NCBI GenBank assembly: GCA_964373955.1
Contig: CAYJXA010000001.1
Coordinates: 34,079-98,078 of the forward strand
Origin: an uncultured Methanosarcinales archaeon
GTDB taxonomy: Archaea; Nanobdellota; Nanobdellia; Woesearchaeales; GW2011-AR9
Direction of reading: 5' to 3'
Length of the DNA stretch: 64,000 nucleotides
This document shows positions 1-64,000 of this stretch, in pieces. The notes under the pieces are model-generated. The model was given only the letters and a program-made list of their open reading frames with translations. It ran no database searches and had not been told where the DNA came from. The position numbers were made by a program, and so were the translations under genes. How positions within the stretch are numbered: position 1 is the stretch's first letter; every line of letters starts with the position of its first letter.

Positions 1-910
1 GACCCCCTTGCATGAAATTAAAGAATTAAAACGACTACACATTAACCTCAGAAAAGTATTCCAAGATGGCTACGACATCTTTCTGCGGCACTTCTTCGTC
101 AATGGACTTTTTCACGCCGATCCCCACCCGGGAAATCTTCTCATCTTGAAAGGAGGAAGAATTGCCCTGATTGATTTTGGGATAGTAGGGCAATTTGACA
201 AGAAGCTTAAAGAGAATACCTTAGACTTACTAAGAACAATCGTGAATAGGGATTACGAAACCGCTACTACCGTTCTGCTGCGCATGAGTTCGGATGGAAC
301 AATCAACCGCTCTTCACTTGAAACAGAGGTGAGGGAAGTCTTTGAGCAATTACAGTATACTTCCATTAAAGATATCCAAGTCAGCCAAGGGTTACGGGAT
401 TTAGTTTCTCTTATTAACAAACACCACGTGCAAGTGCCCGTCGAATTCGTACTTTTTGTAAAGACAATCGTTACTATTGAGGGCCTGGCCCTTAAGTACC
501 AACCGGATTTTAATTTCATGAGCGAAACAAAAGCCAGCTTGCATAAATTCCTGGACCATGCCTATATGGTTAAGAATATTTTGCACAAAACCAAAACTAA
601 GATTTCAGAATATAAAGAGTTGGCGGAGGTCTTCCCTGAAACTGCCTTAGAATTACTTCAAAAAGCAAAACAATTCAAAGTGAACATAGAGATAGAAGAT
701 CGAGAGATTAGAGATTTAACCGTAGAGATTGAGCGCTCTTCCGGTAATTTAGCCCTGGGATTGATTTTAGCAGCGCTTATTGTGGCTTCAGCATTAATCA
801 TGCAAACAGCCGCTTCTACATATGTTTATATTTCAGGATTCATTTTAGCAGGAATATTGGGATTATGGCTAGTCCATCGTACCATATTTGTGAATATACT
901 AAAGAGGTGA
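1..910 (+). CDS. ABC1/UbiB-family atypical protein kinase, C-terminal part; the 5' end is outside the window
   Basis: The frame is open to the window edge. The FHADPHPGNLL motif is typical of ABC1/AarF kinases. There is a C-terminal hydrophobic helix. Confidence 0.75.
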   Translation, partial: TPLHEIKELKRLHINLRKVFQDGYDIFLRHFFVNGLFHADPHPGNLLILKGGRIALIDFGIVGQFDKKLKENTLDLLRTIVNRDYETATTVLLRMSSDGTINRSSLETEVREVFEQLQYTSIKDIQVSQGLRDLVSLINKHHVQVPVEFVLFVKTIVTIEGLALKYQPDFNFMSETKASLHKFLDHAYMVKNILHKTKTKISEYKELAEVFPETALELLQKAKQFKVNIEIEDREIRDLTVEIERSSGNLALGLILAALIVASALIMQTAASTYVYISGFILAGILGLWLVHRTIFVNILKR

Positions 911-914
911 AAGC

Positions 915-1169
915 ATGCAAAAAAAAGAACTCCTACGAAAAGGATTGCTCTTGGGAATTGGAGTAGCGGCGTATGCTGAAGAGAAAGCAGAACAGCTGGC
1001 AAGAGAGCTAGTCCATAAAGGACATTTGAATAAAGCAGAAGGAAAAAAGTTGGTGAAAGCAGTGTACAGAGAAGCACAACAGTCTGGAAAGAAGATTGCA
1101 AGCACTTTAGAAAAGGAAATGAAGATAGTCCTTCAAACAGTGAAGAAACCTGGAAAGAAGAAGAAATAA
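915..1169 (+). CDS. small Lys-rich hypothetical protein
   Basis: 84-aa ORF right after the ABC1 gene; it has helical, amphipathic character and I recognise no family motif. Confidence 0.4.
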   Translation: MQKKELLRKGLLLGIGVAAYAEEKAEQLARELVHKGHLNKAEGKKLVKAVYREAQQSGKKIASTLEKEMKIVLQTVKKPGKKKK

Positions 1170-1177
1170 GAAATTGT

Positions 1178-1363
1178 TTATTCTTTCTTTTTCAGGCGGG
1201 TCATGTAGCCAGCGATGATATTCCTAAGTTTTTTACTGGCAACCCCCACATACTGTGAGGTAATTACTTTATTCTGAGTAAAATCAGTGGTGAATTTATC
1301 TCCGTGAAGCTTGTAGAGATCTTTGGTCTTTCGCTTGATTAAGGTCGTTTTAATTCGTCCCAT
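1178..1363 (-). CDS. rps17e: 30S ribosomal protein S17e
   Basis: MGRIKT... N-terminus and the KKLRNxIAGY core match S17e; the length is 61 aa. Confidence 0.85.
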   Translation of the reverse strand: MGRIKTTLIKRKTKDLYKLHGDKFTTDFTQNKVITSQYVGVASKKLRNIIAGYMTRLKKKE

Positions 1364-1481
1364 TATTTTGTCAGAGGGTAATTTATTTATAAAGATTACG
1401 GTGGATTCTGCTTCAACACGCCTAGAGTAGCCAGTATACTTTTGAGTAATGTTTATATATTAACCTACTTTTTTCCTCAGG

Positions 1482-1901
1482 ATGGTTATTCTCTTCGATC
1501 AGTTTAACCTTCCCGAGGACATCTATAAAGTTATTTTTGCTACAGAGCAGCAGGAAGTAGTAGCCAAAATGCTTATCAAGTATATGTGGGAAAATGGAGG
1601 AGAGATTGGCAAGACTGAAATGAGCGTGTTTGCAACCCAACTGCATGAGGGCAATGCGGTCATTAAAGAGAAAGGGAAGTTACCATTTGATAAAGAAGTA
1701 AGAATTTCCTACAACAAGCGGCAATTCTACGATAGGATTTTAACACCTATGCGAGGGATGGGATTGATTGATTATGATTTATACAAGAAAACGTACAAAG
1801 TTTCTGATAAATTTAACAAATTAATGGTAAAAGTGGGATTAATGTGGATGCGGGAGATGGAAAAAGTAAAAAACGAAGTGAAAATGCTGCCAAAGCGGTA
1901 A
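1482..1901 (+). CDS. hypothetical protein
   Basis: 139-aa ORF with typical coding composition and no recognisable motif. Confidence 0.4.
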   Translation: MVILFDQFNLPEDIYKVIFATEQQEVVAKMLIKYMWENGGEIGKTEMSVFATQLHEGNAVIKEKGKLPFDKEVRISYNKRQFYDRILTPMRGMGLIDYDLYKKTYKVSDKFNKLMVKVGLMWMREMEKVKNEVKMLPKR

Positions 1902-1911
1902 GAGTTGAAGT

Positions 1912-3087
1912 CTATACGCTGCCTGCCTGCTGTTTCAACAAATCTGCTTTATCGGCCTTCTCCCAGGTAAAATCAGGATCATTTCTGCCAAAGTGCCCAT
2001 AGGCCGCAGTTTTCTTATAGATCGGTCTCCGTAGGTTTAATTGCTCAATGATTGCCTTAGGACGGAAATCAAAATTCTTGCGGATGATCTCTACAATTTT
2101 CTCTTCAGGTATTTTACTGGTGCCGAAGGTGTTTACTAAAATGCTTACTGGTTGAGCTACACCGATAGCATAGGCCACTTGTATCTCGCATTTCTCTGCT
2201 AATCCCGCAGCAACGATATTCTTAGCTACATAGCGAGCATAGTAGGCAGCGGAACGGTCTACTTTCGTCGGATCTTTGCCGCTAAAGGCCCCGCCGCCAT
2301 GCCTAGAATATCCACCATAAGTGTCAACGATAATTTTTCTTCCGGTACAGCCGGCATCTCCAACTGGACCCCCGATCACAAATTTTCCCGTGGGGTTGAT
2401 GAAATATTTTGTCTGGGCATCAATCCACTCATGGCAGATGGGTTTGACAATTTTCTCAATCATATCTCTGCGAATAGTTTCTAAATCAACATCAGGATGA
2501 TGCTGGGTGGAAATAACAACGGTATCCACTCTCTTTGGTTTTCCATTTTGATATTCTACCGTCACCTGTGATTTTCCATCTGGACGCAAATACCATACTT
2601 CACCCCGCTTTCGAGCACTCGCTAAACGTTGGGTTAACTTATGGGCGAGAATTATTGGCAAAGGCATGTATTCCGGGGTTTCATTGGTGGCAAATCCAAA
2701 CATTAAGCCTTGATCTCCAGCTCCCTGCTCTTTGAATAATCCCTCCCCTTCATTGACTCCCTGTGCAATATCGGGGGATTGCCCGGAAAGTGCAACTAAA
2801 ACTCCACAAGTGCTACCTTCAAACCCATATTCTGGTTTGTCATAGCCTATTTCTAAGATGGTGTCACGAGCGATTTTCTGCACATCGACATAGGTGTTCG
2901 TGGTTACTTCTCCTCCAACGACGACAAAGCCCGTTTTTGTTAAACATTCTATAGCCACACGAGCGTGGGGGTCATCTTTGTAAATTGCATCTAAGATGCC
3001 ATCACTAATCTGGTCACAAATTTTATCGGGGTGCCCTTCGGTCACACTCTCTGAAGTAAATAAAAAATTTTCTTTGTTATCTGACAT
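1912..3087 (-). CDS. metK: S-adenosylmethionine synthetase (bacterial/eukaryal MetK type)
   Basis: [13 protein letters not shown] and [19 protein letters not shown] match the MetK signatures. The likely start is the internal Met (MSDNK...), not the ORF-track start. Confidence 0.95.
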
Positions 3088-3170
3088 GGTATTCGCCTCC
3101 GAGTTGATTAATAGAAAGGCCACCTAAAAGCTATATAAAATCTTGTGACAAGAATATTCTAATTGGAATA

Positions 3171-3740
3171 TTAAAATCCTAAGCCGCCGTTTACAAAAAG
3201 ACCAACGCCTCGTTCTTTTCCAACATAAAAATCTGCGCCGACCTGCGCTTGAAATGGCCATAGATTATACCCTAACCCTGCTTGCGGAGTCCAATACGTT
3301 TGCCCTTCTGAGATACCCATCCGAGCCGGCCCTGCTAGAATTTCCAAATTATGATCATTATTCTCTCCTAGAATTCGAATGCCGTTAGTCAGGCCAAATT
3401 CATAAAGATTTCTTTCTTCTCCAAAAAGACCGCGGAAAGATACTTCCGTTGAGAAAGGGACACGAACGCGCTCTGATCTAATCGCTCCTGTTTCAGACAA
3501 ATTCAAATGATAGCGCTGAAGGCAGGATTCTGATCGTAAGCCAAATTTAAATCCATGGAGAGCGTTATTGAGAGAAGAATCTAGTGTCGTAGAGCCAGCG
3601 TATCCCACTACTGTGTTTACATTTGTGATGGTAGCCTCAACAAATCTCTCGACGTGCTCTTCAGAGACGACTGAACTAGAGGCAACAGCACAGCTAGACA
3701 AGTACAATGCTGCTAAAACTGAACGAAAATGCGAGATCAT
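3171..3740 (-). CDS. secreted beta-rich protein with signal peptide and C-terminal aromatic residue
   Basis: N-terminal hydrophobic signal peptide; Gly/aromatic-rich sequence ending in GGLGF; sits in the GC-rich island and overlaps the upstream gene (ATGA). Confidence 0.5.
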   Translation of the reverse strand: MISHFRSVLAALYLSSCAVASSSVVSEEHVERFVEATITNVNTVVGYAGSTTLDSSLNNALHGFKFGLRSESCLQRYHLNLSETGAIRSERVRVPFSTEVSFRGLFGEERNLYEFGLTNGIRILGENNDHNLEILAGPARMGISEGQTYWTPQAGLGYNLWPFQAQVGADFYVGKERGVGLFVNGGLGF

Positions 3741-4909
3741 TTTGTTCTGTCCCCCTTACGAAGAGCTGGTTTCGTTTCTTTATCTTGCAAAGAACAGGAA
3801 GGAGGAATACTATCCTCAAACTTTCGCCGCGCAGAAGCCTTCCCTTGTGCTAAATCCATCGCATCTTGGTAGGTAAATCGTGCATAGTGCGTTCTCCTGT
3901 CGGCGCTGCGAACTTTCAGGGCAAAAAAATATTTTAATATTTCAGCTCCTCGCACTCCTGGAAAATCATCTCCGGCGTGATAAAGTTCAATAAACGGCCC
4001 TGAACCTTCTTCCCCTAAACGACGTAGAGTAGTTGATGTATAGCCTTTGTGCTGGCGAAGGAAATTCTCAAATGCCCCCATAACAGCAAAGTAATCCCTT
4101 CCAGAAGCAGCTGCAGCTGAATTCATCCCTTGATAAATATTCGGTCCGAGTACAATTTCAAGCCGATTTACTGGTAAACACTCCCCTACACGATAGCGCT
4201 GTGGAGACTCTTGCTGCTCAGAAGGTATTTCTACTGCAGGTTCGCATGCAGGTGCAGGAGGGCAAACACAATCGCTATTCTTCACCGGTGGAGTAGCTGG
4301 TGCTGCCGGCACTCTTCCATCTATCAACGCTTCACACGAAGGAGGGATAGCCGCTTCAAGAGTTTGCCTGTTTACACCAAGATTTGTACCTTGACCAATT
4401 GAAGATTGCATTGCTACTGTGTCTTTTAAAACATCCCGTCCAGCAATATCGACAATACTCACATCAAATCCAGATTCGCCCCGGCGATCAATCCAGTCGA
4501 AAACTATTCTTGGAACTCTATTTTCACCTACCGAAACGGATGGTCTTCCTCCCCGATACTCCCAGAAAGATCTCCCCTCTACTCCTTGGTAGCCTTTCCT
4601 AGTCAACAGATCCCCTAGAAATCGTGAAAAATTTTCCCCTAGAACAGTAAGACTATAACTCCCCGCATTACTATCGTAATGAAACTGTAGTTCCTGAGCA
4701 TCCAAACACATTTGCCCCTGTTCAGCTCTGATTAACGGTGAGCGAGTATCCACCCAGGGTTCTGCCTTTGCAGTGCTCGCATAAAACATTCCTGCTGCTA
4801 ATACTCCTGCCACCAATCCTGTTCCAGTAATTTCAGTAGTGAACACTTTTCCAAGGTAAGGAACTCTGCTCACAGTTTCATTCAATTTTTCTCGTAGTGT
4901 TGATATCAT
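3737..4909 (-). CDS. membrane-anchored hypothetical protein with Pro/Cys-rich linker
   Basis: N-terminal TM segment; a PPAPACEP Cys/Pro-rich stretch; GC-rich codon usage; translationally coupled to the neighbouring genes. Confidence 0.5.
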   Translation of the reverse strand: MISTLREKLNETVSRVPYLGKVFTTEITGTGLVAGVLAAGMFYASTAKAEPWVDTRSPLIRAEQGQMCLDAQELQFHYDSNAGSYSLTVLGENFSRFLGDLLTRKGYQGVEGRSFWEYRGGRPSVSVGENRVPRIVFDWIDRRGESGFDVSIVDIAGRDVLKDTVAMQSSIGQGTNLGVNRQTLEAAIPPSCEALIDGRVPAAPATPPVKNSDCVCPPAPACEPAVEIPSEQQESPQRYRVGECLPVNRLEIVLGPNIYQGMNSAAAASGRDYFAVMGAFENFLRQHKGYTSTTLRRLGEEGSGPFIELYHAGDDFPGVRGAEILKYFFALKVRSADRRTHYARFTYQDAMDLAQGKASARRKFEDSIPPSCSLQDKETKPALRKGDRTK

Positions 4910-4921
4910 TTTTATTTCCTC

Positions 4922-6646
4922 CTATCGTGCTTGTTGATATATCGGTTCTAACAACTCGTCTGCTTCTTTCAACGTTCCAAAGAAACCAAATTCTTTTAGA
5001 GTTTCCAGCACATCGAGAGTTCTTTGATTAAATTTTCCCTGCAATAATTGTACCTCGATCCGGCCACCTTGTTGTAGAACATCTTCCGCATGTGTTGCAA
5101 CATACTCATTTACATTTGAACATCCATAAGGCCTGACACAAGAATAACGAGGTTCTTCCGAACCATCCCGCCAGGTTTTTCCCAATCTTTCTGCATCCCG
5201 AACGACATCAGTTTTAACTTCCTTATTCTCAATATGAGGAGAGAGTTTCCCCACCAACTGCTGCCGTTTTCGTGTTGGAAGATGATCCATCCAGGCATGG
5301 GCTAATTCGTGAGGCAAAGAATAGCCGTCATTTGCCTGCAATGCAATAATATTACTATCGTTGAGGTAACAGGCTGCAGACCGTTGGGATTTACACAGTT
5401 GCTTGAGCTGCGCTTCATCCGTGTACAAGTACAACCCTAACTTCGGAGCCAGCTCTTTGTAGTTAGAAGGAAGTTTTCCTACCGCTTGTTTAAGTTTCCC
5501 AAGCAGATCATTCAAATCCCGCGGATCAGTAACGGAGGTTTTGATTTTATCTACATTAAATAAAGGATCACGGAGATGAGGATATGCCTCAAAGAGGAGC
5601 GCATTTGCTGGATCTTTCAACAAAGCAGCATAACTGCTGGAGGCTTCAATTGATCTCTCAAATTTTTGTTCCAACGCAGATAACCGTTCACGCTGCTCCT
5701 GTCGCAAACGTTCCTGCCGCTGTGCTTCTGTTTGTTGCCGTTGCCATTCCTCCCTTCTTCGTCGTTGTAATTCTTCAACCTCGCTTCGCCGTTGTTCTTC
5801 CAATCGTTGCTGTTCTTCCAGACGTGCACGTGCTTCTGCAATTTCCGTACCTACCTGTGCTTGCTTAGCTTTAATTTCAGCCTGATGATCCTGCAACCAG
5901 ACGTCAACACCATATTTTCTCTTGGCAAGTTCTGCAATTTTGAATAATCTTATTAAATCAGAGAATTCAGCGGTAATGGCTTCCTTTGCTCCCGGTTTGA
6001 GATATTTTTCAAACGGAACGTCGAGCGTAAATTTATCTCCGGTTTGAGTGAGAGTAAGAACTTCATGTCGATAGTAGTAAGAAGGAAGAGTATCATTGTA
6101 CAAAGAAGCCTCTCTTTGGAAGGTGGTGGAAACGTCTATGCTATCTATTTGTAACACTGTTTGCGTATCATTCTTGACATAGTAAAATCTTGCCTGACTA
6201 TTATCACTTCGAGAGGAATATTCCATTCGTTCTTCTAACCCCGACACAGTACTTTTCAGAAAAAAACGAAAACCACTTCCCCTAAAATCCCACTCATCAG
6301 TTCTCCCGACGCATTGAGTCAAACAAAAGTTATCCGCATTTTGCTGTGTGAATTCAGGGATTACACAAGTTGCTCTGTTCTTAGGATCAGGCGTGTTTAA
6401 AGGAACAAGATACGCAGTTCGAATTACATCTACTATTTTCTGTTTCAATGATTTCGCTTTTTCCGGAAATAATTGTTGTGCTTCTTTCTGCTGTTGTTCA
6501 AGCACACTTCCGGACAATAATTCGTCTAACGTAGCTGTAGGTGAAACTACTTCTTGCTGCTCAGGATATTGTACATCGGTAGCTGGACGTATTGCGCATC
6601 CCTGTAAGAAAGCTGCGAGAGCAATTCCTCGAAGAAAAGATATCAT
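4922..6646 (-). CDS. putative lipoprotein with coiled-coil region and HExxH zinc-metallopeptidase-like motif
   Basis: Lipobox-like LQGC after an N-terminal hydrophobic segment. A long R/E/Q-rich coiled coil is present. The HELAHAWMDH motif is zincin-like. Confidence 0.55.
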   Translation of the reverse strand: MISFLRGIALAAFLQGCAIRPATDVQYPEQQEVVSPTATLDELLSGSVLEQQQKEAQQLFPEKAKSLKQKIVDVIRTAYLVPLNTPDPKNRATCVIPEFTQQNADNFCLTQCVGRTDEWDFRGSGFRFFLKSTVSGLEERMEYSSRSDNSQARFYYVKNDTQTVLQIDSIDVSTTFQREASLYNDTLPSYYYRHEVLTLTQTGDKFTLDVPFEKYLKPGAKEAITAEFSDLIRLFKIAELAKRKYGVDVWLQDHQAEIKAKQAQVGTEIAEARARLEEQQRLEEQRRSEVEELQRRRREEWQRQQTEAQRQERLRQEQRERLSALEQKFERSIEASSSYAALLKDPANALLFEAYPHLRDPLFNVDKIKTSVTDPRDLNDLLGKLKQAVGKLPSNYKELAPKLGLYLYTDEAQLKQLCKSQRSAACYLNDSNIIALQANDGYSLPHELAHAWMDHLPTRKRQQLVGKLSPHIENKEVKTDVVRDAERLGKTWRDGSEEPRYSCVRPYGCSNVNEYVATHAEDVLQQGGRIEVQLLQGKFNQRTLDVLETLKEFGFFGTLKEADELLEPIYQQAR

Positions 6647-8274
6647 GATCTCATCCCCTCAATTAATCCATCTGGGTCAAAGACCAAGTTATCATAGCCG
6701 GACTGGAGCGCAAACTCTTTCACGAATTTTTTTAATTCTCCCCGTAACGGAGCAAGATTTTCCTTCCTCATTTCATCATAGTAGGAACAGCGTCCAGCAG
6801 GGTGATCACCATGTATCCACACCGAACCTACTACCTCCATTTTTGTTCCGCTAGCAGCATACACTGAAACAAATTGGTGGTCAGCATCTGATAAAACTCT
6901 GGCAACGGCAGAAGACCCCTCTCGATACCAATCATTGATTTCTTTCTCTCTATCAATCAATGCGTTCATCACTTGAATCAAACTTCGTTCTACCGTAAAG
7001 AGATACCTTCTTCCCTCAATATCAACTTCTTTGCTCATTTCACCGGAAGTGTAGAATTTCCGCTGGGCATCACTTTGCACTGACTCTAAGACCGCTCCAG
7101 ATCGCTGCAATCTCTTCTCCAGGATCTCTTGTTTTAAAGCATCGAAGAGTAATTTATATCCACGCTGAGAAGCAAGTTCCTCCACGACTGCAGGCCAATA
7201 TTGTTCATCAATAAGATGAATTTTTCTTGCTCCCTCTTCTAAGACGGCGTTCGCAAATTGATCATACCCCTGAGTAGATCCTAAAACGGCATTAACGATT
7301 TTCCGAGAAAATTTTTTCTTTTCTTCAGCTGACCTTTCAACATAGCGTGCCTGTTCTATTGCCTGTAAATACCACCATTTTGGGGTTAGTTCAGGGCTGT
7401 GGCAGGGAATATATCTTTGCTCACCAGTTAACATCTGTGTTATCCAGTTAGCATCATGATTGTCATGTTCAATTGAGCGCGGAGTATAATACTCAAAAGC
7501 GTTAATAATCCCTGAATGCTCTGCTTGCACCAGGAATACCGCTAATCTTCGTGACTGCACTGACTCTGGTCCTTTGCGCATGGCTTCATGGAATAATTGG
7601 CGGACTCCCTCATCCTGAAATAATAATGCGTAGCGATCATCGTTTCTAACTAGGGTAAGAACTTCTTTATATTGAGCGGTAGATCTTACGACAAATGCAG
7701 GTGTTTTGTGTTGCAAGCGCTGTGCAGTAATTCTACGGATATTATCTGGATCTGCTTCAATCTTGACATCGTAGCCCAGAACAACGTCCAGCGTTTCATG
7801 TCTCCCCACCATGGTGCGAAAAACACGTTCCAAAAATGTTCGTCCATCTTCATCTCGGAAAAATTCCCGGATAAACCAATGCCGAAGTGTTGAACTTGCA
7901 TTGTAAAGCTGAGCTAGTTTTGAAATTTCGGTAATATAATCTTCGACCTCGGGAGCGTCCTCCAGGTCAAATTTGAGGCTGCCATCCAAGCGGAGTTCTG
8001 ACCCCTGCTCTTCTACTTCAAAGCAATGCTTAGGCCATAAATATTGATTTACAAAACCTCTCTTAAAATGGGAAGAAGTTACATATTCCCGCAAGACTTG
8101 TTGCGCGAGAGCTTTCACGGGAGAATGGTCAAAATGCTGCTTTCCTCGTCGAGGAAGACTATCTCCGATTCCCCAAGCCCAAGCAAAAGTATCGTGGGCA
8201 TGCAACCCTTCAAATAGGCGATGCACTCGGCGAGTCAAGCATTCCTGTTCTCTATCTTTCATGGCAGCCATCAT
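6643..8274 (-). CDS. large hypothetical protein (first gene of the GC-rich four-gene operon)
   Basis: 543-aa ORF that overlaps the downstream gene by 4 nt; I recognise no family motif. Confidence 0.5.
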   Translation of the reverse strand: MMAAMKDREQECLTRRVHRLFEGLHAHDTFAWAWGIGDSLPRRGKQHFDHSPVKALAQQVLREYVTSSHFKRGFVNQYLWPKHCFEVEEQGSELRLDGSLKFDLEDAPEVEDYITEISKLAQLYNASSTLRHWFIREFFRDEDGRTFLERVFRTMVGRHETLDVVLGYDVKIEADPDNIRRITAQRLQHKTPAFVVRSTAQYKEVLTLVRNDDRYALLFQDEGVRQLFHEAMRKGPESVQSRRLAVFLVQAEHSGIINAFEYYTPRSIEHDNHDANWITQMLTGEQRYIPCHSPELTPKWWYLQAIEQARYVERSAEEKKKFSRKIVNAVLGSTQGYDQFANAVLEEGARKIHLIDEQYWPAVVEELASQRGYKLLFDALKQEILEKRLQRSGAVLESVQSDAQRKFYTSGEMSKEVDIEGRRYLFTVERSLIQVMNALIDREKEINDWYREGSSAVARVLSDADHQFVSVYAASGTKMEVVGSVWIHGDHPAGRCSYYDEMRKENLAPLRGELKKFVKEFALQSGYDNLVFDPDGLIEGMRS

Positions 8275-8376
8275 TGTAGTTTATCGTAATTTTCCCCCGC
8301 CCCAATTATCACTTCTAAGTAATTCAAAACCAAAAGATTTATATTTAATGGATATATTTTATATTAAAAATATAAA

Positions 8377-9276
8377 ATGAAACGAAAACTCATCAAACAA
8401 GGAGTGGGAGGATTAACCCTCTGCGTCCCTAAACAATGGACTGAAAAGCATAATCTCAAAGCGGGAGATGAGATTATCTTAACAGAGGAACAAGAGAAAT
8501 TAATCCTCACTACTGAAAGCAAACCTGCCCGCGTGAGAAAAGAGCTGGTTATTGATGAGCATTCCTATGAATTCATGACGAGACTGCTTACGAATGCCTA
8601 CAAGAAGGGGGTTGATGAATTAAAGTTAAAATTCAAGAGAGATATACCCTTAGAAATCATTAACAAAGCGTTATCTACCTTAACCATAGGATACGAAATC
8701 ACGGAAGTGGGTAAGGATTATTGTATCATCCAAAGTTTCAGCGCAGAACAGGAAGAGAATATCGCTGTTTCCATTCGGAAATGTTTTTTCCTTATTAAAG
8801 AGATGCAAGAAGTTATTCAGGAAGAGATTGAATATAAAAAGGGAGAGGCAAGAGATAGAATAAAAGCGCTTAATGAAAATGTGCGTAAATTGACCAATTA
8901 TGCGATAAGGACCACTTCCAAAACCATACACGACAATAATATTGTCCAGTATAATACTCTCATTTTTTCTAATTTATATCTTTATTCTATTAAATTAACC
9001 TACATCTATCAAAAAGTGGGAGAAGACAAGAGAATAGGGATAAACACCCGTGAGATTATGAATAATCTTTTTGCGCTATTTGACCTTTTTTATGAGATGT
9101 ACTATAACCAACAATTGCCATCTGCTCACCAATTTCTCCAGCGAAAAGAACAGTTGGTAAAAAAAATCGATGCTGCTGTCGACAAAGGCAACGGAAAGAT
9201 TTTACTGCAAATATCCATGGCTCTGCGCTGCCTGCATGATTCTATCGGTGCAATGATTGGATTAATTATAAAGTAA
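8377..9276 (+). CDS. AbrB/SpoVT-domain plus PhoU-like transcriptional regulator
   Basis: The N-terminus MKRKLIKQGVGGLTLCVPKQW...GDEI is an AbrB/MazE swapped-hairpin motif. The remainder is helical and PhoU-like, an architecture common in archaea. Confidence 0.6.
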   Translation: MKRKLIKQGVGGLTLCVPKQWTEKHNLKAGDEIILTEEQEKLILTTESKPARVRKELVIDEHSYEFMTRLLTNAYKKGVDELKLKFKRDIPLEIINKALSTLTIGYEITEVGKDYCIIQSFSAEQEENIAVSIRKCFFLIKEMQEVIQEEIEYKKGEARDRIKALNENVRKLTNYAIRTTSKTIHDNNIVQYNTLIFSNLYLYSIKLTYIYQKVGEDKRIGINTREIMNNLFALFDLFYEMYYNQQLPSAHQFLQRKEQLVKKIDAAVDKGNGKILLQISMALRCLHDSIGAMIGLIIK

Positions 9277-11014
9277 GAGCATATTCTCGGCTAACTGCTT
9301 CTCTAAGCGCTGGAACTCCCTCCGGAGAGAGCTTCCCTGCATGCAGTTCAATAGTTTGGAGATCCAATCGCATTACGCGTTGAGCTTGCTCAGCCGTATA
9401 TCTACTGCCCGTCATATCAAAGACATATTTGAGATGAGCAAGGTGTTTATAGATAGCTGCGGCATGGTAACCAAGAATAAAGAAGCTGGTTGCATCAATT
9501 CTTGAATCAGCGTAGTGCTTAGGTAATTCTCTTTTTTCAAGGTAGTCTATAACCAACGCTTCCTGTTCCTCAAGAGTCAAGCCCAAAGAGTGATAGGAAT
9601 ATAATTTAGCTAAGTCTTCCTGTGGAGCACCAAACCCTACAAACTCATCTTCAAAGTCCGTTAAAATTATTTTTCCTTTTCGAGGATTGATTAGTACATT
9701 CCGTGGGCGAGGATCACCATGGATAAAAGAAGGAGCCAGCAGGGCCATTTGGGTAAGCAGAGCTGAGATAATGTACTGCTCATTGTACACGAAATTTAGG
9801 TCTCCATCCGCTCTAAATAGGGTATAGCTTTTCTGTTCATAATCGATGCCTTTTGGTTCACCATCGTCAGTATAAAACCGTGAGCGCAATACTTCTGCAT
9901 CTTTACGCATATCTCTAGTATCATCAAGAGAGAAAGAAAGTGATGAATCGGCATAGCGAAGATCTTGCTCTCCCTGTTCAGCCATATTTTGCAACACCCG
10001 TAACACACCAAGGTTAGGCAGACCTTGTAAATGCAACTGAAGTAGGGTGTCATTCATGCTTTGAAGGACGGCGCTTTTGTATTCAGGTGACTGTTGAATA
10101 AATTCATCCAACGTCTGCACTTCAGCAGCAAAGGGAGTCACTAGAGCATACTTGCAGCTAATCATCCTGTTTCCTTTTGGGAGGATGACTTCCGCAGCCA
10201 AATCAACACTTTGTGCCCTTCCTACTGATGCTAAAGGACTGGTTCCCCCGAGATAATGGTTTAAGCAAGCTTCAAAATCGCGTTGTTCTTTCTGCTCAGC
10301 GGAATAAAATTTGATAAAAGCATCCAAAGGCAATTTAGGAGATGTTGATGTAGAAAGATCACGCTGAAATAAGCGTACCCTCGCATTCACCTTTCTTGAA
10401 TCTTCATCAACTACCTCTTCTAGTATAATATGCCGGCAAAAATCACCTGTTCTTACCGAAGTAAGTAGTGGTTCTGCACGATCTCCCAACTGTTGCTTCA
10501 GCAAAAAGGGATTATCTAAGAGCTGTTGCATCAAGTCTGTATATTCAATTGCAGAGATATCTCGTTCCTCTTTTGTACGAGCACGTTTAAGAACATTTTT
10601 CCCATCAAGTTCGAGGAGAAGATTCTGCACTACCCCTTGAGAAGTTTCATCAAGTTCCAAAGGATCGATACCAAAAAATTCCTGAGCAGCTATTCTTACT
10701 TTATACTCATCGGGCAAAGCCCTCATCATCCCAATATATTCCCAGGTTCTTCGAGGATCGCTAAGGATGGAGGTAAATACTCTTACGGCTTCTTCATAAA
10801 TTCCTTGCTGGGGTTGATATAACCTTCCTGGAGTCAACCGGATCCAAGAAGCGTCGGGAGAAGAAGTTGGGCTAACCCAGGATGCTGGCGGAGGATCTGC
10901 TACTTTATCCATGGCCGCAAAGTATAACCGCATCCAGACGTGTTCTTGGGGAGTAAAATTACCAAAAAGCTTTTCTCGCAAGTGTTCCCGATTTGGATCA
11001 GAAGCGGAACTCAT
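9266..11014 (-). CDS. large protein with C-terminal protein-kinase-like (APH/choline-kinase fold) domain
   Basis: IHGDPRPRNVLI is an HGD catalytic-loop-like motif. ILTDFEDEF is DFG-like. The locus is GC-rich. Confidence 0.5.
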   Translation of the reverse strand: MSSASDPNREHLREKLFGNFTPQEHVWMRLYFAAMDKVADPPPASWVSPTSSPDASWIRLTPGRLYQPQQGIYEEAVRVFTSILSDPRRTWEYIGMMRALPDEYKVRIAAQEFFGIDPLELDETSQGVVQNLLLELDGKNVLKRARTKEERDISAIEYTDLMQQLLDNPFLLKQQLGDRAEPLLTSVRTGDFCRHIILEEVVDEDSRKVNARVRLFQRDLSTSTSPKLPLDAFIKFYSAEQKEQRDFEACLNHYLGGTSPLASVGRAQSVDLAAEVILPKGNRMISCKYALVTPFAAEVQTLDEFIQQSPEYKSAVLQSMNDTLLQLHLQGLPNLGVLRVLQNMAEQGEQDLRYADSSLSFSLDDTRDMRKDAEVLRSRFYTDDGEPKGIDYEQKSYTLFRADGDLNFVYNEQYIISALLTQMALLAPSFIHGDPRPRNVLINPRKGKIILTDFEDEFVGFGAPQEDLAKLYSYHSLGLTLEEQEALVIDYLEKRELPKHYADSRIDATSFFILGYHAAAIYKHLAHLKYVFDMTGSRYTAEQAQRVMRLDLQTIELHAGKLSPEGVPALREAVSREYALTL

Positions 11015-11291
11015 TTCCTTTCCTCCAAAAACGTCTTGATGGCTTCTTCAACCAGATGTGATTTATTCCGAAAGGAACTTTCTCTGGCGAAGGCTCTTAT
11101 CTTCTGTACTAATTCCTCGTCAATAGATATGGTAAAGACTTGTTTCATGCTGGGGTAACAAAAATTATTAGTACTATATAAACCTTTTCGTCAGTTACTA
11201 CTATTAAGAGGTATTTTTATTATTCTGCACGGAATAAATACCTTTTAATAATATTCTTTCATAGAAAATCTTATTAATAAGCCAAATTCTT

Positions 11292-11855
11292 ATGGTTCTT
11301 ATGACCGTCCGTACTTTGGAAGAGATCAAGAAACTCCGCAAGAAATTCCATCTGAATCAGAAAGAACTAGCAGAAAAAGCGAGTGTATCCCAAAGCCTTA
11401 TCGCTAAAATTGAGGCAGGAAAAATAGATCCTTCCTTTACCAAAGCCCAGCAAATCTTTGAAGCTTTAGATCAACTTCGAGAGCAGGAAGAAGTGAAAGC
11501 AAAACAATTGATGAATGATAAAGTCTTTTTTACCAAGCGGCATGAGCCAATTAAAGAGGTTATTAAAGCCATGAAAACTAAAGGAATTTCCCAAATGCCC
11601 GTATTGGAAAGAGAACGAGTCGTGGGAATCATTTCAGAGGGAACTATTCTTAACAAAATTGCCGAAAACCCGCATAAAGTAGCTTCATTGAAGGCAGACG
11701 AAGTGATGGAAGAAGCCCCCCCCATTGTTTCCCTGAATACCGGATTGAAAACATTATTAGAATTATTACGGGAGTATCCGATTGTACTAGTAGCAGAGAA
11801 AGGAGATATTAAAGGAATTATTTCCAAGAGTGATGTGCTGGAGAGGGTAGAATGA
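11292..11855 (+). CDS. XRE-type HTH plus tandem CBS domain regulator
   Basis: The N-terminus LNQKELAEKASVSQSLIAKIE is an XRE-type HTH. The C-terminal part has the CBS-pair pattern. Confidence 0.7.
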   Translation: MVLMTVRTLEEIKKLRKKFHLNQKELAEKASVSQSLIAKIEAGKIDPSFTKAQQIFEALDQLREQEEVKAKQLMNDKVFFTKRHEPIKEVIKAMKTKGISQMPVLERERVVGIISEGTILNKIAENPHKVASLKADEVMEEAPPIVSLNTGLKTLLELLREYPIVLVAEKGDIKGIISKSDVLERVE

Positions 11856-12496
11856 GAGAAATGGGATCAATCCTTCGTGATGATGTGGAATACGCAATTC
11901 ATTGTGATGAGAAAGGCAGAATTATAGGCCCTATTTCCAAGAAGCATGCGCATCTTCCGGGAGTTCGCCAAGCCCTAACCCATTACTCAACCTGGTCCAT
12001 GATTTTTCATGCAGAATCTGGAAAATATGGTCTTCAACGGAAGAATCCAAAGAAACACGATAAGTTTGGAGCAGGAAAATGGGATATGGGGGTGGCTGGT
12101 CATAATTGTTATATCAAAGATAAAGAAGAGTACCGGCCCATGAACTTTAAGGAAACGTTACTCAAAGAAGCGTCCGAAGAAATCGGATTACCTCTGGAAG
12201 TTATTGATTCGTTAGAAGAATTTACCAAACGATTAAAGGATAAAATAAAGAAGCCAATCGCAATTTTCATTGAAAAATTTCATTATCAAACGGAGCGAAA
12301 TAATGAATTTGTGGGGCTTGCCTTTATCGTGACCCCAACTACCAAGCTAAAATTCAAAGACAAAGAAGTCGTTGATTTTAGATGGCTAACCCCACAGGAG
12401 CTAGAGCACTATCTCAGGACTGAGAAAAATTATTGTGACCCATTGCCACTCGTTTTTGAGAAGGTTGAAAAGTTCAGAAAGAAATATCTTCATTAA
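11852..12496 (+). CDS. Nudix-family hydrolase
   Basis: ETLLKEASEEIGL resembles the Nudix box Gx5Ex7REUxEExGU. The start overlaps the upstream stop codon. Confidence 0.5.
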   Translation: MREMGSILRDDVEYAIHCDEKGRIIGPISKKHAHLPGVRQALTHYSTWSMIFHAESGKYGLQRKNPKKHDKFGAGKWDMGVAGHNCYIKDKEEYRPMNFKETLLKEASEEIGLPLEVIDSLEEFTKRLKDKIKKPIAIFIEKFHYQTERNNEFVGLAFIVTPTTKLKFKDKEVVDFRWLTPQELEHYLRTEKNYCDPLPLVFEKVEKFRKKYLH

Positions 12497-12526
12497 ATGC
12501 TTAAGAGAACTGGGGAAATTGCCTTA

Positions 12527-13396
12527 TCAATCCTTACTCGCCTGAAACGCTAAAATATCATCCATGCTTAATTTTTTCCCTTTCTTTAATTTCTCCTGAA
12601 CTTCAGCGGTTTTCTCTTTCACTTTGGTCTTAAAACTCTTCTCTTCTTCCGCCTGAAATAATTTGGAAAGTTCAGTATAGCGAGCTTGTATTTCATCAGC
12701 TTTTTTCTTCAATTCTTCCATCTGCGATCGAAGCTGCTGATGCTTTTCCGCTAAAGGTTTTTCAGATTCACGAAGCTTTTTAATCTCATCATACAAATGC
12801 CGGATTTCCTCATGCTTCGCCTGGGATTCATGGGCAAGCTGCTGCACATTTTGATGATGCTCGTTTGCCAATCGTCTAGTTTCCGAGAAATCAGCGGAGG
12901 CAGAATTAACTTCTTTCCATGCTGCACCCAACTCTTCCACTTTTTTATACAATGATTTTAATTCTTTGATTTTCTTGGTAAGCTGCTGCTCCTTCTCAAA
13001 GGGCATCACTTCGGTTTCTATTTTCTTTTCCAGAGCGGTAATCTGCGCTTTTATCTTTCGGGGATCTTCTTTAACATCTAATTTTTGAAGCAATTCTTCT
13101 TTCTTTTGTTCTACTTCTTTTCGTTCACTGGCTTTTTCTTTGACAGCTTGATTTAATTTATCCCGCTCTTCTTTAAGCGCTTTTACGGTAGACGTTTGCT
13201 GGTTACGCTCCTCCCGCAACTTTTTAACCCGGTCATTCCGGCCTTTAATCTGGCTGTGGATCTTCTTTAACTCCTGAAAAACGTTCTCCTTTTCAGTATG
13301 CAAAGAATGAAGCTGATTCTTCAAGAGGGACAATTCCTTCCTCTTTTCATAAAATTCTTTCCGTTGTTCAGATAAATCTTGGTCTAATTGCTCCAT
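12527..13396 (-). CDS. conserved archaeal coiled-coil protein (COG1340-like)
   Basis: 289 aa, almost entirely heptad-repeat E/K/Q-rich sequence; in archaea such a gene commonly lies next to the L12 operon. Confidence 0.6.
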   Translation of the reverse strand: MEQLDQDLSEQRKEFYEKRKELSLLKNQLHSLHTEKENVFQELKKIHSQIKGRNDRVKKLREERNQQTSTVKALKEERDKLNQAVKEKASERKEVEQKKEELLQKLDVKEDPRKIKAQITALEKKIETEVMPFEKEQQLTKKIKELKSLYKKVEELGAAWKEVNSASADFSETRRLANEHHQNVQQLAHESQAKHEEIRHLYDEIKKLRESEKPLAEKHQQLRSQMEELKKKADEIQARYTELSKLFQAEEEKSFKTKVKEKTAEVQEKLKKGKKLSMDDILAFQASKD

Positions 13397-13444
13397 ACAC
13401 TCTCACTTTGTAAAACGAAAATAAAAGAGAAGAATAAAAAAGAA

Positions 13445-13759
13445 TTATCCAAACAAAGCTCCTAGCCCTGCGGCCGCAGCTTCGTCAGCTTTCTTTTGTT
13501 CTTCTTCTTTCGATTTTTCGCTCTTCTTTGCTTCTTTTTGAGCAGGCGCTCCACCGGCAGCAGCAACTGCTACGGGCGCAGCCACGGCTGCTTTCTTAAT
13601 TGCTTCGTCAATATCAACACCTTGTAAAGCAGCTACTAACGCTTTTACTCTGGTTTCTTCGACATTGACACCGGCAGCTTTAAGCACGGATTTAACCGCG
13701 TCTTCGGTGATTTGTTTCCCTGCTTTATGAAGCAGCATTGCAGCATAGATGTATTCCAT
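13445..13759 (-). CDS. rpl12: 50S ribosomal protein L12 (P1 stalk protein)
   Basis: [12 protein letters not shown]-terminus, an Ala-rich hinge, and an acidic tail ending GLGALFG. Confidence 0.9.
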
Positions 13760-13808
13760 AATTCATCCCTCCAATCTTGTTCCATTAATTTTGTTTATCA
13801 ATGCCATT

Positions 13809-14651
13809 TTATTCTATGTTTCCCGCGTCTTTTACCGCCAAGGCCTGTTGCTCTGCTTTCGCCAATATTTCCCCGGCAGTAAGATCAGCAAGTATGTTTT
13901 GTTCGATGGATAAGCCCTTCGCATCAGTAAAAGCTTTCTGGATGAGTAGTTCTACTGTATCAGCGGCAGTGTATGCAGCTTCAACTGCCAAATTCATAGC
14001 CCATTGAGCTGCCTGAGTGATGTTCTGAGCATATTCTGCTTCATCAATATACAAATCTTTCGAGCTGAAAACCAGTCCTTTTTCCCACACAGCTACTAAA
14101 TCCAAACCAATCTCCATGGGTTTAATGTCCAGCCGCTTCAAGGTTTCCGCTACTTTCCCCGAGATGGTTCCGCCTTCTTTAACAACGGTGACATCATCAA
14201 TAATCGCTAATTTTCCAGCGTCAACTTTGGTTTTAATCCCCACTGAGGCAAGTTCAGAAATGATAGGGCCTGGAGCAAAATTAGTGGGTCCAGATTTTAC
14301 AATAATATCCCGAGGTGCAATCTGCCCTGCTTTCGCGGGAGCTTCCGATTTATTTTTTCGAATTAAGGAAGAGAGAGCAAAGGGATTGTTCTTGCTTAAG
14401 ATCAGTGCAGGCATGCCTTTAATAGTGTTCGTCAGTTGGTCAATATTTTCCTTCTTAGACTCCTGCAGGGCTAATTTTAATAATCGCTTCCGAGCCATAA
14501 CAATATCAACATCCTGGCTCTTTAACATTGCCCTCATCTTTTGAAGCTGGGGAGCAGGAAGATTCTGCATATTTACGACTCCAACAATCGGAGCCTGCTG
14601 GATAGAGGAAATTAATCCCTGTACAAATTTTTTCTTGGTTGCATTGACCAT
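13809..14651 (-). CDS. rpl10: 50S ribosomal protein L10 (acidic P0)
   Basis: 280 aa, located between L1 and L12, with a P0-like N-terminal domain. Confidence 0.85.
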   Translation of the reverse strand: MVNATKKKFVQGLISSIQQAPIVGVVNMQNLPAPQLQKMRAMLKSQDVDIVMARKRLLKLALQESKKENIDQLTNTIKGMPALILSKNNPFALSSLIRKNKSEAPAKAGQIAPRDIIVKSGPTNFAPGPIISELASVGIKTKVDAGKLAIIDDVTVVKEGGTISGKVAETLKRLDIKPMEIGLDLVAVWEKGLVFSSKDLYIDEAEYAQNITQAAQWAMNLAVEAAYTAADTVELLIQKAFTDAKGLSIEQNILADLTAGEILAKAEQQALAVKDAGNIE

Positions 14652-14652
14652 T

Positions 14653-15291
14653 TTATACTTTGACCGGTTTCCCCATGCTTGATTTTAAGAGGAGATTCTT
14701 GAGATTTTGCATTTCATTGGGAAGCTGCTTTACCACCGCGTGATATACTGCTAAAACATTGTCAATAATTTCTTCATCTTTCTGATCCTGTTTTCCCACG
14801 ACGCATTGTAAATTCAATCCTTTCTTTGCCTGCAGCCGCACCGTTTGGTTTAATTTTTTGACTAAGGGCTCTAAATTAGCGGAAGGAGGAACGACACAGC
14901 CTAATTTAGGATTGGGCATTTTCCCCCGCGTTCCCAGAATCTTACCAAAATTAGCCGCAATTTTAGGCATTAAGTTAGCTTGAGCAATAAAATAATCATA
15001 GTCTTCCGCTAATTTTTTAGCAGTTTTCTTGTCGGCGTACTTTGGAAAATCTAGTTCCCGAATGCTTAGATCGCAGAATTTTGCAGCTTGGGCAGATAAT
15101 TCTTGATCAACAAAGGCAGCAACTTTAACTTTTCTTCCTTTGGAATAAGGCAAGGTTACAAAGACATCGAGTGGATTAGATTTAATCTCCAAGTTTTTTA
15201 AGTTAAGAATTAAATCGTAAGACTGGTTAAATTTACGTGCAGGCTGCTTTTTGATTTCTTCTAATGCTTTTTGTACTTGTTCTTTCTGCAT
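14653..15291 (-). CDS. rpl1: 50S ribosomal protein L1
   Basis: 212 aa in operon position with L10 and L12; the KGRK...VAAF sequence is L1-like. Confidence 0.85.
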   Translation of the reverse strand: MQKEQVQKALEEIKKQPARKFNQSYDLILNLKNLEIKSNPLDVFVTLPYSKGRKVKVAAFVDQELSAQAAKFCDLSIRELDFPKYADKKTAKKLAEDYDYFIAQANLMPKIAANFGKILGTRGKMPNPKLGCVVPPSANLEPLVKKLNQTVRLQAKKGLNLQCVVGKQDQKDEEIIDNVLAVYHAVVKQLPNEMQNLKNLLLKSSMGKPVKV

Positions 15292-15300
15292 GGGAACCTC

Positions 15301-15315
15301 CTACTCGGAGAGTAG
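15301..15315 (-). promoter_or_regulatory. hairpin in the rpl1 5' leader next to the Shine-Dalgarno sequence; candidate L1 autoregulatory site
   Basis: Perfect 6-bp stem CTACTC/GAGTAG with a 3-nt loop, immediately 5' of the GGAGGT SD and the ATG. Confidence 0.35.
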
Positions 15316-15347
15316 TTCGAACGGTTTAAAGCTGAGGATAGCCGCTT

Positions 15348-15357
15348 CTTTATAAAG
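15348..15357 (-). promoter_or_regulatory. TATA box for the rpl1-rpl10-rpl12 operon
   Basis: Palindromic CTTTATAAAG located about 60 nt upstream of the rpl1 ATG. Confidence 0.5.
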
Positions 15358-15367
15358 ATTGCGAAAA

Positions 15368-15778
15368 TTATTTTTGAAGGGATTGTAATTCCTTTTCCAA
15401 CTTTTTTATTAAATCATTAAGGTCTCGGTAGAAAATCACTTTTCGTAAGGGAGGAAGCCCTAATACCATATTAGAGACTTTAACGCCTTCTTTAGCTAGG
15501 GCAATGATAGGAATACGATGATCATACGCCATTTGAAGTTCCATTCCCACCCCATGGGAAGGGCTAGAAACTTCTGCAATGAAGAGATCACTCCGAGTAA
15601 TGGTGTTTAGTGTTCTGGTGTAAAATGCTCGAGGAGTTTCTTTTGAATTCCAGAAATCAGGATAAGTGCCAATAACTTTATCAAAGAATTTTTCACAGAG
15701 TTTCATCAATTTCTTGTAAACGGGAAGATAACTTCGACCAAACAAATGAATGGGGCCAAAAACATACACTATTTTCAT
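15368..15778 (-). CDS. hypothetical protein, possibly nucleoside 2-deoxyribosyltransferase-like Rossmann fold
   Basis: 136 aa with a GVGMELQMAYDHRIPIIAL segment resembling that family. It occupies the position where L11 is usually found. Confidence 0.3.
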   Translation of the reverse strand: MKIVYVFGPIHLFGRSYLPVYKKLMKLCEKFFDKVIGTYPDFWNSKETPRAFYTRTLNTITRSDLFIAEVSSPSHGVGMELQMAYDHRIPIIALAKEGVKVSNMVLGLPPLRKVIFYRDLNDLIKKLEKELQSLQK

Positions 15779-18259
15779 CTACCGCTCCTTATTCCTTTCC
15801 AGAATTTGAATATTGATATCGATCTTCTCCAGCAATTGCCGATACGCCATTCTAATATCATCGCGGAAATGCTCTTTCTTCCGGAAGAATTCTTCAAGGT
15901 CCCGCTTCACTGCTTTATTATCCACATAGGAAAGATTATGCACAAACGTCGGCAGCATGTGGGTACCGCAATTATATTTCTGCAAAAGCATTTTCCAATG
16001 CCGTTTAGTCCAATTCCACAACAATCCCTGGCCAGCTGGATTGATGGATACCATCATCGGAATCATAAATGAATCTTGCAAGCGAACCGTTGCTGACTGC
16101 GACAACTCTAAGGCCCGCTGGAGTAAATTCTTATCCTGAAACAAACCCAATGAGCGCAGTAACTTTCGATTTTCTTCCGGGAGCTCTTCATGTGTATACC
16201 TATCTAGAAGGTAATGGAAAGTTTTTTCATTTCCCTGCCATGCCGCTAAGGCATAAATCGCTCCCCTCAAATTGGAATCAAGAGAAGTGTCTCCCTGTTT
16301 AATCTTATTGAAGAGCGCATTTGCTTTTTGTAAAGTTTCTTTATGTCCTAGCAATCCCAAACTCGCAATGGTAGCTGAACGTAACAGAGTGGTAGTATTT
16401 TTTTCATTTTTTGCCCTCTCCCAGCCAAGCCTGCGAAGCAGCTGCTGGTGGAAAAGCAAACTGGTCTTTTGGATGGAAGTGTATAAAGGCCGGCCATAAA
16501 ACAGCCGTAATAACATTCCCAAATGAGCAGAAATACTGGAATCCAAAGGATATGTTGCCTGCAAACAAGATTTCTCTACGAAAGAGAGATAGTCTTTCAC
16601 TGAACTCTTACCGGCGTGAGTTATAGCAAATAAATCGTTCTCAATTCCCACCGCATCCAGCGGGGATATTTTTTTTGATTTAATTGCCAGTCCTAAAGTG
16701 GAAAGCAAAGCAGCATCATACTTCACTCGATATAGCCCATTCTGACCGTGATTAAGTTTGATCCATTCGCTTTTCTCCGCTACAAGCAGGGATTTTGCCT
16801 GCATAAGTATCCGATGGGCTGATCCTTTCGCCGGGAGATAATGAAGAGGGATCAGCCATTCTCCTTTCAACTTTTTTCCCGTCAAGGTGAAACGCTGTTG
16901 CGTAAGCATAAACCCCTTTTCCGTTTTGGTTACTTCTACAATGGGATAACCCGGCTGAGTGATCCAGCGATTCATCAAACGAACGACATTCTGATCGCGA
17001 TGCGCTTGTTGAATTGCCTTCCAGAGGTCTTCTTTTGTAGCATTAGCGTAGGCATGCTTTTGCAGGTACCTGGTTAACCCTCGGCGAAATACGTCGGGAG
17101 CGACAAAATCTTCCAGCATATGCAGAACACTTCCTCCTTTGTCGTAACTAATGCGATCGAAAATCTCATCAATTTCCCCGGGAGTATTTACCACTACGCT
17201 AATGGGATGGGTTGATTCTAGTTGATCAGCAGAAAGAGCGTCAGCAATAGTGTCTTCATAATATTGCAACATCACATCCCATTCGGGGAAGGACTCATGC
17301 ACTGCCTTGTATCCCATGAAGGTGGCAAAGCTTTCATTCAGCCAGAGATCATCCCACCATTCCATCGTAACCAGATTGCCGAACCATTGGTGTGCTAATT
17401 CATGGGCAATAGTGATTGCAATTTGCTGCTTTACCGCTACACTAGTATGCTCATCGCCAAGCAAGGCAATTTCACGGAACGTAATTGCCCCCCAATTTTC
17501 CATTGCCCCCGAGGCAAAATCAGGAATTGCAATAACATCCAGTTTTGGAAGGGGATAATTAACCTGAAAGTATTTTTCAAAGAATCGCAGGAATGCAGAA
17601 GTATAATGTAACGCTAAGGATGCGTACTTAATCTTTTCCGGAACGGTGAAAACTCTAATTTCAATATCACGATAGCGTGTACTGATATATTTGAAATCTC
17701 CTACGCCCAAATAGAGCAGATACGTTGACATTTTTGGGGAGGTATGAAAGGATACTATTTTTCGATTATCGGGGAGGATTCGTTCCTGCTTAACGGGCAT
17801 GTTAGAGATAGTGAAAAGCTGCCGGGGAACGATCAAAGAAACATCGAACGTGGCTTTGAAAGCTGGCTCATCAAAGCACGGGAATGCCGCTCTGGCATTA
17901 GCGGATTCAAATTGGGTGGTGAGTAAATAGCCCTGGCTGTATTTACTGCGATAAAACCCATACATTCCATCGTTATGCACCCCAGTAAAGTCAAGAGTGA
18001 GTTCTACTTTTCCCTTCAAAGGTTTGGGGAAAGTGAGGATGACTTCCTGATCGGCAGATCGTACCGAAGCATGGAGCTGAGCTGCCTCCGCCTTTCGGAC
18101 CTGCAGCTCTTTCGCGTTGAGCGTAATTACTTTGGTTGGTTTTTTAATTGTAACCAGAATGGAAGCATGCCCCTGAAAATGAAAAGTTTGAAAATTAGGT
18201 TCAAAGCGAAGGGTGTAATGGGAAGGGATTACGTTCGTTCCCAGCGTCTTTCTGGCCAT
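15779..18259 (-). CDS. M1-family aminopeptidase (aminopeptidase N-like)
   Basis: GAMENWG exopeptidase motif plus the zinc-binding HELAHQWFGNLVTMEWW...WLNE motif; 826 aa. Confidence 0.95.
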   Translation of the reverse strand: MARKTLGTNVIPSHYTLRFEPNFQTFHFQGHASILVTIKKPTKVITLNAKELQVRKAEAAQLHASVRSADQEVILTFPKPLKGKVELTLDFTGVHNDGMYGFYRSKYSQGYLLTTQFESANARAAFPCFDEPAFKATFDVSLIVPRQLFTISNMPVKQERILPDNRKIVSFHTSPKMSTYLLYLGVGDFKYISTRYRDIEIRVFTVPEKIKYASLALHYTSAFLRFFEKYFQVNYPLPKLDVIAIPDFASGAMENWGAITFREIALLGDEHTSVAVKQQIAITIAHELAHQWFGNLVTMEWWDDLWLNESFATFMGYKAVHESFPEWDVMLQYYEDTIADALSADQLESTHPISVVVNTPGEIDEIFDRISYDKGGSVLHMLEDFVAPDVFRRGLTRYLQKHAYANATKEDLWKAIQQAHRDQNVVRLMNRWITQPGYPIVEVTKTEKGFMLTQQRFTLTGKKLKGEWLIPLHYLPAKGSAHRILMQAKSLLVAEKSEWIKLNHGQNGLYRVKYDAALLSTLGLAIKSKKISPLDAVGIENDLFAITHAGKSSVKDYLSFVEKSCLQATYPLDSSISAHLGMLLRLFYGRPLYTSIQKTSLLFHQQLLRRLGWERAKNEKNTTTLLRSATIASLGLLGHKETLQKANALFNKIKQGDTSLDSNLRGAIYALAAWQGNEKTFHYLLDRYTHEELPEENRKLLRSLGLFQDKNLLQRALELSQSATVRLQDSFMIPMMVSINPAGQGLLWNWTKRHWKMLLQKYNCGTHMLPTFVHNLSYVDNKAVKRDLEEFFRKKEHFRDDIRMAYRQLLEKIDINIQILERNKER

Positions 18260-18331
18260 GGGAAAAGGTTATCTGCGAGGTTAATAAAGGTTACGAAATG
18301 GTGTTTAGAACAGAGTATAGAAGCTTAAAAA

Positions 18332-18634
18332 TCATTCTTCTTTCTTCTTTTTGGGCTGTTTGAGGTCACCTACTGCCTTTTTAAAAGCCTCAATTTGCTT
18401 CTCCGTCAGCGACCCAAACTGAAGATAAGCGCGCTTAATATTCCGCAAGAACATCGATTTCTCATACAACTCCCGGGGAATATCCAACAATTTTTTATAT
18501 TCAGGATCGGTTACTGGTTCTTCAATTTGTTTCATGTGGCAATCCACACAGATGGGAAATTGCCGGCTGGAATACATAATAACCATGTTTTTCTTGCATA
18601 ATGCACAACGTTGCTTATATTTCGGTCGAGGCAT
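18332..18634 (-). CDS. small zinc-ribbon protein
   Basis: Two CxxC pairs (CALCKK...CVDC); 100 aa with a Lys-rich tail. Confidence 0.45.
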   Translation of the reverse strand: MPRPKYKQRCALCKKNMVIMYSSRQFPICVDCHMKQIEEPVTDPEYKKLLDIPRELYEKSMFLRNIKRAYLQFGSLTEKQIEAFKKAVGDLKQPKKKKEE

Positions 18635-18670
18635 AGCCGTAGAACAAGGGGCGAGGTTTATTAAGGTTTA

Positions 18671-18710
18671 GTAAATGACTTAAATATTGCATCAAAAATA
18701 AGTCATTTAC
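18671..18710. repeat. perfect 12-bp inverted repeat (hairpin) GTAAATGACTTA/TAAGTCATTTAC
   Basis: Read directly from the sequence; the arms are separated by a 16-nt loop. Confidence 0.8.
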
Positions 18711-18713
18711 TAT

Positions 18714-18759
18714 CTAGTAAGCGACAGTATTTTGGGGGGTTAATTTTGTCGCTTACTAG
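18714..18759. repeat. perfect 13-bp inverted repeat (hairpin) CTAGTAAGCGACA/TGTCGCTTACTAG
   Basis: Read directly from the sequence. The loop (about 20 nt) is T/G-rich. It lies immediately next to the first hairpin. Confidence 0.8.
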
Positions 18760-18770
18760 TTTGGGAAAGG

Positions 18771-19826
18771 CTATTCTCCCTGAGGCCGTAACCGGGCTCT
18801 TCGTAGTTCTCCCCTTAGGAATTTCTCCCGGTCATCATGCATGGTTTTGTTCCATGCAACATACAAATTCCACCACAGCAATATGTGCCTTTTCTTTATA
18901 CCTAACAGAATACAGCTCCGTTCATAGTGCTGAAGAAAATCCTCATCATTTTCCAATCTTATTGCTGCGATAGCCTGATGGAGAGTCGATGAAGGAAGGT
19001 TCTTAATCTCCGCGTTTTGACGAAAGAGGGAATTTATCTCCGAAATTGGAACTGCCTGGCCGCTCTTTAGATGTAAGCTGGGTTCACCCTGCTGGTGATA
19101 ATATGCTAGAGCAATGACAAATGCCATCAAGAATCCCATCGCATATGCTTCTTCTTGAAAATATTTACGGTATACCTCCCATAAAGCGGGTCTGTCCAAG
19201 TCAAAACTGTACACCAATCGCTGTAAATCTTTTCGGTATTTCGCAAGGGCTTTGCTGGACAGCTGGACTGTTTCACTTTCCCGCCGTCGAACTAACTCGG
19301 CAAACCCTTCCTGACGCAAAGTAAATAGTATCATTCGGAAACAATGCTTATTATCAATCATTTTTAATGCCCCGGCCTGTTTCAGTGCAGCAATAAAAGG
19401 GGATAGTTTTAGATAATCCACATAATGGCCGACTTCATGAGCCAGTGCCCCACGAAAAGCGGAATGATTTTCTCTGGTTATGCACTGAAGGCTAACGGCA
19501 ATGAAATCTCTTAGCGGGTAGGTAATAACGCACGTGAATTCATCGGAAAGATGGCCCTGAAAGTGAGGGTGATCTTCATTAACCAGAATTAAACTAAAAT
19601 TGATTGAATTGCTAAAATAAGACTCTAAAGATTGTATCATTTGGGCATAAGAATCCAAGAGACGTTTATAACTTTGAGCATGAGCTCCTTTAAACTGTGC
19701 AATTGAGACAGTAGTTTTTTTTAATTCTCCCGCAAGTATAGCTGCGTAAGTAGGACCGGGAACGGAATTATAGACACGAACGTCAAATTTCTTTCCCGCA
19801 CTGGAAAATGAAGTAGTAACGAGCAT
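18771..19826 (-). CDS. predicted zinc metalloprotease-like protein (HExxH)
   Basis: LAHEVGHYVDYL is a zincin motif; 351 aa. Confidence 0.45.
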   Translation of the reverse strand: MLVTTSFSSAGKKFDVRVYNSVPGPTYAAILAGELKKTTVSIAQFKGAHAQSYKRLLDSYAQMIQSLESYFSNSINFSLILVNEDHPHFQGHLSDEFTCVITYPLRDFIAVSLQCITRENHSAFRGALAHEVGHYVDYLKLSPFIAALKQAGALKMIDNKHCFRMILFTLRQEGFAELVRRRESETVQLSSKALAKYRKDLQRLVYSFDLDRPALWEVYRKYFQEEAYAMGFLMAFVIALAYYHQQGEPSLHLKSGQAVPISEINSLFRQNAEIKNLPSSTLHQAIAAIRLENDEDFLQHYERSCILLGIKKRHILLWWNLYVAWNKTMHDDREKFLRGELRRARLRPQGE

Positions 19827-19868
19827 GAAAGAGAATAACGAGAGAGGTTATATTAATATTTCGACAAA

Positions 19869-20981
19869 TTACCCAAACATCCTTTCCAAGAACCCTTTGC
19901 TAGGTTTTTCCTCATGCAACTGCTTAATTAATTCAATCTGCTTCTTGCTTAACTTCTTAGGCACTTCAATCTTTACTTTCACCATTTGATCTCCCTCTTC
20001 TCCATGATGAACATCAGGAAGGCCCATTCCTCCCATTCTAAAAACTGTTTCCGAAGCTGTTCCCGCGGGAATTTTCAAAGTCGCTTTTCCGGTGATAGTG
20101 GGAACTTCAATTTCATCTCCCAGCACTGCCTGCGTAAATGAGATAGGAATCGTAAGGTGCAAATCATTTCCTTTACGTTCAAAGAATTTGTGCGGTTGAA
20201 GATGGATCACCACATATAAATCGCCGTTTGAACCGTTATTTTCTCCCACTTCTCCTTCGCCTGCTACACGCAACTGCATGCCCCCATCTATGCCGGCGGG
20301 AATTTTAACTTCAATCTTCTTCTTCCGTCGTTGTAACCCTTCACCGCCACATTCTTTACAAGAATCTTGAGGTAATTCACCTCTTCCATGGCAGTAAGGA
20401 CAGGGCCCAGTTTGCTGGAAAATGCCGAAGGGTGTGCGCTGCGTTTTTTTCATGTAGCCTGAACCATGGCAATGGTGGCAATTTTCAAAAGAAAGTGCTC
20501 CTTTCCCATGACAAGCAGTGCAACGTTCCAGCTTGTTGAGCTGAATCGTCTTCTCAGCTCCTTTGGCTGCTTCTTCAAGCGTTATCTCTAACTCGTATGC
20601 TAGGTCTGATCCCCTTCTCCCCCGAGAAGATTTCCTGCCTTCCCCTCCAAAAAGGTGATCAAAGACATCATCAAAGTTGCCAAAGGTTCCCGAACGGAAC
20701 TGGGACATGATGTCAGAATAATCAAATCCTTCAAAGCCCCCAGCTCCTCCTTGAAAAGAAGAACTGCCAAATTGATCGTACTGCTGCCGCTTTTTATCAT
20801 CTCCTAACACGGAAACAGCTTCATTAATTTCTTTGAACTTTTCTTCGTATTCCTTCTTCTTATCCTCTGGCGCCCGGTCGGGATGATAAACGAGCGCTAA
20901 TTTCTTGAAAGCTTTCTTTATTTCATCCTTGCTTGCGTTCTTGCTGATTCCCAGGATTTTATAGTAATCTTTGTCGGCCAT
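19869..20981 (-). CDS. dnaJ: chaperone DnaJ
   Basis: J domain YYKILGI...YHPDR; a Gly/Phe-rich region; four CxxCxGxG zinc-finger repeats. Confidence 0.95.
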   Translation of the reverse strand: MADKDYYKILGISKNASKDEIKKAFKKLALVYHPDRAPEDKKKEYEEKFKEINEAVSVLGDDKKRQQYDQFGSSSFQGGAGGFEGFDYSDIMSQFRSGTFGNFDDVFDHLFGGEGRKSSRGRRGSDLAYELEITLEEAAKGAEKTIQLNKLERCTACHGKGALSFENCHHCHGSGYMKKTQRTPFGIFQQTGPCPYCHGRGELPQDSCKECGGEGLQRRKKKIEVKIPAGIDGGMQLRVAGEGEVGENNGSNGDLYVVIHLQPHKFFERKGNDLHLTIPISFTQAVLGDEIEVPTITGKATLKIPAGTASETVFRMGGMGLPDVHHGEEGDQMVKVKIEVPKKLSKKQIELIKQLHEEKPSKGFLERMFG

Positions 20982-20985
20982 GTAG

Positions 20986-21612
20986 TTAGTTAAGATTTAT
21001 TTTTTCTCCTAATTCTTCTGCTGTAAAAAGGAGGTGATTAAATAGTTTGCGTTCATAATCATATTGTTCCTGTTGTACGTCTTCCCAATTAATGTTTCTT
21101 TTCCGGATCCAATGCCCGTAGCGTTCATAAATGTAGTTCATGCGCTGAGCTAAAGGAACGACTTTATTTCCCAAGACTCGCCAATCAACATAATGGATAA
21201 ATCTGGTTTCTTCACTTACTTCCGCTTTAGGGTTTCTAGTTAATCCATCTAATTCCAGGAATAAGTGCGCAAATTCAGGGAATTCTTCTTTGAGCAGCAG
21301 GTAGGTAACGTATGTTTCGGAATGTCCTTTATATTGTTCCCGTAGTTTCTGATGCATTTGAACTTCGTCGGGGGTTGGTTGGTAATTGTAAGGGGGATCA
21401 GTGAGCCGTTCCAAGACCACCGCTTTCATGAAGTCGTGCAAGAGCGAGAAAGGAGCAATAACTTCTACTTTAATTGGATATCCTTCTCGTTGCAATTCTC
21501 CTGCGAGAAAGATCGCTACTTTGTGAACAGTTTTGCAATGTTCTTTGACTGTGCCTGGAACTTTATACTGCTCGAAGAGTTCCTGGCAATGCTGAAGGGT
21601 GGGGAGATTCAT
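20986..21612 (-). CDS. HD-domain phosphohydrolase
   Basis: H...H...LLHDFMK arrangement typical of HD metal-binding residues. Confidence 0.55.
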   Translation of the reverse strand: MNLPTLQHCQELFEQYKVPGTVKEHCKTVHKVAIFLAGELQREGYPIKVEVIAPFSLLHDFMKAVVLERLTDPPYNYQPTPDEVQMHQKLREQYKGHSETYVTYLLLKEEFPEFAHLFLELDGLTRNPKAEVSEETRFIHYVDWRVLGNKVVPLAQRMNYIYERYGHWIRKRNINWEDVQQEQYDYERKLFNHLLFTAEELGEKINLN

Positions 21613-22250
21613 GACAATAATTCCCTCCTAGCCCTTTCAATACTCTTAGGAACCATTTCTATTAATACATCTCTCAGACGTTGATAAGCTGGAAAAAGTT
21701 CACAGAAAGCTATTGGAAGTTTATTCATGCCGGCATACACGGGTAATACTTCTATCAGGGGCGTAGACGCTGCATCTTGGTACAGTTCCCGAACTAAAAG
21801 TTCCGGTCTTTTGGCTACTGGCAAGATTAAATGGACATCCTCTCTAACTCGCGTCGGCTGAAAACAAGGTCCCGCTATTCTTAATCCAATTTCTTCCAGA
21901 GCTTGATTTCGAGATTGTTCTTCAAAACTAGCCAGAGCATAGAAGCAGCTATTAACAGAGTCTACTCCCGCATGGACACCGAACAAGGCAATTTCTCCTG
22001 CTAAATGAAGAAGTTCTGGAATGGAATGTGCATACACGCCATTTTCAAGAGCGGAAGCGACAAAAGCAGCTTTAGTTTCTGGGGTGGCTTTTACTGTTCC
22101 ATCTGGAAATAATCCACACCCACTAGAAGAAACAGTAATTCTATCGGCTAGGCCTTGCTTGCGGATATAATCACTCGCAATTGCTTCGGCCATAGGGCTC
22201 CGTCCATTATTGCCGTAACAGACATATTCTATGTTAATATGTTGATTCAT
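21609..22250 (-). CDS. LMW protein-tyrosine-phosphatase / ArsC-like protein (paralog 1)
   Basis: CYGNNGRSPMAEAIA is a CX5R(S) P-loop, as in LMW-PTP and ArsC. The likely start is the internal Met; its ATG overlaps the upstream stop codon. Confidence 0.65.
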   Translation of the reverse strand: MNQHINIEYVCYGNNGRSPMAEAIASDYIRKQGLADRITVSSSGCGLFPDGTVKATPETKAAFVASALENGVYAHSIPELLHLAGEIALFGVHAGVDSVNSCFYALASFEEQSRNQALEEIGLRIAGPCFQPTRVREDVHLILPVAKRPELLVRELYQDAASTPLIEVLPVYAGMNKLPIAFCELFPAYQRLRDVLIEMVPKSIERARRELLS

Positions 22251-23554
22251 GATAATTTTCTCACTACTCCTTTCTCCGCATCTACCTCGACTTCCTCCCC
22301 TTCCTGTAACACTTTCGTGGCAATTTTTGTGCCAATAACACAAGGCTTTTTCATCTCCCGGCAGACAATCGCTGCATGAGACGTAACTCCCCCCAAATCT
22401 GTAACTACTGCGCCTGCTAATTTCATCACCGGAACATAATCCGGGGTGGTTTCAGAAACAACCAAGATGTCTCCAGGGTTCATTCGGTGAAAATCGTGAA
22501 CAGACTTAAGCAGCTTTACTTTTCCTTTGGCTTTGCCCAGTGAAGCCGGCATGCCTTTGATATGGTCTATTCCCGTTACTTTTACAGCTATATTTTCTTT
22601 TTCTCCCGCTAGTTCGTTCCCCACAAAAATATGTTCCTCGCCATCAATTACGATAATGCCAAACCCCTTCATTCGTTCTCGCAAGGTAGTTTGAGCTTGG
22701 AATTGTTTGTCTCTGATTTCTGTAAGAGTATGCTGCACCATCTCCTCAAAAGTTAATCCTTGCTGGCGAGCAAGCGTCTCAAACCAAGGCCAGAAGTGGA
22801 AGGCAATTTTGTTCAGGCTTTCGATGAAGTGAAAACGGAGAAATGCTAATCCCTCAGCCACTTTTAATTCCGGCCAGTGTAAATCTAGAGGTTTTATGTC
22901 CGCGTGCAAAGGAGGTTCAAAAGTGCGTAGTTCTTCTCTTACTTTTTCTTTGGAGAGCGGCGTTCCCCACATGACATTAATGGTGGTCCAGCTGTATTTT
23001 TGTAGGAAGGTTGAAATATCCTGTTCGGTGAGCTTGCCTTGTTGATGGAGCGAAGCAAGTTTGGCGAATTGCGCGTCTCGTTCCATGAATTCAAGCCCTT
23101 CATGTTTTATCTGTCCCAAAACAGGGTACAATTCAATACCTTCCTGGGCGCATTTTTCACGTAAAGCTTTGGTAATCCCTTCATCAATTTGGTGAATTAT
23201 TAACCAGTAACACATCATGAGGCGTAAGTTCTCTAAGAAGAGATGGAATGAACCTAGGGAAGAATAATCATATCGTGCGGTAAGAAATTCTTGCGCTGAT
23301 TTTTTTGCGTCGGAAATAAAGGTAAATAAGTATTCAAAATCTTTCTCTTTCATCTTTGCATAAAAAAATTGTTCTAAGGCATCCCAGCCTTCTTTATCCA
23401 TGAATACTTCTCCATCAACGACTTTATATCCTTCTTTTATCGCCGGGAGATTATGTTTTTTGAAGACATGCTGAGAGTAGTAATGAGCGAAGAGGGAGCT
23501 GGTTAAAGGGACTGATTCCCAATGTCCTAGATATCGCCAGGTTGTTTCTTTCAT
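22247..23554 (-). CDS. uncharacterized helical domain fused to C-terminal PEP-utilizing-enzyme mobile (phosphohistidine swivel) domain, paralog A
   Basis: The C-terminus GDILVVSETTPDYVPVMKLAGAVVTDLGGVTSHAAIVCREMKKPCVIG matches the swivel domain. The N-terminal part has no ATP-grasp (PPDK_N) motifs. Confidence 0.7.
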   Translation of the reverse strand: MKETTWRYLGHWESVPLTSSLFAHYYSQHVFKKHNLPAIKEGYKVVDGEVFMDKEGWDALEQFFYAKMKEKDFEYLFTFISDAKKSAQEFLTARYDYSSLGSFHLFLENLRLMMCYWLIIHQIDEGITKALREKCAQEGIELYPVLGQIKHEGLEFMERDAQFAKLASLHQQGKLTEQDISTFLQKYSWTTINVMWGTPLSKEKVREELRTFEPPLHADIKPLDLHWPELKVAEGLAFLRFHFIESLNKIAFHFWPWFETLARQQGLTFEEMVQHTLTEIRDKQFQAQTTLRERMKGFGIIVIDGEEHIFVGNELAGEKENIAVKVTGIDHIKGMPASLGKAKGKVKLLKSVHDFHRMNPGDILVVSETTPDYVPVMKLAGAVVTDLGGVTSHAAIVCREMKKPCVIGTKIATKVLQEGEEVEVDAEKGVVRKLS

Positions 23555-24636
23555 GGTATTTTTCGTACTGTTCCTTTTTCTGCGTCTACTTCGACAAGGT
23601 CGCCGTCTTTGAATATCTTCGTTCCATAATTAGTTCCTACAATACAGGGAATGCCTAGTTCTCTACTTACGACAGCCGCATGCGACATCAATCCACCCTG
23701 ATCGGCAACAATAGCCTTTGCTCTACTGCATAACGCCATCAATTCCGGACTCGTGGTTTGTGCTATCAAAATTGCACCATCTTCCATCCTGTCAAAAACT
23801 TTTTGAACCAGAGACATATCATTAAACATTGGCGCAATAACTACTTTCCCGGTTACTTTTCCCTTATTAGCGATCGTTCCGGTAACCGAATCCTGCATTT
23901 TCGTTGGTAGTAAAGACTGTACCAGTATTCCAGCTTCTCTTTCTGGAATTTCAGAAATCTCTCCCTCCTGAGACAAGAGAGCAATGCATTCTTTTCTCTT
24001 CAGTATATTTTCCATATTTGGCTTTTCACCATCAAACAAATCCAAGATTTCTTGGTACGAGAGATATCGAGCGCTATCATCATCATGGAAATATTTTCGC
24101 GAGAAATAACACACGATATTAGGGATAACTCCATTGAGGAAAAAGAACTGACTCATTACTTTTCTCCCTTCCACTTTTGCTTCATAAAGATCATGTAAAT
24201 GAGGTGTAATGACTGGATTTTCCTCTTTCTTTTGGAAGGCAAGATTATGATGAGGAAATTCCGTGAACCCATACCAATACCAGTAGTTTTCAAGGAATTG
24301 AACTACGGAAACGAATTCTTCTTTAGTCATTTTTTCTGGAATCTGGCTATATTTGGAGAGAATATGCTTTTGTGCATGATCAATATGATGTCGCAATGCT
24401 GTTGATACCTTTTGATACTCCTGCGGATTGCTGAAGATTCGTACACCTTCCTGGAGGCATTTTTCTTCTCCTTCTCTATCAATAAAAGTACTCCAAAGCC
24501 CATTAGTGTATAAAATCACGATCTTATTTCTAGCGAGAGATGTTCTCCCGAAGATTTCACAATTTAGAAAAGAAGCAGTGATGATTCCATGGAACAATGG
24601 TTTAAAGTCTTGAGGATTTAGATTCATTTTAATCAT
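23551..24636 (-). CDS. helical domain plus PEP-utilizing swivel domain protein, paralog B
   Basis: C-terminus IVADQGGLMSHAAVVSRELGIPCIVGTNYG; overlaps the neighbouring genes by 4 nt. Confidence 0.7.
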   Translation of the reverse strand: MIKMNLNPQDFKPLFHGIITASFLNCEIFGRTSLARNKIVILYTNGLWSTFIDREGEEKCLQEGVRIFSNPQEYQKVSTALRHHIDHAQKHILSKYSQIPEKMTKEEFVSVVQFLENYWYWYGFTEFPHHNLAFQKKEENPVITPHLHDLYEAKVEGRKVMSQFFFLNGVIPNIVCYFSRKYFHDDDSARYLSYQEILDLFDGEKPNMENILKRKECIALLSQEGEISEIPEREAGILVQSLLPTKMQDSVTGTIANKGKVTGKVVIAPMFNDMSLVQKVFDRMEDGAILIAQTTSPELMALCSRAKAIVADQGGLMSHAAVVSRELGIPCIVGTNYGTKIFKDGDLVEVDAEKGTVRKIP

Positions 24637-26045
24637 AAAGAGGAAGTGTTAGATAACTTACGTACGGTGCCTGTTTCAGCGTCCACTTCCACTATATCTC
24701 CATCTTTAAATGCGGTCGTAGCAATATGCGTTCCCACAAGGCAAGGGATTTTAAATTCTCTGCTGATAATCGCAGCATGTGATAACATTCCGCCTTCTTC
24801 TGTCACGATCGCTCCAGCCCTGCTGGCAATATCAACGATATTCGGTTGAGTCATTTGGGTTATAAGAATATCTCCTTTCTTAAACGTCATGCGCAGTTCA
24901 TTATTTTGTTGAATGTTATTTGACTGTAAAATTCTAGCTATTCCTCTACATTTCCCGGAATTAGCGACCATCCCCTTCACTTCATCATTTTCTTTTATTT
25001 CATAAAGATTTCCTAATTCTTTCTTAGCTACATCCTCGGCTTCATTACCGGAGATTAGAATCACTTTTCCCGCTTTTAAAAGTCCCACTACGCATTTCTT
25101 TCGGTTGTTTTTTTCTTCCGAGGACAGAAATTCATGTTTCAACAATAGCTTTTCTATCTCTGGTGAGAAGTAATATTTAGTAAGATCAGATATATTTTCT
25201 CCCGTCCTGCGGGCAATTTCCGCAAATAAAGGAATAGTATAAAATTCAGTGCCTGCCCAGCAAGACTTAACTTCCATTCTGGACATCGCCAATTGCTGTG
25301 CGCGATGCACCAAAATCTGTAATTCCGGCTTGGAGGAAAGGATTGCTTCCTGCTTTTGCTGCAATTCCTCTTTTTCCCGACGTATATCCTTCCATTTTTG
25401 GTGCACAGAATCATGAGCATATCGTTGAGAAAGCGTGCCTAGAACATCATTCATGGTGAAATGGCAGGCCACCAGCCAAGGGTATTTTTCCACGTGGGTT
25501 ATCATTCTTGATTCGGAATAGGGTTGTGGTAGTATTTCCTGCCATTCCAGCTGTTCTTGGTTTAATACATCCACGCCGACAGGAGTAAGTAACACGGAAA
25601 CGTCTTTATCCGTACAATGTTTTCGTATGGCTTCGAGCAAATAATGCATTCCCTCTACTTGAGTTGGCCGGAAATAACTAATGGTTAATTGCCATTGCTT
25701 CCTAGCCTCAAGAACAAGATCCATTAATTCCTGATCAGAAATGTTTTGCCAAGGAATATTCTTTAATGACGTAAAAAAAGCGCGATGTTCTGTGCAGCGC
25801 TGCTTCAAGTCCTGTAAGAATCTAGCAGAAAGATTCTCATCGAGGAAAATTTTTCCTCTTTCTTGGTCTTCCTGCAGATCCTCGCTGGAGTGAAAGGTAG
25901 AAATGCGATTATCTCGAGAGATTTGGATGATATTTTTAGCTTGGTTCCAAGGAAAAAAATGGGGAAATTCCAGAAAACAAAATAGATTCAGCTCAATAGT
26001 CCAATGGGCTTGATAATTTCCCCATAAATATTGATAGTGTGGCAT
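24633..26045 (-). CDS. helical domain plus PEP-utilizing swivel domain protein, paralog C
   Basis: C-terminus GDILITQMTQPNIVDIASRAGAIVTEEGGMLSHAAIISREFKIPCLVG. Confidence 0.7.
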   Translation of the reverse strand: MPHYQYLWGNYQAHWTIELNLFCFLEFPHFFPWNQAKNIIQISRDNRISTFHSSEDLQEDQERGKIFLDENLSARFLQDLKQRCTEHRAFFTSLKNIPWQNISDQELMDLVLEARKQWQLTISYFRPTQVEGMHYLLEAIRKHCTDKDVSVLLTPVGVDVLNQEQLEWQEILPQPYSESRMITHVEKYPWLVACHFTMNDVLGTLSQRYAHDSVHQKWKDIRREKEELQQKQEAILSSKPELQILVHRAQQLAMSRMEVKSCWAGTEFYTIPLFAEIARRTGENISDLTKYYFSPEIEKLLLKHEFLSSEEKNNRKKCVVGLLKAGKVILISGNEAEDVAKKELGNLYEIKENDEVKGMVANSGKCRGIARILQSNNIQQNNELRMTFKKGDILITQMTQPNIVDIASRAGAIVTEEGGMLSHAAIISREFKIPCLVGTHIATTAFKDGDIVEVDAETGTVRKLSNTSSL

Positions 26046-26051
26046 ACGTCC

Positions 26052-26711
26052 TTAACCTAGTAATTCTCTGACAGCTCTATCTACCGTTCTTGGAACTGCA
26101 ATCCGCAAATGATCTCGTGCAGCTCGATATTCCGGAAGCAATCTGCAGAAAGGATTTGGTACATCTCCTTCCATCCCAGCGTATTCATTGAGAAGGGCAA
26201 TAGTTGGAGTATACCCAGAACCAGCGTATATTTGTCGAACTTGGTCTAGATTAGCTTTTGCCATAGCTAAGACGACATGTTGATCATCACTTCCATGAAG
26301 CATTGTAGGCCGATGATATTCGCGAGTAGCAACCAAACCTGCTTCCATCAATACTTGATCTCGAAATATTGCCTCTGCGCGAACCACATAATCAAATAAT
26401 TCTTGCACTAACTCTGGATCAGTTCCATGGCCCTGACCCTCCGCTAAGACTGCGGCAGCCTGATCTCTTCTCCACGATTCTTGATACACTCCGTTTGCAG
26501 CCGCCATTCGTACTATTTGCAGTTGTGCTTGAGTTTTCTCAGCTCCTTCTCTGAGGAACATTGGATGTAATCCGCTTCCACTCGAACGAACTCGCACTCT
26601 GTCCGCTAAGCCTTGTCGATGAACGTAGTCAGTAGCGATTGCCTCTGCTTGAGGACTTCTGCCATTATTCCCGGTACATACATATTCTAACGTCAAAAAA
26701 TTTTCAGTCAT
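26052..26711 (-). CDS. LMW-PTP / ArsC-like protein (paralog 2)
   Basis: CTGNNGRSPQAEAIA is a CX5R P-loop. It is clearly paralogous to the ORF at 21609-22250. Confidence 0.65.
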   Translation of the reverse strand: MTENFLTLEYVCTGNNGRSPQAEAIATDYVHRQGLADRVRVRSSGSGLHPMFLREGAEKTQAQLQIVRMAAANGVYQESWRRDQAAAVLAEGQGHGTDPELVQELFDYVVRAEAIFRDQVLMEAGLVATREYHRPTMLHGSDDQHVVLAMAKANLDQVRQIYAGSGYTPTIALLNEYAGMEGDVPNPFCRLLPEYRAARDHLRIAVPRTVDRAVRELLG

Positions 26712-26713
26712 TT

Positions 26714-27505
26714 TTATTTTCCTCCTTGTTGCATTCTTTCCATCATCCTCTGCACTGCCTGATCATGCAAATAACCTGCTTGCGTTTCCGTTAATCTTTC
26801 CCTTCCCATCATCGCTGCGCTAACTGCAAGCATAAAGTTATTCATTGACTCTTGCATTTGCATATTGCGAACATGATTTGGAAGGGCCATTTCCGTGCAT
26901 GCTTTCTCTCCACATACCAATATCCCCGGGCTAAACCCTATAAATGTGGGCTCAGGATAGGTGAAATGTTTTCTCTCAACATCACCGCCAAGCTTATACG
27001 GAGGAACTTTCCCGCAAAAACCACACAATTCACCACGCTCATTATCATCTCCATCCAGTATAAACCTTTGGTTAACGATTACTAATCCCCCCCGTTGCCC
27101 TGGCGATAATCGAGCAATATCTTCCAGGGGAATTGTGCCAACTGTTCCTTTAGTAGTTTCATACTTGACACGACACCCATCTATTGGGGAGCCTTCTCCT
27201 CCAATCTCCGGAAGGTGATAGATTGGTCGAGGGGTAACTCCGTGCCTTTCTCTGTACTCTCGCAAAGATTGATTAAATTCTGGAAGCGCTCTACGAAGTT
27301 GAGCGATGATATATTCATCAGCCCATCTCTGTAGCCTATGTAGACCCCGCCCAGAGTAGCGTCTGGTGTCCCAACGATTATTCAAGTTGAGGACTCTTTT
27401 TCGCTTATCCAACACCATTTTATATTCAGGACTACACCAGAGAGCTGCATTTCGAGCCATCATCGCATCCAAAGTAGCATTCCCGGTAGGTTCGTCTTTA
27501 AACAT
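26714..27505 (-). CDS. hypothetical protein (first gene of cluster 1)
   Basis: 263 aa in the same orientation and tightly packed with the cluster; includes CGFCGK and CGEKAC Cys pairs. Confidence 0.45.
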   Translation of the reverse strand: MFKDEPTGNATLDAMMARNAALWCSPEYKMVLDKRKRVLNLNNRWDTRRYSGRGLHRLQRWADEYIIAQLRRALPEFNQSLREYRERHGVTPRPIYHLPEIGGEGSPIDGCRVKYETTKGTVGTIPLEDIARLSPGQRGGLVIVNQRFILDGDDNERGELCGFCGKVPPYKLGGDVERKHFTYPEPTFIGFSPGILVCGEKACTEMALPNHVRNMQMQESMNNFMLAVSAAMMGRERLTETQAGYLHDQAVQRMMERMQQGGK

Positions 27506-27566
27506 AGAGTGATTTAATCATCCCTACTTTATAAACCTTTCCTTATTTACTACTTACTAGTTACAT

Positions 27567-29405
27567 CTACTTCTCCTTAAACTCCGCATCGACAACATTG
27601 TCGTCGTCAGAGGAAGGTTTGCTATCATGCGCACCTTTCTCAGCACCCTGCTTAGCAGCAGCTTCTTGATACATCTTGGCGCCAATCTCCTGCACAATCT
27701 TATTCAACTCTTCGATCTTCTTGGTAATCGTGGCAGGTTCGCCTTCCTTCCGGGCATCTTCCACTGCTTTAATCTTCTCTTCAATTTTTGTTTTCAGGGC
27801 GGCATCAACCTTATCGCCAAACTCCTCGAGTACCTTACGGGTTTGGTATACGACAGCATCAGCATTATTTTCTGCTTCAATCTTGTCCCGCAACTTCTTA
27901 TCATCAGCTTCATGCTCCTGTGCTTCTTTCTTCATGCGCTCGACTTCATCTTTACTCAAAGCACTGGAACCAGTAATTTTAATCCGTTGTTCTTTTGCGG
28001 TTCCTAAATCCTTAGCAGACACGTGCATGATTCCATTGGCGTCAATATCAAAGGTAACTTCAATCTGCGGCACTCCCCGAGGAGCTGGTGGAATTCCCAC
28101 TAAGTCAAATTGCCCCAGTACTTTATTATCTGCAAACATGGGGCGTTCCCCTTGCGCTACTCGAATGGTAACCGCAGGCTGGTTATCCGCTGCCGTTGAA
28201 AAGATCTGCGATTTCTTGGTAGGAATGGTCGTATTTCGTTCAATTAATTTAGTAAACACTCCTCCCAGAGTTTCAATGCCCAAACTCAGAGGAGTAACAT
28301 CCAAAAGCAATACATCCTTAACATCCCCGGCTAATACTCCTGCTTGAATGGCTGCTCCTACCGCAACCGCTTCGTCAGGATTGACGGATTTATCTCCTTC
28401 TTTTCCAGTCAATCGTTTGACTAATTCCTGCACCGCAGGGATTCTGGTGGATCCACCTACAAAAATAACCTTGTTGATTTTATCCAATGATAATCCAGCA
28501 TCTTTCAGGGCATTCTTGGTAGGCACTTCCAATCGTTTTAAGATAGAGGCAATTAATTCTTCAAATTTAGCTCTACTCAACTCTTCCTTAAGATGTTTTG
28601 GCCCGGTGCTATCAGCGGTAATGAAAGGAAGGCTAATTTCTACTTTCATTTTACTGGAAAGTTCAATTTTTGCTTTCTCGGCAGCTTCTTTTAAACGCTG
28701 CACAGCAGTAGCATCATTCCGTAAATTTATGCCGGTGGATTTCTTGAAATTATCCATCAAGAAATTCATGATAATTTCGTCAACATCATCCCCACCAAGA
28801 TAATTATCACCATTGGTGGCTTTCACTTCAAAGACTCCCCCGCCTAATTCCAGGATAGAAACGTCAAAGGTTCCCCCGCCAAAATCAAAAACTAAAATGG
28901 TGTGATCTTTCTCTTGCTTATCTAATCCGTACGCAAGTGCAGCAGCAGTGGGTTCATTAATAATGCGCAAGACATTCAATCCGGCAATTTCTCCCGCATT
29001 TTTCGTTGCTTGCCGTTGTGCATCGTTAAAATATGCCGGAACAGTAATAACCGCATTCTTCACCGGCTGGCCAAGATAGGCTTCGGCATCCCGTTTTAAT
29101 TTCTGTAGAATCATCGCCGATATCTGCTCGGGAGTGTATTCCTTGCGATCGATCTCCACTTTCTCATTTGATCCCATTTTCCGTTTAATGGAACGTACCG
29201 TATGGGAAGGATCAACAATCGCCTGATTTCGGGCAATCTGCCCCACAATTATTTCTTCATCTTTAATATGCACCACGCTGGGGGTGGTTCTGGTTCCTTC
29301 TGCATTGCTAATAATTGCCGGTTTTCCTGCTTCCATTACCGCTACCGCTGAAAAAGTCGTTCCTAAGTCTATTCCAATAGTTGCTCCTGATGTTTTAGTT
29401 GCCAT
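27567..29405 (-). CDS. dnaK: chaperone DnaK (Hsp70)
   Basis: [22 protein letters not shown] and the overall 612-aa organisation are classic Hsp70. Confidence 0.97.
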
Positions 29406-29967
29406 TTTTGTTTTGTTCCTCCATATGAGTTTGATTTTGTTGGCCGGCGCTTATTTTTACTCGAGCATGCCGGAGCACTTGACCATGTAAAGTAAATCCT
29501 TTCTGGAACACTTCTAAAATAGTGTTCGCTGGCTGGGATGATTCTACTTTCAGCAAGGCTTCATGACGATAAGGATCAAAACTGGTTTTTTCTGTGGTGA
29601 TGGGTTGAACCCCTAACCGTTGCAAGACGTCAAAGAGTTGAGAATAAATTAATTCTACTCCTTTCACGAATTCTTCGGGATGAGCGCGGGCATTCTTTAA
29701 GGCTAATTCAAAATTATCAATGAGCGGCAAGAGTTGGATGATAACATCTTTCGCTGCTACTTGTTTTAGGTCTTCAATCCTCTTCTCAGTCTGCTTGCGA
29801 TAATTTTCAAAGTTGGCTTGGGTGCGCTGGAGTAATTCGGTGAGTTCTTGAACTTGATTTTCGATAATAGGTGTTACATTTATCTCCTCACGTTGAGAGA
29901 TGGGATGAGCCCCGTCTGAATCGTTTTTGTCTGCTACGATGTTATCGTGTATCTTTTCTTTAGCCAT
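29395..29967 (-). CDS. grpE: nucleotide exchange factor GrpE
   Basis: Coiled-coil N-terminus and GrpE-like C-terminus. It overlaps the dnaK start. The start is taken at the internal Met (MAKEK). Confidence 0.8.
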
Positions 29968-30076
29968 ACTTTTCACCTTATTTGTTGAGTTTAAGTCAAC
30001 TAGAACTATCCAAAATAAGCCTTCTATATAAATCTTGTGGAAAAAGTTTAAAAGAAGAGCCGTATTAAGGGAAACA

Positions 30077-30472
30077 ATGGCGTATCGTGTTACACTTGTC
30101 CGGATTCGAAAAACCCAGGGAGGAAACCTCAATCAGGAATTACAATGGCTAGGAAATTCATTGGGATTATTTAATCTGAGGGATAGGGATAGCAGTTGTT
30201 TCCGAGTATTTATTACCTTAGTCCGAGCAGCAAACCAGGATAAGCCGCTTACCTCCGATGAAATTGCGGAGCGATTGCACTTAAGCCGAGGAACTGTTGT
30301 GCATCACCTGCATCGCTTGATGGAATCAGGAATAGTCGTGAAAGAAAAAGAGGGATATTTATTGAGAGAGAGTTCCATTGAGCGATTGATTAAAGATATT
30401 CACCAAGATATGGAAATGATGTTTTCTGAACTATCGGATGCGGCAAGGCAGATTGACGAGAGCTTGAGATAG
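30077..30472 (+). CDS. winged-helix transcriptional regulator divergent from grpE-dnaK (candidate heat-shock regulator)
   Basis: LTSDEIAERLHLSRGTVVHHLHRLMESGIV is an HTH. Its position is divergent from the chaperone operon. Confidence 0.45.
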   Translation: MAYRVTLVRIRKTQGGNLNQELQWLGNSLGLFNLRDRDSSCFRVFITLVRAANQDKPLTSDEIAERLHLSRGTVVHHLHRLMESGIVVKEKEGYLLRESSIERLIKDIHQDMEMMFSELSDAARQIDESLR

Positions 30473-30536
30473 TGTTGTCTTTGATAAGTAGTTATTTTAG
30501 GAAAATTTTATAAATAGGCTCTACTCTAAACACCGG

Positions 30537-31070
30537 ATGGACAGATTACGCTTTGATCAAATAATCGGACCGACTCAAGAATGGGTTGTCACTGCATTCC
30601 AAGAATGGCAGAAAGATAGTGCGGGATTTGACGGCAGAGTTTCTGCAGGGTGGGGAAAGGAGATTATGGGAACATTTCTCCGTGAATTTCCCGATGATTT
30701 TGAAGGAGGACTTAACTACAGACGAAATGGGGGAGACTGTTACTTACTCCTTGAAGGACAGGAAGATCGAGGCACTTTAATGGGTCAAACGCAAGGATGC
30801 TATCTAGAACTGGAAGGAGAATTGCGTAGAGGTCGACCAAATCCTGGCTTCTTTAGGATCACAGCAGGGTACAGTGGGCTTTGCTCAGCTATTCAAGAAA
30901 TAGAAAAGGATCCCCACCAACTAGATCAACTTTTATTAGATGTATGTGGTTGGGGAATTAGGCAGCCCGAGCATGCCAATTTATTTGCTGGCATGGGCAG
31001 ATTATATGTTAGCACTCCCGAGAGTACAAGAAAATATTCGTTTACTCCTAGTGCGAGATTGTGTTATTAA
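30537..31070 (+). CDS. hypothetical protein
   Basis: 177-aa ORF with GC-richer codon usage; no recognised motif. Confidence 0.4.
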   Translation: MDRLRFDQIIGPTQEWVVTAFQEWQKDSAGFDGRVSAGWGKEIMGTFLREFPDDFEGGLNYRRNGGDCYLLLEGQEDRGTLMGQTQGCYLELEGELRRGRPNPGFFRITAGYSGLCSAIQEIEKDPHQLDQLLLDVCGWGIRQPEHANLFAGMGRLYVSTPESTRKYSFTPSARLCY

Positions 31071-32206
31071 TCAAGAAGCAAGATAAAATCAAAATGACCA
31101 TCGTCTACGCCCAGTCCGGAAAAGGAAATCAAAATCTAGTGGAAACACTCCAAGCGCAACTCGATGCTGTTCCCATTCGTGGAAAAGATTTTCTTCTCAA
31201 GCCCAACATGGTTGATCCCCATATTCCTAAAGCCTGTTCTGATCCAAAAAGAATGCAAGCAGTAGTCAATCTCTTACGGGAGTATGGCGCTGCAAGAGTT
31301 CTCATTGGCGATGAACCCGCTCATTACGTGTTTGGATTGGCGGAACGTCAGGGAAGTCCATTTGATATACAACAAGCATATCAACAGGTAGGATATGCGA
31401 GAATCAAAGGCGCTGAGTTGATAGATTTGAGTTCCCTGCCTGTAACCTCCTACCAAGCCATTCGTGTTAGTCCGATAACTGCGCAAGAAGAAACTATTAC
31501 GGTTCCAATTAGAAATACGACTGGGCTGGTGGTTGTTTCTTTCACCTTGCCCAAACATCATGGAAATTACAATTACAGCGGTGTTACTAAAAATCTGATG
31601 GGCTTAGTGCCAGAAGCAGCAAGAAAAGAGCCTTTTCATTATTTCTTTGCAGATGCAGCAAGGCAATCTTTACGAGAGGAAGGAAAAGATTCTCCCCGCC
31701 GTCAGGAATTAGAACAAAGGGTGGTTGATCTTACCTTAGGGTTTGTAGATAGATATACAGAACTCCACGGGGAAAACGAATTGATGATTTCCGCGTATCA
31801 TGCTTGGCTCGATGAACAACTCGACTTTCAATCTTTCCAAACACACCTAGAACACTTTGTCAACGCTGGTTCTTTAGTAGGACTAGCAAGTAAAGTGAGA
31901 CAAATGAGCCCAGAGAGTTTTTGTATCCTTGATGGAACCTATCTTTTAACCCAGCAAGAACATGATGGAATACCGGTGCAAACGAATTTCGCTCTTGTTG
32001 GAGCAGACCCTGCGAGTGTGGATAAAGTAGCGATGGAAAGATTAGGAATGTACGACAGCGAAGTTCCCTACCTTAACCAGCTGTTGAAAGCAACATCAAC
32101 GGTGGAAGTGCGGGGGAAGATAGGAAGAAAACTATCTAAAAGATCTCTACTCGCAAAAGAAATACGCCGAGATTCGCATGGATTACCCTTCTCTTTCGTT
32201 GCATAA
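31061..32206 (+). CDS. DUF362-family protein
   Basis: LLKPNMVDP...AVVNLLREYGAARVLIGDEP matches the DUF362 N-terminal signature; the start may be the internal Met (MTIVY). Confidence 0.6.
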   Translation: MLLIKKQDKIKMTIVYAQSGKGNQNLVETLQAQLDAVPIRGKDFLLKPNMVDPHIPKACSDPKRMQAVVNLLREYGAARVLIGDEPAHYVFGLAERQGSPFDIQQAYQQVGYARIKGAELIDLSSLPVTSYQAIRVSPITAQEETITVPIRNTTGLVVVSFTLPKHHGNYNYSGVTKNLMGLVPEAARKEPFHYFFADAARQSLREEGKDSPRRQELEQRVVDLTLGFVDRYTELHGENELMISAYHAWLDEQLDFQSFQTHLEHFVNAGSLVGLASKVRQMSPESFCILDGTYLLTQQEHDGIPVQTNFALVGADPASVDKVAMERLGMYDSEVPYLNQLLKATSTVEVRGKIGRKLSKRSLLAKEIRRDSHGLPFSFVA

Positions 32207-32218
32207 TAAAAATCCCAA

Positions 32219-32314
32219 CCGCAACAAGCTGCGGGGTATTCAATTAGTTAGGATTTTTAATCTTAACTGGGTGATTGGAAGCCGTAGCAAGCTACGGGGT
32301 ATGACCCAGTTAAG
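32219..32314. repeat. two related short hairpins (CCGCAAC-AA-GCTGCGG and CCGTAGC-AA-GCTACGG, each followed by GGTAT) plus an outer 11-bp inverted repeat CTTAACTGGGT/ACCCAGTTAAG
   Basis: Read directly from the sequence. The two copies differ by compensatory substitutions that keep the pairing. They lie in a convergent intergenic region. Confidence 0.6.
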
Positions 32315-32517
32315 AAATCAAATCTTCACTTTCAACCGGCAATAGTGGCAATAGACACTGGTTAATCCCGGGAACAAAAATGCAACAAATTTATTTTTGC
32401 AAGAAGGACAATCAAAATTTCTGGAATTCACTTCATTCACCTTTTTTAGCTAAAAAATATTCTCCTTTATAAAAATTATTGAAAAGAAAAAAAATCCCGC
32501 TGCTCGTGACTCTCTTC

Positions 32518-32898
32518 CTAATCGGAGGCGAGTTTCCAAATCGTTTTCAATCCCAGCAGAATTGCACCGGGAACGACGAAGACAACGATGTTGCTCAGGA
32601 TGCTTCGCAAGTATAATCCCACTCCCGGAATCAAGCCGAGATTAACAATTCCCGCTAACATCAAAGCAATTGCAGCAACTAAGAAGGGGATTGTTTCTTC
32701 AGCCGTCAAGTTGAACAGGCCAACCAAAAACCCTAAGATAACTAAAGTAGTTACTAACACTTCCGGACTTATTACGGTACGGAACAATCCCGCCACAATC
32801 GCTACCAATAATCCTACAAAGAATGCATAATGAGCCACTCTATGAATTTCGATTCGCTCTTTGGGAGCAGAAACGCCATTGCCTCTTTTTTTTGCCAT
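32518..32898 (-). CDS. small integral membrane protein
   Basis: Three to four hydrophobic helices; 126 aa. Confidence 0.5.
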   Translation of the reverse strand: MAKKRGNGVSAPKERIEIHRVAHYAFFVGLLVAIVAGLFRTVISPEVLVTTLVILGFLVGLFNLTAEETIPFLVAAIALMLAGIVNLGLIPGVGLYLRSILSNIVVFVVPGAILLGLKTIWKLASD

Positions 32899-32988
32899 TT
32901 TTAACTATCACCTCGAAAGGATAGTCCAATAAAACGATTTTAGTATATAAATCATTCGGTTGTTACAGAGGATTACTTTTATAAAAAA

Positions 32989-33276
32989 ATGCTCTTTTTA
33001 GCAGTCATGACCATTGATTTCACCTTCGGCAAATGCAAAACTCGGGCAGGATATTCTGCTAAGCTGAAAAAGCAAGGCAAATTAGATTTAAAGAAAATCA
33101 AAGAACATTTTGAAACTATTTTAGAAACCCCCATCTTGCTCGTGATTAGAGAGCAAGGCTTGGAAATAATTGTTCACGGATATGGAGAATTATTGTTTAA
33201 GAATGGAACTGATGAACAAATAGGGTTGATGGAAAGAATTGCAGAGAATATTTATCAGAAAGGATTAGGAAAATGA
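32989..33276 (+). CDS. hypothetical small protein
   Basis: 95-aa ORF; weak evidence. Confidence 0.3.
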   Translation: MLFLAVMTIDFTFGKCKTRAGYSAKLKKQGKLDLKKIKEHFETILETPILLVIREQGLEIIVHGYGELLFKNGTDEQIGLMERIAENIYQKGLGK

Positions 33277-33280
33277 AAAG

Positions 33281-33368
33281 CGCCCCGGACCAGATTTGAA
33301 CTGGTGACCTGATGGTTAACAGCCATCCGCTTTGGTTGATTATTCTCTAACCGCTGAGCCACCGGGGC
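33281..33368 (-). tRNA. tRNA-Asn (anticodon GTT) with a roughly 15-nt non-canonical insertion (putative intron) between the D-arm and the anticodon stem
   Basis: Hand-folded. Acceptor stem GCCCCGG/CCGGGGC. D-arm GCTC-AGCGGTTA-GAG(C). Anticodon arm GATGG-CTGTTAA-CCATC. T-arm ACCAG-TTCAAAT-CTGGT. Discriminator G. The extra AATAATCAACCAAAG interrupts the 3' side of the D-stem. Confidence 0.8.
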
Positions 33369-33391
33369 ATACCTGTACTCTCAATCCAAAT

Positions 33392-33402
33392 CATTTATAA
33401 AG
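33392..33402 (-). promoter_or_regulatory. TATA box for tRNA-Asn
   Basis: TTTATAAAG centred about 30 nt upstream of the tRNA 5' end. Confidence 0.5.
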
Positions 33403-33423
33403 ATTTCGAGGCCTAAACTAAGA

Positions 33424-34125
33424 ATGCAGATTAGCACTGGAATTGAAATTATAAATACGGCCCTGTGGTTGTCAAGAGAAAAAACGCTCATTATCAATGA
33501 CCTACACCTCGGATATGAGGAAGCTTTGCATCGAAAGGGAGTTCTCGTGCCTAAATTTCAATTACAGGAAATTCTCAAGGAGATGGAATCTATCTTCCGC
33601 AAAATAGAACCAGAGAGAATAATAATTAATGGTGATTTGAAACATGAATTTGGCACGGTATTGAGACAGGAGTGGAGTGAAGTACTGCGATTCTTGGATT
33701 TCTGCTTACAGCATTGTACGGAAATAGTTATTATCAGAGGGAACCATGATCCCGTTATTACGCCAATTGCAAATAAAAGGGGGATCAAGGTCCTCCAAAA
33801 ATATGAGATAGGAAATACAATCATTGTCCACGGAGACCAGTTAATAGAAACCAAAGCCCAGCGCATTATTATCGGGCATGAACATCCTGCCATTACCATC
33901 CGGGAAGGCAGCAAACGAGAGAAATACAAATGTTTTCTCAAGGGGAAGTGGAAAGGGAAGGAATTAATTGCCGTGCCTAGCTTTAACCCTTTATTGGAAG
34001 GAACGGATATTCTGAAAGAAGAGTTGTTAAGTCCTTTTTTAGGGCATATTCAGAATTTTGCGGTGTATATTGTAAGCAAAGGAGAAGTGTTTGAGTTTGG
34101 GAAGGTGAAAAACATTCCGAAATGA
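33424..34125 (+). CDS. calcineurin-like metallophosphoesterase
   Basis: DLHLG, GDLKHE, GNHD and GHEH motifs in the canonical order. Confidence 0.7.
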   Translation: MQISTGIEIINTALWLSREKTLIINDLHLGYEEALHRKGVLVPKFQLQEILKEMESIFRKIEPERIIINGDLKHEFGTVLRQEWSEVLRFLDFCLQHCTEIVIIRGNHDPVITPIANKRGIKVLQKYEIGNTIIVHGDQLIETKAQRIIIGHEHPAITIREGSKREKYKCFLKGKWKGKELIAVPSFNPLLEGTDILKEELLSPFLGHIQNFAVYIVSKGEVFEFGKVKNIPK

Positions 34126-34154
34126 TTAAATAAACAAAGAGTGTTAGTCCCACC

Positions 34155-34730
34155 ATGAAAGTTATTCTGTATATGGCCACAACCGCCAATGGTATGATTG
34201 CCAGAGCAAATGATGATACTGATTGGGTTTCTCCAAACGAATGGAAGCAGTACAGTCAAATAATCAAAAAAGCAGGCAATGTGATCATTGGCAGAAGAAC
34301 GTATGAAGTGATGCGAAGGAATAACGAATTCAAGAGATTAGGAGACGTTAAGGTTGTCGTAGTAAGCAAGACTTTGAAAGCAAGCAAAGGGATTACAATC
34401 GCTAAATCTCCCCGGGAAGCGATTACTTTTTTGCAAATGCGGGGTTTCACGAAGATCATGGTTTGCGGCGGAAGCCAGTTGAATTCAAGCTTCTTGAAAG
34501 ATAAATTGATTGATGAGATTTATCTGGATGTAGAGCCTATTTTTCTAGGAAGAGGAATACTATTGTTCGCCAATGCCAACGTTGAAGCAAAGCTAAAGTT
34601 AGTGGGGGTGAAGAGGGCAGCACAGGGAATACAACTGCAATATAAAGTGAAGAGATTATCAAAGGGGCATAATTCTATAAAGAGTTTATACCGACAGCGC
34701 CTAACTTCTCCAACTGTAATTATTGGGTAG
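34155..34730 (+). CDS. RibD C-terminal / dihydrofolate-reductase-like domain protein
   Basis: The N-terminus MKVILYMATTANGMIA...DW is typical of the RibD_C/DHFR-like family. Confidence 0.55.
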   Translation: MKVILYMATTANGMIARANDDTDWVSPNEWKQYSQIIKKAGNVIIGRRTYEVMRRNNEFKRLGDVKVVVVSKTLKASKGITIAKSPREAITFLQMRGFTKIMVCGGSQLNSSFLKDKLIDEIYLDVEPIFLGRGILLFANANVEAKLKLVGVKRAAQGIQLQYKVKRLSKGHNSIKSLYRQRLTSPTVIIG

Positions 34731-34790
34731 TGGTTACAATGCAAACATTTATATAGTGGGGCCACTTTTAGCAAGTAAAAGGAGGAAAAA

Positions 34791-35210
34791 ATGACCACCG
34801 ATTTTCGTAACATTGCAGAAGAATATATACGAACATATGATCCTACTAGAGCCACTCCCAGTAGAATATTCGAATTAAGCGAGAGTGAGCGGGATCAGGT
34901 AGGCGATATAGCAAAAGAGTTAGCTCAGCCCACGATAGATGGAATTATTGCACAACTTCAAGCTGGGCGCAGTGGACCGGTACGAGTCTTTCACGGCGAC
35001 TGGGTACTTCAAGAGATATTGAAACCAACACCTACATTACCTGGCCATGTTAAAGATAAGCTTTCAGAACCCTATTATCGACATTTACGTGAATTGGCAA
35101 TGCAATACAGAATGCTGATAGAATTATCCGATCCCTATCTTCTGGATGAGCAATTAGATAGCTGCGTTGAAGCCCGATTACTCACCCAATTCCCAGAAGA
35201 TGCTAATTAA
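34791..35210 (+). CDS. hypothetical protein
   Basis: 139-aa ORF, GC-richer. Confidence 0.35.
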   Translation: MTTDFRNIAEEYIRTYDPTRATPSRIFELSESERDQVGDIAKELAQPTIDGIIAQLQAGRSGPVRVFHGDWVLQEILKPTPTLPGHVKDKLSEPYYRHLRELAMQYRMLIELSDPYLLDEQLDSCVEARLLTQFPEDAN

Positions 35211-35556
35211 AATGAGATCTGTCCCTCGCCCGTTGATAAATCAAGAACAACGTGCAAATAGACTTGAAGATGTAATTGGACTAATGAATTCATTTTATAT
35301 GAGTGCGGTTGTAGGAGCTGCGACAGGAGGATTGCCGGACTTAATTGATGGTCGCATGGATCCAGCGGTTCTAGCTATTTTTTCAGTAAGTGCACTTTAT
35401 GGAGCAGTAAGAGGATGGAAGGGAGCGGAAGGGAGTTATAAAGCTAGTTCGCTGACAGCCCCGGTTGCTGCAATCGCTGGTTCTTTTGCCCACGTTTGTT
35501 ATAGTTTAGTCGGATTTGGAATTGGCAGTGTGGCCAGAAAAGCTTTAGGCGAGTAA
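35200..35556 (+). CDS. hypothetical Gly/Ala-rich protein
   Basis: Overlaps the previous ORF; the start is uncertain (MLIKMR...). Confidence 0.3.
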   Translation: MLIKMRSVPRPLINQEQRANRLEDVIGLMNSFYMSAVVGAATGGLPDLIDGRMDPAVLAIFSVSALYGAVRGWKGAEGSYKASSLTAPVAAIAGSFAHVCYSLVGFGIGSVARKALGE

Positions 35557-35687
35557 GAATTTGAATTACTCCTTCCATGATTCTTCTTTTGTATATTTCT
35601 CATGAACCGGATAATCTGAACCTACATCTATCTCCCAGTCGTCCCCTTTCTTCTTTTTGAGCTTCTTTCTCTTCTTCATTAATTCAG

Positions 35688-36491
35688 TTATTTCTGGCAT
35701 TTTCCACAATAATACGTCCCTCTCCCTCCCAGATACGTTTTCTTGATCGCATGCCCTTTTGGACATTTTTCTTTTTCGTACACCGCTAAATATTTCTGAA
35801 ACCCGCCTGCCCCTTCAATATGCACATAATTTTCTACTGTAGTGCCATTATGGGCAATAGATTGCTGTAACACTCTTTGAATAGAATGATGCAACTTTAT
35901 GACCTCTTTCTCAGTTAAAGAATTAATTTTTCGCTGAGGAAGTATTCCCGCATGGTAGAGCGCTTCTTGAGCATAGATATTTCCTATTCCGGCAATGAAA
36001 TGTTGATCCATCAGGGTCGTTTTAATGTTCGCCTTCCTCCGTTTGTTTAATAATTCTTTAAATAATTGAAGAGTGAACTCCTTCCCCAACGGTTCCGGGC
36101 CAAACTCGGCCAATTTACGCTGTAATTTCAATTCGTCCAACAACCGCACTGAGCCAAATTTTCGAATGTCAGTATAACTTAGAATAGAACCATCCTGAAG
36201 AAAGAACTTAACAATGGCAAATTTCTCATCTTTTCCTAAACCCTCCCCCTTGGCGGCAAAATGAAAATGCCCAGTCATGCCCAAACGAATGAGAAGATAT
36301 TTTTTCCCCTCCAATTCAAGGATAATCGCTTTGGCCCTGCGCCAGGCTTTGGCGATCTTCCGAGGCATGATTCGTTCAAGGGCTACGTCCGCTCTTTTTT
36401 TCTCAAACACTTGTGCAGACATAACCCGCTTTCCAACCACATGCTTTTTTAATTGAGTGACGATAGTTTCAGCTTCGGGTAATTCAGGCAT
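35688..36491 (-). CDS. fpg: formamidopyrimidine-DNA glycosylase (Fpg/Nei family)
   Basis: N-terminal MPELPEAE with catalytic Pro2/Glu3; C-terminal CPKC...GRGTYYCGKCQ zinc finger. Confidence 0.85.
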   Translation of the reverse strand: MPELPEAETIVTQLKKHVVGKRVMSAQVFEKKRADVALERIMPRKIAKAWRRAKAIILELEGKKYLLIRLGMTGHFHFAAKGEGLGKDEKFAIVKFFLQDGSILSYTDIRKFGSVRLLDELKLQRKLAEFGPEPLGKEFTLQLFKELLNKRRKANIKTTLMDQHFIAGIGNIYAQEALYHAGILPQRKINSLTEKEVIKLHHSIQRVLQQSIAHNGTTVENYVHIEGAGGFQKYLAVYEKEKCPKGHAIKKTYLGGRGTYYCGKCQK

Positions 36492-36542
36492 TTTCTCACG
36501 AGCGACAACAAAATATATAAACATTTAGGATTTAAACAGATT

Positions 36543-37016
36543 ATGAAAACGAGAGAGGACGAAACAATCATTACCACCTTACGCCGTTCTCGCAAATCTT
36601 TTATCATTGAGTACGCCTGTGCATTAATCTTGGTAGGATTGCTGATAGCAGCTTTCTTCAAGGGAATTCCTGTTCATCGCTATATTGTCTATTTCATCGT
36701 AGGATTAGCAGCTCTCGCGGTCTTATCTGCCGAATGGTCCCGAGCCATGGTGAAGTATATCGTAACCTATCCTAAGGTGATCATTATTAAAGGAATCATA
36801 AAACAGAGCAAAAAGAATGTTCATTTTCTCCCCCTCGGTTTCGTGCCAGAGATTAATCTGAAACAAACCCGATTGCAGCGGTTGTTGAATTACGGCACTA
36901 TTTTCGTACATGGTTCCGGGGAGAATTCATTCGAGATTAAAGAAGTTGACCAACCACAGGAAATGTTAGCCCTCATTGAAGACCTCATCGAGAAGAATAG
37001 AGCCAAGCAGCGATGA
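36543..37016 (+). CDS. membrane protein with bacterial PH-like domain
   Basis: Two TM helices followed by a domain resembling bPH_2/YdbT. Confidence 0.4.
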   Translation: MKTREDETIITTLRRSRKSFIIEYACALILVGLLIAAFFKGIPVHRYIVYFIVGLAALAVLSAEWSRAMVKYIVTYPKVIIIKGIIKQSKKNVHFLPLGFVPEINLKQTRLQRLLNYGTIFVHGSGENSFEIKEVDQPQEMLALIEDLIEKNRAKQR

Positions 37017-37096
37017 AATGTTCCCTGCCGAACCAAAAAGTTTATTAAGCTCCCTCCCCTCTCCTGGTTCACCCGATAAAAGAGGTTTACCTGATT

Positions 37097-37888
37097 ATGT
37101 ATAATCAACAAGGCGGAGGACAGCATTCTCAGCACAATTTACGCTTTTACATCCTCTTAATCACCTTAGTAGTGGGGGGAATCTTTTTCCTCTTGTTCCT
37201 CAACGATTCTGACGGGTTTAGTCTCACCAATGCCATTGTAAGCGTAGCTAAAAATGATTCTGGAGAGACTGCAGAAGTAACCGCTCAGGACGTTCCCTGG
37301 GTCGAAGAAGAAAGAACCATTGACGAAGTTTTCAGCAGTAAAATTCAGAAGAACGCTAATGAAGTTGATTTAGCCCTCTCTTTTGATGAAATTCCCAGCG
37401 TGAAAAAGAAGGTGAAAGTGAGGGGAATAGAATTACAATTTAATGATTTAGCTACCAAGATTTTAGTAAATGATGACCTTTTAGAGCTTAATAATTTAGA
37501 AGAAGTAGATTTAAAAATTGAAGGATTTGTGGGAAATCTTAGATTTGATCGGAGCAGTTTTTCTTTGGATGGAACCGCAAAAAGCATTAAAGTGAACGAT
37601 ATTTCCCTTTCCTCAAAAGGGCAGATAAAAATCGCTTTCGATCATTTGGATTATGATTATCTCTCCCTCGAGGACATTGAATTGGATCAGCTGGAACTGC
37701 CCATAGGAAGCGGACAAATGACCGTGGGAGAAAAATTAACCTACACGTTAGAACAAGATCAAGTGAAAATGTATTATTTCAATGGGAAGGTAGTTATTGA
37801 CCGAAACGCCGTGACGCTGCTAACCCTAGAAGGCATAGCGAAAGGAATCAGTGCCGGTGGGGCCCTCTTAAACCTCAACTTACGATAA
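37097..37888 (+). CDS. membrane-anchored hypothetical protein
   Basis: N-terminal TM helix followed by an extracellular acidic domain. Confidence 0.4.
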   Translation: MYNQQGGGQHSQHNLRFYILLITLVVGGIFFLLFLNDSDGFSLTNAIVSVAKNDSGETAEVTAQDVPWVEEERTIDEVFSSKIQKNANEVDLALSFDEIPSVKKKVKVRGIELQFNDLATKILVNDDLLELNNLEEVDLKIEGFVGNLRFDRSSFSLDGTAKSIKVNDISLSSKGQIKIAFDHLDYDYLSLEDIELDQLELPIGSGQMTVGEKLTYTLEQDQVKMYYFNGKVVIDRNAVTLLTLEGIAKGISAGGALLNLNLR

Positions 37889-37894
37889 AAAAAT

Positions 37895-38176
37895 TCAAAA
37901 TAAGAATTCTTCAGTTATGCCATGGCATTTCTTAAGGACGTCAAGGTGAGTAGCTTTATCCCTAACCAATTTAACAACGGCTGGGCCACCACGTTTATTT
38001 TCCTCTAGCCACTTTTCAGCGAGCTTTATTTCTTGCTTTAGAAATGAACGTAAGTGCTCTTTATTTTCAAGTTTATGTTTCTTAATATGATCTAAAAGAG
38101 CGAGAAAATGAGGCTCTTTTTGCATTTCTTTAGGAACTACTTTCAGAAGTTCTTGCTTGAGTACCATTCCAATCAC
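37895..38176 (-). CDS. hypothetical protein
   Basis: 93-aa ORF. Confidence 0.35.
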   Translation of the reverse strand: MIGMVLKQELLKVVPKEMQKEPHFLALLDHIKKHKLENKEHLRSFLKQEIKLAEKWLEENKRGGPAVVKLVRDKATHLDVLKKCHGITEEFLF

Positions 38177-38279
38177 CTCAATGCTTACAAAATCTTTAAA
38201 TTAATAAAGGTTGTGAAGCTTCTTAATAAAAGCCTCTCGATTGCAACTCGCTCTTTTTAGTTTTCCGGCGTAATTCAGC

Positions 38280-38402
38280 GTACTTATCTTCTAAAGAAAA
38301 TTTAGGTGGACGGGGAAGGATCGTGGCGGAGGAACATTGAAGACACTTTTGCTGCAGGGTGTAACCACCGCAGGAAGAACATTTATGGATGTGCTCTGCC
38401 AT
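38280..38402 (-). CDS. nop10: Nop10-like H/ACA RNP protein (short, 40 aa; not in the ORF track)
   Basis: Hand-translated as MAEHIHKCSSCGGYTLQQKCLQCSSATILPRPPKFSLEDK. The zinc-ribbon CxxC...CxxC and PPRFS-like motif fit Nop10. Its ATG immediately follows the aIF2-alpha stop, as in the conserved archaeal gene order. Confidence 0.55.
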
Positions 38403-38403
38403 G

Positions 38404-39183
38404 TTATTCTACTTTTTCCCGTTCAAGTGAGGCAACAGAGAGTTTATCATTAAATTGTTCAAGTAACTGCCCTATCCTTTCCATATTTTTTTCTGCTGGT
38501 TTGTAATCTACATCTTCAATGACTACTTTATAACGCCCCGCTCCAAGATAAATTACCTTAACGGTAGGAGAAACTTTTTCGATCGCGAGCAGCGTGGTTC
38601 TTATTTTCTCTACCCCTTCAGCAGCATAGGTTTGCAGTTTTATTTCTCCTTTAAGGGCAATTTTAGGAGGTTTGAACTTCTCTATAACTGCGGTGGTAAT
38701 TTCTTTAGCTAGCGCTGCTTCCACACCAATCCTCTCCAAATTGGCAGTCCCTTCTACCAGATCTTTAAAGCAAAGATAGAAGTGGGAGTATTCTTTGAAA
38801 ATCTTAGCGGCAAGGTGAGCATATAATTCTGGAGCGGGCTTATTCAATTTTTTGGCGAGGTTCTTAATGAGACTTTCTGCTTTCAATTCTTGTTTAATCT
38901 CATCAATTTTCTCCATTCGCTGGGTAGAATTAACTCGGCGCAGGGAGAGATCAATATGCCCCCTCTCCCGATCAATCCGCAATACTTTACAGACGATCTC
39001 TCTTCCAATAGTTACATAATCACGTAAATTGCGAATTCTTCCTGCAGCAACCTCAGAGATGTGCACCATTCCCTGTTTTCCGTACTCTAAGAGTTCCACG
39101 AAGACGGAGTTAGGAAAAAGCTGGGTTACTTTACACAGTACTATCTCGTCTTCTTCCGGGTAGCCTTGGCGTTTGTAGAACAT
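38404..39183 (-). CDS. eif2a: translation initiation factor 2 alpha subunit (aIF2-alpha)
   Basis: N-terminal S1 domain (GMVHISEVAAGRIRNLRDYV...); 259 aa. Confidence 0.85.
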   Translation of the reverse strand: MFYKRQGYPEEDEIVLCKVTQLFPNSVFVELLEYGKQGMVHISEVAAGRIRNLRDYVTIGREIVCKVLRIDRERGHIDLSLRRVNSTQRMEKIDEIKQELKAESLIKNLAKKLNKPAPELYAHLAAKIFKEYSHFYLCFKDLVEGTANLERIGVEAALAKEITTAVIEKFKPPKIALKGEIKLQTYAAEGVEKIRTTLLAIEKVSPTVKVIYLGAGRYKVVIEDVDYKPAEKNMERIGQLLEQFNDKLSVASLEREKVE

Positions 39184-39226
39184 TTTACTGGGAGAATGAA
39201 CGCTATTTATAAAGATTTTTCGGGGA

Positions 39227-40060
39227 TTATTCTAATTGCAATAATTGATCAATAAACGGTGCCGTAAACTGGCCTTCCGCAACGCTGGAAACTTCTCCAG
39301 TCATAATCATCTGAAGCCCTTCCTGAATACGAATTTCCAAATTTCCGCCAGGCATGTGAACGGTTATTTCGTTATCGCATAATCCTTTTTCATAGCAAAC
39401 CCCTGCTGCCGCGCAGCTGCTGCTACCCGATGCTAAAGTGTAACCTGCACCCCGCTCCCAGATTTCGATTTGAATATTGCTCCGATCAAGAACTTTAACT
39501 AATTGGACGTTGGTACGCTCGGGAAAAAGAGGATGGCGTTCCACGATAGGGCCCAATTGCCGCACCATTTTTTCGGAAAGCTCATCGAAAGGTTGTAACA
39601 TCACGACGGCATGGGGATTGCCAACAGAAGCAGCATACACCCAACGTCGGGTAATACCTCCAATTTCCAAGTGCTCTTTCCACAATAAAGATAATGCCCC
39701 CATAGCAACAGTAAGATTCGTTGCTTCAGGATTGTTTCGAAGAACGCTAACCTTTCCTCCTTTTGTCATAATATCCAAAGAATCCGAAGTCGCTAGTCCA
39801 TGGTCCCATACATATTTTGCAAAAATGCGGATGCCATTTCCACTTTTTTCAGCTTCGCTTCCATCGGGATTGTAAATTTTAACCCTCGGAATCCCCTCTA
39901 CTTCAATCGGCCCATACAAAATACCGTCAGAACCCAAGCCAAAATTTCGATGACAAATCCTCTTCACTCTTTCAACATTCAGTGGAAGAGAAAAACGAGC
40001 TGGGTCAAGAACAATATAATCATTTCCTAAGGCATGATACTTAGAATAACACTCACTCAT
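39227..40060 (-). CDS. dapF: diaminopimelate epimerase
   Basis: YHALGNDYIVLD and NPDGSEAEKSGNGIRIF match the DapF signatures. Confidence 0.9.
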   Translation of the reverse strand: MSECYSKYHALGNDYIVLDPARFSLPLNVERVKRICHRNFGLGSDGILYGPIEVEGIPRVKIYNPDGSEAEKSGNGIRIFAKYVWDHGLATSDSLDIMTKGGKVSVLRNNPEATNLTVAMGALSLLWKEHLEIGGITRRWVYAASVGNPHAVVMLQPFDELSEKMVRQLGPIVERHPLFPERTNVQLVKVLDRSNIQIEIWERGAGYTLASGSSSCAAAGVCYEKGLCDNEITVHMPGGNLEIRIQEGLQMIMTGEVSSVAEGQFTAPFIDQLLQLE

Positions 40061-40062
40061 TC

Positions 40063-40242
40063 CTACTCCAACACTTCTAACACTCGTGCAGAAATCTTAG
40101 ATTTTCCACCAGTAGGATACGCTACCTCTTTATTGCAGACTAAACAATGAACCGTAGTGCTGGAATTGCCAAATATAATTTGTTCATTTTTGCATTTGGA
40201 ACAGCGCACTTTAATGAATTTGCTTTTGGTTGCGGCAATCAT
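40063..40242 (-). CDS. rps27e: 30S ribosomal protein S27e (not in the ORF track)
   Basis: Hand-translated as MIAATKSKFIKVRCSKCKNEQIIFGNSSTTVHCLVCNKEVAYPTGGKSKISARVLEVLE, with the C4 zinc ribbon of S27e. Confidence 0.85.
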   Translation of the reverse strand: MIAATKSKFIKVRCSKCKNEQIIFGNSSTTVHCLVCNKEVAYPTGGKSKISARVLEVLE

Positions 40243-40244
40243 CT

Positions 40245-40553
40245 TTAGACAAACTCCACCCGTTTAGCCCTAATACCATGGGACTGTGAACTGGATTTAT
40301 TGCAAATAGTACAAGTATATCTCAAATCAGTTTTCTTGGTGTTCTTAGCTCCCGTACGTTTGAATTTGGTAACTGCCGGCTTAGAATAGCGACCCCAACT
40401 GCCCACACCCCGAGCAACACCTCTCTTCCGGGCTCGATATTTTGATCCTCTGCTCAGGGAACTAGCGGCCCTCTTCTTATTCTGAGCCACTTTTTGTTCC
40501 GTGTGTTTCTTACAGGTCTTGCAGTACCGCTTTACCGTCTTGGGAATCTTCAT
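40245..40553 (-). CDS. rpl44e: 50S ribosomal protein L44e
   Basis: MKIPKTVKRYCKTCKKHTEQKV... with a second CxxC; Lys/Arg-rich. Confidence 0.9.
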   Translation of the reverse strand: MKIPKTVKRYCKTCKKHTEQKVAQNKKRAASSLSRGSKYRARKRGVARGVGSWGRYSKPAVTKFKRTGAKNTKKTDLRYTCTICNKSSSQSHGIRAKRVEFV

Positions 40554-40939
40554 GCTTAGCTTAAGAAAGCGGGTTATTTATAAAGTTTTGCAAAAAAGAA
40601 AAAGGGGGGAGGAAGGTATTTAAAGAAGGGCATCTAGGAAGGTTCATGACTCTCGACCAAGAAATAAATCAGGAAGAAGAAAGTAGGATATTAGATCGTC
40701 CCTTTCTATGGTTAATAACGGCAGCAAGTGTTATTCCAATGGATTACGCTATCCGAACGTATGTAGTACCACTCTTTGATTGGATCTATAAATAATTATG
40801 CACAAAATTTCGCCGGGTGTAAAACCAACCTTTTAGGGCAAAATTTTGGCACAAGAAAATCAACGTAATTTTCTGTGCAGAAATTAAGTAGTTTCTTAAT
40901 TTCTTGCATGCTAAAAATGGGGGGATTACCCCATTTTTA

Positions 40940-41284
40940 TCATAACAATCCAAGTTTCCCCGTGATTGCATCAACCTCACTCTCTCTCGCCGGACCAATA
41001 CCCACACAAGTTTTCGTGCCGGGAGCAATGACCGTTCTGCCCGCGTCGGTGATAAGCGCTGCAATGAGCCCTGCTTCTTTCGCTTGCTGAAAATAGGAAA
41101 GAAGTTCTTTTTCATCTTTCACTTTAAGAACTATTTTGGCCATGCCCTGGCTTCGCCACGCTTCCACCACTTTCTTATCCGATTTCAGAACTGCCTCTAC
41201 GGAAGCATGGGCGGCTTGAGCTGCTAATTTTCCCTTGGGTAGCTTTAAGTCCTGCCTTACGAGGATGATTTGTTTGTAGTCCAT
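40940..41284 (-). CDS. pth2: peptidyl-tRNA hydrolase (archaeal Pth2)
   Basis: KQIILVRQDLKLPKGKLAAQAAHASVEA matches the Pth2 core; the start is taken at the internal Met. Confidence 0.85.
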   Translation of the reverse strand: MDYKQIILVRQDLKLPKGKLAAQAAHASVEAVLKSDKKVVEAWRSQGMAKIVLKVKDEKELLSYFQQAKEAGLIAALITDAGRTVIAPGTKTCVGIGPARESEVDAITGKLGLL

Positions 41285-41955
41285 AATAAGTGCGCCGGGA
41301 GCGGGAATTCCGTTAAGGAAATTCGAACCCACATACTTTCGGGCGAGGGTGTGCTTGATTGAGCAACCCGCTCTTTTTCTTTTTATTAGTCAAAAAGGAA
41401 ATCGGCTACCACCGATCACAGACCGGTGGCATGCTCACTCACTTCATTTGCTCGAGTCGATTCCCTTTTGACTCCCAAAATTTTTCACTCTAACTGATGG
41501 GGTAGTGTTCTACGCCACCAGTCCTAGACTGGGTGGAAAATTTTGAGGATTCTGAGAAGAGATATAAAGCTTTCTTTTACAAATTGAGCGTGTCTTTTTT
41601 TAATAATAAGTGTATTTTAGAAAAAAGGTCGATGTTTTGAAAAATTATTCAAAAAAATCAAGTTTACTTTCAATTAATTTCCTGCTGACTTTAGAGAGAA
41701 TCACACCAAGAAACAATTCTTCTTTCAAGCTCAAGGAGCTTTAGGAATTGGCCTTTGCTTGGCTCAGATAGTGCATCAGGATGTTGGTTTCCTGGGTTAA
41801 GAGAAGCTTTCATAAAAACAAAATTATCTTTAATTTTAGCGCAGGTATCAGTAGAACCATTCTGATATCCTCAATCATATGCTTCTTGGCTACTAGAACA
41901 AGCTAAAGCTAAACCAACTCCAGCGTATCTTGCAAGTTGGTAAAAACCTCGCATT

Positions 41956-42744
41956 TTACTTCCCAGCTCTCCATTCTTTCTCAAATAAGGAGGCAAAATA
42001 ATCCACAAACTGAGGAGCTTCTATCCATACTGCGCAATCATAACTCTTGTGGACTTTCTCATCGTCAGTTAAGAACAGAAGCATTTCTTTGTTGTCAACG
42101 ATGCAAAATCGGGCATTCTCTTTATGCTGGCGCACTTTTCCAAGTTTAGAAAAGTTTTCAACAACGTCCTTGCTCGCATTCATGGGAACTGAAACGCGGA
42201 CATCTACGCCACTTTTGGCAGCCCGTTTTAAATAACCAGCAAGTAATTCGTATTTTCGCTCCGCTCCGGTCTTAGAAGCCATGATAGTAATGCTTTTTTT
42301 CGCATTCTTAACCATATAGACTAAATGTTCTTGAGCTTTTTCCTGGCCGCGGAACGCGCCGGATTTATCGGTGGGATCAATTAACTTAACTCCTTCGGTA
42401 TGTAAGGTGTTTAATTCTTCTAATACCGTGCTATCTTTGAGGTTAGATAATACTTTATTTCGTTGCTCGGCATCCTCTACAATTTTCTTCTTAACTCTCT
42501 CCACGACTTCAGCAGGAGGAACCGCTAAATATTTAATCGGTTTTCCTACTTTAACGATAATAAACCCTTTCTTCTCCAGAGATTCAAGAACATCATAAGC
42601 TCTGCTTCGAGGAACATTAGAGATGTCGGATAATTCTCCGGCGGTAGATACTCCTCGAGATAGAAGCGCAATCCATAGCTTGCTTTCGTACGAGTTGAGA
42701 CCGAAGTCTTTTAATTTGTTTAAAAACTCCTTTTGAACTATCAT
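41956..42744 (-). CDS. TrmB-family transcriptional regulator
   Basis: N-terminal wHTH (YESKLWIALLSRGVSTAGELSDISNVPRSRAYDVLESLEKKGFI) plus a TrmB-type C-terminal domain. Confidence 0.7.
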   Translation of the reverse strand: MIVQKEFLNKLKDFGLNSYESKLWIALLSRGVSTAGELSDISNVPRSRAYDVLESLEKKGFIIVKVGKPIKYLAVPPAEVVERVKKKIVEDAEQRNKVLSNLKDSTVLEELNTLHTEGVKLIDPTDKSGAFRGQEKAQEHLVYMVKNAKKSITIMASKTGAERKYELLAGYLKRAAKSGVDVRVSVPMNASKDVVENFSKLGKVRQHKENARFCIVDNKEMLLFLTDDEKVHKSYDCAVWIEAPQFVDYFASLFEKEWRAGK

Positions 42745-42886
42745 CTTGCGTTCCTCCGACGGTTTTATGATTATTTATACACTATCAACTTTTAACAAAC
42801 CTAGAACCCCTTTCACTGGAATAAGAGGTAGAAACCGCACTTATTTATAAATCTTTCGGATTATTTAGTACTTTTTAGTAGTTATA

Positions 42887-43186
42887 TTAACTATATGCTT
42901 CCCCGTCTACGGTAAAAAGATGGTTATCGTTGACGTGGAACAGGCCGATTCTTGCTCCCGCATCCAGCCAGCCATGGGCATAATTGAGAGCAGCAAACGC
43001 TAATACTGCATCATCTTTTTTCTCTAGGAAATAATGGGCATCGTCGTAATACCGCTGAGCCATGTCTAAGAAGTCCTTTGCTTCTTTCACGCGAGACGGA
43101 TCTAAAGCAACTTTGGCTTTTTCGAGCGCTTGTTTGGTTATAGAAAAATATTTTTCCAGTTTTTCTGTGGAGATATAGTTAGACAT
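42887..43186 (-). CDS. small conserved hypothetical protein
   Basis: 99-aa helical protein lying downstream of rpoK in the superoperon. Confidence 0.4.
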   Translation of the reverse strand: MSNYISTEKLEKYFSITKQALEKAKVALDPSRVKEAKDFLDMAQRYYDDAHYFLEKKDDAVLAFAALNYAHGWLDAGARIGLFHVNDNHLFTVDGEAYS

Positions 43187-43210
43187 AGATAGAAGGAATT
43201 TCTACAAAAT

Positions 43211-43447
43211 TTACTTCGCCTTTGCTCCCGGCCTCTTAACCGTGATGGGAAGAACATTCTCTTCAAATTCCATCAAGGCAATAGCAATGGGATCATACTT
43301 AATTTTCTGGAGATCGGTATCAGATAATTTCACTAAAAATGGCGCTCCCATGGATAACTGTAAAGCACGGGAACCAATCATGCGTGCTTTTTCATACTTA
43401 GTGTACTCCATTTCCCCTTCGAGATGAGCAGTTTTGGCATGTTTCAT
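43211..43447 (-). CDS. rpoK: DNA-directed RNA polymerase subunit K (Rpo6/Rpb6)
   Basis: [19 protein letters not shown] is the Rpb6/RpoK signature. Confidence 0.8.
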
Positions 43448-43457
43448 AGTAATATCC

Positions 43458-44252
43458 TCACACCTTCAGAGCTCTGTGCAGCTCCGACCTTAAAAACTTT
43501 GCCTTTTCCAAAGCGACATCCACCATCTGTGATACTTCTGCAATAGCCAAAGGAGCCGCACCGCCTTTCTGCAACGCGGAGATAGTTCCTTTCGCATCAG
43601 ATGCAATAGTTAAGCGGGCATCATAGGCTTTTTCTTCTTCAGAAGTTGGATCGACTAACAAATTCCCATTGATTTTATAGACTGTAACGGGTAAGGGGTC
43701 TTTTAACAAGGGCAGACTTTTATCCGTCTTTGTTTTGTAATCAATTGCTCCCGTTTCGGGATCAACTACCGGGAATTTAGCTGATTTAAGAGCGGCTAGG
43801 GCTGCTAATCCAGCTGCATCTAAAAGGTTTCCGGCATCGTTAATACTAACAATGTCAATGCTAACAAACCAAGCTTTTTCACCCGGCTCAATACACAATT
43901 TCTTCATGTCGATAGCTTTGGCTTCTCGAATGCCTCGATCAACTACCCGAGCTAGTTCAATGGCTTTTGCTTGAGGCGGACCTGGTTCATATTCCGGACT
44001 GGATAAGGGCAGGAGTTCAGCGTTTACCATAATACCTCCTTCCTCGGCAGTATCATTGTATGGCTTTTCAATGGCCATTTTAACTCCGGCCATGACAATG
44101 GTTTCCCCAATCTGTACTTTCGCTGATCCTTCAGCAGTCCAGGAGATACCTGTTTCTATCTGAATTGGCTGGCGGTAATCCAATAATTGCCTCCCATCCA
44201 ATCTTTTGTTTTGAGCAGCAAGCTGAGCAATAGTTTCCTTGTTGATGATCAT
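43458..44252 (-). CDS. rrp42: exosome complex subunit Rrp42 (RNase PH-like, non-catalytic)
   Basis: RNase PH fold; paired with Rrp41 immediately upstream. Confidence 0.85.
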
Positions 44253-44253
44253 C

Positions 44254-44958
44254 TTAATTCTCTCCGTAAAACTTTTCTTTTAAAGCTTTTTTTTGCAGTT
44301 CGTACACTTTTTCGGTTGCTACTTTTGCTAATTCTAAAGCTTTCAGTAAATCTTCTTTGGATATTTCTCCATCCATTTGCAACAAACTTATTTCTTTCTT
44401 ATTATGAGTCATGGCTACGGGAATGTCAGAAACAATGGCATCATATGCCTCTTCATTATAATTTAAATCCGCCAGCACTGCGCCATCAACTTGGCCCACG
44501 GCAACAGAACTAACCATATCTTTCATCGGAATTCCCGCATCCGCTAAGGCTATTGCTGCTGCAGAAATCGCGGCGCACCGTGTTCCAGCGTCAGTTTGAG
44601 GAAGATCAACAAAAACATCGACAACGGCATTTGGAAAAGCAGATAAATCTACCATCGGTTCAAGCGCGGTAGTCATAACCATGGAAATTTCTTGCGCTCT
44701 CCTATTTGCTCCCGGTCGGATACGTTCTCCAGATCCTGAAAAAGGCATCATACTGTAAAAACAGCGCACTATCCCCTTCTGCGGATTTTGCAGGAACTTT
44801 GGGAAAAGTTCTCGAGGACCATACACGGCGGCATAGGCAAAGGTTTTCCCGATTTTGAAATAGGCTGAACCATCAGCATTGGGAATAACTCCTGCTTTGG
44901 CTTCCATCGGACGCAATTCATCAACTGCACGTCCATCCAATCTTTTCTTATAGGCCAT
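44254..44958 (-). CDS. rrp41: exosome complex exonuclease Rrp41 (RNase PH)
   Basis: RLDGRAVDELRP...NADGSAYFKIGKT...AAVYGPRE...RPGANRRAQEISM matches Rrp41. Confidence 0.9.
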   Translation of the reverse strand: MAYKKRLDGRAVDELRPMEAKAGVIPNADGSAYFKIGKTFAYAAVYGPRELFPKFLQNPQKGIVRCFYSMMPFSGSGERIRPGANRRAQEISMVMTTALEPMVDLSAFPNAVVDVFVDLPQTDAGTRCAAISAAAIALADAGIPMKDMVSSVAVGQVDGAVLADLNYNEEAYDAIVSDIPVAMTHNKKEISLLQMDGEISKEDLLKALELAKVATEKVYELQKKALKEKFYGEN

Positions 44959-45643
44959 TTTGTTTGTTCTCCTCTAGAAATTTCTGCACACGGTCAGTTA
45001 ACCCTTCTTGATGGGATTTACTTTCAATCAGGCGGATAGCTCTCTCGGCAAGTAATTCTCCTTCTGGTGATCCTTTCACCCAGACTAAGCCATTCTGGCC
45101 AACAGTGATCTCACAGCCTGTTTTTTCTTTGATCAGCGAAATCATGCTCCCTTGTTTTCCGATAACCCGAGGCACTTTTTGGCTGTTAATTCTAATTATC
45201 CGTCCGCCAGAGATTTTATGCAAACCTGGCTCACGCATCACTAAATCAATTAAGTTTTGAGAGGTTACATTGACAATTTTTGCGACAATGTATTCGCCGA
45301 TAGCAATGATTTGACTTAAGTCTTCTTCTTTCTTGACGAAACGGGAAGTCGCATCTTTAACATTTAACATTGCTGAATATGCCGTTCCGGTATCTACTCG
45401 CCAGCCGCTAAACGCAATATCAGTGACTCTTCCAATGATCTTATCTCCTGGTCGAGGAATATATGGGCCAGATAGAGGAGTAATCCTTAAGACTCTTCCC
45501 TGCAAGGACACTAATCCCAGCACTTTAGAATAAATATTCTCATTTTCCCGGTAAGTGTTATCTCCGGGAAGATAATCCATTCCTTCCGCAAGAACTTCTC
45601 CTGGAATGACCACGTCCCTTTCCTTAACAACAATAGTACTCAT
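44948..45643 (-). CDS. rrp4: exosome complex RNA-binding subunit Rrp4 (S1 + KH)
   Basis: S1 domain followed by a KH domain (IGKQGSMISLIKEKTGCEITVGQNGLVWV). Confidence 0.85.
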   Translation of the reverse strand: MSTIVVKERDVVIPGEVLAEGMDYLPGDNTYRENENIYSKVLGLVSLQGRVLRITPLSGPYIPRPGDKIIGRVTDIAFSGWRVDTGTAYSAMLNVKDATSRFVKKEEDLSQIIAIGEYIVAKIVNVTSQNLIDLVMREPGLHKISGGRIIRINSQKVPRVIGKQGSMISLIKEKTGCEITVGQNGLVWVKGSPEGELLAERAIRLIESKSHQEGLTDRVQKFLEENKQNGL

Positions 45644-45870
45644 TTTTTATTACCCGCACCGTGTATATATGATCGTGAAAGCGTGCGGATATACTCTCCT
45701 TTTCACTCTCTGTGCTACGTAAATATGCGGTTTATTTAAAAGGTTTGCGGTGGGAAATGGGGAGATCATCTTTAAAATTGATTACGCATCACCGTAGAGA
45801 ACACCAAGTGAAGATAGTACTAAGAATTACCTTCGATACCTTTTTATATTTCTCCCTCCCCCATAAGGAT

Positions 45871-46230
45871 ATGAAAAAAGAGCTGGAACTAGTGAAAGAA
45901 TTTCATCTGAAATTTAAAGCGCCAGTGTTAGAAAAGCCTTCCCTTATTCCGGCAGACAGATCTGCGTTGCGGCATAATTTAATGAAAGATGAGGTTGCTG
46001 AATACAACGAGGGAGTGCAACAGCAAGATTTGGAAAATGTCGCCAAAGAATTAGCCGATATTTTATATGCTGTTTATGGAACCATTCTTGAGCACGGGTT
46101 GCAGGACAAGATGGAAGACGTTTTTGAAGAAGTGCATCGTTCCAATATGAGCAAAGATTACCACCAATATAAAATGGTCAAAGGCGCAGGATATTTTAAA
46201 GCGGATGTTAAGAAAGTGTTGGAGAAATAA
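45871..46230 (+). CDS. MazG-like nucleotide pyrophosphohydrolase
   Basis: EVAEYNEG...ENVAKELADILYAVYG is the MazG/HisE-type EExxE helix pair. Start taken at MKKELE; the start coordinate is within ±1 nt. Confidence 0.55.
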   Translation: MKKELELVKEFHLKFKAPVLEKPSLIPADRSALRHNLMKDEVAEYNEGVQQQDLENVAKELADILYAVYGTILEHGLQDKMEDVFEEVHRSNMSKDYHQYKMVKGAGYFKADVKKVLEK

Positions 46231-46347
46231 TGGTTGCATATCATCCGCTGACAAAAGGGGAACATCCATTTAGAGGCTATTTATTCAACACTTAATAGTA
46301 GTGAAATTATAGAAAGAATTATAAAGTTAGCCTCTCTCCTCGCTTCT

Positions 46348-46818
46348 ATGAACATCCGACTTCCCGATCGATACCAATTAAGAGATTATGCTACAGCTAT
46401 TATACCGCTAAGCTTACTTGGTTCCATGGCCTTTCTCATTGCTCAACTCGGATTAGCTTATATCCCTTCAACATTCTCAGAAGAGATCACCACTCAAAAT
46501 CGACTAGAACAAGTAGTGAGAGAAGAAGCAGAAGAATTGGGATTAGATTCTAATGATATTAAAGCGGAGTTTGGAAGTTGTCCGCAAGGAAGAGCCTGTT
46601 CCACCTCTTATATGGTTCGATTAGATGGAGATAGAACAAGGAATGCAGTGCAACATGAACTTTATCACATTTACAAAGATCATCACGATATGAAAGATCC
46701 GTTAGACTTAGAGGGATTCTTGAATCATCCCGTAGATCAAGCAGGATTATTTCTAAAAGGATTAGTTGTATGTGAAACCCAAGCTAATGTGTATGCTGCT
46801 TTCGGGATAAAATTATAA
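46348..46818 (+). CDS. small membrane-anchored protein with HExxH motif
   Basis: N-terminal TM helix; HELYHIYKDHHD motif. Confidence 0.4.
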   Translation: MNIRLPDRYQLRDYATAIIPLSLLGSMAFLIAQLGLAYIPSTFSEEITTQNRLEQVVREEAEELGLDSNDIKAEFGSCPQGRACSTSYMVRLDGDRTRNAVQHELYHIYKDHHDMKDPLDLEGFLNHPVDQAGLFLKGLVVCETQANVYAAFGIKL

Positions 46819-46824
46819 TGAGAG

Positions 46825-47298
46825 TTACACCCTAACTAATCTCTTCAAGTCTTCTAACACTTCCTTCGCATGTTCTGCCGGGTTAACGTGTTCATAGATT
46901 TTTACTATTTTTCCTTTCGGATTAACCAGAAAGGATGTCCTAAATGTTCCCAGATATTCTTTTCCCATAAACTTCTTTTTGCCCCATACTCCGTAGAGCT
47001 TTACTACTTTTTTGTCCTGATCAGATAGGAGAGTAAATGGAAGAGCGTATTTCTTCTTAAATTTCTGGTGGCTCTTGACGGAATCAACACTCACTCCTAG
47101 CACCATAGCATTACAGTTGGAAAATTCTTTCCAAGAATCACGCAAAGCACAGGCTTCAGCAGTGCAGCCGGGAGTATCATCTTTTGGATAAAAGTAAAGT
47201 AAAACCCATTTACTCTTATACTGAGAGAGTGCATGTTTCTTCCCAGATTGATCTGGAACGATAAAATCCGGAGCTTGCTGCTTTAGTTTTAATTTCAT
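46825..47298 (-). CDS. bcp: peroxiredoxin (Bcp/thiol peroxidase family)
   Basis: FYPKDDTPGCT is the peroxidatic cysteine motif. Confidence 0.9.
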   Translation of the reverse strand: MKLKLKQQAPDFIVPDQSGKKHALSQYKSKWVLLYFYPKDDTPGCTAEACALRDSWKEFSNCNAMVLGVSVDSVKSHQKFKKKYALPFTLLSDQDKKVVKLYGVWGKKKFMGKEYLGTFRTSFLVNPKGKIVKIYEHVNPAEHAKEVLEDLKRLVRV

Positions 47299-47306
47299 GT
47301 ATCCCC

Positions 47307-47990
47307 TTACAATATTTTTATGATCGCCTGCCCATGCGTTACCGCATTTACCTTGTCAATAAACTCCTGCAACAATCCTGCCGGCACTTCTATAATTACT
47401 TCCCAGCTACCGTCAGACTTCCAATCCTCTTTTTGTATTCCCACTGCTCGTAAGGTGCTTTGCGCTTTTCCTGCATGGATCGCAGGAATGAGGATACTCA
47501 ATCGTTTCTGCTCTATTTTAATAGGGAGAATGGGCCTGAGCTTCGTGATAATAGTATCAAACTGTTCTTCTACCGTTTTATGGTCATCCAAATGCACTTT
47601 TGCCTGCTCTAAGGCTGCCTCAATTCTTTCCGAAGGAATTGGAAATCCCGTTCTGGCATCAATTGCTTGTTTGTGAATGAGATAGATTAATTTCTTTCTT
47701 TTCTCTTCCCGTTCTTGCTGGCGGTGATCAGCGGTAAATTGAATTTCACCCTCTTTAATAATCACATCAGCTATTTTATTGGCATCACTGGTTTTGAAGG
47801 CCTGCTCTAAATCACTGTGCGATGCAACTAAACCCTTCTTCGCATCCAGAAAAATTCTGTCTGCATGTAAAACCTCGCCAAGATCATGAAGTTCGCCTTT
47901 TTTATATCGCAAGGCTTGTTCAGGGTCAATGCTAATCTCAAAGGTTTTGCCGAATTTCTTCAGGCGGGCGATGGTTATTTTAGGGGGCAT
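47307..47990 (-). CDS. sdo1: SBDS-family ribosome maturation protein (Sdo1)
   Basis: The N-terminus ARLKKFGKTFEISIDPEQALRYKKGEL matches the SBDS N-domain. It lies in the usual superoperon position upstream of the exosome genes. Confidence 0.85.
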   Translation of the reverse strand: MPPKITIARLKKFGKTFEISIDPEQALRYKKGELHDLGEVLHADRIFLDAKKGLVASHSDLEQAFKTSDANKIADVIIKEGEIQFTADHRQQEREEKRKKLIYLIHKQAIDARTGFPIPSERIEAALEQAKVHLDDHKTVEEQFDTIITKLRPILPIKIEQKRLSILIPAIHAGKAQSTLRAVGIQKEDWKSDGSWEVIIEVPAGLLQEFIDKVNAVTHGQAIIKIL

Positions 47991-48023
47991 AACTAGGATA
48001 ATAAAAATGAAGTATATATATCT

Positions 48024-49154
48024 TTACTTTGCCATATTCCAAAGCAATTCAAAGTATTTTCGAAATGAGTGAGCTATCTCTTTGTTTTTAATAACAAAGG
48101 CCTGCGGATTTTTCGACCAAAGAATAAGTGCTACTTTTTCTCCATAAATACTTACCTCCGCCGGGCTCATGTAATCCGAACTTAAAGTTTTAATTTTAAT
48201 AGTGCTATATCGCTGGCAGGCTTTAATCTGGCGTACTGCCCTCTCATCAAAAATAACTCGCGTCTTCACTTTATTTTTCTGAAAGGGGATCATCACTTCC
48301 GCTTCAAAAAAATCCGTCCATTTATCCGAAGCAGGGGGAACCCCAAAGGCAAGATATTCCTGCCCTCCTTTCATCGTTCGAGCTATTTCAGAAAAAATTG
48401 CCTTAACATCATCAATACCCCTAAAAATAAGCGATTCCTGTTGCCAGAGAATATTAAAATGTTTGCGAAATGCTTCTGCCAATTTTCTATTTTCGATGAG
48501 GAGCGTCGTCAAACTTGGTTCCCAAATGACAATTTGAACTTTATCACCATAAGTCAAAGTAGAAGTAGGACTAAATAGTTCAGTAGGAAGAGGTTTGTAC
48601 TCTGTCTGTTGCGGATCAAAATAATATTCAGCATTTATCTTCGTCAGAATTCTCTCATGAATATTCTTTTCTTTCAAAAGACGCTGATATTGTTCGATAA
48701 AAACGGGCAACGCTTTTTTCCAGAGTCCGTCATCAATTCCAATTCCGAATATTTCTTTATTACCCTGTCCAGAAGTTCGGATACAATCAAGCATTACGGT
48801 CTTTAATCCTTCTTTCCCTTTGTATACTTCCACTTTTACTTCTTCCTTTCTGAAGGTAGTCAGGGCAGTTAATTCTGGAAGTATTTGTTGCAAATGCTCC
48901 TGTTTCTCTTGTAGGAATTCTACCAATTTTTGCGGTTCAGTGGCATTATAATATTTGACATTATTACGAACTACATAATTGATTAAGCCTTTATTGAGAA
49001 GCTTTTCTACGAAATCATAGATAGTAGTTCGGTGCAGATTAGTTTCTTCTTTAATGGCGCTTACGGGGCTTGAACCAAGTTTGAGTAGGGCTACATACAC
49101 CGCTATCTCTCCTTCAGATAAGCCTAATTCTGCTAAAACCGTACGTACGTCCAT
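48024..49154 (-). CDS. TrmB-family transcriptional regulator with extended C-terminal domain
   Basis: N-terminal wHTH (GEIAVYVALLKLGSSPVSAIKEETNLHRTTIYDFVEKLLNKGLI); transcribed divergently from cluster 2. Confidence 0.65.
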   Translation of the reverse strand: MDVRTVLAELGLSEGEIAVYVALLKLGSSPVSAIKEETNLHRTTIYDFVEKLLNKGLINYVVRNNVKYYNATEPQKLVEFLQEKQEHLQQILPELTALTTFRKEEVKVEVYKGKEGLKTVMLDCIRTSGQGNKEIFGIGIDDGLWKKALPVFIEQYQRLLKEKNIHERILTKINAEYYFDPQQTEYKPLPTELFSPTSTLTYGDKVQIVIWEPSLTTLLIENRKLAEAFRKHFNILWQQESLIFRGIDDVKAIFSEIARTMKGGQEYLAFGVPPASDKWTDFFEAEVMIPFQKNKVKTRVIFDERAVRQIKACQRYSTIKIKTLSSDYMSPAEVSIYGEKVALILWSKNPQAFVIKNKEIAHSFRKYFELLWNMAK

Positions 49155-49270
49155 GGTGGTAATGGTAGCAAAAGGGTATATAAAAGTTGCTGTCGTAAAA
49201 ACGACAACAAGAATTTAAGTACTAGCTATTGCTTGTCACTTTGTAGTGAGCAAATTATAATAGAGGTAAC

Positions 49271-50380
49271 ATGGCAGATACAAACGTAACAATTACACTA
49301 CGAGAATTGGACTTAGACCAAGAGATTGGCTTTGCTAAAGGTGGATGGTACTCCCCCACAGAGATTCTGCAGCGAGTTCAAGAGTTAGGAGTAGAAGAAG
49401 TTACCGCCGCGGCGGTAGATCGTGCAGCCCGGTATTATGATCTGGCAAGAGTTCATGAATTGCTCCACTGCCTTGATGTTGGTTTTGGAAGCGCAGAGTT
49501 AGTGCGGCAATTAGCCCATGATCCGCAAGCCCAACAAAAGATAGGCTACACCTTTCCACATCAAGAAGATAGCCTCCCTGAACAACAAGTTGCATTTCTC
49601 TCAGGCTTATTTCATGATATTATAGTAGGATATCAAGGGAATACCATTACTAAAACTAGCCCGGAAAGAGAAATTATTGGTTTTATTGCTCCAGCAGAAG
49701 AGAAAAAGGTGAAAGGTAAACCCCAGTATATCAAAGATGCTATTGGCGATGATTTACGGGGGGCAATACAATTATATTGGTGCGGACAAAGAATTCCTGC
49801 GTGGTTAGCAGTTCGGGCTGGTGACGAATTACTCGCCGGTTCTGATCTCAAAGTCCTTGGGGAACCAAAGAAATTACTCGGCCAATTCAGCCCCTACAAA
49901 ATTCTGGATGCAATTTGGTATCACGATGGAAACTACCCCCTTCGAGGATTTGCAGAAGCTGATGCAATTCTAGGAGACAGAGTACGACTCTACGAGCAGC
50001 AGCAAGTTCCATTAGAAGTAATTGGAGCAGGGATTCAAAAATTGTTAGGATACACTGAAGTTGATCCGCAATGGGAAGAACGAAGTACAAAACCTGATGC
50101 TGCTTATCTTGAGAAAATGGTTACTAAAAAAGCTGGCCCTTTCTTACAAGCAATCGCGGGAACTTCGACGTACGACTTTGTCAGAGAAGATCTTTCTTCT
50201 CGTGGACGGGGAAAAAGAACCCTTGTTAGTCCCGCATTTTGGAGAGGGGTAGATTTAATGCCAGTGGCCTTAGAACAAGCTCGAGCTGACAACGAGGTTA
50301 ATAATGCGTTCAGTCATGAATTAGCTACACTGCAACAAAGACTACAACACCTTGAACAATACCGAGGTAGCTCAGCATGA
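49271..50380 (+). CDS. hypothetical protein, first gene of cluster 2
   Basis: 369 aa; its stop overlaps the start of the following standalone swivel-domain ORF (ATGA). Confidence 0.5.
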   Translation: MADTNVTITLRELDLDQEIGFAKGGWYSPTEILQRVQELGVEEVTAAAVDRAARYYDLARVHELLHCLDVGFGSAELVRQLAHDPQAQQKIGYTFPHQEDSLPEQQVAFLSGLFHDIIVGYQGNTITKTSPEREIIGFIAPAEEKKVKGKPQYIKDAIGDDLRGAIQLYWCGQRIPAWLAVRAGDELLAGSDLKVLGEPKKLLGQFSPYKILDAIWYHDGNYPLRGFAEADAILGDRVRLYEQQQVPLEVIGAGIQKLLGYTEVDPQWEERSTKPDAAYLEKMVTKKAGPFLQAIAGTSTYDFVREDLSSRGRGKRTLVSPAFWRGVDLMPVALEQARADNEVNNAFSHELATLQQRLQHLEQYRGSSA

Positions 50381-50679
50381 TAACAGGAATATGTGTTTCA
50401 CCGGGAACAGCAGAAGGAATTATTCGCATCCATCAAGAAGGGAGAACGTACACGAAGGAAGATATTATTGTCTTACAACGATGGTTAACTCATGAAGTAC
50501 TCAGCCTCAAAAATGCCGGTGCTTTAATTTCGGCAGGGGGAGGCATTACCTGCCATGCTTCGATTATTGCGAGAGAATTAAAAATTCCCGCATTAGTTAG
50601 TGCAGACGTTTCCTCGTTACGCGAAGGACAGTGTGTTTTCATAAACACCATCGAAGAAAGTATCGAGGTACGAGCATGA
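50377..50679 (+). CDS. standalone PEP-utilizing-enzyme mobile (phosphohistidine swivel) domain protein
   Basis: GTAEGIIRI...EDIIVLQ...GALISAGGGITCHASIIARELKIPALV. The gene encodes only the 100-aa domain. Confidence 0.7.
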   Translation: MITGICVSPGTAEGIIRIHQEGRTYTKEDIIVLQRWLTHEVLSLKNAGALISAGGGITCHASIIARELKIPALVSADVSSLREGQCVFINTIEESIEVRA

Positions 50680-51644
50680 AGAAGTACGCCACCTTAGCTC
50701 GGCCTGCACCCAAGAATGAGATTTGGGAGCAAGAGATTGATGGACAAACGTACCTTTGCGAAAGACCACATTATACTTTAAAAAAATTAGAAGTAGAACT
50801 ACTAAAAGAATGCTTTGAAAGAGAATCACTAATGCTGTTCGGGAAAAAACTTCCCCTCTTCTTTGAAGGGAACGGGCGATGGTGGGCAGATCCAGAGATA
50901 TGCAGTGCAAAGCTAATGGAACGATGCATCAAGAACCCGCAGCTCTACATTAAAACCATGGCTCAGAAAGTTCAGGATGTTAAAGAAGTAATCCAAATTC
51001 TCCACGAGATTAATCAAAAGATAGAAGAAAAGAATCCAGCAATCCTGAGAGAACAATTTACAAAATTAGTTGAAGCCTACTTCCTTTTTTATTCGTATCA
51101 TTTCATCACGTTTGTCCTTTTTGATGAAATGGCGTTGAAGTTCAAGAACATCTTACAACAATTTCTAAGCAGAGGGGACGCTAACCAATATTTCACGGAG
51201 TTCCTTCAAGCAGAAATGACTGCTGAAGCAATACGAAGGGGAGCGGTTCAAGATGACACCGCCCAACAAAGTAGAGATTTATTTTATTCCGCATGCAAAC
51301 CAACTATTTTCTACAAAGAGCCAAAATTCTTTACGGAATATGCATATGATAATGAAATTATTGCTAAATTGTATGATTCTACTCCCTCCCCGTTAATAGT
51401 GCAAGAGTTTTTTGCCCTTCGTCTTCTCGTTCCGCTCGGATTCCAAATAAATGAAGAAGCGCAGTACATTGAGAGTAAAATGCTCTGCCCCATCATGAAA
51501 ATAATTCTGGAAAAAATCAGAATATTTTTGGTACAGCAAGGGTTGTTTGAGAAGGAAAAAGATATTCGAGAGCTGGGTGTAGAAGAAATCATCTCCAAAT
51601 TACAACAGAGTAAAAGAAAGCAGGAGGAATACCATGACCATTGA
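50676..51644 (+). CDS. helical domain protein homologous to the N-terminal domains of the swivel-fusion paralogs
   Basis: Start at MKKYATL, where the ATG overlaps the preceding stop. It has an aromatic/hydrophobic block followed by FDE (FYSYHFITFVLFDEMALKF), similar to paralogs A and D. Confidence 0.55.
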   Translation: MKKYATLARPAPKNEIWEQEIDGQTYLCERPHYTLKKLEVELLKECFERESLMLFGKKLPLFFEGNGRWWADPEICSAKLMERCIKNPQLYIKTMAQKVQDVKEVIQILHEINQKIEEKNPAILREQFTKLVEAYFLFYSYHFITFVLFDEMALKFKNILQQFLSRGDANQYFTEFLQAEMTAEAIRRGAVQDDTAQQSRDLFYSACKPTIFYKEPKFFTEYAYDNEIIAKLYDSTPSPLIVQEFFALRLLVPLGFQINEEAQYIESKMLCPIMKIILEKIRIFLVQQGLFEKEKDIRELGVEEIISKLQQSKRKQEEYHDH

Positions 51645-52272
51645 AAAAATTGCAGTTTTTGACGTTTTAGGTCCCATGTACCATTACGATGCCCGGGGAT
51701 GGATTGATGGAGCGATAGAACCACTCATAGAAAGGCTTCATCAACATGGATATACGGGAAAAAACATGGCTGAGGAGGCCCGAGATGAAGAAGATTTACA
51801 GCGAACGCAAAAAGAGCCAATCTTAATTATGCCGGGATTTGCAGAAACAGTGTTGTATCTTCGCCATCACCAAGTCCTCCCAGTGGTAGTATCCGCAGGA
51901 ACTCCCTGGGTGTTAGAAAATACGTTGAAATTAGCTGCCCGAGATTACCAGACGAGGACAGGAGACGACTGTAGGGCAGAGCAATTAGTTGCCTCTTCCG
52001 ATTTAATTAGCACTATTCCCTTTGGCAGTAAAAGAGATCCTGAAACTTGGAGGAAAGCAGTACAGCAATACGTAGGAGCAGAAGTGATAGCGATATATGA
52101 AGATACTTTTGCAAATCTTACTGCTGCCGCGGAAGGGTTAACTCCGCAAGTAGGCTATCATGTAACTTCTACACGGCATGGGCTTGCACGGCTTTGTCGG
52201 GATCAGAGAATTTACCGCGGCCATATGCTTGAAGCTTTAGAACATCTACAAAGAGAGGTAATATCAAAATAA
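51634..52272 (+). CDS. hypothetical protein
   Basis: 212 aa; overlaps the upstream gene. An IAVFDVLG segment resembles a degenerate HAD motif I. Confidence 0.4.
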   Translation: MTIEKIAVFDVLGPMYHYDARGWIDGAIEPLIERLHQHGYTGKNMAEEARDEEDLQRTQKEPILIMPGFAETVLYLRHHQVLPVVVSAGTPWVLENTLKLAARDYQTRTGDDCRAEQLVASSDLISTIPFGSKRDPETWRKAVQQYVGAEVIAIYEDTFANLTAAAEGLTPQVGYHVTSTRHGLARLCRDQRIYRGHMLEALEHLQREVISK

Positions 52273-52275
52273 ACT

Positions 52276-52632
52276 ATGAAAAAAATACTTCAAGGGTTGG
52301 GAGTAAGTAAGGGAAAAGCCAGAGGCATTGTTCGCATTATCACAAATGGACAGGATTATTCTCACTTTCAAGCTGGAGACATCCTTGTAACGAGGCTCAC
52401 GGATCCAACGATGGTGCCGGTGATGGGAAAAGCTGCTGGGATTATTTGTGAAATCGGTGGAATGACATCACACCCTTCTATTGTTAGTAGGGAACTTGGA
52501 ATTCCCTGTATTGTTGCTGTTGATAACGCTACAGAAATTCTCAAAGAAGGTGATCTGATTGAAATATGCGGGGAGACAGGAGAAATTAACCTCCTGGAAA
52601 ATAAATCGACATGGAGGCTACGATGGGGATAA
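52276..52632 (+). CDS. standalone PEP-utilizing swivel domain protein (second copy)
   Basis: GKARGIVRI...GDILVTRLTDPTMVPVMGKAAGIICEIGGMTSHPSIVSRELGIPCIVA. Confidence 0.7.
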   Translation: MKKILQGLGVSKGKARGIVRIITNGQDYSHFQAGDILVTRLTDPTMVPVMGKAAGIICEIGGMTSHPSIVSRELGIPCIVAVDNATEILKEGDLIEICGETGEINLLENKSTWRLRWG

Positions 52633-53654
52633 ATCATTTTATTGACACCATGCTAGAAGCTTTAGGGAGCATGGACCTCAGCACTCTTGAACCAATGAGT
52701 AATTTCATCTTTCACCCCCTTTTCGATAGGGAATGGATAGAAAGAATAGAAGAAGTGATGAGAAAAGTAGAAGAATACAACCTCCCCTTAGAACAAGCGG
52801 CCAAGCATATCAAAGGAATTGCACATCTTCGATGTCAACTATTCTTCTTACTCTTAGATTTAAAATCGGCAAACATCTCTATAGGGAGAAGGATGAAACT
52901 AGCCTCTTTCTTCCATGAACTACTCGAACTCAAAGCACAGGGAGATGTGTACGGTAAACAAAGTAATATTGCTCATAGTCCTGAAGAAGTAGAACTTATT
53001 TTACGAAAGCCATTTCAGCCGGCAACGGAAGAAATTGCCAGATTATTAGGAAGATTATACGCTGCAAGTTATCATTTGGTGAACGGGTTGTACACTGACT
53101 TCTATACTGATTATAGCGCTGAAAACATGGGAGCATATCCTTTGAGTGATGGCAGGATATTAGTTATAAAACATTTCGAAGATGTAAGACCTTCCCTGTT
53201 GTGGGATACGAAAACCCCCTGCAAGAGATTGACCATTTACTGTATTTATGAGCAAGTGAGATTCACCTGCGATGCCGTCTCCTGCCATAGCCGGTACGAA
53301 GGGGATCCCATTCGGGGATTAAAGAGTTATCTCGTTGAAGCAGATGAAATACCGATTAAGGACCTTCAGCAAATAGAAAAGATCAAAGGGGCAATAGAAT
53401 CCCTCGCTGTTGAGCAGTGGAAGAAACTCGTACAGCAAAATAAAGAAGAATTGAAACAAAAAGGGGTGTTCATGCGTTGTTATGTGTTTAAAGATTTATT
53501 TGAATTAGTGGGGATGGACTGGAGGCCTACTTCAGCTATGCTTGAAGCAGTCAAGGGAAAAGAATTAGCGATTAATTTCTGGAATCCACCTGTAGAGAAC
53601 CAACAGGAATACTGGAGAAGAATTCTTGATCCGGCAGAGGAAGTGTATAGGTAA
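52611..53654 (+). CDS. hypothetical protein
   Basis: 347 aa; overlaps the swivel ORF. Confidence 0.45.
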   Translation: MEATMGINHFIDTMLEALGSMDLSTLEPMSNFIFHPLFDREWIERIEEVMRKVEEYNLPLEQAAKHIKGIAHLRCQLFFLLLDLKSANISIGRRMKLASFFHELLELKAQGDVYGKQSNIAHSPEEVELILRKPFQPATEEIARLLGRLYAASYHLVNGLYTDFYTDYSAENMGAYPLSDGRILVIKHFEDVRPSLLWDTKTPCKRLTIYCIYEQVRFTCDAVSCHSRYEGDPIRGLKSYLVEADEIPIKDLQQIEKIKGAIESLAVEQWKKLVQQNKEELKQKGVFMRCYVFKDLFELVGMDWRPTSAMLEAVKGKELAINFWNPPVENQQEYWRRILDPAEEVYR

Positions 53655-53658
53655 GGAA

Positions 53659-54432
53659 ATGAGAGAACCATTACTAGAGGTAAGAGTGGATCAAAAAAGT
53701 TTTGGGAAATTACCCATCCTCCAGGAGGTTTATTTCACCATAGAAGAAGGGGAGTATGTTTCTCTCGTTGGGCCAAGCGGTTGTGGGAAAACCACCTTAC
53801 TCCGCTTAATTGCAGGATTAGAGAATGACTTTCAAGGAGAAATTACGGTCAATGGCCATCCCCCCATAGTGGGCTACGACACGAGAATGATGTTTCAAGA
53901 ATCAAGATTATTTCCCTGGCTTTCCGCACGGGAAAACATTGAGCTTGGACTTCAGAAACACCCGTTACCGGTGTATCAAAGGGGGTTAGGAAAGAAATCA
54001 TTATCAGATCCACGAGTAGATGCTTTATTGAAGAAGAGTGGATTGGAACCATTTGCGGGTTACATGCCCGGGCAACTCTCCGGAGGAATGCAGCAGAGGA
54101 TAGCTCTTTTAAGAGCGTTAATAAGTACACCAAAATTACTCCTTCTGGATGAGCCTTTCAGCAAGTTGGATTATCTTACTGCCCTGCCTTTACAAGAAGA
54201 AGTAAGCGATTTGGTGCGAGGAGTGGGAGTAACTGCATTTATGATTACGCATAACATTGAAGAGGCGGTATATCTTAGTGATAGGATACTCTTGCTTTCT
54301 TCAAGGCCAGCAACAATAGTAAGAGCATACGATATTAAACTTCCACAGCCACGAGAAAGAATGAGCGATGAAATACAAACATATGTAAGAGAAATCTTGC
54401 GACAGGTACAGGGAGAGATGAGAACTTCATAA
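53659..54432 (+). CDS. ABC transporter ATP-binding protein (NitT/TauT-type, SsuB/TauB-like) with no adjacent permease
   Basis: Walker A GPSGCGKTT, signature LSGGMQQR, Walker B LLLLDEPFS, and H-loop ITHN. Confidence 0.85.
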   Translation: MREPLLEVRVDQKSFGKLPILQEVYFTIEEGEYVSLVGPSGCGKTTLLRLIAGLENDFQGEITVNGHPPIVGYDTRMMFQESRLFPWLSARENIELGLQKHPLPVYQRGLGKKSLSDPRVDALLKKSGLEPFAGYMPGQLSGGMQQRIALLRALISTPKLLLLDEPFSKLDYLTALPLQEEVSDLVRGVGVTAFMITHNIEEAVYLSDRILLLSSRPATIVRAYDIKLPQPRERMSDEIQTYVREILRQVQGEMRTS

Positions 54433-54434
54433 AC

Positions 54435-55178
54435 CTACTTTTTCGCTTTATTCCAAATAATCTGAAAGAATTTTGCATAAGAATTTGCAGTTGATTTCTC
54501 TTCGATCAGAAATCCATACGGTTTATCTAACCAAATAATAATAGCAACTTTACTCCCACAAATAATAGTTTCAGTTAATTCCTCAAACTTCTCCGGCGTA
54601 TATCGTACTTCTGTCAACTTCTTTCTACTTAACTCTTTTCCCCAGTATTGAAGCTGGGGATGAAACAATAGTTTTCCTCTAATACCTTTGTTAATTCTAT
54701 GATTGTGAAAACTCTCCCAAAAATAGTCCCCCAGTAATTCATTTGCTTTTTTAGGGCCTCCATAGGCACAATAATTTTTAGAGGAAGTATCAAGCATCAG
54801 ACGAAGAAGTTCTTTTATTCCCCGAATCCCTTGAAAAAGTATTGCTTTGGGCTTTTCCTGGGCAAATTTCTGCTTTGCTTCTAATTCCGGGATGATCTTT
54901 TGAAGACGTTCTTTCTTTTCTTCGATAAACCCTAGCAATTGCCGGGGAGAAACCCCTTGATATGTTCTCATTTTCCCTTCCAGAACCGAGGTAACCAGCC
55001 CTTTTTCAGCTAAAGAATGAAAAGCCCGATGGACCACTGCATTTTGCAAGCCTGATTTTTCTACCACTTTACCAGCAGCAGAAGAGCCAAGTTCTAAAAG
55101 AGTAAGAAATACTTTAATTTCCGCACCGGTAAGTCCTAAATCTTCAAGGATGGAAGTGTCCATAGGATATGGGTACAT
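54435..55178 (-). CDS. TrmB-family transcriptional regulator
   Basis: wHTH GAEIKVFLTLLELGSSAAGKVVEKSGLQNAVVHRAFHSLAEKGLV. Confidence 0.65.
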   Translation of the reverse strand: MYPYPMDTSILEDLGLTGAEIKVFLTLLELGSSAAGKVVEKSGLQNAVVHRAFHSLAEKGLVTSVLEGKMRTYQGVSPRQLLGFIEEKKERLQKIIPELEAKQKFAQEKPKAILFQGIRGIKELLRLMLDTSSKNYCAYGGPKKANELLGDYFWESFHNHRINKGIRGKLLFHPQLQYWGKELSRKKLTEVRYTPEKFEELTETIICGSKVAIIIWLDKPYGFLIEEKSTANSYAKFFQIIWNKAKK

Positions 55179-55318
55179 ATCATTAGGTCCATTTAAATCT
55201 TTCTAGTATAGTCACAATTGTGATTACAAAGTATTAAATAGCCACCCCCTCCCCATAAAAGGCATTTTCAGAAAAAAAGCTAATTTAAAGCGAGAGAGGG
55301 TATGGAATTAAAAAAATC

Positions 55319-56815
55319 ATGAAAACCAAAGAAATTGTCCAGCATCTGCAAGGCAAAAAATGGCGCAAGCGGGGAACATGGCCGCATTACATTATTAGCA
55401 GCGAAATATTCGGGGAAGGGGAAACCGCATCCTACTGCCAACGATTAGGATATCCGTTCAAGCGCACCTTAGGAATTTGGTACAAAGAAGACTGGTTTGA
55501 CCCGGAAGAAGAATGGGAGGCTATTGGTGCCATCGTTACCTCAGAATACAAAAAAGATCCTGCCTATTTATGGAAATATGGACAACATTGCCTTCAACTT
55601 GGAGAAGAGACTATCCGAAGAACAAAAGAATTAGGGGAGATTGATCCTGCAACGATATCAAATGAGGAGTTAGGGCATAGATACAGGGAGGCAATTACGG
55701 AAATCAAGGGATACATGCCCTTCATGTTTAGCCTGCATCTTTTTGACAAATTCCTCACGGAAAAGTTTGAAGAATTGTTGAGTGCATTTATTCGAGAAGA
55801 GAAGCTTCCAAAAGAAGACTATTTCAAGTATCAAACGGCTTTAACACTCCCAAATAGGAAAATCTTTGTCTTACAGGAGAAAGTTGATCTAATGAAAATA
55901 GCTCTCCTTGCCAAAAAGAAGAAGGAAGGGATTAAGGATAAAGCCATCCAGAAAAAAATGGAAGAGCATACGGCACAATATGGTTGGATCAATATGGCTT
56001 ACTTAGAAGCACTTCCTCATGATAAAACTTATTTCCACCAAAAAGTACAGGCATTGTTAGAAACAGATGTAGAAAATGAGTACAATCAAATCGCAAGTTA
56101 TGAGAAAAAGCTCATTCGAGAAAGAGAAGAGTACATGAACAAGATACAGAGAGGGGAATTACATACCATTTGCAAGGCTATCCAATTATTTGGATTTCTG
56201 CGATCATTCCGCTTGGATACAGCATACATTGCATATTATAACTGCTGGAAAGTTATCCAAGAAATTGAGAAGAGGCTTCACCTGCCCGTGTTTGACATTC
56301 GGTACCTCGATTCAAAAGAAGTTTCTTTTGCTCTCCAAAACCCTAAAGAAAAAGGATACTTACACCTAATTCAGGAACGAAAAAGAGGAGTACTGTCCAT
56401 AATGATCGAGGACACGCGTCTTGAAATTACAGGAGAGGAGATAGAAGCTATTACACGAGAGATTACCTTTCCAAAGGAAATTCTTTCAGCAGCCATTAAA
56501 GGGACTACTGCTTACCCCGGGAGGATCATAGGACCATGCAAAGTGCTTCATCGTCTGGAGGATATGCAAAAAATGTGCGTAGGAGATATCCTCGTGATTG
56601 CGATGACTGACCCCAATTATATTCCGGCGATGGAAAAAGCAGCAGCTTTTGTGACGGATCAAGGAGGGATTCTCTGCCATGCTGCTATTGTCAGCAGGGA
56701 AATGAAAAAGCCCTGTATTATTGGAACAAAATCAGCAACTAAATCATTCAAAGACAAGGATATACTAGAAGTAAACGCTGATGAAGGGATAGTAAGAAAA
56801 ATCGATGAGAAATAA
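55319..56815 (+). CDS. helical domain plus C-terminal PEP-utilizing swivel domain protein, paralog D
   Basis: C-terminus GDILVIAMTDPNYIPAMEKAAAFVTDQGGILCHAAIVSREMKKPCIIG. Confidence 0.7.
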   Translation: MKTKEIVQHLQGKKWRKRGTWPHYIISSEIFGEGETASYCQRLGYPFKRTLGIWYKEDWFDPEEEWEAIGAIVTSEYKKDPAYLWKYGQHCLQLGEETIRRTKELGEIDPATISNEELGHRYREAITEIKGYMPFMFSLHLFDKFLTEKFEELLSAFIREEKLPKEDYFKYQTALTLPNRKIFVLQEKVDLMKIALLAKKKKEGIKDKAIQKKMEEHTAQYGWINMAYLEALPHDKTYFHQKVQALLETDVENEYNQIASYEKKLIREREEYMNKIQRGELHTICKAIQLFGFLRSFRLDTAYIAYYNCWKVIQEIEKRLHLPVFDIRYLDSKEVSFALQNPKEKGYLHLIQERKRGVLSIMIEDTRLEITGEEIEAITREITFPKEILSAAIKGTTAYPGRIIGPCKVLHRLEDMQKMCVGDILVIAMTDPNYIPAMEKAAAFVTDQGGILCHAAIVSREMKKPCIIGTKSATKSFKDKDILEVNADEGIVRKIDEK

Positions 56816-56824
56816 AAAAAAATT

Positions 56825-57574
56825 CTACTTCATCAACTTAGCCATTTCGGCATTACTAAGGAGAGTAAACCTTTTCTTCTCCGTATCAATGTAGGCAGCA
56901 TCAACTCGATCAAAGTTGAATTCATCTTTCAAGAAGTCTTTCAAAGCTCTAAGCCCTAATTTTATTCCTTCCTCAATGGAGAGATTTGGCTTCCAGTTCT
57001 TTTGTAGGAACGCTTCCACTTCCGCATCTCCCTCCCCGATGGCTACCGCTTTATATTGAAAGTATAATCCGTATGGTTCAGTAAGGTATAATTTAATCTC
57101 GCCATCCTCTTCTACCCCGCCAACGAGCATGGAAACTCCAAAAGGCCGCAGTCCGGCAGATTGTGTGCATACTTGCATTAAATCACAAACCTCTTTCACA
57201 ATAGACAGAATATCAATTTTCGAATCGTAGGTTACAAAATGCTGTTGTGCCCGTAATTGGGATCTATCCACTAATACCCGAGCATCGGCAATCAAGCCAG
57301 CCGCAGCCGCTCCAATATGGTCATCGATGCGAAACATTTTTTCAATTGCTTCCGGAACCATCAGTTTAGAGGTGATACGCTTGTCCGTTAACAAGACTAC
57401 CCCATCTTTACATATCAAACCCAAAGTAGTGCTACCTTGTTTCACCGTTTTCTTGGCATACTCTACCTGCAGCAGTCTTCCATCGGGAGAAAACATGGTA
57501 ATAGAACGATCATACCCCATCTTATCAATCATTTGCTTTTGACTATTCATAATAAACACCTCATTCTTTATCAT
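56825..57574 (-). CDS. psmA: proteasome alpha subunit
   Basis: GYDRSITMFSPDGRLLQVEYA is the alpha-subunit signature. Confidence 0.9.
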   Translation of the reverse strand: MIKNEVFIMNSQKQMIDKMGYDRSITMFSPDGRLLQVEYAKKTVKQGSTTLGLICKDGVVLLTDKRITSKLMVPEAIEKMFRIDDHIGAAAAGLIADARVLVDRSQLRAQQHFVTYDSKIDILSIVKEVCDLMQVCTQSAGLRPFGVSMLVGGVEEDGEIKLYLTEPYGLYFQYKAVAIGEGDAEVEAFLQKNWKPNLSIEEGIKLGLRALKDFLKDEFNFDRVDAAYIDTEKKRFTLLSNAEMAKLMK

Positions 57575-57905
57575 CTAGATACGAACCGGCCTTTTTAAGT
57601 GTTCCGGATACGGTAACAGAGCGGATAATTACCGCACTATTTTTAATCTTTTTGCTTATGGCGAGCGCTGCTTTCAACTCATCAACGTACGCATTATTCA
57701 CTTTAAGTATAAATCGCTGCTTCTGGGTATTAAAACGCTCTTTGACTATCAACGGGCCTGCTCGAGAAAGTCCTAACTGCCCCCAAAAAGAAGTGAGAGC
57801 TTGCTGTACCCCTTCCTGAATATCAGCAAAAGAAAAGCGAGCATCACTGATAATCTCGAAAACCACGTATCTCTTTTTTTGGCGTAGAGAGGGAAGCAAA
57901 TGCAT
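57561..57905 (-). CDS. pop5: RNase P protein subunit Pop5 (Rpp14 family)
   Basis: LPSLRQKKRYVVFEI N-terminus; adjacent to psmA as in the archaeal superoperon. Confidence 0.7.
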   Translation of the reverse strand: MHLLPSLRQKKRYVVFEIISDARFSFADIQEGVQQALTSFWGQLGLSRAGPLIVKERFNTQKQRFILKVNNAYVDELKAALAISKKIKNSAVIIRSVTVSGTLKKAGSYLDDKE

Positions 57906-57950
57906 AGATAGGTATGATGGATGGATCTTTATAAAACTTTGGTGTGCTTC

Positions 57951-58388
57951 TTATTCCACAAATTCTTCTTCTCCTACCTGTTCTTCTTCACCATCATCAT
58001 TATCATCATCGTCCCCATCATCGCCTCCTCCAGCTTTTCCAGCCAGCATTTGAGGATCATTAGTGAAAACGGTTTTTTCTGCTCCACTCACTATGTCAAT
58101 CTTTCCGAATTTTCCTGCGGAGAGCTGTTTTTCTCCTTTGTATTCAGAGCACCAGCCATTTTGCACATGCAATTTATCCCCTATACTTACTTTATCCGCA
58201 TCATCGTTCCATAAAGTTAAGGTAATCTCTCCGGAATCGTCTTTAACTTTGGCGTTGCATACTTTCCCCTTTTTGCCAAACTTTTCAAAAGTGCGCGGTG
58301 TTTCTTTAGTAACAACTTCTACTACTAAATCTATATTTCCTTTATTTGGCTGTACATCTTTGATTTCCATAGCAGAACAACCCCCCAC
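57951..58388 (-). CDS. single-OB-fold ssDNA-binding protein (SSB/RPA-like) with acidic C-terminal tail
   Basis: OB-fold core followed by a GGGDDGDDDDNDDGEEE tail, as in crenarchaeal-type SSB. Confidence 0.55.
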   Translation of the reverse strand: MGGCSAMEIKDVQPNKGNIDLVVEVVTKETPRTFEKFGKKGKVCNAKVKDDSGEITLTLWNDDADKVSIGDKLHVQNGWCSEYKGEKQLSAGKFGKIDIVSGAEKTVFTNDPQMLAGKAGGGDDGDDDDNDDGEEEQVGEEEFVE

Positions 58389-58416
58389 TTTATTTATATA
58401 ATTTTCTATAGTCTAA

Positions 58417-59439
58417 CTATCTCAACAATCTATCTACTTCCTTAGCTTTCCATCCCTGCCCCACTAATCTGGTACGAATCTGCTCATCGGAAAAGCCGCG
58501 GCCCCTGCTTTCCTCAATATATTCTTTAGCAGGAGCATATTTTTTCTTATGGATTAAAGAAACGCCAATTAAGATAATGAGTGCTAGTAATACTAGAATT
58601 CCACCCAAATAATAAATCCAGCTCGGGAATGGTTTCTGCACTTGCGGAGGAGGAGTGGTTTCCTGTAGTTTGCAGAGCAAAGTAATAGAATCGCAACTTT
58701 GTGGGCACGCTTCTAAAGTCCGCCACTGTGTTCCGTCATCAGAACATTGCTGAAGTAATTGCCCTAAGCAGCGTTTCGAGGCAGGAGAACATTGTTGTGC
58801 TCCTGATGTTGAAATCGCACCAGTGGTACAAGACTGCTGCTCTGCCGGTTTAGGAGTTACGATGATTGGGCTTCTATTTGTTGGAGGTTCACCACAGGTA
58901 TCAATCCGGAAACAAATTCTGGCTTGCTGTCCATTGCGGCATAAGCTCCAGCCACCGCATTCCCAATTATAGAGGCAAGGACCAGGAGTAACATTCTGGG
59001 GAGTAGAAGTTTGATTTCTTCTGGGCCTGGGAATGAATGACGTTTCATTCTCTTCTTCTTCGGGAGTTGGAGGGGGTGGTTGGGCTGCAGGATATGCCAA
59101 TCCAAGATTCGTAACTGCACCGCTTTGGTACGTTGCAGTCCCAACCATGGACTGGGCGCCAAGTGAATTAACAGCGCTAAATGAGATCGTAGTCCCATCA
59201 ATCCCCGTTACTTTAAAGACAGAAGAATATCCATACTGGCCAGATGCATTGATGGGTGTTGTAAAAATAGTTCCACTGACATTAGCTCTCAACGTAAAGG
59301 TACCATTGGGAAGATTATTTACTTGCCCGTAAAATTGGTGGAAATTAGTTAAGGAAGGGGGATTTTCATTTTGAGCATGTACTCCCACTACTACCAAGAA
59401 AAGAAATACCAGAGAAATAAAAAGCAGTAGTGGTTTCAT
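58417..59439 (-). CDS. secreted cell-surface protein with Cys-rich region, C-terminal TM anchor and cytoplasmic tail
   Basis: Signal peptide; many NxS/T sequons; Cys-rich module; PT-rich linker; C-terminal TM; GC-rich. Confidence 0.55.
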   Translation of the reverse strand: MKPLLLFISLVFLFLVVVGVHAQNENPPSLTNFHQFYGQVNNLPNGTFTLRANVSGTIFTTPINASGQYGYSSVFKVTGIDGTTISFSAVNSLGAQSMVGTATYQSGAVTNLGLAYPAAQPPPPTPEEEENETSFIPRPRRNQTSTPQNVTPGPCLYNWECGGWSLCRNGQQARICFRIDTCGEPPTNRSPIIVTPKPAEQQSCTTGAISTSGAQQCSPASKRCLGQLLQQCSDDGTQWRTLEACPQSCDSITLLCKLQETTPPPQVQKPFPSWIYYLGGILVLLALIILIGVSLIHKKKYAPAKEYIEESRGRGFSDEQIRTRLVGQGWKAKEVDRLLR

Positions 59440-60884
59440 TGTAAAGTGTAGGGAATGGTAACGGGACTTTCAACCCATACCCAGTATGGTTTTCCTGGGC
59501 TTAGAGGTGTAGTAGCGGGGACGGATGTACATTGATAATTCTGCTGGCATTGGAAGATAACAAAAGTATTTGCGGAAGTGGTAAAATCCGCTAAAGGCCT
59601 GGGAACTATTCCTGGAAGCGAAATGAGATTCCAACCAGTGCGTAAAGACAGCATTGACGGCGCAGCGCCAACACCGGGTGGAATTGCTGCTGCCGATTGC
59701 AGAGATTGGACTTGGCAAGTAGTGACGATACTCGTGGAATCACTATCCGCAAGGGCTCTCAGGCGTACAAAATATCCTCTAAAAAGGGAAAGCGTGGTAA
59801 ACTCATCTGGTGCAGCGCCTTGCGTCCACACTTGCGCTTGCCCAGATTGAGCGTCATAGGTATGAATTCTCTCAACAACGCTATTTCCAAACACAGCATC
59901 AAGAGTGGTAGATGTAGGCAGACAGGGAAGCGCAAAAGCTTGCAATTCCTGCGTTCGGCTGAAAGTGACGTTGAGTTGAGCAGTGTTGTCTTCTAACAAC
60001 GTTACAGTCATTTGTGGAAAGTTTGATTCTTGTAAGGCATAGGCAATGTCTCCTACTGCAAAGGTATAATATTGGTTAGTTGCCTGACCTAAAACGTTAG
60101 CGGTAATATCTAAAATAACGGCACTGGACATCGCTGGAGCAGTGTACACAAAATTAGCCAATGTTACATTGAGCGTCGGATTAGGACTTACCGAAGAGAG
60201 TGTTCCTAGGTTCACTTGAATCGTAGGCGGAGAGGAACTATTGGCAATGATTTGCCCAGAAAATGATTGGGAAGTGTTTAATCTAATTACTGGGGGATAA
60301 GGAGTTCCGCTCGCATCAAGCAACTGAATGCGGGCACTGTCGGGAGGAACGAAATGGAGATTACGCACTGTTACTTGGCCATTCTGGTAGCGTACTTCTA
60401 CATCGGGAGTAGTATCATCAAGGTTAAGGTAAACAATCGAGTTATCTTCAGCGCCAGTGGTAGAGAGTACATCTACCGCAAGAGGAGTGCCTTGAGGCTG
60501 CTCTAACCTGAAGCCATACGTTAAGTTTCCTAACCGCACCAGCTGGAACCAATATTCCTGTGGATTAGAATCAAAAGCAGAAAGCCCTGTTTGAAAAGTA
60601 ACGTTTCTCTGCGTGGCGGGAAGAGTCGTGAAGGTAAACGATTCTTCTCGGACTAAATCAATCGTCCCACCGGCCCAGGGAGTTTCACCAATAAAGATTG
60701 CTTGTCCCACACCAACCCTGGAATTAAGATACACGCTCACAAAAGTTACTAAGACGATTAGAGCTATACCTAACATAATCCAAACTTGCTTTTGCGCTGG
60801 TTCAGGAATTGTTTTTGCGGTTGCTCTTTTCACATTACACTCTCCGTATTGAAATAGTGGCAGTGATGGTAGGAGTGTCCTCAT
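59436..60884 (-). CDS. secreted/anchored surface protein
   Basis: N-terminal TM/signal anchor; Thr/Ser/Asn-rich with many sequons; overlaps the neighbouring genes. Confidence 0.5.
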   Translation of the reverse strand: MRTLLPSLPLFQYGECNVKRATAKTIPEPAQKQVWIMLGIALIVLVTFVSVYLNSRVGVGQAIFIGETPWAGGTIDLVREESFTFTTLPATQRNVTFQTGLSAFDSNPQEYWFQLVRLGNLTYGFRLEQPQGTPLAVDVLSTTGAEDNSIVYLNLDDTTPDVEVRYQNGQVTVRNLHFVPPDSARIQLLDASGTPYPPVIRLNTSQSFSGQIIANSSSPPTIQVNLGTLSSVSPNPTLNVTLANFVYTAPAMSSAVILDITANVLGQATNQYYTFAVGDIAYALQESNFPQMTVTLLEDNTAQLNVTFSRTQELQAFALPCLPTSTTLDAVFGNSVVERIHTYDAQSGQAQVWTQGAAPDEFTTLSLFRGYFVRLRALADSDSTSIVTTCQVQSLQSAAAIPPGVGAAPSMLSLRTGWNLISLPGIVPRPLADFTTSANTFVIFQCQQNYQCTSVPATTPLSPGKPYWVWVESPVTIPYTLQ

Positions 60885-63591
60885 CGGCTTCTAAGTCTAG
60901 GACAGTAAGTTGTACGGGTACTCCACCCAGAAGTATGGTTCTGCTATCACCTTCGGCAAAATAACGGTCAAGGAAATTATCCATACGTAGTCTGAGGAGG
61001 TTGCTATCTGCAATATCAACGATTTGAAGCGTATGAATTGGTCCATCGACGGCACTAACGAAGAGAAGCGTTGAGCCTTCTACTCCTACAAGAGTTACAG
61101 GATCGCCATTATCGGGGAGATAATTATATGCTGGAACACTAAACTGAACTTCAATAGGTATAGTTTCCACTCCAGTTTCCTGCTGATCTATAAACACGGT
61201 TCTATTTCCTAGCACGACCGTTCCGTTATATGCAATAGGAGTATGAGCATGCAAGTTTCTAACTGGTTGTATTGAACCCGCTGGATATGCACCAAAGCCA
61301 AAACTCTGCAGACGGTTATCAGAAGCGTACGGCAAGTACAACTTCCCGCTAATGTTAAAGACTGGTTTTCTATCAGCAATAATTTCATTGATGAATGCAA
61401 ACCAATCTGGATTGTCATACTGAACAGCACTTAGGGGGATAAGTCGCCTGATGAACACCTTTTTCGCATTTCCTGTTTGCTGATTTGATTCCAAGATGTA
61501 CTGCTGGTCATTCGTGCCATCGTTGATAGTAACTGCCGTAAATGGATCCACCAATATTGATTCTGTAAGAATAGCGTTATCATCGCAAACCCTAGCGGAA
61601 GTGAAACCACTATATGCAGTTAAGAAGCACATACGCAGCAGGGATGTTCCTACTCTTACCCGAATGGAAGGGGTTAATTCAGTCATGAGACCAGCAAATT
61701 CAATTTGTGCTAATTCTTCAGCGGTAGTGCCAGTAAAGGTAATTTGTCCAGCGGTGATGTCCACAACCACATCAATTCTTCCCGCAGGAGTATTAAACGT
61801 GGCCACATCTCCCAATACACTCACTGGGAAAGTCTGACTCCCATTAAGTGTACGCAAGGTTAGTTGGGAAGGATTATAAAAACGAACTTCTCCTGGGTTC
61901 CCTTGATGACCAAGACGATAAAAAGAATTATTTAAACCTAATACTAATTCATTCCCCCCTGTGAAAGTACTAATAAATTGGTCATTGAATGGGTGAGATC
62001 GGGGTGCGGCAGTAATATTATAAAATTGGTAGATTGAAGCAGTTTTAACTGGAGTAGCTCCAGAAATTTGAGCAGAGTGGTAATAATACAGTGTCGTATT
62101 CCTATTTTGCTCAACAAATGGTGTGCGGTAAAGCAGTGTTCTTGGACCTAATGCGGTGGTAATCATAAATGTCGGTTGATATAATTCAGTATCGAGAGGG
62201 GAAGCTGAAACTGTTCCTACATTCGGTAGGGGGGTGATGAGCGTAACTCCCCCTAGTGAAGAAAATGAAGCAAATAATTCTTGTGGTAATGTAACCGGCA
62301 TAAGTTGATCAGAACGGAGTGCAGTTAAATTAAATGGCGGAGGAGGAGCCCCATAAAAACGTTGCAGGAATATTTTTCCCCCCTCTAAAGTTGGAAACTC
62401 TACTTTATCCTCGCTTCCTGATGCGGATAAGTCCGTCGTTCCCCCCTCCTGATATGCTGTAAGTGTTAACAACGGTAAAGAGAGAGTCGGTTGAATAGGA
62501 TGACCTAGCAAGTAAAGGTTATCTTCAAACTCAAGTGCAATTCTCTTCCCTGCAATAATGGAATTAATGAAGTTATTGTACTGAAGATTAGTTCTCATAG
62601 CGGAAGGTTCTTTAAGATCAAAGACGGAAACTTGTTTTACCCCGTCAACGTATTCGTAGAGGAAGCCGACTGAGCGTGAGGGGGGTATTGGCCCGGGTAG
62701 AACTGGAATTCCCCCTACTCGAGTAACAATAGTTCGATTTGTTAATTCTCCCTCCCTTAAGGTAAATCTATCGGCATCATTCACACAGACTAATGCTTGC
62801 TGTACATCTGCAGGATTATCATCACGGCAGATCGTGAATTGGCCTATCGCTGGGTCAGTAATCTCCACCGGAGTAGTAAGCGTAAACGTGACTTCAAACT
62901 GTTCGGTGAGATTTTGAGGGACGACATACGCTGCAGGCGCTTCTCCTGGTTCAAATGAGCGGATAACGACTTGCGCGCCAAAAATCCCCACAGCAATTTT
63001 TCTTCCTCCAAGGACATCAAAAGTATACCATTCCGTCCCGGCAAAATTTGCAATAGTATATTGTTCTCTGGTGGGAATGTGGGTTAACTGTAACAATTCA
63101 GTATCAAATAATTCCTGATCTTCTGGATACTCCAAAAGATAAAATTCATTTTCTAACAGAAGCATAAGGGGATTTCCGGAGACCATATTGAGTGAGAATG
63201 CTCCTAGGGGAAGAAGGTGCTGTCGACGAGTAATATTTCCCGTCAAGATAAGATCGACGGCCTTTACTTCCCCTTCAAGAGGTTCATCGTATAGAAAAGT
63301 GACTCCCTCCGTAAAATAAGGTCGTTCATTGGTTAAGGCAAGAACTTCAGTAGAATTGAGAACAACGAGAACATCATCAAGAAGAACATCAGCATCCGAC
63401 CCATCATTACAAATGGTTACTCTGTTTTGTACTAACATCGTTCCCCCAAGATCATCGCAAATACGAACTCCGGCGAATAGATGATCTGCAGTGGTGGTTA
63501 GGCTAAGCAAAAGTAATAGTAGTATACCTATCACCCATTGCGTATTGGTTTTGATCATATTATTCTCACCGCTAATCCCGCTCCGGGACAA
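60835..63591 (-). CDS. very large (about 900 aa) extracellular protein
   Basis: Signal peptide (IGILLLLLLSLTTTA); T/N/G-rich beta-like repeats; GC-rich. Confidence 0.55.
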   Translation of the reverse strand: MSRSGISGENNMIKTNTQWVIGILLLLLLSLTTTADHLFAGVRICDDLGGTMLVQNRVTICNDGSDADVLLDDVLVVLNSTEVLALTNERPYFTEGVTFLYDEPLEGEVKAVDLILTGNITRRQHLLPLGAFSLNMVSGNPLMLLLENEFYLLEYPEDQELFDTELLQLTHIPTREQYTIANFAGTEWYTFDVLGGRKIAVGIFGAQVVIRSFEPGEAPAAYVVPQNLTEQFEVTFTLTTPVEITDPAIGQFTICRDDNPADVQQALVCVNDADRFTLREGELTNRTIVTRVGGIPVLPGPIPPSRSVGFLYEYVDGVKQVSVFDLKEPSAMRTNLQYNNFINSIIAGKRIALEFEDNLYLLGHPIQPTLSLPLLTLTAYQEGGTTDLSASGSEDKVEFPTLEGGKIFLQRFYGAPPPPFNLTALRSDQLMPVTLPQELFASFSSLGGVTLITPLPNVGTVSASPLDTELYQPTFMITTALGPRTLLYRTPFVEQNRNTTLYYYHSAQISGATPVKTASIYQFYNITAAPRSHPFNDQFISTFTGGNELVLGLNNSFYRLGHQGNPGEVRFYNPSQLTLRTLNGSQTFPVSVLGDVATFNTPAGRIDVVVDITAGQITFTGTTAEELAQIEFAGLMTELTPSIRVRVGTSLLRMCFLTAYSGFTSARVCDDNAILTESILVDPFTAVTINDGTNDQQYILESNQQTGNAKKVFIRRLIPLSAVQYDNPDWFAFINEIIADRKPVFNISGKLYLPYASDNRLQSFGFGAYPAGSIQPVRNLHAHTPIAYNGTVVLGNRTVFIDQQETGVETIPIEVQFSVPAYNYLPDNGDPVTLVGVEGSTLLFVSAVDGPIHTLQIVDIADSNLLRLRMDNFLDRYFAEGDSRTILLGGVPVQLTVLDLEADEDTPTITATISIRRV

Positions 63592-64000
63592 TCGTCAGAG
63601 CGAAGCGTTGCAGCGTATTCTCGGCTGCCATTCAGAGTGACTGATCTGGGAGCTCGGCAATCTGCATCATCACAATCGACATCTCCGTCATTATCGTTAT
63701 CTATATCATCATAACAACTATTCCCGGTTTCCGTGACGCATTTGCCAAAGCTGTCTGCTTCGTAGATGGATATGATTTCTTCTTCGGTTAAATCGCGGGT
63801 GTAGAGAGATAATTCATCAATCATGCCTTGGAAAGGATACGAAGCGGCAAGAGCTGGAGGCACGGCCGACCCTTTCTTCCCAATGACAAAGTCCATTCCA
63901 GCAGGAGAAAGTGGAGCAAGACTTTCAACAGGGATGCTACCTTTGTTCTCTCCATTGACATAAAAAATCACATTGGCGCCAGAATGAACAACTGCAATGT
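63555..64000 (-). CDS. surface protein with LamG/ConA-like lectin segment and Asp-rich TSP3-like calcium-binding motif; 5' end outside the window
   Basis: FYVNGENKG...FQGMIDELSLYTRDLTEEEI is LamG-like. DIDNDNDGDVDCDDADC is TSP type-3-like. The frame is open to the window edge. Confidence 0.5.
   Translation of the reverse strand, partial: IAVVHSGANVIFYVNGENKGSIPVESLAPLSPAGMDFVIGKKGSAVPPALAASYPFQGMIDELSLYTRDLTEEEIISIYEADSFGKCVTETGNSCYDDIDNDNDGDVDCDDADCRAPRSVTLNGSREYAATLRSDDCPGAGLAVRII

Follow-up and report, generated by a model that had tools for sequence, protein, structure and literature searches.

The window considered here, by which we mean the whole stretch of DNA analysed (64,000 nucleotides, 64 kb), contains a single tRNA-like gene, located on the minus strand at positions 33281-33368; no second tRNA was found in these 64 kb. 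It is confirmed as a real archaeal tRNA-Asn gene, whose D-arm is interrupted by an intron of 15 bases. The pre-tRNA-Asn(GUU) gene has a length of 88 nt, does not encode CCA, and reads on the minus strand GCCCCGG UG GCUC AGCGGUUA G-AGAAUAAUCAACCAA-AGC G GAUGG CUGUUAA CCAUC AGGUC ACCAG UUCAAAU CUGGU CCGGGGC G, the hyphens marking the intron borders. The 5' exon (33347-33368, tRNA positions 1-22) comprises the acceptor 5' strand, U8 and G9, the 5' strand of the D-stem (GCUC), the D-loop and G22. It is followed by the intron (33332-33346) at position 22/23, and by a 3' exon (33281-33331, positions 23-73) composed of A23, G24 and C25, the anticodon arm with the anticodon GUU at 33318-33320, the variable loop AGGUC, the T-arm, the acceptor 3' strand, and the discriminator G73. 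An earlier sequence-only reading had proposed a tRNA-Asn(GTT) at this place without giving a strand, and the parts quoted there, a 7-bp acceptor (GCCCCGG/CCGGGGC), the anticodon arm GATGG-CTGTTAA-CCATC and the T-arm ACCAG-TTCAAAT-CTGGT, are all present. It had further described a D-stem GCTC...GAGC interrupted by the insert, whose removal would yield a canonical tRNA of 73 nt, and this description holds: for the 73-nt sequence left after excision of the 15 nt, ARAGORN draws a perfect tRNA-Asn(gtt) cloverleaf with all stems intact, in which a 5-bp stem carries the 7-nt loop with GUU and the discriminator is G73. The conserved residues U8, A14, G18G19, U54U55C56 and A58 are all found in the spliced form, both in the sequence and in the ARAGORN fold. 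A second copy of the intron sequence was not found in the window.

The gene is accompanied by recognizable transcription signals. A palindromic TATA box, TTTATAAA, is located on the minus strand at 33394-33401, which is 26-33 nt before the position of the mature 5' end and agrees with the earlier reading (about 30 nt upstream), and is preceded on its 5' side by a purine-rich BRE-like element, CGAAAT, at about 33402-33408. Directly 3' of the discriminator lies the oligo-T tract TTTTCATTTT (33270-33279, minus strand), which is likely to be the archaeal transcription stop of the gene. The arrangement (A)GAAAT-N-TTTATAAA was found at an equal distance in 11 of 12 orthologues of the gene, the exception being the intron-less locus L020, and T-runs follow the tRNA gene in the orthologues, too. 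At two of these loci, L006 (about 1440-1500, minus strand) and L021, a strong G+C-rich hairpin (e.g. GGGAGGGTTACGCAAGTAACCTTCC) is inserted between tRNA and T-run; it is absent from the gene in the window. The TATA box also lies upstream of a divergently oriented phosphoesterase ORF, at a distance of only 22 nt from its ATG (33424; region 33394-33424), so that a single TATA element may be shared by both genes, with a leaderless phosphoesterase mRNA on the plus strand. This divergent layout is present at all orthologous loci except L010 and L011, and the TATA box is recognizable at all loci with this layout except the intron-less L020, where the tRNA is about 236 nt away from the phosphoesterase. 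In L010 and L011 (the P0047 loci), a protein-kinase ORF is located directly upstream of the phosphoesterase, and a tRNA-Asn was not found within 2 kb of the latter, showing that the linkage of tRNA and phosphoesterase is not universal.

The other genes of the window identify the host as an archaeon of the DPANN group. Family scans detected the archaeal hallmark proteins ribosomal L1 and L10P (P0), the exosome subunits Rrp4, Rrp41 and Rrp42, proteasome alpha, SBDS, and TrmB regulators, and aIF2alpha was recognized from its translation alone, without a family scan. Further genes encode DnaK/GrpE/DnaJ and a MetK of bacterial type, and many ORFs have no Pfam match. For both L1 and the phosphoesterase next to the tRNA, the most similar homologues with a name (66-73% identity) are assigned to 'Candidatus Woesearchaeota', 'Nanoarchaeota' or 'Nanoarchaeia', and none of them belongs to a methanogen, which places the window in the Woesearchaeota/Nanoarchaeota. 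The host genome is of the mesophilic type, with a G+C content of 41%. Two of the orthologous loci described below, L001 (CAYIBV010000110.1) and L002 (CAYOKQ010000006.1), are MAG contigs titled 'uncultured Methanosarcinales archaeon'. This taxon was rejected for them, as their phosphoesterase and L1 proteins cluster, at 72-80% identity, with their counterparts in the window and with proteins bearing the name Woesearchaeota or Nanoarchaeota; since the proteins of the 41,457-bp contig of L002 belong to the same group, both titles look wrong and probably represent a taxonomic mislabel. The endonuclease of Methanosarcinales is believed to tolerate strict canonical introns only, and an intron at position 22/23 would therefore be surprising in this order and is unsurprising in DPANN archaea. 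Neither a gene for the splicing endonuclease EndA nor one for the ligase RtcB was detected in the 64-kb window, where 65 of its 67 non-overlapping ORFs with a length of 100 amino acids or more were assessed. Of these, 55 were compared with Pfam/NCBIfam, six were judged by eye from their translations (DnaK, GrpE, Fpg, aIF2alpha, DapF and 26714-27505), and four short ones (13445-13759, 18332-18634, 40245-40553 and 40940-41332) were judged via the precomputed Pfam tables of relatives, a collection with partial coverage.

The archaeal bulge-helix-bulge (BHB) motif is composed of a 4-bp helix with 3-nt bulges on opposite strands at either side, the splice sites being located in the bulges (PMC4090602). 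In canonical introns, the 4-bp helix is closed by the first two anticodon bases (PMC4090602), from which it follows that each cut occurs after the second nucleotide of a bulge. As a loose scan, in which any 4-bp helix with an inner helix (h') of at least 1 bp was allowed, produces dozens of chance matches per precursor, the test was limited to excisions that restore a perfect cloverleaf; all of these were enumerated and each one was scored for BHB geometry. For the gene in the window, six excisions restore the cloverleaf, and the cut after nucleotide 22 is the sole one among them that gives a central helix with 4/4 pairs. Because of an AG repeat, cuts after nucleotide 22, 23 or 24 lead to an identical product, and since the BHB fits exclusively at 22/23, the intron is AGAATAATCAACCAA (33332-33346) and not AATAATCAACCAAAG. 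Hence, the claim of an insertion of about 15 nt at a non-canonical site in the D-stem stands, whereas the position given for it, 24-26, has to be replaced by 22/23.

In this register, the exon strand of the central helix is formed by the D-loop nucleotides G18 G19 U20 U20a (GGUU, 33349-33352; ensemble pairing probability about 0.9) and the intron strand by AACC (33334-33337), which is invariant in all five distinct intron variants at this site. The bulge at the 5' splice site, A21 G22^A (33346-33348), has its predicted cut between 33347 and 33346, and that at the 3' splice site, A A^A23 (33331-33333), between 33332 and 33331. Both flanking helices are minimal: the outer helix (h) consists of the 2 bp G15-C25 and C16-G24, and the inner helix h' of the 2 bp G-C and A-U closed by the loop AUAA. 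The earlier proposal of an archaeal non-canonical intron with a BHB, to be sought at the exon-intron junctions, is thus matched by a GGUU/AACC helix with both 3-nt bulges and 2-bp flanking helices in a DPANN host. By chance, a strict BHB in the product-preserving register was obtained with 0.17% of insert shuffles and about 1% of random 15-mers. In the minimum free energy (MFE) fold of the precursor, the GGUU/AACC helix is kept and the inner pairs adopt another register with a 1-nt bulge (G22-C31, A23-U30); at -27.9 vs -32.6, the energy of the strict BHB conformer is less favourable by 4.7 kcal/mol. The MFE folds of the orthologous precursors are erratic, for which reason thermodynamics alone was not used for deciding. 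With flanking helices of 2 bp each, and an h' of 1 bp in the orthologue L004, the motif ranks among the weaker ones of the hBHBh' type; it is real but weak-flanked.

Comparative evidence was obtained from loci with conserved synteny. L001 and L002 were found by scanning one genome per species for a pattern, L004 and L006 by a metagenome scan, and further loci were retrieved via homologues of the phosphoesterase. In the first four, the neighbours of the tRNA are those seen in the window, a small ORF and the SbcD-related phosphoesterase, with 64-82% protein identity; across all matched flanking proteins the identity is 57-82%. In the 13 syntenic loci, the tRNA-Asn gene is either intron-free or carries BHB introns at one or two of five positions (22/23, 30/31, 37/38, 53/54 and 59/60), resulting in seven different combinations (intron lengths in nt are given in brackets). 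The intron at 22/23 is the single one in the window (15), L002 (18) and L006 (25), and it is combined with an intron at 53/54 in L001 (15 and 31; gene at 2351-2469 of L001) and L012 (18 and 21) and with one at 59/60 in L014 (15 and 31) and L004 (14 and 31), the 15-nt introns of L001 and L014 being identical in sequence to that of the window. The 53/54 intron occurs alone in L016 (21) and L017 (20), and the 59/60 intron alone in L007 (48), together with a canonical 37/38 intron in L019 (13 and 85, respectively, for 37/38 and 59/60) and together with a 30/31 intron in L021 (31 for 30/31 and 42 for 59/60). L020 has no intron and the same D-arm, GCUC AGCGGUUA GAGC, and its tRNA-Asn is called directly by ARAGORN.

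An intron exactly at 22/23 is thus present in six syntenic orthologues (L001, L002, L004, L006, L012 and L014), in five distinct variants of 14, 15, 18, 18 and 25 nt, and every one of these introns yields a 4/4 central helix only for the cut after nucleotide 22. AACC and the bulges are kept in all variants, and the inner hairpin varies as G/C, GA/UC, GUA/UAC and GCGGCAC/GUGUUGC, corresponding to an h' of 1-7 bp in the orthologues (1 bp in L004); in L002, L012 and L006 this helix (3-7 bp) begins exactly after the 3-nt bulge. The 53/54 introns (L001, L012, L016 and L017; 20-31 nt) form their central helix from the T-stem, with a compensatory change from CGUC/GACG to CGCC/GGCG in L001, bulges AG^A or AG^C and AA^U, an inner hairpin of 4-5 bp and no outer helix (h=0; HBh'-like). 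The T-loop introns at 59/60 (L004, L007, L014, L019 and L021; 31-85 nt) have a central helix UUCA/UGAA or UUCG/CGRA, and the 5-bp T-stem serves as outer helix. The geometry rule gives a unique solution with a 4/4 helix for the introns at 53/54, 30/31, 37/38 and 59/60 except for the 59/60 introns of L004 and L014, in which the best register has only 3/4 central pairs and h'=0, so that some introns at the locus lack a clean 4/4 solution under the rule. The canonical 37/38 intron of L019, with the 5-bp anticodon stem as outer helix, was recovered by the same rule and served as an internal positive control.

The restored cloverleaf, the 4-bp helix with two 3-nt bulges, the helices h and h', and the structure-preserving variation among relatives characterize the insert as a non-canonical BHB intron, and we consider it very probable that the gene is a DPANN (Woesearchaeota-type) tRNA-Asn(GUU) gene with one such intron between positions 22 and 23. 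If the insert were instead kept in the RNA, the product would be either a class II tRNA-Leu(AAG), with the insert as anticodon arm and GATGG...CCATC as long variable arm, or a tRNA-Asn with a permanently enlarged D-arm. ARAGORN, which had been named as a check in the sequence-only reading, makes an intron-free call that seemingly refutes the interrupted tRNA-Asn: both with and without the intron option, it reports for the unspliced gene only a tRNA-Leu(aag) at 33280-33368, because the introns it considers are confined to the anticodon loop. The MFE fold of the unspliced form also keeps the acceptor, anticodon and T arms and a 3-bp D-stem around a small hairpin (z = -2.99). However, in the tRNA-Leu(aag) drawing the D-stem consists of two Watson-Crick pairs and one G-U, the anticodon stem contains an A-A mismatch and a U-G pair, and the true anticodon hairpin is displaced into the variable region. 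Leucine tRNAs have the discriminator A73, and the gene has G73. In the orthologues the insert measures 14-25 nt or is absent, so that the putative AAG loop is not conserved, and the fold does not occur in any of them: ARAGORN finds no tRNA in ten of the 11 other intron-bearing loci, including L001, L002, L004, L012 and L014, and reports 'tRNA-???' for L006. Moreover, the conserved G18G19 would be locked in the GGUU/AACC helix, and, as seen from L020, this tRNA body functions as tRNA-Asn in the absence of the insert. On these grounds, the identity as tRNA-Leu(aag) was rejected, and retention of the insert in either form is extremely improbable. Rfam found no match in the window at the gathering threshold, a self-splicing intron included, and a permissive search gave a partial tRNA match of 25 bits (gathering threshold 29), which spans positions 9-63 of the model and takes the insert as D-loop. 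Neither tool is designed for introns outside the anticodon loop, and their output neither confirms nor refutes the intron. Self-splicing group I or II introns possess a catalytic RNA core of hundreds of nucleotides, and this type was rejected for an insert of only 15 nt without any Rfam match in the window.

A tRNA-Asn pseudogene, inactivated by a small insertion and left unprocessed while a functional copy is located elsewhere in the genome, would be compatible with the short flanking helices of the BHB, with the Rfam score below threshold, and with the size of the window, since a second tRNA-Asn gene may lie outside its 64 kb. It would have to be reconciled with four arms, anticodon, discriminator, promoter and stop signal that are all intact, with an insertion in the exact register that creates a BHB, and with the maintenance of the site in six orthologues despite the divergence of the flanking proteins and with intron changes that preserve the helices. 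As most orthologues carry some BHB intron, interruption appears to be the normal state of the tRNA-Asn gene in this clade, and we regard inactivation as highly unlikely. More weight, though still the lesser part, is due to splicing of the same intron via a relaxed motif (HBh'- or hBH-like, with a 1-nt 5' bulge), which would leave the mature product unchanged and would demand an endonuclease of broad specificity. The register of the MFE fold and the energy penalty on the strict form point in this direction, as do the 2-bp helices h and h', the absence of an outer helix in the 53/54 introns of relatives, the incomplete central helix of some 59/60 introns, and the broadened specificity proposed for DPANN alpha4 EndAs with an L3 loop (PMC5829648). 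In opposition to this, the strict 3-nt/4-bp/3-nt form can be drawn for every variant at 22/23, and the position at which the longer inner helices of L002, L012 and L006 start is that demanded by a 3-nt bulge; a relaxed motif is therefore judged unlikely, and the strict BHB is used in the following.

By analogy with established archaeal tRNA splicing, from which cleavage, ligation and the presence and type of EndA are inferred, processing of the transcript can be envisaged as follows. Transcription would start from the BRE/TATA promoter at 33394-33408 and end in the oligo-T tract. In the precursor, G18 G19 U20 U20a and the intron sequence AACC would form the 4-bp central helix, bordered by the two 3-nt bulges (A21 G22^A and A A^A23), the intron hairpin and the two exon-exon pairs. 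EndA would cut after the second nucleotide of each bulge, that is after G22 and after intron nucleotide 15, so that a 5' exon of 22 nt, the intron of 15 nt and a 3' exon of 51 nt would be released. The exons would then be joined by an RtcB-type ligase at the predicted G22-A23 junction (GGUUAG^AGCGGAUGG), whereby the GCUC/GAGC D-stem would be restored and G18G19 would become available for their tertiary interaction with the T-loop. The tRNA of 76 nt would be completed by RNase P, RNase Z and the CCA-adding enzyme.

Non-canonical BHB introns in tRNA genes of Crenarchaeota/Thermoproteales and Nanoarchaeota were reportedly described by Marck and Grosjean in 2003 and by Sugahara and co-workers in 2008. 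They include the positions 22/23, 53/54 and 59/60, and the known non-canonical sites of archaea comprise 20/21, 22/23, 25/26, 29/30, 30/31, 45/46, 53/54, 56/57 and 59/60 (PMC4090602). The intron in the window resembles those of the named groups in being short, presumably spliced by proteins and located outside the anticodon loop, in its 4-bp helix with 3-nt bulges and in its site, and its relatives share with them the occurrence of multiple introns per gene. Unlike the crenarchaeal introns, it is found in a mesophilic-type DPANN archaeon and not in a TACK hyperthermophile. In DPANN lineages, a Woesearchaeota among them, more tRNA gene disruption goes along with an EndA of the alpha4 type that has an L3 loop (PMC5829648), and at the level of the lineage such an enzyme is expected for the host of the window rather than the (alpha-beta)2 type with a Crenarchaea-specific loop. 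In the pre-tRNA-Glu(UUC) of Methanopyrus kandleri, an intron likewise interrupts the D-arm region, and its removal by EndA was tested experimentally; this tRNA differs by an additional canonical intron, by the relaxed HBh' form of the D-loop intron and by an (alpha-beta)2 enzyme (PMC5829648), whereas the gene in the window has a single intron for which both bulges can be drawn. ARMAN-2 (Ca. Micrarchaeum) is also a DPANN host with non-canonical tRNA introns, of which an hBH intron at 59/60 of pre-tRNA-Cys is cut by an epsilon2 EndA (PMC3239211; PMC5829648). The same 59/60 site is used in L004, L007, L014, L019 and L021, but ARMAN-2 belongs to another DPANN lineage with another endonuclease architecture, and the intron in the window is at 22/23. 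Compared with the canonical archaeal 37/38 BHB intron, of which L019 provides an example in the orthologous gene, geometry and presumably enzymes are the same; the canonical intron is located in the anticodon loop and has the anticodon stem as a long outer helix, whereas that of the window has a 2-bp outer helix and obtains its central helix from G18G19 of the D-loop.

As both the 22/23 site and tRNA disruption in DPANN archaea have already been published (PMC4090602; PMC5829648), the intron belongs to a known kind. What is new is a well-supported BHB intron at 22/23 with comparative evidence, and no new mechanism is revealed; it is added to a lineage in which such introns are barely described, no specific account of woesearchaeal tRNA introns having been found in the literature consulted beyond PMC5829648. 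The analysis also recovers a tRNA-Asn gene that is mislabelled as tRNA-Leu(aag) by ARAGORN and remains below threshold in Rfam. Failures of this kind make DPANN genomes appear short of tRNAs, a gap noted in PMC5829648, where tRNA genes were predicted in DPANN genomes, including that of a Woesearchaeota, and the incomplete sets are taken as a sign of disrupted genes that escaped detection. Orthologues that differ in intron position, as collected here, could be used for studies on intron gain and loss and on endonuclease specificity.

In a neighbour-joining tree of the flanking protein, which is based on a single gene and has no support values, the 22/23 intron is scattered among lineages lacking it, which gives a hint of repeated gain or loss. 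Many introns at the locus have purine-rich bulges (AG^A ... AA^N) in common. Repeated gain of tRNA introns by transposition has been proposed for Thermoproteales, and the patchy distribution and the shared bulges would fit such a process in a DPANN lineage whose endonuclease is presumed to be of the alpha4 type. We therefore tentatively suggest, as a possibility short of an even chance, that the intron in the window is a snapshot of unusually fast intron turnover at one orthologous tRNA-Asn locus in Woesearchaeota. If true, the locus would offer a compact natural series on the spread of BHB introns and its co-evolution with EndA specificity.

Three further observations concern other genes. The S-adenosylmethionine synthetase of the window (1912-3123, minus strand) matches the bacterial/eukaryotic-type MetK model (TIGR01034, 597 bits) and not the archaeal type, which fits gene transfer into a DPANN genome. 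At 22247-26045, 52276-52632 and 55319-56815, five ORFs, three of them in tandem, have a C-terminal 'PEP-utilising enzyme, mobile domain' (PF00391) as their only domain and N-terminal regions without Pfam match, representing an unusual local expansion. Finally, the metagenome scan returned two false pattern matches, L003 (about 580-700) and L005 (about 6650-6790), which come from AT-rich (30-35% GC) contigs and contain a complete, intron-less tRNA-Asn gene of bacterial type; in both, this gene is directly preceded by a tRNA-like 5' fragment composed of acceptor strand and D-arm (GGRAMGTAGCTCAGTWGGTTAGAGCAT), perhaps the remnant of a duplication or a disrupted tRNA of another kind.

What the first reader, a model, noticed from the sequence alone, without database searches (positions are those of the whole stretch)
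49271..56815. Second swivel-domain cluster with split or permuted domain architecture, orphan ABC ATPase and TrmB regulators, interrupting the psmA-SBDS-exosome superoperon
On the plus strand there are two standalone 100-118-aa swivel-domain ORFs (50377-50679 and 52276-52632). Each is overlapped or flanked by 212-369-aa ORFs. The 322-aa ORF right after the first swivel ORF shares an aromatic block followed by FDE/IDE with the N-terminal domains of the fused paralogs A and D. The same two-domain unit therefore occurs fused (cluster 1 and the ORF at 55319-56815) and also split with the swivel domain encoded first, a circular-permutation-like arrangement. The cluster also carries an ABC ATPase without a permease and is bracketed by TrmB-family regulators (48024-49154 and 54435-55178). 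Pop5-psmA (56.8-57.9 kb) is thereby separated from SBDS-...-Rrp4-41-42 (43.4-48.0 kb), a neighbourhood that is contiguous in most archaea.
Basis: partly seen in the sequence, partly recalled or inferred. Interest (0 to 1): 0.85.

Follow-up and report, generated by a model that had tools for sequence, protein, structure and literature searches.

The report
TrmB-controlled split phosphohistidine-swivel enzyme cassette
This is a real, conserved gene cassette of tiny DPANN archaea in which two free-standing phosphate-carrying "swivel" proteins sit between three unrelated partner proteins (one with a phosphodiesterase-type fold, one related to the substrate domain of known swivel kinases, one with no recognisable fold), so it looks like a new multi-subunit version of a known family of phosphate-transfer enzymes that lacks their usual ATP-binding part.

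Summary

Comparative genomics shows two modules: A = G1|swivelA|G3 and B = (G4)|swivelB|G6. Neighbouring parts are found fused as G3-swB, swB-G6, G3-swB-G6, G3-G6 and swB-swA. The array is therefore colinear with variable gene fission, not a simple circular permutation, although swivel-first pairs do exist.

A divergent TrmB gene and a conserved palindromic operator between two TATA boxes accompany the cassette almost everywhere. The ABC ATPase is not conserved. No ATP-grasp domain was found in the ORFs scanned in the window or in the precomputed annotation of five related loci. The cassette occupies the same exosome–psmA slot in two relatives and lies elsewhere in others.

Verdict: a new variant of the His-swivel phosphotransferase/dikinase kind. 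Substrate and phosphoryl donor are unknown.

The parts
48024..49154 (-). G0: long TrmB-family regulator (376 aa), divergently transcribed from the cassette
   Evidence: PF01978 at E 9.8e-16. A TrmB gene sits divergently upstream of the cassette in nearly all related archaeal loci. It is 86-90% identical to the TrmB of L020 and L022.
49177..49221 (.). Divergent promoter/operator: TATATAAAA (49177-49185), palindrome GTTGCTGTCGT-AAAA-ACGACAACAA (49186-49210, core 49191-49206), TTTAAGTA (49214-49221)
   Evidence: The core motif TGTCGKAAANNCGACA occurs once in the window, against 0.03 expected. It occurs exactly once in 18 of 35 fetched loci. For the loci whose intergenic sequence was examined it lies in the TrmB-operon intergenic region.
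49271..50380 (+). G1: 369-aa HD/phosphodiesterase-fold protein, always followed by swivel A
50377..50679 (+). G2 = swivel A: standalone phosphohistidine carrier (100 aa), motif SAGGGITCH with His60
   Evidence: PF00391 at E 3e-13. It forms a distinct subfamily that follows G1 directly in six of the seven distinct G1-bearing loci; in L006 it is the C-terminal half of a swB-swA fusion encoded right after G1.
50676..51644 (+). G3: 322-aa helical domain homologous to the N-domains of the fused swivel paralogs
   Evidence: hhalign of A4 against A5 gives E 2e-6 over 290 columns, with negative controls. Relatives are fused to swivel B and/or G6.
51634..52272 (+). G4: 212-aa HAD-like protein (motifs FDVLGP / VVSAGT / GSKRD / YEDT; the Asp+2 position is Leu)
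   Evidence: PF00702 is sub-threshold in the window copy (E 0.0017). Five of six family members hit it, best E 3.5e-5. Alignment. The trio G4|swB|G6 occurs without G1/swA/G3 in L010, L012, L013, L015 and L020.
52276..52632 (+). G5 = swivel B: standalone phosphohistidine carrier (118 aa), motif IGGMTSH with His66
   Evidence: PF00391 at E 2.8e-26. It lies directly upstream of G6 or is fused to it in every G6 locus that holds upstream sequence except L030, and in L003/L004 it is fused to the C-terminus of G3.
52623..53654 (+). G6: 343-347-aa protein with no recognisable fold (start 52623 is favoured by a GGAGG; 52611 is also possible)
53659..54432 (+). G7: ABC-type ATPase (nucleotide-binding domain only), an accessory gene specific to this genome
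   Evidence: PF00005 at E 1.7e-31. The best NCBIfam models are importer-type NBDs. It is absent after G6 in all related loci.
54435..55178 (-). G8: short TrmB-family regulator (247 aa), divergent from G9
   Evidence: PF01978 at E 5.7e-12. 29% identical to G0. A short TrmB also follows G6 in L006-L008.
55212..55223 (.). Perfect palindrome TCACAATTGTGA in the G8-G9 intergenic region (candidate operator, different from the G0 operator)
   Evidence: Conservation was not tested.
55319..56815 (+). G9: 498-aa fused N-domain + C-terminal swivel (type C) paralog
   Evidence: PF00391 at E 4.5e-23. NCBIfam alignments to PigC/RedH start at residue 234 and to RPH-like models at about 326. The A5 profile aligns to RPH-Lm residues 554-862.

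Best explanation
The region encodes a TrmB-regulated, multi-subunit phosphohistidine 'swivel' phosphotransfer enzyme system built from two modules.

Module B (swivel B + G6, often with the HAD-like G4) is the most widespread unit. Module A is G1 (HD/phosphodiesterase fold) + swivel A + G3.

Shown:
- Both small ORFs are intact swivel domains with the catalytic His.
- G3 is homologous to the helical N-domains of the fused swivel paralogs. Those paralogs have the domain order of the substrate-binding + His-domain component of RPH/HpeH/PpsA-type small-molecule dikinases.
- Neighbouring parts are fused in relatives in the order G3-swB-G6, which marks them as parts of one enzyme.
- The long TrmB gene and a conserved palindrome between two divergent TATA boxes travel with the cassette.

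Inferred:
- Swivel B (His66) is charged at one partner and swings or diffuses to the other, as in PEPS/PPDK/RPH.
- G6, which takes the place and size of the missing ATP-grasp component and is never separated from swivel B, is the phosphoryl-donor-binding partner.
- G3 binds the small-molecule acceptor.
- Swivel A (His60) shuttles between G3 and the metal-dependent G1 site, which transfers or hydrolyses a phosphoryl or pyrophosphoryl group.
- G4 takes or removes the phosphate of the product.
- TrmB binds the palindrome and controls its own promoter and the operon promoter, probably in response to a sugar-type effector.

The ABC ATPase is a lineage-specific add-on.
For: Domains and catalytic motif:
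- Swivel domains and the His motif.
- The T/SxxGGxxxH motif is described for this family in PMC12167813.

Not pseudogenes:
- The same split ORFs recur in L002, L016, L022/23 and others at 44-78% identity.

Fusions among the partners:
- G3-swB: P0003-10.
- swB-G6: P0036/38/42 and L028.
- G3-swB-G6: P0060 and P0065.
- G3-G6: P0055-57.
- swB-swA: L006 p210.
- Sources.

Partner identities:
- G3 is homologous to the fused N-domains, with negative controls.
- The fused paralog profile aligns to RPH-Lm from residue 554, inside the RIF-binding domain, through the swivel. PEPS and PPDK match only the swivel (domain limits from PMC4844700).
- G1 has the HD/PDE fold plus an HxxxH...HD...D pattern.
- G4 is HAD-like.
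- G6 gives a confident model with no PDB match.

Missing ATP-grasp:
- No PPDK_N/ATP-grasp was found in any of the 38 window ORFs scanned.
- None appears in the precomputed Pfam annotations of the related loci.

Regulation:
- The operator is conserved in 18 loci.

Precedent:
- Two-component dikinases are a known split precedent (PMC12167813).
Against: - No donor, acceptor or activity is known.
- The roles of G6 as donor site and of G1 are inference from position, not from any detected nucleotide-binding motif.
- G3 itself has no predicted structure here.
- Its link to the RIF-binding domain is transitive. An N-domain-only profile does not retrieve RPH, and G3-family members do not hit RPH-type NCBIfam models.
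- An ATP-grasp partner could be encoded elsewhere in the genome. Only 64 kb of a contig of at least 298 kb was seen.
- About half of the swB|G6 loci have no G3-like domain nearby, so G6 and swivel B must also be able to work with something else.
Confidence: 0.5

Rival explanations
1. Classical two-component small-molecule dikinase (HpeHI/PpsAB type). An ATP-grasp subunit encoded elsewhere in the genome charges the swivels. G3 plus a swivel is the HpeH-like component. G1 (phosphodiesterase), G4 (phosphatase) and G6 are downstream pathway enzymes that act on the phosphorylated metabolite and are not partners of the swivel.
For: - The fused paralogs and G3 have the HpeH/RPH C-terminal-half architecture.
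- Two-component versions are established.
- Only part of the genome was visible.
- Phosphatase-type genes also accompany the other swivel paralogs: LMW-PTP and an HD-like gene in cluster 1, and a metallophosphoesterase-like p274 in L006.
Against: - Swivel B is physically fused to G6 in several lineages, and G3-swB-G6 and G3-G6 fusions exist. That is expected for domains of one enzyme, not for successive pathway steps.
- The swB|G6 pair occurs alone, without any G3-like domain, in Micrarchaeota and a Paceibacterota bacterium.
- No PPDK_N lies within about 10 kb in any annotated related locus.
- Two distinct dedicated swivels are not needed in this model.
Confidence: 0.2
2. The cluster is a set of circularly permuted or split copies of the same two-domain unit (helical domain + swivel) found in cluster 1. 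Each small swivel ORF pairs with the ORF downstream of it, and all four large ORFs are N-domain homologues.
For: - G3 is an N-domain homologue.
- Swivel-first fusions exist: swB-G6, and about 20 distant SW-G3-like proteins.
Against: - G1, G4 and G6 show no relation to the N-domain (E >= 0.04 over <= 68 columns), and the two that were modelled, G1 and G6, fold differently.
- The close relatives of G3 are fused to the downstream swivel B in canonical order.
- The swivel of the distant SW-G3-like proteins cannot be typed as swivel A.
Confidence: 0.1
3. A protein-directed regulatory phosphorelay or atypical protein kinase (compare VadK, a PPDK-derived kinase). Its free swivel proteins act like HPr-type carriers that modify cellular targets, perhaps linked to the neighbouring RNA or protein turnover machinery.
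For: - The small free-standing carriers resemble PTS logic.
- Several phosphatase families are associated with the system.
- A PPDK-derived protein kinase is known (abstract of PMC13400623).
- The cassette lies inside the exosome/proteasome neighbourhood in three genomes.
Against: - The cassette lies in unrelated neighbourhoods in most other genomes, so the exosome link is positional only.
- TrmB regulators are typically sugar-responsive (own knowledge).
- The G3-type domains resemble small-molecule-binding domains.
Confidence: 0.1
4. The small swivel ORFs are fragments of frameshifted pseudogenes or assembly errors.
For: Fused versions of G3+swivel and swivel+G6 exist in other genomes.
Against: - The split layout with intact ORFs, overlapping start and stop codons and SD-like sites is conserved across independent assemblies at 44-78% protein identity.
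- G2 and G5 keep all swivel motifs.
- G4 lies between G3 and G5 as an independent conserved family.
Confidence: 0.01

Closest known systems
Two-component small-molecule dikinases HpeHI / CreHI / PpsAB (phenylphosphate synthase) (PMC12167813)
   Same: - The enzyme is split into separate polypeptides.
- One component is a helical substrate-binding domain followed by a His swivel, as in the fused paralogs and in G3-swB fusions.
- The conserved GGxxxH motif is present.
- The swivel is proposed to travel between two spatially separate sites.
   Different: - Those systems have one swivel and an ATP-grasp partner (HpeI/PpsB).
- Here there are two distinct swivels, often as free 100-118-aa proteins.
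- No ATP-grasp was found.
- The partners have HD/PDE, HAD-like and unmatched folds.
- The system is archaeal DPANN, not aromatic catabolism.
Rifampin phosphotransferase RPH and the wider RPH/PigC/RedH-type dikinase family (PMC4844700)
   Same: - The domain order is substrate-binding domain then C-terminal swivel.
- The profile of the fused paralogs aligns to RPH-Lm residues 554-862.
- G9 aligns to PigC 612-880.
   Different: - RPH is a single chain with an N-terminal ATP-grasp domain (residues 1-314).
- The similarity of the N-domain outside the region next to the swivel is not independently significant.
PEP synthase / pyruvate phosphate dikinase
   Same: - The swivel lies between two catalytic domains (G3-swB-G6 fusions mimic N-swivel-C).
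- These are the best sequence matches for the swivel domains.
   Different: Neither the PPDK_N ATP-grasp domain nor the PEP-utilizers_C TIM barrel is present.
PTS Enzyme I / HPr phosphorelay
   Same: It uses a swivel-type phospho-His domain and small free-standing phosphocarrier proteins that pass phosphate between larger components.
   Different: No EI C-terminal PEP-binding domain, HPr, EIIA, EIIB or EIIC was found. The carriers here are swivel domains themselves.
HD superfamily / class I cyclic-nucleotide phosphodiesterases (for G1)
   Same: - The conserved HxxxH...HD...D pattern is present.
   Different: - There is no sequence-level Pfam hit.
- G1 is always paired with a dedicated swivel protein. 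I know of no described HD or PDE enzyme with that pairing, and the literature searches found none.
TrmB-family sugar-responsive regulators of archaea
   Same: - An N-terminal TrmB HTH domain.
- Divergent arrangement with the regulated operon.
- A palindromic site between the promoters.
   Different: The operator GTTGTCG-N5/6-CGACAAC and the regulated genes are not those of the described TrmB/TrmBL1/Tgr regulons (own knowledge). The effector is unknown.

Membership tests
PEP-utilising enzyme mobile (swivel) domain, PF00391 | Match to the Pfam model above the gathering score | tested here: met
   G2 scores 49.6 bits, G5 91.4 bits and G9 81.1 bits against a cut-off of 23.1.
PEP-utilising enzyme mobile (swivel) domain, PF00391 | Catalytic His in the T/S-x-x-G-G-x-x-x-H loop | tested here: met
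   G2 has SAGGGITCH (His60). G5 has CEIGGMTSH (His66; the first position is Cys, or Thr in P0003). The His is conserved in all swivel A and swivel B members aligned. The motif is as described in PMC12167813.
RPH / HpeH / PpsA-type small-molecule dikinase | Substrate-binding domain homologous to the RIF-binding domain, followed by the swivel | tested here: inconclusive
   The order N-domain then swivel is met. The A5 profile aligns to RPH-Lm 554-862 and G9 aligns to PigC 612-880, but these scores are dominated by the swivel. The N-domain-only profile A7 does not retrieve RPH. The G3 family does not hit RPH-type NCBIfam models. G3 is linked only through the fused paralogs.
RPH / HpeH / PpsA-type small-molecule dikinase | ATP-grasp (PPDK_N) domain in the same chain or in an adjacent partner gene | tested here: not met
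   There was no PF01326 hit in any of the 38 window ORFs scanned. None is listed in the annotated related loci. The rest of the genome was not visible.
RPH / HpeH / PpsA-type small-molecule dikinase | Dikinase chemistry (ATP gives AMP + Pi + phospho-substrate through pyrophospho-His) | not testable with these tools
   This needs biochemistry.
PEP synthase / PPDK | PPDK_N nucleotide-binding domain and PEP-utilizers_C TIM-barrel domain | tested here: not met
   Only the swivel region matches. All NCBIfam scores are far below the cut-offs, for example 110.6 against 598. Pfam finds neither domain.
HD / PDEase superfamily (G1) | All-helical HD/PDE catalytic fold | tested here: met
   [not shown]
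HD / PDEase superfamily (G1) | Metal-binding H...HD...D residues | tested here: inconclusive
   Invariant H62, H66, H115-D116, D156/D161 and H218-D219 fit the pattern. Their superposition on the PDE metal site could not be inspected. No Pfam HD or PDEase hit was found.
HAD superfamily (G4) | Match to HAD models and the four HAD motifs | tested here: inconclusive
   The window copy is below the cut-off (19.2 against 26.4 bits). Five of six members hit PF00702, best E 3.5e-5. Motifs I-IV are recognisable, but the Asp+2 residue is Leu. No PDB hit was found by profile.
ABC transporter (G7) | Nucleotide-binding domain together with a cognate permease | tested here: not met
   The NBD is present. 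No permease gene lies in the operon. The gene is not conserved next to the cassette in any relative.
Archaeal exosome-proteasome superoperon | Contiguous Pop5-psmA-(SBDS)-Rrp4-Rrp41-Rrp42 array | tested here: not met
   The genes are present and co-oriented. However, they are separated by 48024-56815 (the cassette) and by 45712-47298 (a MazG-like gene, an ORF of unknown function and a Prx gene). The same slot is occupied in L020 and L023. SBDS is placed in the superoperon by PMC2695463.
Circular permutation of the N-domain/swivel unit | Homologous domains found in both orders within single polypeptides | tested here: inconclusive
   Both G3-SW (P0058, P0062, P0066 and others) and SW-G3-like (P0080, P0101, P0104 and others) fusions exist. 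The swivel-first forms are distant, and their swivel cannot be assigned to type A. The close relatives of the window's G3 use the canonical order.

The most novel reading that the evidence does not exclude
G6 is a previously unseen fold that replaces the ATP-grasp domain as the phosphoryl (or pyrophosphoryl) donor site of a swivel enzyme. Swivel A and swivel B are free phosphocarrier proteins of a PTS-like relay found mainly in DPANN archaea, with one Paceibacterota (CPR) locus. The relay acts on a pentose-phosphate or nucleotide-type metabolite. The hints for that substrate class are PRPP synthetase, a phosphoribosyltransferase and RpiB next to minimal swB|G6 modules in L032, L017 and L015, HAD and histidine-phosphatase neighbours, and a sugar-type TrmB regulator.
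Probability: 0.25. Interest if true: 0.85.

Novelty: new variant of a known kind. Interest (0 to 1): 0.65.

Why it matters
Swivel (phosphohistidine) enzymes are textbook examples of long-range domain motion, and so far nearly all known members draw on an ATP-grasp or a PEP-binding barrel. This cassette would add three things. First, obligately free-standing swivel proteins. Second, two different swivels in one system. Third, new partner folds: an HD/PDE-type domain and a domain with no PDB match, in place of the ATP-grasp.

It is found mainly in genome-reduced DPANN archaea, plus one CPR bacterium. A large share of the genes of such organisms still has no assigned function, so it is a defined, testable entry point into their phosphate and sugar-phosphate metabolism.

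The strictly conserved TrmB gene, palindrome and twin TATA boxes also give a clean, experimentally tractable archaeal regulatory unit.

Tried and rejected
- BLAST of G1, G3 and G6 against the window found nothing.
- Thin-profile hhalign of G3 against single N-domains was not significant (E >= 0.14). It became significant only with the 36-sequence profile.
- Single-sequence and profile searches of G1, G3, G4 and G6 against PDB sequences found nothing.
- The N-domain-only profile did not retrieve RPH from the PDB.
- G3-family members scanned against NCBIfam showed no RPH-type hits.
- The AFDB50 fold library was unavailable.
- A metagenome scan with the G9 N-domain found no relatives.
- PADLOC gave no defence-system hits except the generic ABC ATPase, so a defence island was rejected.
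- The pseudogene or frameshift idea was rejected on conservation.
- My intermediate idea that G4 is a mere insertion between G3 and its swivel was rejected, because G4|swB|G6 exists without G3.
- The ABC ATPase as energy source of the system was rejected, because it is absent in all relatives.
- A functional link to the exosome or proteasome was rejected as positional only.

Full report
**1. What is in the sequence**

The plus strand between 49271 and 54432 carries seven tightly packed ORFs:
- G1, 49271-50380, 369 aa
- G2, 50377-50679, 100 aa
- G3, 50676-51644, 322 aa
- G4, 51634-52272, 212 aa
- G5, 52276-52632, 118 aa
- G6, 52611/52623-53654, 347/343 aa
- G7, 53626/53659-54432

Junctions:
- G1/G2 and G2/G3 overlap as ATGA.
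- G3/G4 overlap by 11 nt.
- G4/G5 are 3 nt apart.
- G5/G6 overlap by 10 nt if G6 starts at 52623.
- G6/G7 are 4 nt apart.
- GAGGT/GGAGG motifs precede most starts.

Pfam results:
- G2 (E 3e-13) and G5 (E 2.8e-26) are PEP-utilising-enzyme mobile 'swivel' domains.
- G7 is an ABC ATPase domain.
- 48024-49154 (G0) and 54435-55178 (G8) are TrmB regulators.
- G9 (55319-56815) has a C-terminal swivel.
- G1, G3 and G6 have no hit, and G4 has only a weak HAD hit.

Three further N-domain+swivel paralogs (470, 361 and 435 aa) lie at 22247-26045 between dnaK/grpE and dnaJ. Two low-molecular-weight phosphatase-like genes sit with them.

**2. The swivel ORFs are functional-looking genes, not fragments**

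G2 carries SAGGGITCH (His60) and G5 carries IGGMTSH (His66). Both fit the T/SxxGGxxxH loop described for this domain (PMC12167813).

The same split gene order recurs in independent assemblies:
- L002, a Woesearchaeota MAG, with 44-52% protein identity.
- L022/L023, with 75-78% identity.
- L016/L027.

That excludes a frameshift artefact.

**3. Which large ORFs are related to the fused paralogs**

BLAST and thin profiles found nothing. A profile search of 1.84 billion representative proteins with the G3 family gave only 78 relatives.

A 36-sequence G3 profile (A4) was then compared with an alignment of six fused paralogs (A5). The result was Prob 89.5, E 2e-6, over 290 colinear columns (G3 17-322 against G9 2-357).

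The same test for G1, G4 and G6 against either profile gave E >= 0.04 over at most 68 columns. Only G3 is therefore an N-domain homologue.

The fused-paralog profile aligns to rifampin phosphotransferase from residue 554, inside the RIF-binding domain (327-754), through the swivel (767-865). PEPS and PPDK match only around the swivel (domain limits from PMC4844700). G9 aligns to PigC 612-880.

This link is only suggestive. An N-domain-only profile does not retrieve RPH, and G3-family members do not hit RPH-type NCBIfam models.

**4. What the other ORFs are**

*G4.* The family has recognisable HAD motifs (FDVLGP, VVSAGT, GSKKD, YEDT), with Leu at the Asp+2 position. Five of six members hit PF00702, best E 3.5e-5.

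**5. Comparative anatomy**

I annotated 35 fetched loci with family HMMs. The survey drew on the contexts returned. It shows two modules.

Module B is swivel B followed by G6.
- It occurs alone in L014/L026, in L018 and L017 (Micrarchaeota), and in L019/L034 (a Paceibacterota bacterium, duplicated in tandem).
- It occurs with G4 in front in L010, L012, L013, L015, L020 and L029.
- It occurs fused as swB-G6 in P0036, P0038, P0042 and L028.

Module A is G1, swivel A, G3.
- It precedes module B in the window, L002, L003, L004, L006, L016 and L022.
- It occurs without module B in L024. There G3 is fused to a further N-domain + swivel unit (P0054).

Fusions between neighbouring parts:
- G3-swB (P0003-P0010, P0058, P0062, P0066)
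- G3-swB-G6 (P0060, 797 aa; P0065, 789 aa)
- G3-G6 (P0055-57)
- swB-swA (L006 p210)
- About 20 distant swivel-first SW-G3-like proteins. One of these lies in a bacterial radical-SAM cluster (L009).

This pattern is what one expects for domains of one enzyme that is cut at different places in different lineages. The order G3-swivel-G6 mirrors the N-swivel-C layout of PEPS/PPDK.

It is not right for the window's G3, whose nearest fused relatives use the downstream swivel.

**6. Regulation**

A TrmB gene is divergently transcribed from the cassette in nearly all archaeal loci.

The intergenic region holds a palindrome, core TGTCGKAAANNCGACA and extended GTTGYTGTCG-N5/6-CGACAAC. It is flanked on both sides by TATA boxes.

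The core occurs once in the window, at 49191-49206, against 0.03 expected. It occurs exactly once in 18 of the 35 loci. Where the intergenic sequence was examined it is at that place, whether the first operon gene is G1, G4 or swivel B.

G0 is 86-90% identical to the TrmB of L020 and L022, although G6 is only 59% identical to its L020 counterpart. The TrmB gene and its operator are therefore integral parts of the unit.

**7. What is not part of it**

The ABC ATPase G7 is absent downstream of G6 in every relative. That includes the 78%-identical L022, where an unrelated gene follows.

No PPDK_N ATP-grasp domain and no PEP-binding barrel was found in any of the 38 window ORFs scanned. None is listed in the annotated related loci. 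PADLOC finds no defence system.

**8. Genomic position**

In the window the cassette, together with G8 and G9, separates SBDS from psmA-Pop5. A second small insert at 45712-47298 (a MazG/PRA-PH-like gene, an unknown ORF and a Prx gene) separates Rrp4 from SBDS. SBDS belongs to the predicted exosome superoperon (PMC2695463).

The same slot is used in two relatives:
- L020 has Rrp42-Rrp41-Rrp4 | TrmB | G4-swB-G6 | psmA-Pop5.
- L023 has Prx-SBDS-TrmB | G1....

Elsewhere the cassette lies in unrelated neighbourhoods. One example is next to NFACT and an ABC-2 transporter in L003, L024 and L002. The interruption is real and lineage-conserved, but it gives no evidence of a functional link.

**9. Mechanism (inference)**

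By analogy with PEPS/PPDK/RPH and the two-component dikinases HpeHI/PpsAB, the swivel His picks up a phosphoryl or pyrophosphoryl group at one site and delivers it at another.

I propose these roles:
- G6 is never separated from swivel B and takes the place of the missing ATP-grasp subunit. It is the donor-binding site.
- G3 is the acceptor-binding site.
- Swivel A links G3 to the metal site of G1.
- G4 acts on the product.

Weak context hints point to pentose-phosphate or nucleotide substrates:
- PRPP synthetase two genes upstream of swB in L032.
- A phosphoribosyltransferase overlapping swB in L017.
- RpiB overlapping G6 in L015.
- A borderline histidine-phosphatase hit in L019.
- Nucleoside-salvage genes near L024.

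The main rival is that a trans-encoded ATP-grasp charges the swivels and that G1, G4 and G6 are pathway enzymes. The fusions argue against it, but it cannot be excluded without whole genomes.

**10. Novelty**

Three literature searches were run, one of them on the exosome superoperon. The two on swivel domains found RPH, HpeHI, PPDK, GWD and VadK but nothing on this cassette. Database names, where present, are 'hypothetical protein' or 'phosphohistidine swiveling domain-containing protein'.

The swivel domain and the N-domain+swivel architecture are known. New here are two dedicated free swivels, the HD/PDE, HAD-like and unmatched-fold partners, the absence of an ATP-grasp in everything scanned, and the conserved TrmB operator. 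I rate it a new variant of a known kind.

Noticed in passing
window 20986-27505 (minus strand): The grpE-dnaK ... dnaJ chaperone operon is interrupted by seven genes. They are a 263-aa unknown, an LMW-phosphatase-like gene (26052-26711), three N-domain+swivel paralogs (470, 361 and 435 aa), a second LMW-phosphatase-like gene (21609-22250) and a 208-aa protein with an HD-like 'LLHDF' motif. Like the cassette, this cluster pairs swivel proteins with phosphatase-type folds.
   Followed up: partly
window 49177-49221; L002, L003, L006-8, L010, L012, L014-16, L020-24, L026-28: A palindrome, GTTGYTGTCG-N5/6-CGACAAC, sits between two divergent TATA boxes. It is strictly conserved in the TrmB-operon intergenic region of loci whose enzymes share only about 40-60% identity. 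It is a ready-made archaeal operator/regulator pair.
   Followed up: yes
window 48024-49154 versus L020:7733-8902 and L022:624-1760: The TrmB regulator is 86-90% identical between genomes in which the adjacent G6 is only 59% identical, and L020 lacks G1-swA-G3 altogether. The regulator is far more conserved than the enzymes it sits next to.
   Followed up: partly
window 55212-55223: A perfect palindrome, TCACAATTGTGA, lies between the short TrmB (G8) and G9. It differs from the G0 operator. A GTCAC...GTGA element also occurs at about 49231-49246.
   Followed up: no
window 45712-47298: A second small insert in the superoperon lies between Rrp4 and SBDS. It holds a MazG/PRA-PH-like pyrophosphohydrolase (PF01503, E 2.6e-16), a 156-aa unknown with an HExxH-like 'HELYH' motif, and a peroxiredoxin-like gene.
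   Followed up: partly
L032:4577-11558; L017:3038-3658; L015:8105-8713; L019:5425-6318: Minimal swB|G6 modules sit next to PRPP synthetase, a phosphoribosyltransferase, RpiB and a borderline histidine-phosphatase-family gene. In L032 they are followed by two N-domain+swivel paralogs. This is a weak hint at pentose-phosphate or nucleotide chemistry.
   Followed up: partly
P0100 (863 aa); P0048 (595 aa): Two unusual fusions. P0100 is a G3-like domain followed by a cytidylyltransferase-like (PF01467) region. P0048 is a G6 domain followed by about 230 residues with an HD-like 'GHH' motif.
   Followed up: no
L009:3232-7309: A distant swivel-first SW-G3-like protein (P0104) lies in a bacterial-looking cluster with a B12-binding radical SAM enzyme, a metallo-beta-lactamase-fold protein, a methyltransferase and a LytTR two-component system. 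The G3-type domain is therefore not confined to archaea.
   Followed up: no
P0085 (103 aa fragment): The first 40 residues of a swivel-A-type domain run directly into the N-terminus of a G3-type domain, and the His loop is missing. It is either a deletion chimera or an assembly artefact.
   Followed up: no
window 4922-11014 (minus strand): Three large ORFs (574, 543 and 582 aa) have no family assignment, apart from a weak aminoglycoside/choline-kinase-type (APH) hit in the 582-aa protein. Next to them, on the plus strand at 8377-9276, is a protein whose N-terminus weakly matches the MazE/AbrB-type fold (PF04014).
   Followed up: no

What the first reader, a model, noticed from the sequence alone, without database searches (positions are those of the whole stretch)
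50377..50679. Standalone phosphohistidine swivel domain translationally coupled (ATGA overlaps) to both neighbours
A 100-aa protein consists only of the PEP-utilizing mobile domain with the conserved His (GGGITCHASIIARE). Its start overlaps the stop of the 369-aa upstream ORF, and its stop overlaps the ATG of the downstream 322-aa helical-domain ORF. This implies stoichiometric co-expression of a separable phosphocarrier module, reminiscent of HPr-like phosphorelay logic, in an organism where no PTS components are visible in this window.
Basis: seen in the sequence. Interest (0 to 1): 0.6.

Follow-up and report, generated by a model that had tools for sequence, protein, structure and literature searches.

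The report
Free-standing phosphohistidine carrier, split archaeal phosphotransferase
A 100-residue protein consisting only of the phosphate-carrying "swivel" domain of PEP synthase/rifampin-phosphotransferase-type enzymes is a real, conserved, separately translated subunit of a rare multi-protein phosphotransfer system in Woesearchaeota, and no gene for the usual ATP-binding part lies nearby.

Summary
ORF 50377-50679 encodes a 100-aa PF00391 swivel domain (GGGITCHAS, His60). It shares ATGA overlaps with the 369-aa ORF upstream (A369) and the 322-aa ORF downstream (H322).

It is not a frameshift artefact:
- The same three genes occur in at least 8 non-duplicate related loci, with the swivel/H322 ATGA in 9/9 junctions checked.
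- His60 is invariant in 12 orthologues, and dN/dS is 0.06.
- This swivel type is never fused to A369 or H322.

The gene belongs to a longer operon under one conserved TrmB-type operator: A369, S100, H322, a weakly HAD-like protein, a second swivel (S118) and H347. Fusions in other lineages (H322·S118, S118·H347, S118·S100, H322·H347) tie the parts together.

H322 is remotely related to the helical substrate-binding domain of rifampin phosphotransferase (RPH) and HpeH. A369 and H347 are new families. No ATP-grasp or PEP-binding domain was found in the window, and no ATP-grasp in 28 related loci.

Best reading: S100 is the diffusible phosphohistidine carrier of a split small-molecule phosphotransferase. 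It shuttles between A369 (inferred donor site) and H322 (acceptor site). The main rival is an ATP-grasp subunit encoded elsewhere. This is a new variant of a known kind, of moderate interest.

The parts
48024..49154 (-). TrmB-family regulator (376 aa), divergently transcribed from the operon
   Evidence: PF01978 TrmB HTH at residues 7-74, E 1e-15. A TrmB gene sits in the same divergent position in L001, L002, L005, L006, L007, L009, L013 and L015.
49187..49210 (.). Operator-like palindrome TTGCTGTCGTAAAAACGACAACAA, just downstream of a TATA-like GTATATAAAAG
   Evidence: The same palindrome (core TTGTCG-N6-CGACAA) lies at the same place in 9 related loci of both module types. There is a single copy in the window, against 0.07 expected by chance.
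49271..50380 (+). A369: 369-aa all-alpha protein of a new family; inferred phosphoryl-donor-side subunit
   Evidence: No Pfam, NCBIfam or PDB sequence hit. Only 11 homologue clusters among 5.8 billion, all 325-383 aa and none fused. There are 65 invariant columns, many His/Asp/Arg/Lys, including H62, H66, H115-D116, D161 and H218-D219. The AF2 model has pLDDT 93.8. The best Foldseek hits are non-significant and are PDE/HD-superfamily catalytic domains.
50377..50679 (+). S100: stand-alone phosphohistidine swivel domain (the finding); His60 in GGGITCHAS
   Evidence: PF00391 hit. The RPH swivel is the best PDB match. His60, Arg66 and Glu67 are invariant in all 15 aligned swivel sequences, 12 of them S100-type. 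dN/dS against L002 is 0.06. It is a separate ORF in all loci.
50676..51644 (+). H322: 322-aa protein with a small N-terminal beta unit plus a helical bundle; inferred acceptor (small-molecule) binding subunit
   Evidence: AF2 model pLDDT 89.9. Profile-profile match to the helical domain of F498-type [helical+swivel] proteins: 80.6% probability, E 1.3e-5, 137 collinear columns. Weak fold match to RPH 5hv2, TMq 0.36. Seven of the 10 database homologues carry a C-terminal PF00391 domain.
51634..52272 (+). HAD212: 212-aa weakly HAD-like protein, an optional component
   Evidence: PF00702 at E 0.0017, 19.2 bits, below the 26.4 cutoff. Invariant D10 (FDVLGP), S87-A-G-T90, K133 and E156-D157 fit HAD motifs I-IV, but the Asp+2 residue is missing. 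No PDB profile hit. The gene is absent from L005, L006, L009 and L015.
52276..52632 (+). S118: second stand-alone swivel domain, of canonical type
   Evidence: PF00391 at 91.4 bits. In other lineages it is fused to the C-terminus of H322 homologues, to the N-terminus of H347 homologues, or to the S100-type swivel.
52623..53654 (+). H347: 343-aa protein of a second new family
   Evidence: No Pfam or PDB hit. It has 23 homologue clusters, 3 of them with an N-terminal PF00391 domain. There are 40 invariant columns, including YHxxNGLYxDFxTD and SxH...GD. It is fused to H322 in L022-L024.
53659..54432 (+). ABC-transporter ATPase, possibly co-transcribed; not a conserved part of the system
   Evidence: PF00005 at E 1.5e-31. 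It is absent downstream of H347 in most related loci.

Best explanation
S100 is the free-standing phosphohistidine carrier subunit of a multi-subunit small-molecule phosphotransferase. The system is related to rifampin phosphotransferase (RPH) and the two-component dikinases HpeHI/CreHI/PpsAB. It is confined to a few Woesearchaeota (DPANN archaea).

Proposed cycle:
1. His60 of S100 is charged with a phosphoryl (or pyrophosphoryl) group at a donor site.
2. The untethered domain moves to H322.
3. It transfers the phosphate to a small molecule held in H322's helical cleft.

The donor site is most probably A369, the invariable upstream partner. A369 looks like a metal-dependent phospho-enzyme (conserved H...HD...D-like residues and many Arg/Lys). 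It would stand in for the missing ATP-grasp domain.

In the long form of the operon, a second carrier (S118) and a second catalytic protein (H347) join the same complex. A TrmB-type repressor that binds a conserved palindrome switches the whole set on, presumably in response to the substrate.

Shown here:
- domain identity and conservation of the catalytic His;
- separate-ORF status and translational coupling;
- gene-fusion links among the parts;
- remote homology of H322 to the RPH-type substrate domain;
- absence of an ATP-grasp domain in the window and in all related loci.

Inferred: phosphorylation of His60, the direction of transfer, the donor role of A369, and the nature of donor and acceptor.
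For: S100 is a real swivel domain under selection:
- PF00391 hit, and the RPH swivel is its best solved-structure match.
- His60, Arg66 and Glu67 are invariant across 12 S100-type sequences.
- dN/dS is 0.06.

The gene triad is conserved:
- A369-S100-H322 is found in every locus that has A369, including a minimal three-gene form (L019/L021).
- The ATGA overlap with H322 is present in 9 of 9 junctions.

H322 links the system to the RPH/HpeH family:
- It matches the helical domain that precedes the swivel in F498-type proteins (hhalign 80.6%, E 1.3e-5).
- Those proteins match PigC/RedH/RPH C-terminal halves.
- Most H322 homologues carry their own C-terminal swivel, i.e. the HpeH architecture.

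Gene fusions join the parts into one system: H322·S118, S118·H347, S118·S100 and H322·H347.

There is precedent for splitting this enzyme family into subunits that interact only transiently: HpeHI, CreHI and PpsAB (PMC12167813).

A369 looks like an enzyme:
- It has 65 invariant columns rich in His/Asp/Arg/Lys.
- Its confident model's top, though weak, fold hits are PDE/HD phosphoesterases.

No PPDK_N ATP-grasp was found in the window or in 28 related loci with 6-10 kb flanks.

A conserved TrmB operator points to ligand-controlled expression.
Against: - No phosphotransfer has been shown.
- A369's HD/PDE likeness rests on Foldseek hits with E of 0.13 or more and TM of 0.3 or less, plus a motif pattern. 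No HD Pfam hit appears even at E<=5.
- The similarity of H322 to RPH is remote: TMq 0.36 and hhalign probability 80.6%, not above 95%.
- In related multi-swivel proteins from other organisms, a canonical PPDK_N domain is often present. The ancestral chemistry therefore uses an ATP-grasp, and one could be encoded elsewhere in this genome. Only 64 kb of a 298-kb contig was visible.
- H347 and HAD212 have no assigned role.
- The need for two carriers is unexplained.
Confidence: 0.5

Rival explanations
1. S100 has the same carrier role, but a conventional ATP-grasp subunit (HpeI/PpsB-like, PPDK_N) encoded elsewhere in the genome charges it. A369 is then an accessory or downstream enzyme. It could hydrolyse the gamma-phosphate of a pyrophospho-His intermediate, dephosphorylate the product, or stimulate the reaction as PpsC does in phenylphosphate synthase.
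For: - Relatives of these swivel units in other organisms are often fused to one N-terminal PPDK_N that serves several [helical+swivel] units.
- Many two-unit proteins lack an ATP-grasp and must find it in trans.
- Known two-component dikinases work with a separate ATP-grasp subunit and no stable complex (PMC12167813).
- A369's weak fold hits are to hydrolases.
- Only 64 kb of the 298-kb contig was visible.
Against: - No PPDK_N lies within 6-10 kb of any of 28 related loci or anywhere in the window, although the window has six swivel domains.
- A369 is the one strictly co-inherited, translationally coupled partner besides H322, and it sits at the position the ATP-grasp occupies in PEPS/PPDK gene order.
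- The minimal module is exactly A369-S100-H322.
Confidence: 0.3
2. S100 is a non-catalytic, regulatory or scaffolding swivel-like domain. The precedent is the extra C-terminal PEP-utilizer domain of Bacillus/Geobacillus pyruvate kinase. In this reading it modulates A369 or H322 rather than carrying phosphate.
For: - S100-type sequences diverge from the canonical swivel: they lack the TDP motif, have a 3-residue deletion, and score only 49.6 bits on PF00391 against 91.4 for S118.
- A second, canonical swivel (S118) is available in most loci and is fused to H322 in most homologues.
Against: - The catalytic His and the surrounding GG-x-T-[CS]-H-A-S-I-I-A-R-E motif are invariant or nearly so.
- The minimal A369-S100-H322 loci have no other swivel nearby.
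- Purifying selection is strong.
Confidence: 0.07
3. The system is a PTS-like, PEP-driven phosphorelay. S100 acts like HPr, receiving phosphate from a PEP-binding enzyme and passing it to a sugar-specific component.
For: - The swivel domain is shared with Enzyme I.
- TrmB regulators are classically sugar-responsive.
- Enzyme I can phosphorylate rifampicin in vitro, which links the two systems (PMC13099321).
Against: - No PEP-utilizers_C TIM barrel, HPr or EII domain was found in any scanned ORF of the window.
- S100 matches RPH/PEPS swivels better than Enzyme I.
- Its partner H322 belongs to the RPH/HpeH-type helical domain lineage.
Confidence: 0.05
4. The 100-aa ORF is an artefact: a sequencing frameshift or a recent gene fission of a larger swivel-containing protein.
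For: Seven of the 10 H322 database homologues do carry a swivel domain in the same polypeptide.
Against: - That fused swivel is C-terminal and of the S118 type, not the S100 type.
- S100-type ORFs of 99-112 aa are separate in independent assemblies from NCBI, ENA, JGI, TARA and Logan, at 40-89% identity.
- dN/dS is 0.06.
Confidence: 0.01

Closest known systems
Two-component small-molecule dikinases HpeHI, CreHI and PpsAB (phenylphosphate synthase) (PMC12167813)
   Same: These enzymes are split into separately encoded subunits that meet only transiently. One subunit combines an RPH-type helical substrate-binding domain with a swivel His domain. H322·S118 fusions and F498 have exactly that HpeH layout. 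The genes sit in inducible operons for small-molecule modification.
   Different: In the known systems the swivel is always part of the substrate-binding subunit, and the second subunit is an ATP-grasp. Here one swivel (S100) is a polypeptide of its own. There are two different swivels. No ATP-grasp is encoded nearby. Two unrelated new proteins (A369, H347) are obligatory partners.
Rifampin phosphotransferase RPH (PDB 5fbs/5hv1; PMC4844700) and the PigC/RedH/HapC ligases
   Same: RPH is the best solved-structure match of S100, with a full-length alignment to swivel residues 765-865. The domain logic is the same: donor site, substrate site and a shuttling His domain. H322 gives a weak fold match to the RIF-binding domain.
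   Different: RPH is a single 865-aa chain ordered ATP-grasp, RIF-binding domain, swivel. Here the parts are separate proteins in the order A369, swivel, H322, and the ATP-grasp is absent.
PEP synthase / pyruvate phosphate dikinase
   Same: The swivel domain is homologous. The gene order [donor domain]-[swivel]-[acceptor domain] mirrors the PEPS/PPDK domain order.
   Different: Neither PPDK_N nor the PEP/pyruvate TIM barrel is present. A369, H322 and H347 show no profile similarity to PPDK_N.
PTS Enzyme I / HPr phosphorelay
   Same: The concept is shared: a small diffusible phosphohistidine protein passes phosphate between larger proteins. The Enzyme I N-terminal domain contains the same swivel fold.
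   Different: HPr has a different fold. No PEP-binding domain, HPr or EII was found. The organism is an archaeon of a group not known for PTS (the last point is from general knowledge, not tested here).

Membership tests
PF00391 PEP-utilizers mobile (swivel phosphohistidine) domain | Profile match above Pfam's gathering score | tested here: met
   49.6 bits against a cutoff of 23.1, E 3e-13, covering residues 27-90.
PF00391 PEP-utilizers mobile (swivel phosphohistidine) domain | Catalytic His in the G-G-x-x-[ST/C]-H-[AGP]-[AS]-I motif | tested here: met
   S100 has GGGITCHASIIARE. His60 aligns with the phospho-His position of the RPH swivel and is invariant in 12 S100-type sequences.
PF00391 PEP-utilizers mobile (swivel phosphohistidine) domain | Beta/beta/alpha sandwich fold | not tested
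   No structure was predicted for S100; both prediction jobs went to A369 and H322.
RPH / HpeHI-type small-molecule dikinase | ATP-grasp (PPDK_N) domain or subunit that charges the His | tested here: not met
   No PPDK_N was found by Pfam in the operon proteins or in the other window ORFs scanned. A PPDK_N profile run over six-frame ORFs of the window and 28 loci also found nothing. hhalign of the PPDK_N profile against A369, H322 and H347 gave probability of 0.2% or less. The rest of the genome could not be searched.
RPH / HpeHI-type small-molecule dikinase | RIF-binding-domain-like helical substrate-binding domain | tested here: inconclusive
   The H322 family against the F498-type helical domain family gave hhalign 80.6%, E 1.3e-5, 137 columns. 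F498 matches PigC 612-880 and RPH 700-861. Foldseek of H322 against RPH 5hv2 gave TMq 0.36, probability 0.57, E 0.29.
RPH / HpeHI-type small-molecule dikinase | Swivel domain covalently attached C-terminal to the substrate-binding domain | tested here: not met
   S100 is a separate ORF upstream of H322 in all loci. The feature is met by S118-type swivels in 7 of the 10 H322 database homologues and by F498.
RPH / HpeHI-type small-molecule dikinase | ATP + substrate -> AMP + Pi + phospho-substrate through a phospho-His intermediate | not testable with these tools
   This needs biochemistry.
PEP synthase / PPDK | N-terminal PPDK_N and C-terminal PEP-utilizers_C TIM barrel flanking the swivel | tested here: not met
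   Neither domain is present in A369, H322, H347 or any other scanned ORF.
PTS (Enzyme I / HPr) | PEP-binding Enzyme I C-terminal domain, HPr and EII components | tested here: not met
   None was found among the window ORFs scanned. ORFs under 180 aa outside the two clusters were not scanned.
HD-domain / PDE metal-dependent phosphohydrolase (for A369) | H...HD...D metal-binding motif on the all-alpha HD fold | tested here: inconclusive
   H62/H66, H115-D116 and D161 are invariant, with spacings of about 50 and 45 residues. The model is confident and all-alpha. The top 14 Foldseek PDB hits are PDE catalytic domains, and an HD phosphohydrolase (2ogi) also appears, but all have E of 0.13 or more and TM of 0.39 or less. 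No HD or PDE Pfam hit appears at E<=5 in any of 11 members.
HAD superfamily (for HAD212) | Motifs I-IV (DxD, S/T, K, DD/ED) and a Pfam HAD match | tested here: inconclusive
   PF00702 gave 19.2 bits, below the 26.4 cutoff. D10, S87/T90, K133 and E156-D157 are invariant, but the second Asp of motif I is Leu. No PDB profile hit.

The most novel reading that the evidence does not exclude
The A369-S100-H322(-S118-H347) system is an ATP-grasp-independent phosphotransferase. A new all-alpha, HD/PDE-like metal enzyme (A369), and perhaps H347, charges free-standing swivel domains directly from a phosphoanhydride or phosphoester donor. Two distinct diffusible phosphohistidine carriers then relay phosphate between three catalytic proteins. 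That would make it a previously undescribed archaeal phosphorelay built from the swivel domain.
Probability: 0.25. Interest if true: 0.8.

Novelty: new variant of a known kind. Interest (0 to 1): 0.6.

Why it matters
All characterised swivel-domain enzymes (PEPS, PPDK, Enzyme I, RPH, GWD, HpeHI/PpsAB) keep the phosphohistidine domain tethered to at least one catalytic domain. They charge it at either an ATP-grasp or a PEP-binding barrel.

A conserved, untethered swivel protein would show that the domain can work as a diffusible carrier. Its obligatory partners here are two families with no detectable relatives. That raises the possibility of a third kind of charging site.

The organism is a genome-reduced DPANN archaeon, yet it holds six swivel domains in 64 kb. 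The investment suggests an important small-molecule modification, detoxification or scavenging function.

The conserved TrmB operator gives an experimental handle for finding the inducer, which is probably also the substrate.

Tried and rejected
Sequence searches that found nothing:
- Profiles of A369 and H347 against PDB: only E~0.9 histone noise for A369 and no hit for H347.
- Pfam scans of all family members at E<=5: nothing consistent.
- PADLOC defence models on all operon proteins: no hit.
- HAD212 profile against PDB: only a chance-level hit.

Profile-profile comparisons:
- A369, H322 and H347 against each other and against a PPDK_N profile: all probability of 0.4% or less.
- A369 and H347 against the F498-type helical domain: no relation.
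- A369, H347 and HAD212 profiles against 150 multi-swivel proteins, looking for Rosetta-stone fusions: none.

Attempts to see the rest of the 298-kb contig by exact-protein look-up returned only short Logan contigs.

Literature searches found no description of this operon or of stand-alone swivel proteins in DPANN. The Woesearchaeota comparative-genomics paper does not mention it.

Rejected explanations:
- Frameshift artefact, refuted by the orthologues.
- A simple reading of the gene order A-S-H-S'-H' as a linear relay chain. Other lineages have the order A-S'-S-H·H', so order alone does not fix the path.
Full report
**Observation**

ORF 50377-50679 (+) encodes a 100-aa protein. Its only recognisable content is the PEP-utilizers mobile (swivel) domain: PF00391, 49.6 bits against a cutoff of 23.1. 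The phospho-accepting His sits in GGGITCHASIIARE. Among solved structures, the best match is the C-terminal swivel domain of Listeria rifampin phosphotransferase (RPH). That match is 5fbs residues 765-865, aligned to query residues 2-98, E 2.4e-6.

Both four-base overlaps are present. ATG 50377-79 overlaps TGA 50378-80 of the 369-aa ORF 49271-50380. TGA 50677-79 overlaps ATG 50676-78 of a 322-aa ORF. That start is the one used in the public gene call (P0001) and by the orthologues. GAGGT motifs lie 8 and 6 nt upstream of the two ATGs.

**Context**

The window is archaeal. Exosome Rrp4/41/42, SBDS, proteasome alpha, aIF2-alpha and ribosomal L1/L10 genes surround the locus. All relatives with a name are Woesearchaeota or Nanoarchaeota MAGs.

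S100 lies in a plus-strand operon with minimal or negative spacers:
- A369 (49271-50380)
- S100 (50377-50679)
- H322 (50676-51644)
- HAD212 (51634-52272)
- S118, a second stand-alone swivel (52276-52632)
- H347 (52623-53654)
- an ABC ATPase

A TrmB-family regulator is transcribed divergently.

The 116-bp intergenic region holds a TATA-like box followed by the palindrome TTGCTGTCGTAAAAACGACAACAA (49187-49210). The same palindrome occupies the same place in nine related loci. It occurs only once in the window.

The window contains six swivel domains in all:
- S100 and S118;
- F498 (55319-56815), a [helical domain + C-terminal swivel] protein with its own TrmB regulator;
- three tandem [helical + swivel] genes at 22247-26045 on the minus strand, flanked by two LMW-phosphatase-like genes.

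**Orthologous loci**

Exact-protein look-ups and pattern scans recovered 28 related loci, about 13 non-duplicate. They were classified with in-session HMMs. The architectures are listed below; a dot marks a fusion into one polypeptide.

| Architecture | Loci |
|---|---|
| A, S, H, HAD, S', H' | window, L001, L002-4 |
| A, S, H, S', H' | L009, L026 |
| A, S, H·S', H' | L005 |
| A, S, H·X·S' | L006 |
| A, S'·S, H, H' | L015 (L020 shows the same start, A, S'·S, H, then the contig ends) |
| A, S', S, H·H' | L022-L024 |
| A, S, H only | L019/L021 |
| HAD, S', H' or HAD, S'·H' | L013, L011 |

The last row is a separate cassette with its own TrmB gene and the same operator.

Three conclusions follow.

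- **S100 is a real gene.** It is a separate 99-112-aa ORF in most lineages. His60, Arg66 and Glu67 are invariant. dN/dS against the closest orthologue is 0.06. The ATGA overlap with H322 is kept in 9/9 junctions.
The swivel fused to H322 in 7 of its 10 database homologues is C-terminal and of the S118 type. S100-type swivels are never fused to A369 or H322, only to the other swivel.
- **The fusions tie the parts together.** H·S', S'·H', S'·S and H·H' link S100, S118, H322 and H347 into one functional unit. A369 is the constant unfused partner.

**What the partners are**

H322:
- It models confidently (pLDDT 89.9) as a small N-terminal beta unit plus a long helical bundle.
- Its family profile aligns collinearly with the helical domain that precedes the swivel in F498-type proteins (hhalign 80.6%, E 1.3e-5, 137 columns).
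- F498 in turn matches the C-terminal halves of PigC/RedH and RPH.
- RPH is the PDB hit with the highest TM-score for H322, but only 0.36.
- H322 is therefore best read as a divergent RIF-binding-domain/HpeH-type substrate-binding module.

A369:
- It models at pLDDT 93.8 as an all-alpha protein.
- It has no sequence relatives outside 11 clusters among 5.8 billion proteins, and no Pfam, NCBIfam or PDB hit.
- Its 65 invariant columns are rich in His/Asp/Arg/Lys. They include an H...HD...D-like pattern: H62/H66, H115-D116, D161.
- Its top Foldseek hits are PDE/HD phosphoesterase domains, but none is significant (E of 0.13 or more).

H347 has 23 clusters and 40 invariant columns, and nothing similar was detected. 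HAD212 is HAD-like only weakly.

**What is missing**

No PPDK_N ATP-grasp, PEP-utilizers_C barrel or PTS component was found:
- not in the operon proteins or the other window ORFs of 180 aa or more that were scanned;
- not by a PPDK_N profile over six-frame ORFs of the window and all loci;
- and A369, H322 and H347 show no profile similarity to PPDK_N.

By contrast, the closest swivel relatives in the 1.8-billion-protein representative library are giant proteins with 2-6 [helical+swivel] units. Many of these start with a canonical PPDK_N. Many two-unit proteins have none.

**Mechanism**

The known chemistry of the family is as follows (RPH, PMC4844700; HpeHI/CreHI/PpsAB, PMC12167813):
1. A His on the swivel domain is charged at a donor site.
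2. The domain moves.
3. The phosphate is delivered to a small molecule in the helical domain.

HpeHI shows that donor and acceptor sites can lie on different, only transiently interacting proteins.

I propose that S100 is this carrier reduced to a free subunit, shuttling between A369 and H322. The minimal three-gene form and the gene order [A]-[swivel]-[H] support this. That order mirrors [ATP-grasp]-[swivel]-[acceptor domain] of PEPS/PPDK. A369, an enzyme-like protein that is always present, would be the charging site.

The steps from 'S100 is a conserved swivel with a catalytic His and two coupled partners' onward are inference. The least secure step is the donor role of A369.

The main rival (0.3) is that a conventional ATP-grasp subunit encoded elsewhere charges S100, and A369 is an accessory hydrolase. 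Minor rivals are:
- a regulatory, non-carrier swivel, as in Bacillus pyruvate kinase (0.07);
- a PEP-driven PTS-like relay (0.05);
- an artefact (0.01).

Why the long operon needs two different carriers is unexplained. S118 pairs by fusion with both H322 and H347. It also functions without A369 in the HAD-S'-H' cassette.

**Novelty and verdict**

The swivel domain, split dikinases and the RPH-type substrate domain are all known. The following are not described in the literature searched:
- a conserved untethered swivel protein;
- two distinct swivels in one system;
- two partner families without detectable relatives;
- absence of any local ATP-grasp;
- a dedicated TrmB operator.

The system is rare. 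It was found in 3 of 185,579 species-representative genomes and 9 metagenome contigs for A369.

I rate it a new variant of a known kind, interest 0.6. There is a 0.25 chance that it is an ATP-grasp-independent phosphorelay, which would be considerably more interesting.

Noticed in passing
window 21609-26711 (minus strand): A second swivel cluster. Three tandem genes (470, 361 and 435 aa), each a helical domain plus a C-terminal PF00391 swivel, are joined by 4-nt overlaps. LMW-phosphotyrosine-phosphatase-like genes flank the cluster on both sides (26052-26711 and 21609-22343). A 208-aa ORF (20986-21612) with an 'LLHD' motif but no Pfam hit follows.
   Followed up: partly
window 49177-49220; also L001, L002, L005, L006, L007, L009, L011, L013, L015 intergenic regions: A conserved operator-like palindrome (core TTGTCG-N6-CGACAA) lies between two divergent TATA-like boxes, shared by the A369-type and the HAD-S'-H' cassettes. 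There is only one copy in the window. It is probably the binding site of the divergent TrmB-family regulator.
   Followed up: partly
window 54435-56815: A third module. A TrmB-like regulator (54435-55178, minus strand) is divergent from F498 (55319-56815), an HpeH-like [helical + swivel] protein that matches PigC/RedH/RPH C-terminal halves. The intergenic region has a different perfect-looking palindrome, TAGTCACAATTGTGATTA, at 55209-55226.
   Followed up: partly
L003 about 6183-6185 and L004 4207-4209 (H347 orthologue): Two independent assemblies, 99.7-99.9% identical to L002, carry a CAG->TAG change that truncates the H347 orthologue at the position of the conserved 'KPFQPATEE'. This is either a population-level loss-of-function allele or a read-through codon.
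   Followed up: partly
representative-library hits P0046-P0061 and similar: Giant proteins of 1,000-2,650 aa carry 2-6 swivel domains, i.e. tandem [helical+swivel] units. Some start with a single N-terminal PPDK_N ATP-grasp, which suggests one ATP site feeding several carrier/substrate units. I am not aware of any characterisation of such arrays.
   Followed up: partly
window 48024-49154: The 376-aa TrmB-family regulator appears to contain an internal duplication of its C-terminal (ligand-binding?) domain. Residues 240-376 align with residues 111-246 of the 247-aa paralogue, in addition to the full-length alignment.
   Followed up: no
L005 / L017 (contig CAYYLB010000013.1): The contig carrying a typical A-S-H·S'-H' operon is labelled 'uncultured Methanosarcinales archaeon'. 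All other named carriers are Woesearchaeota/Nanoarchaeota. This is either a mis-binned contig or a horizontal transfer.
   Followed up: no
L001, L005, L006 flanks: ABC-2-type exporter genes (ABC2_membrane + ABC_tran, DrrA-like), YjbQ and an AAA_18 kinase-like gene recur near the operon in three loci. This is compatible with a xenobiotic-handling neighbourhood, but it may simply be inherited synteny.
   Followed up: no
window 3737-8274, 9266-11014 and 58417-63591: Several large ORFs have no Pfam hit: 390, 574 and 543 aa in tandem, and 340, 482 and 918 aa in tandem. A 582-aa protein has an APH (aminoglycoside-phosphotransferase-like kinase) domain according to the collection's precomputed hits.
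   Followed up: no
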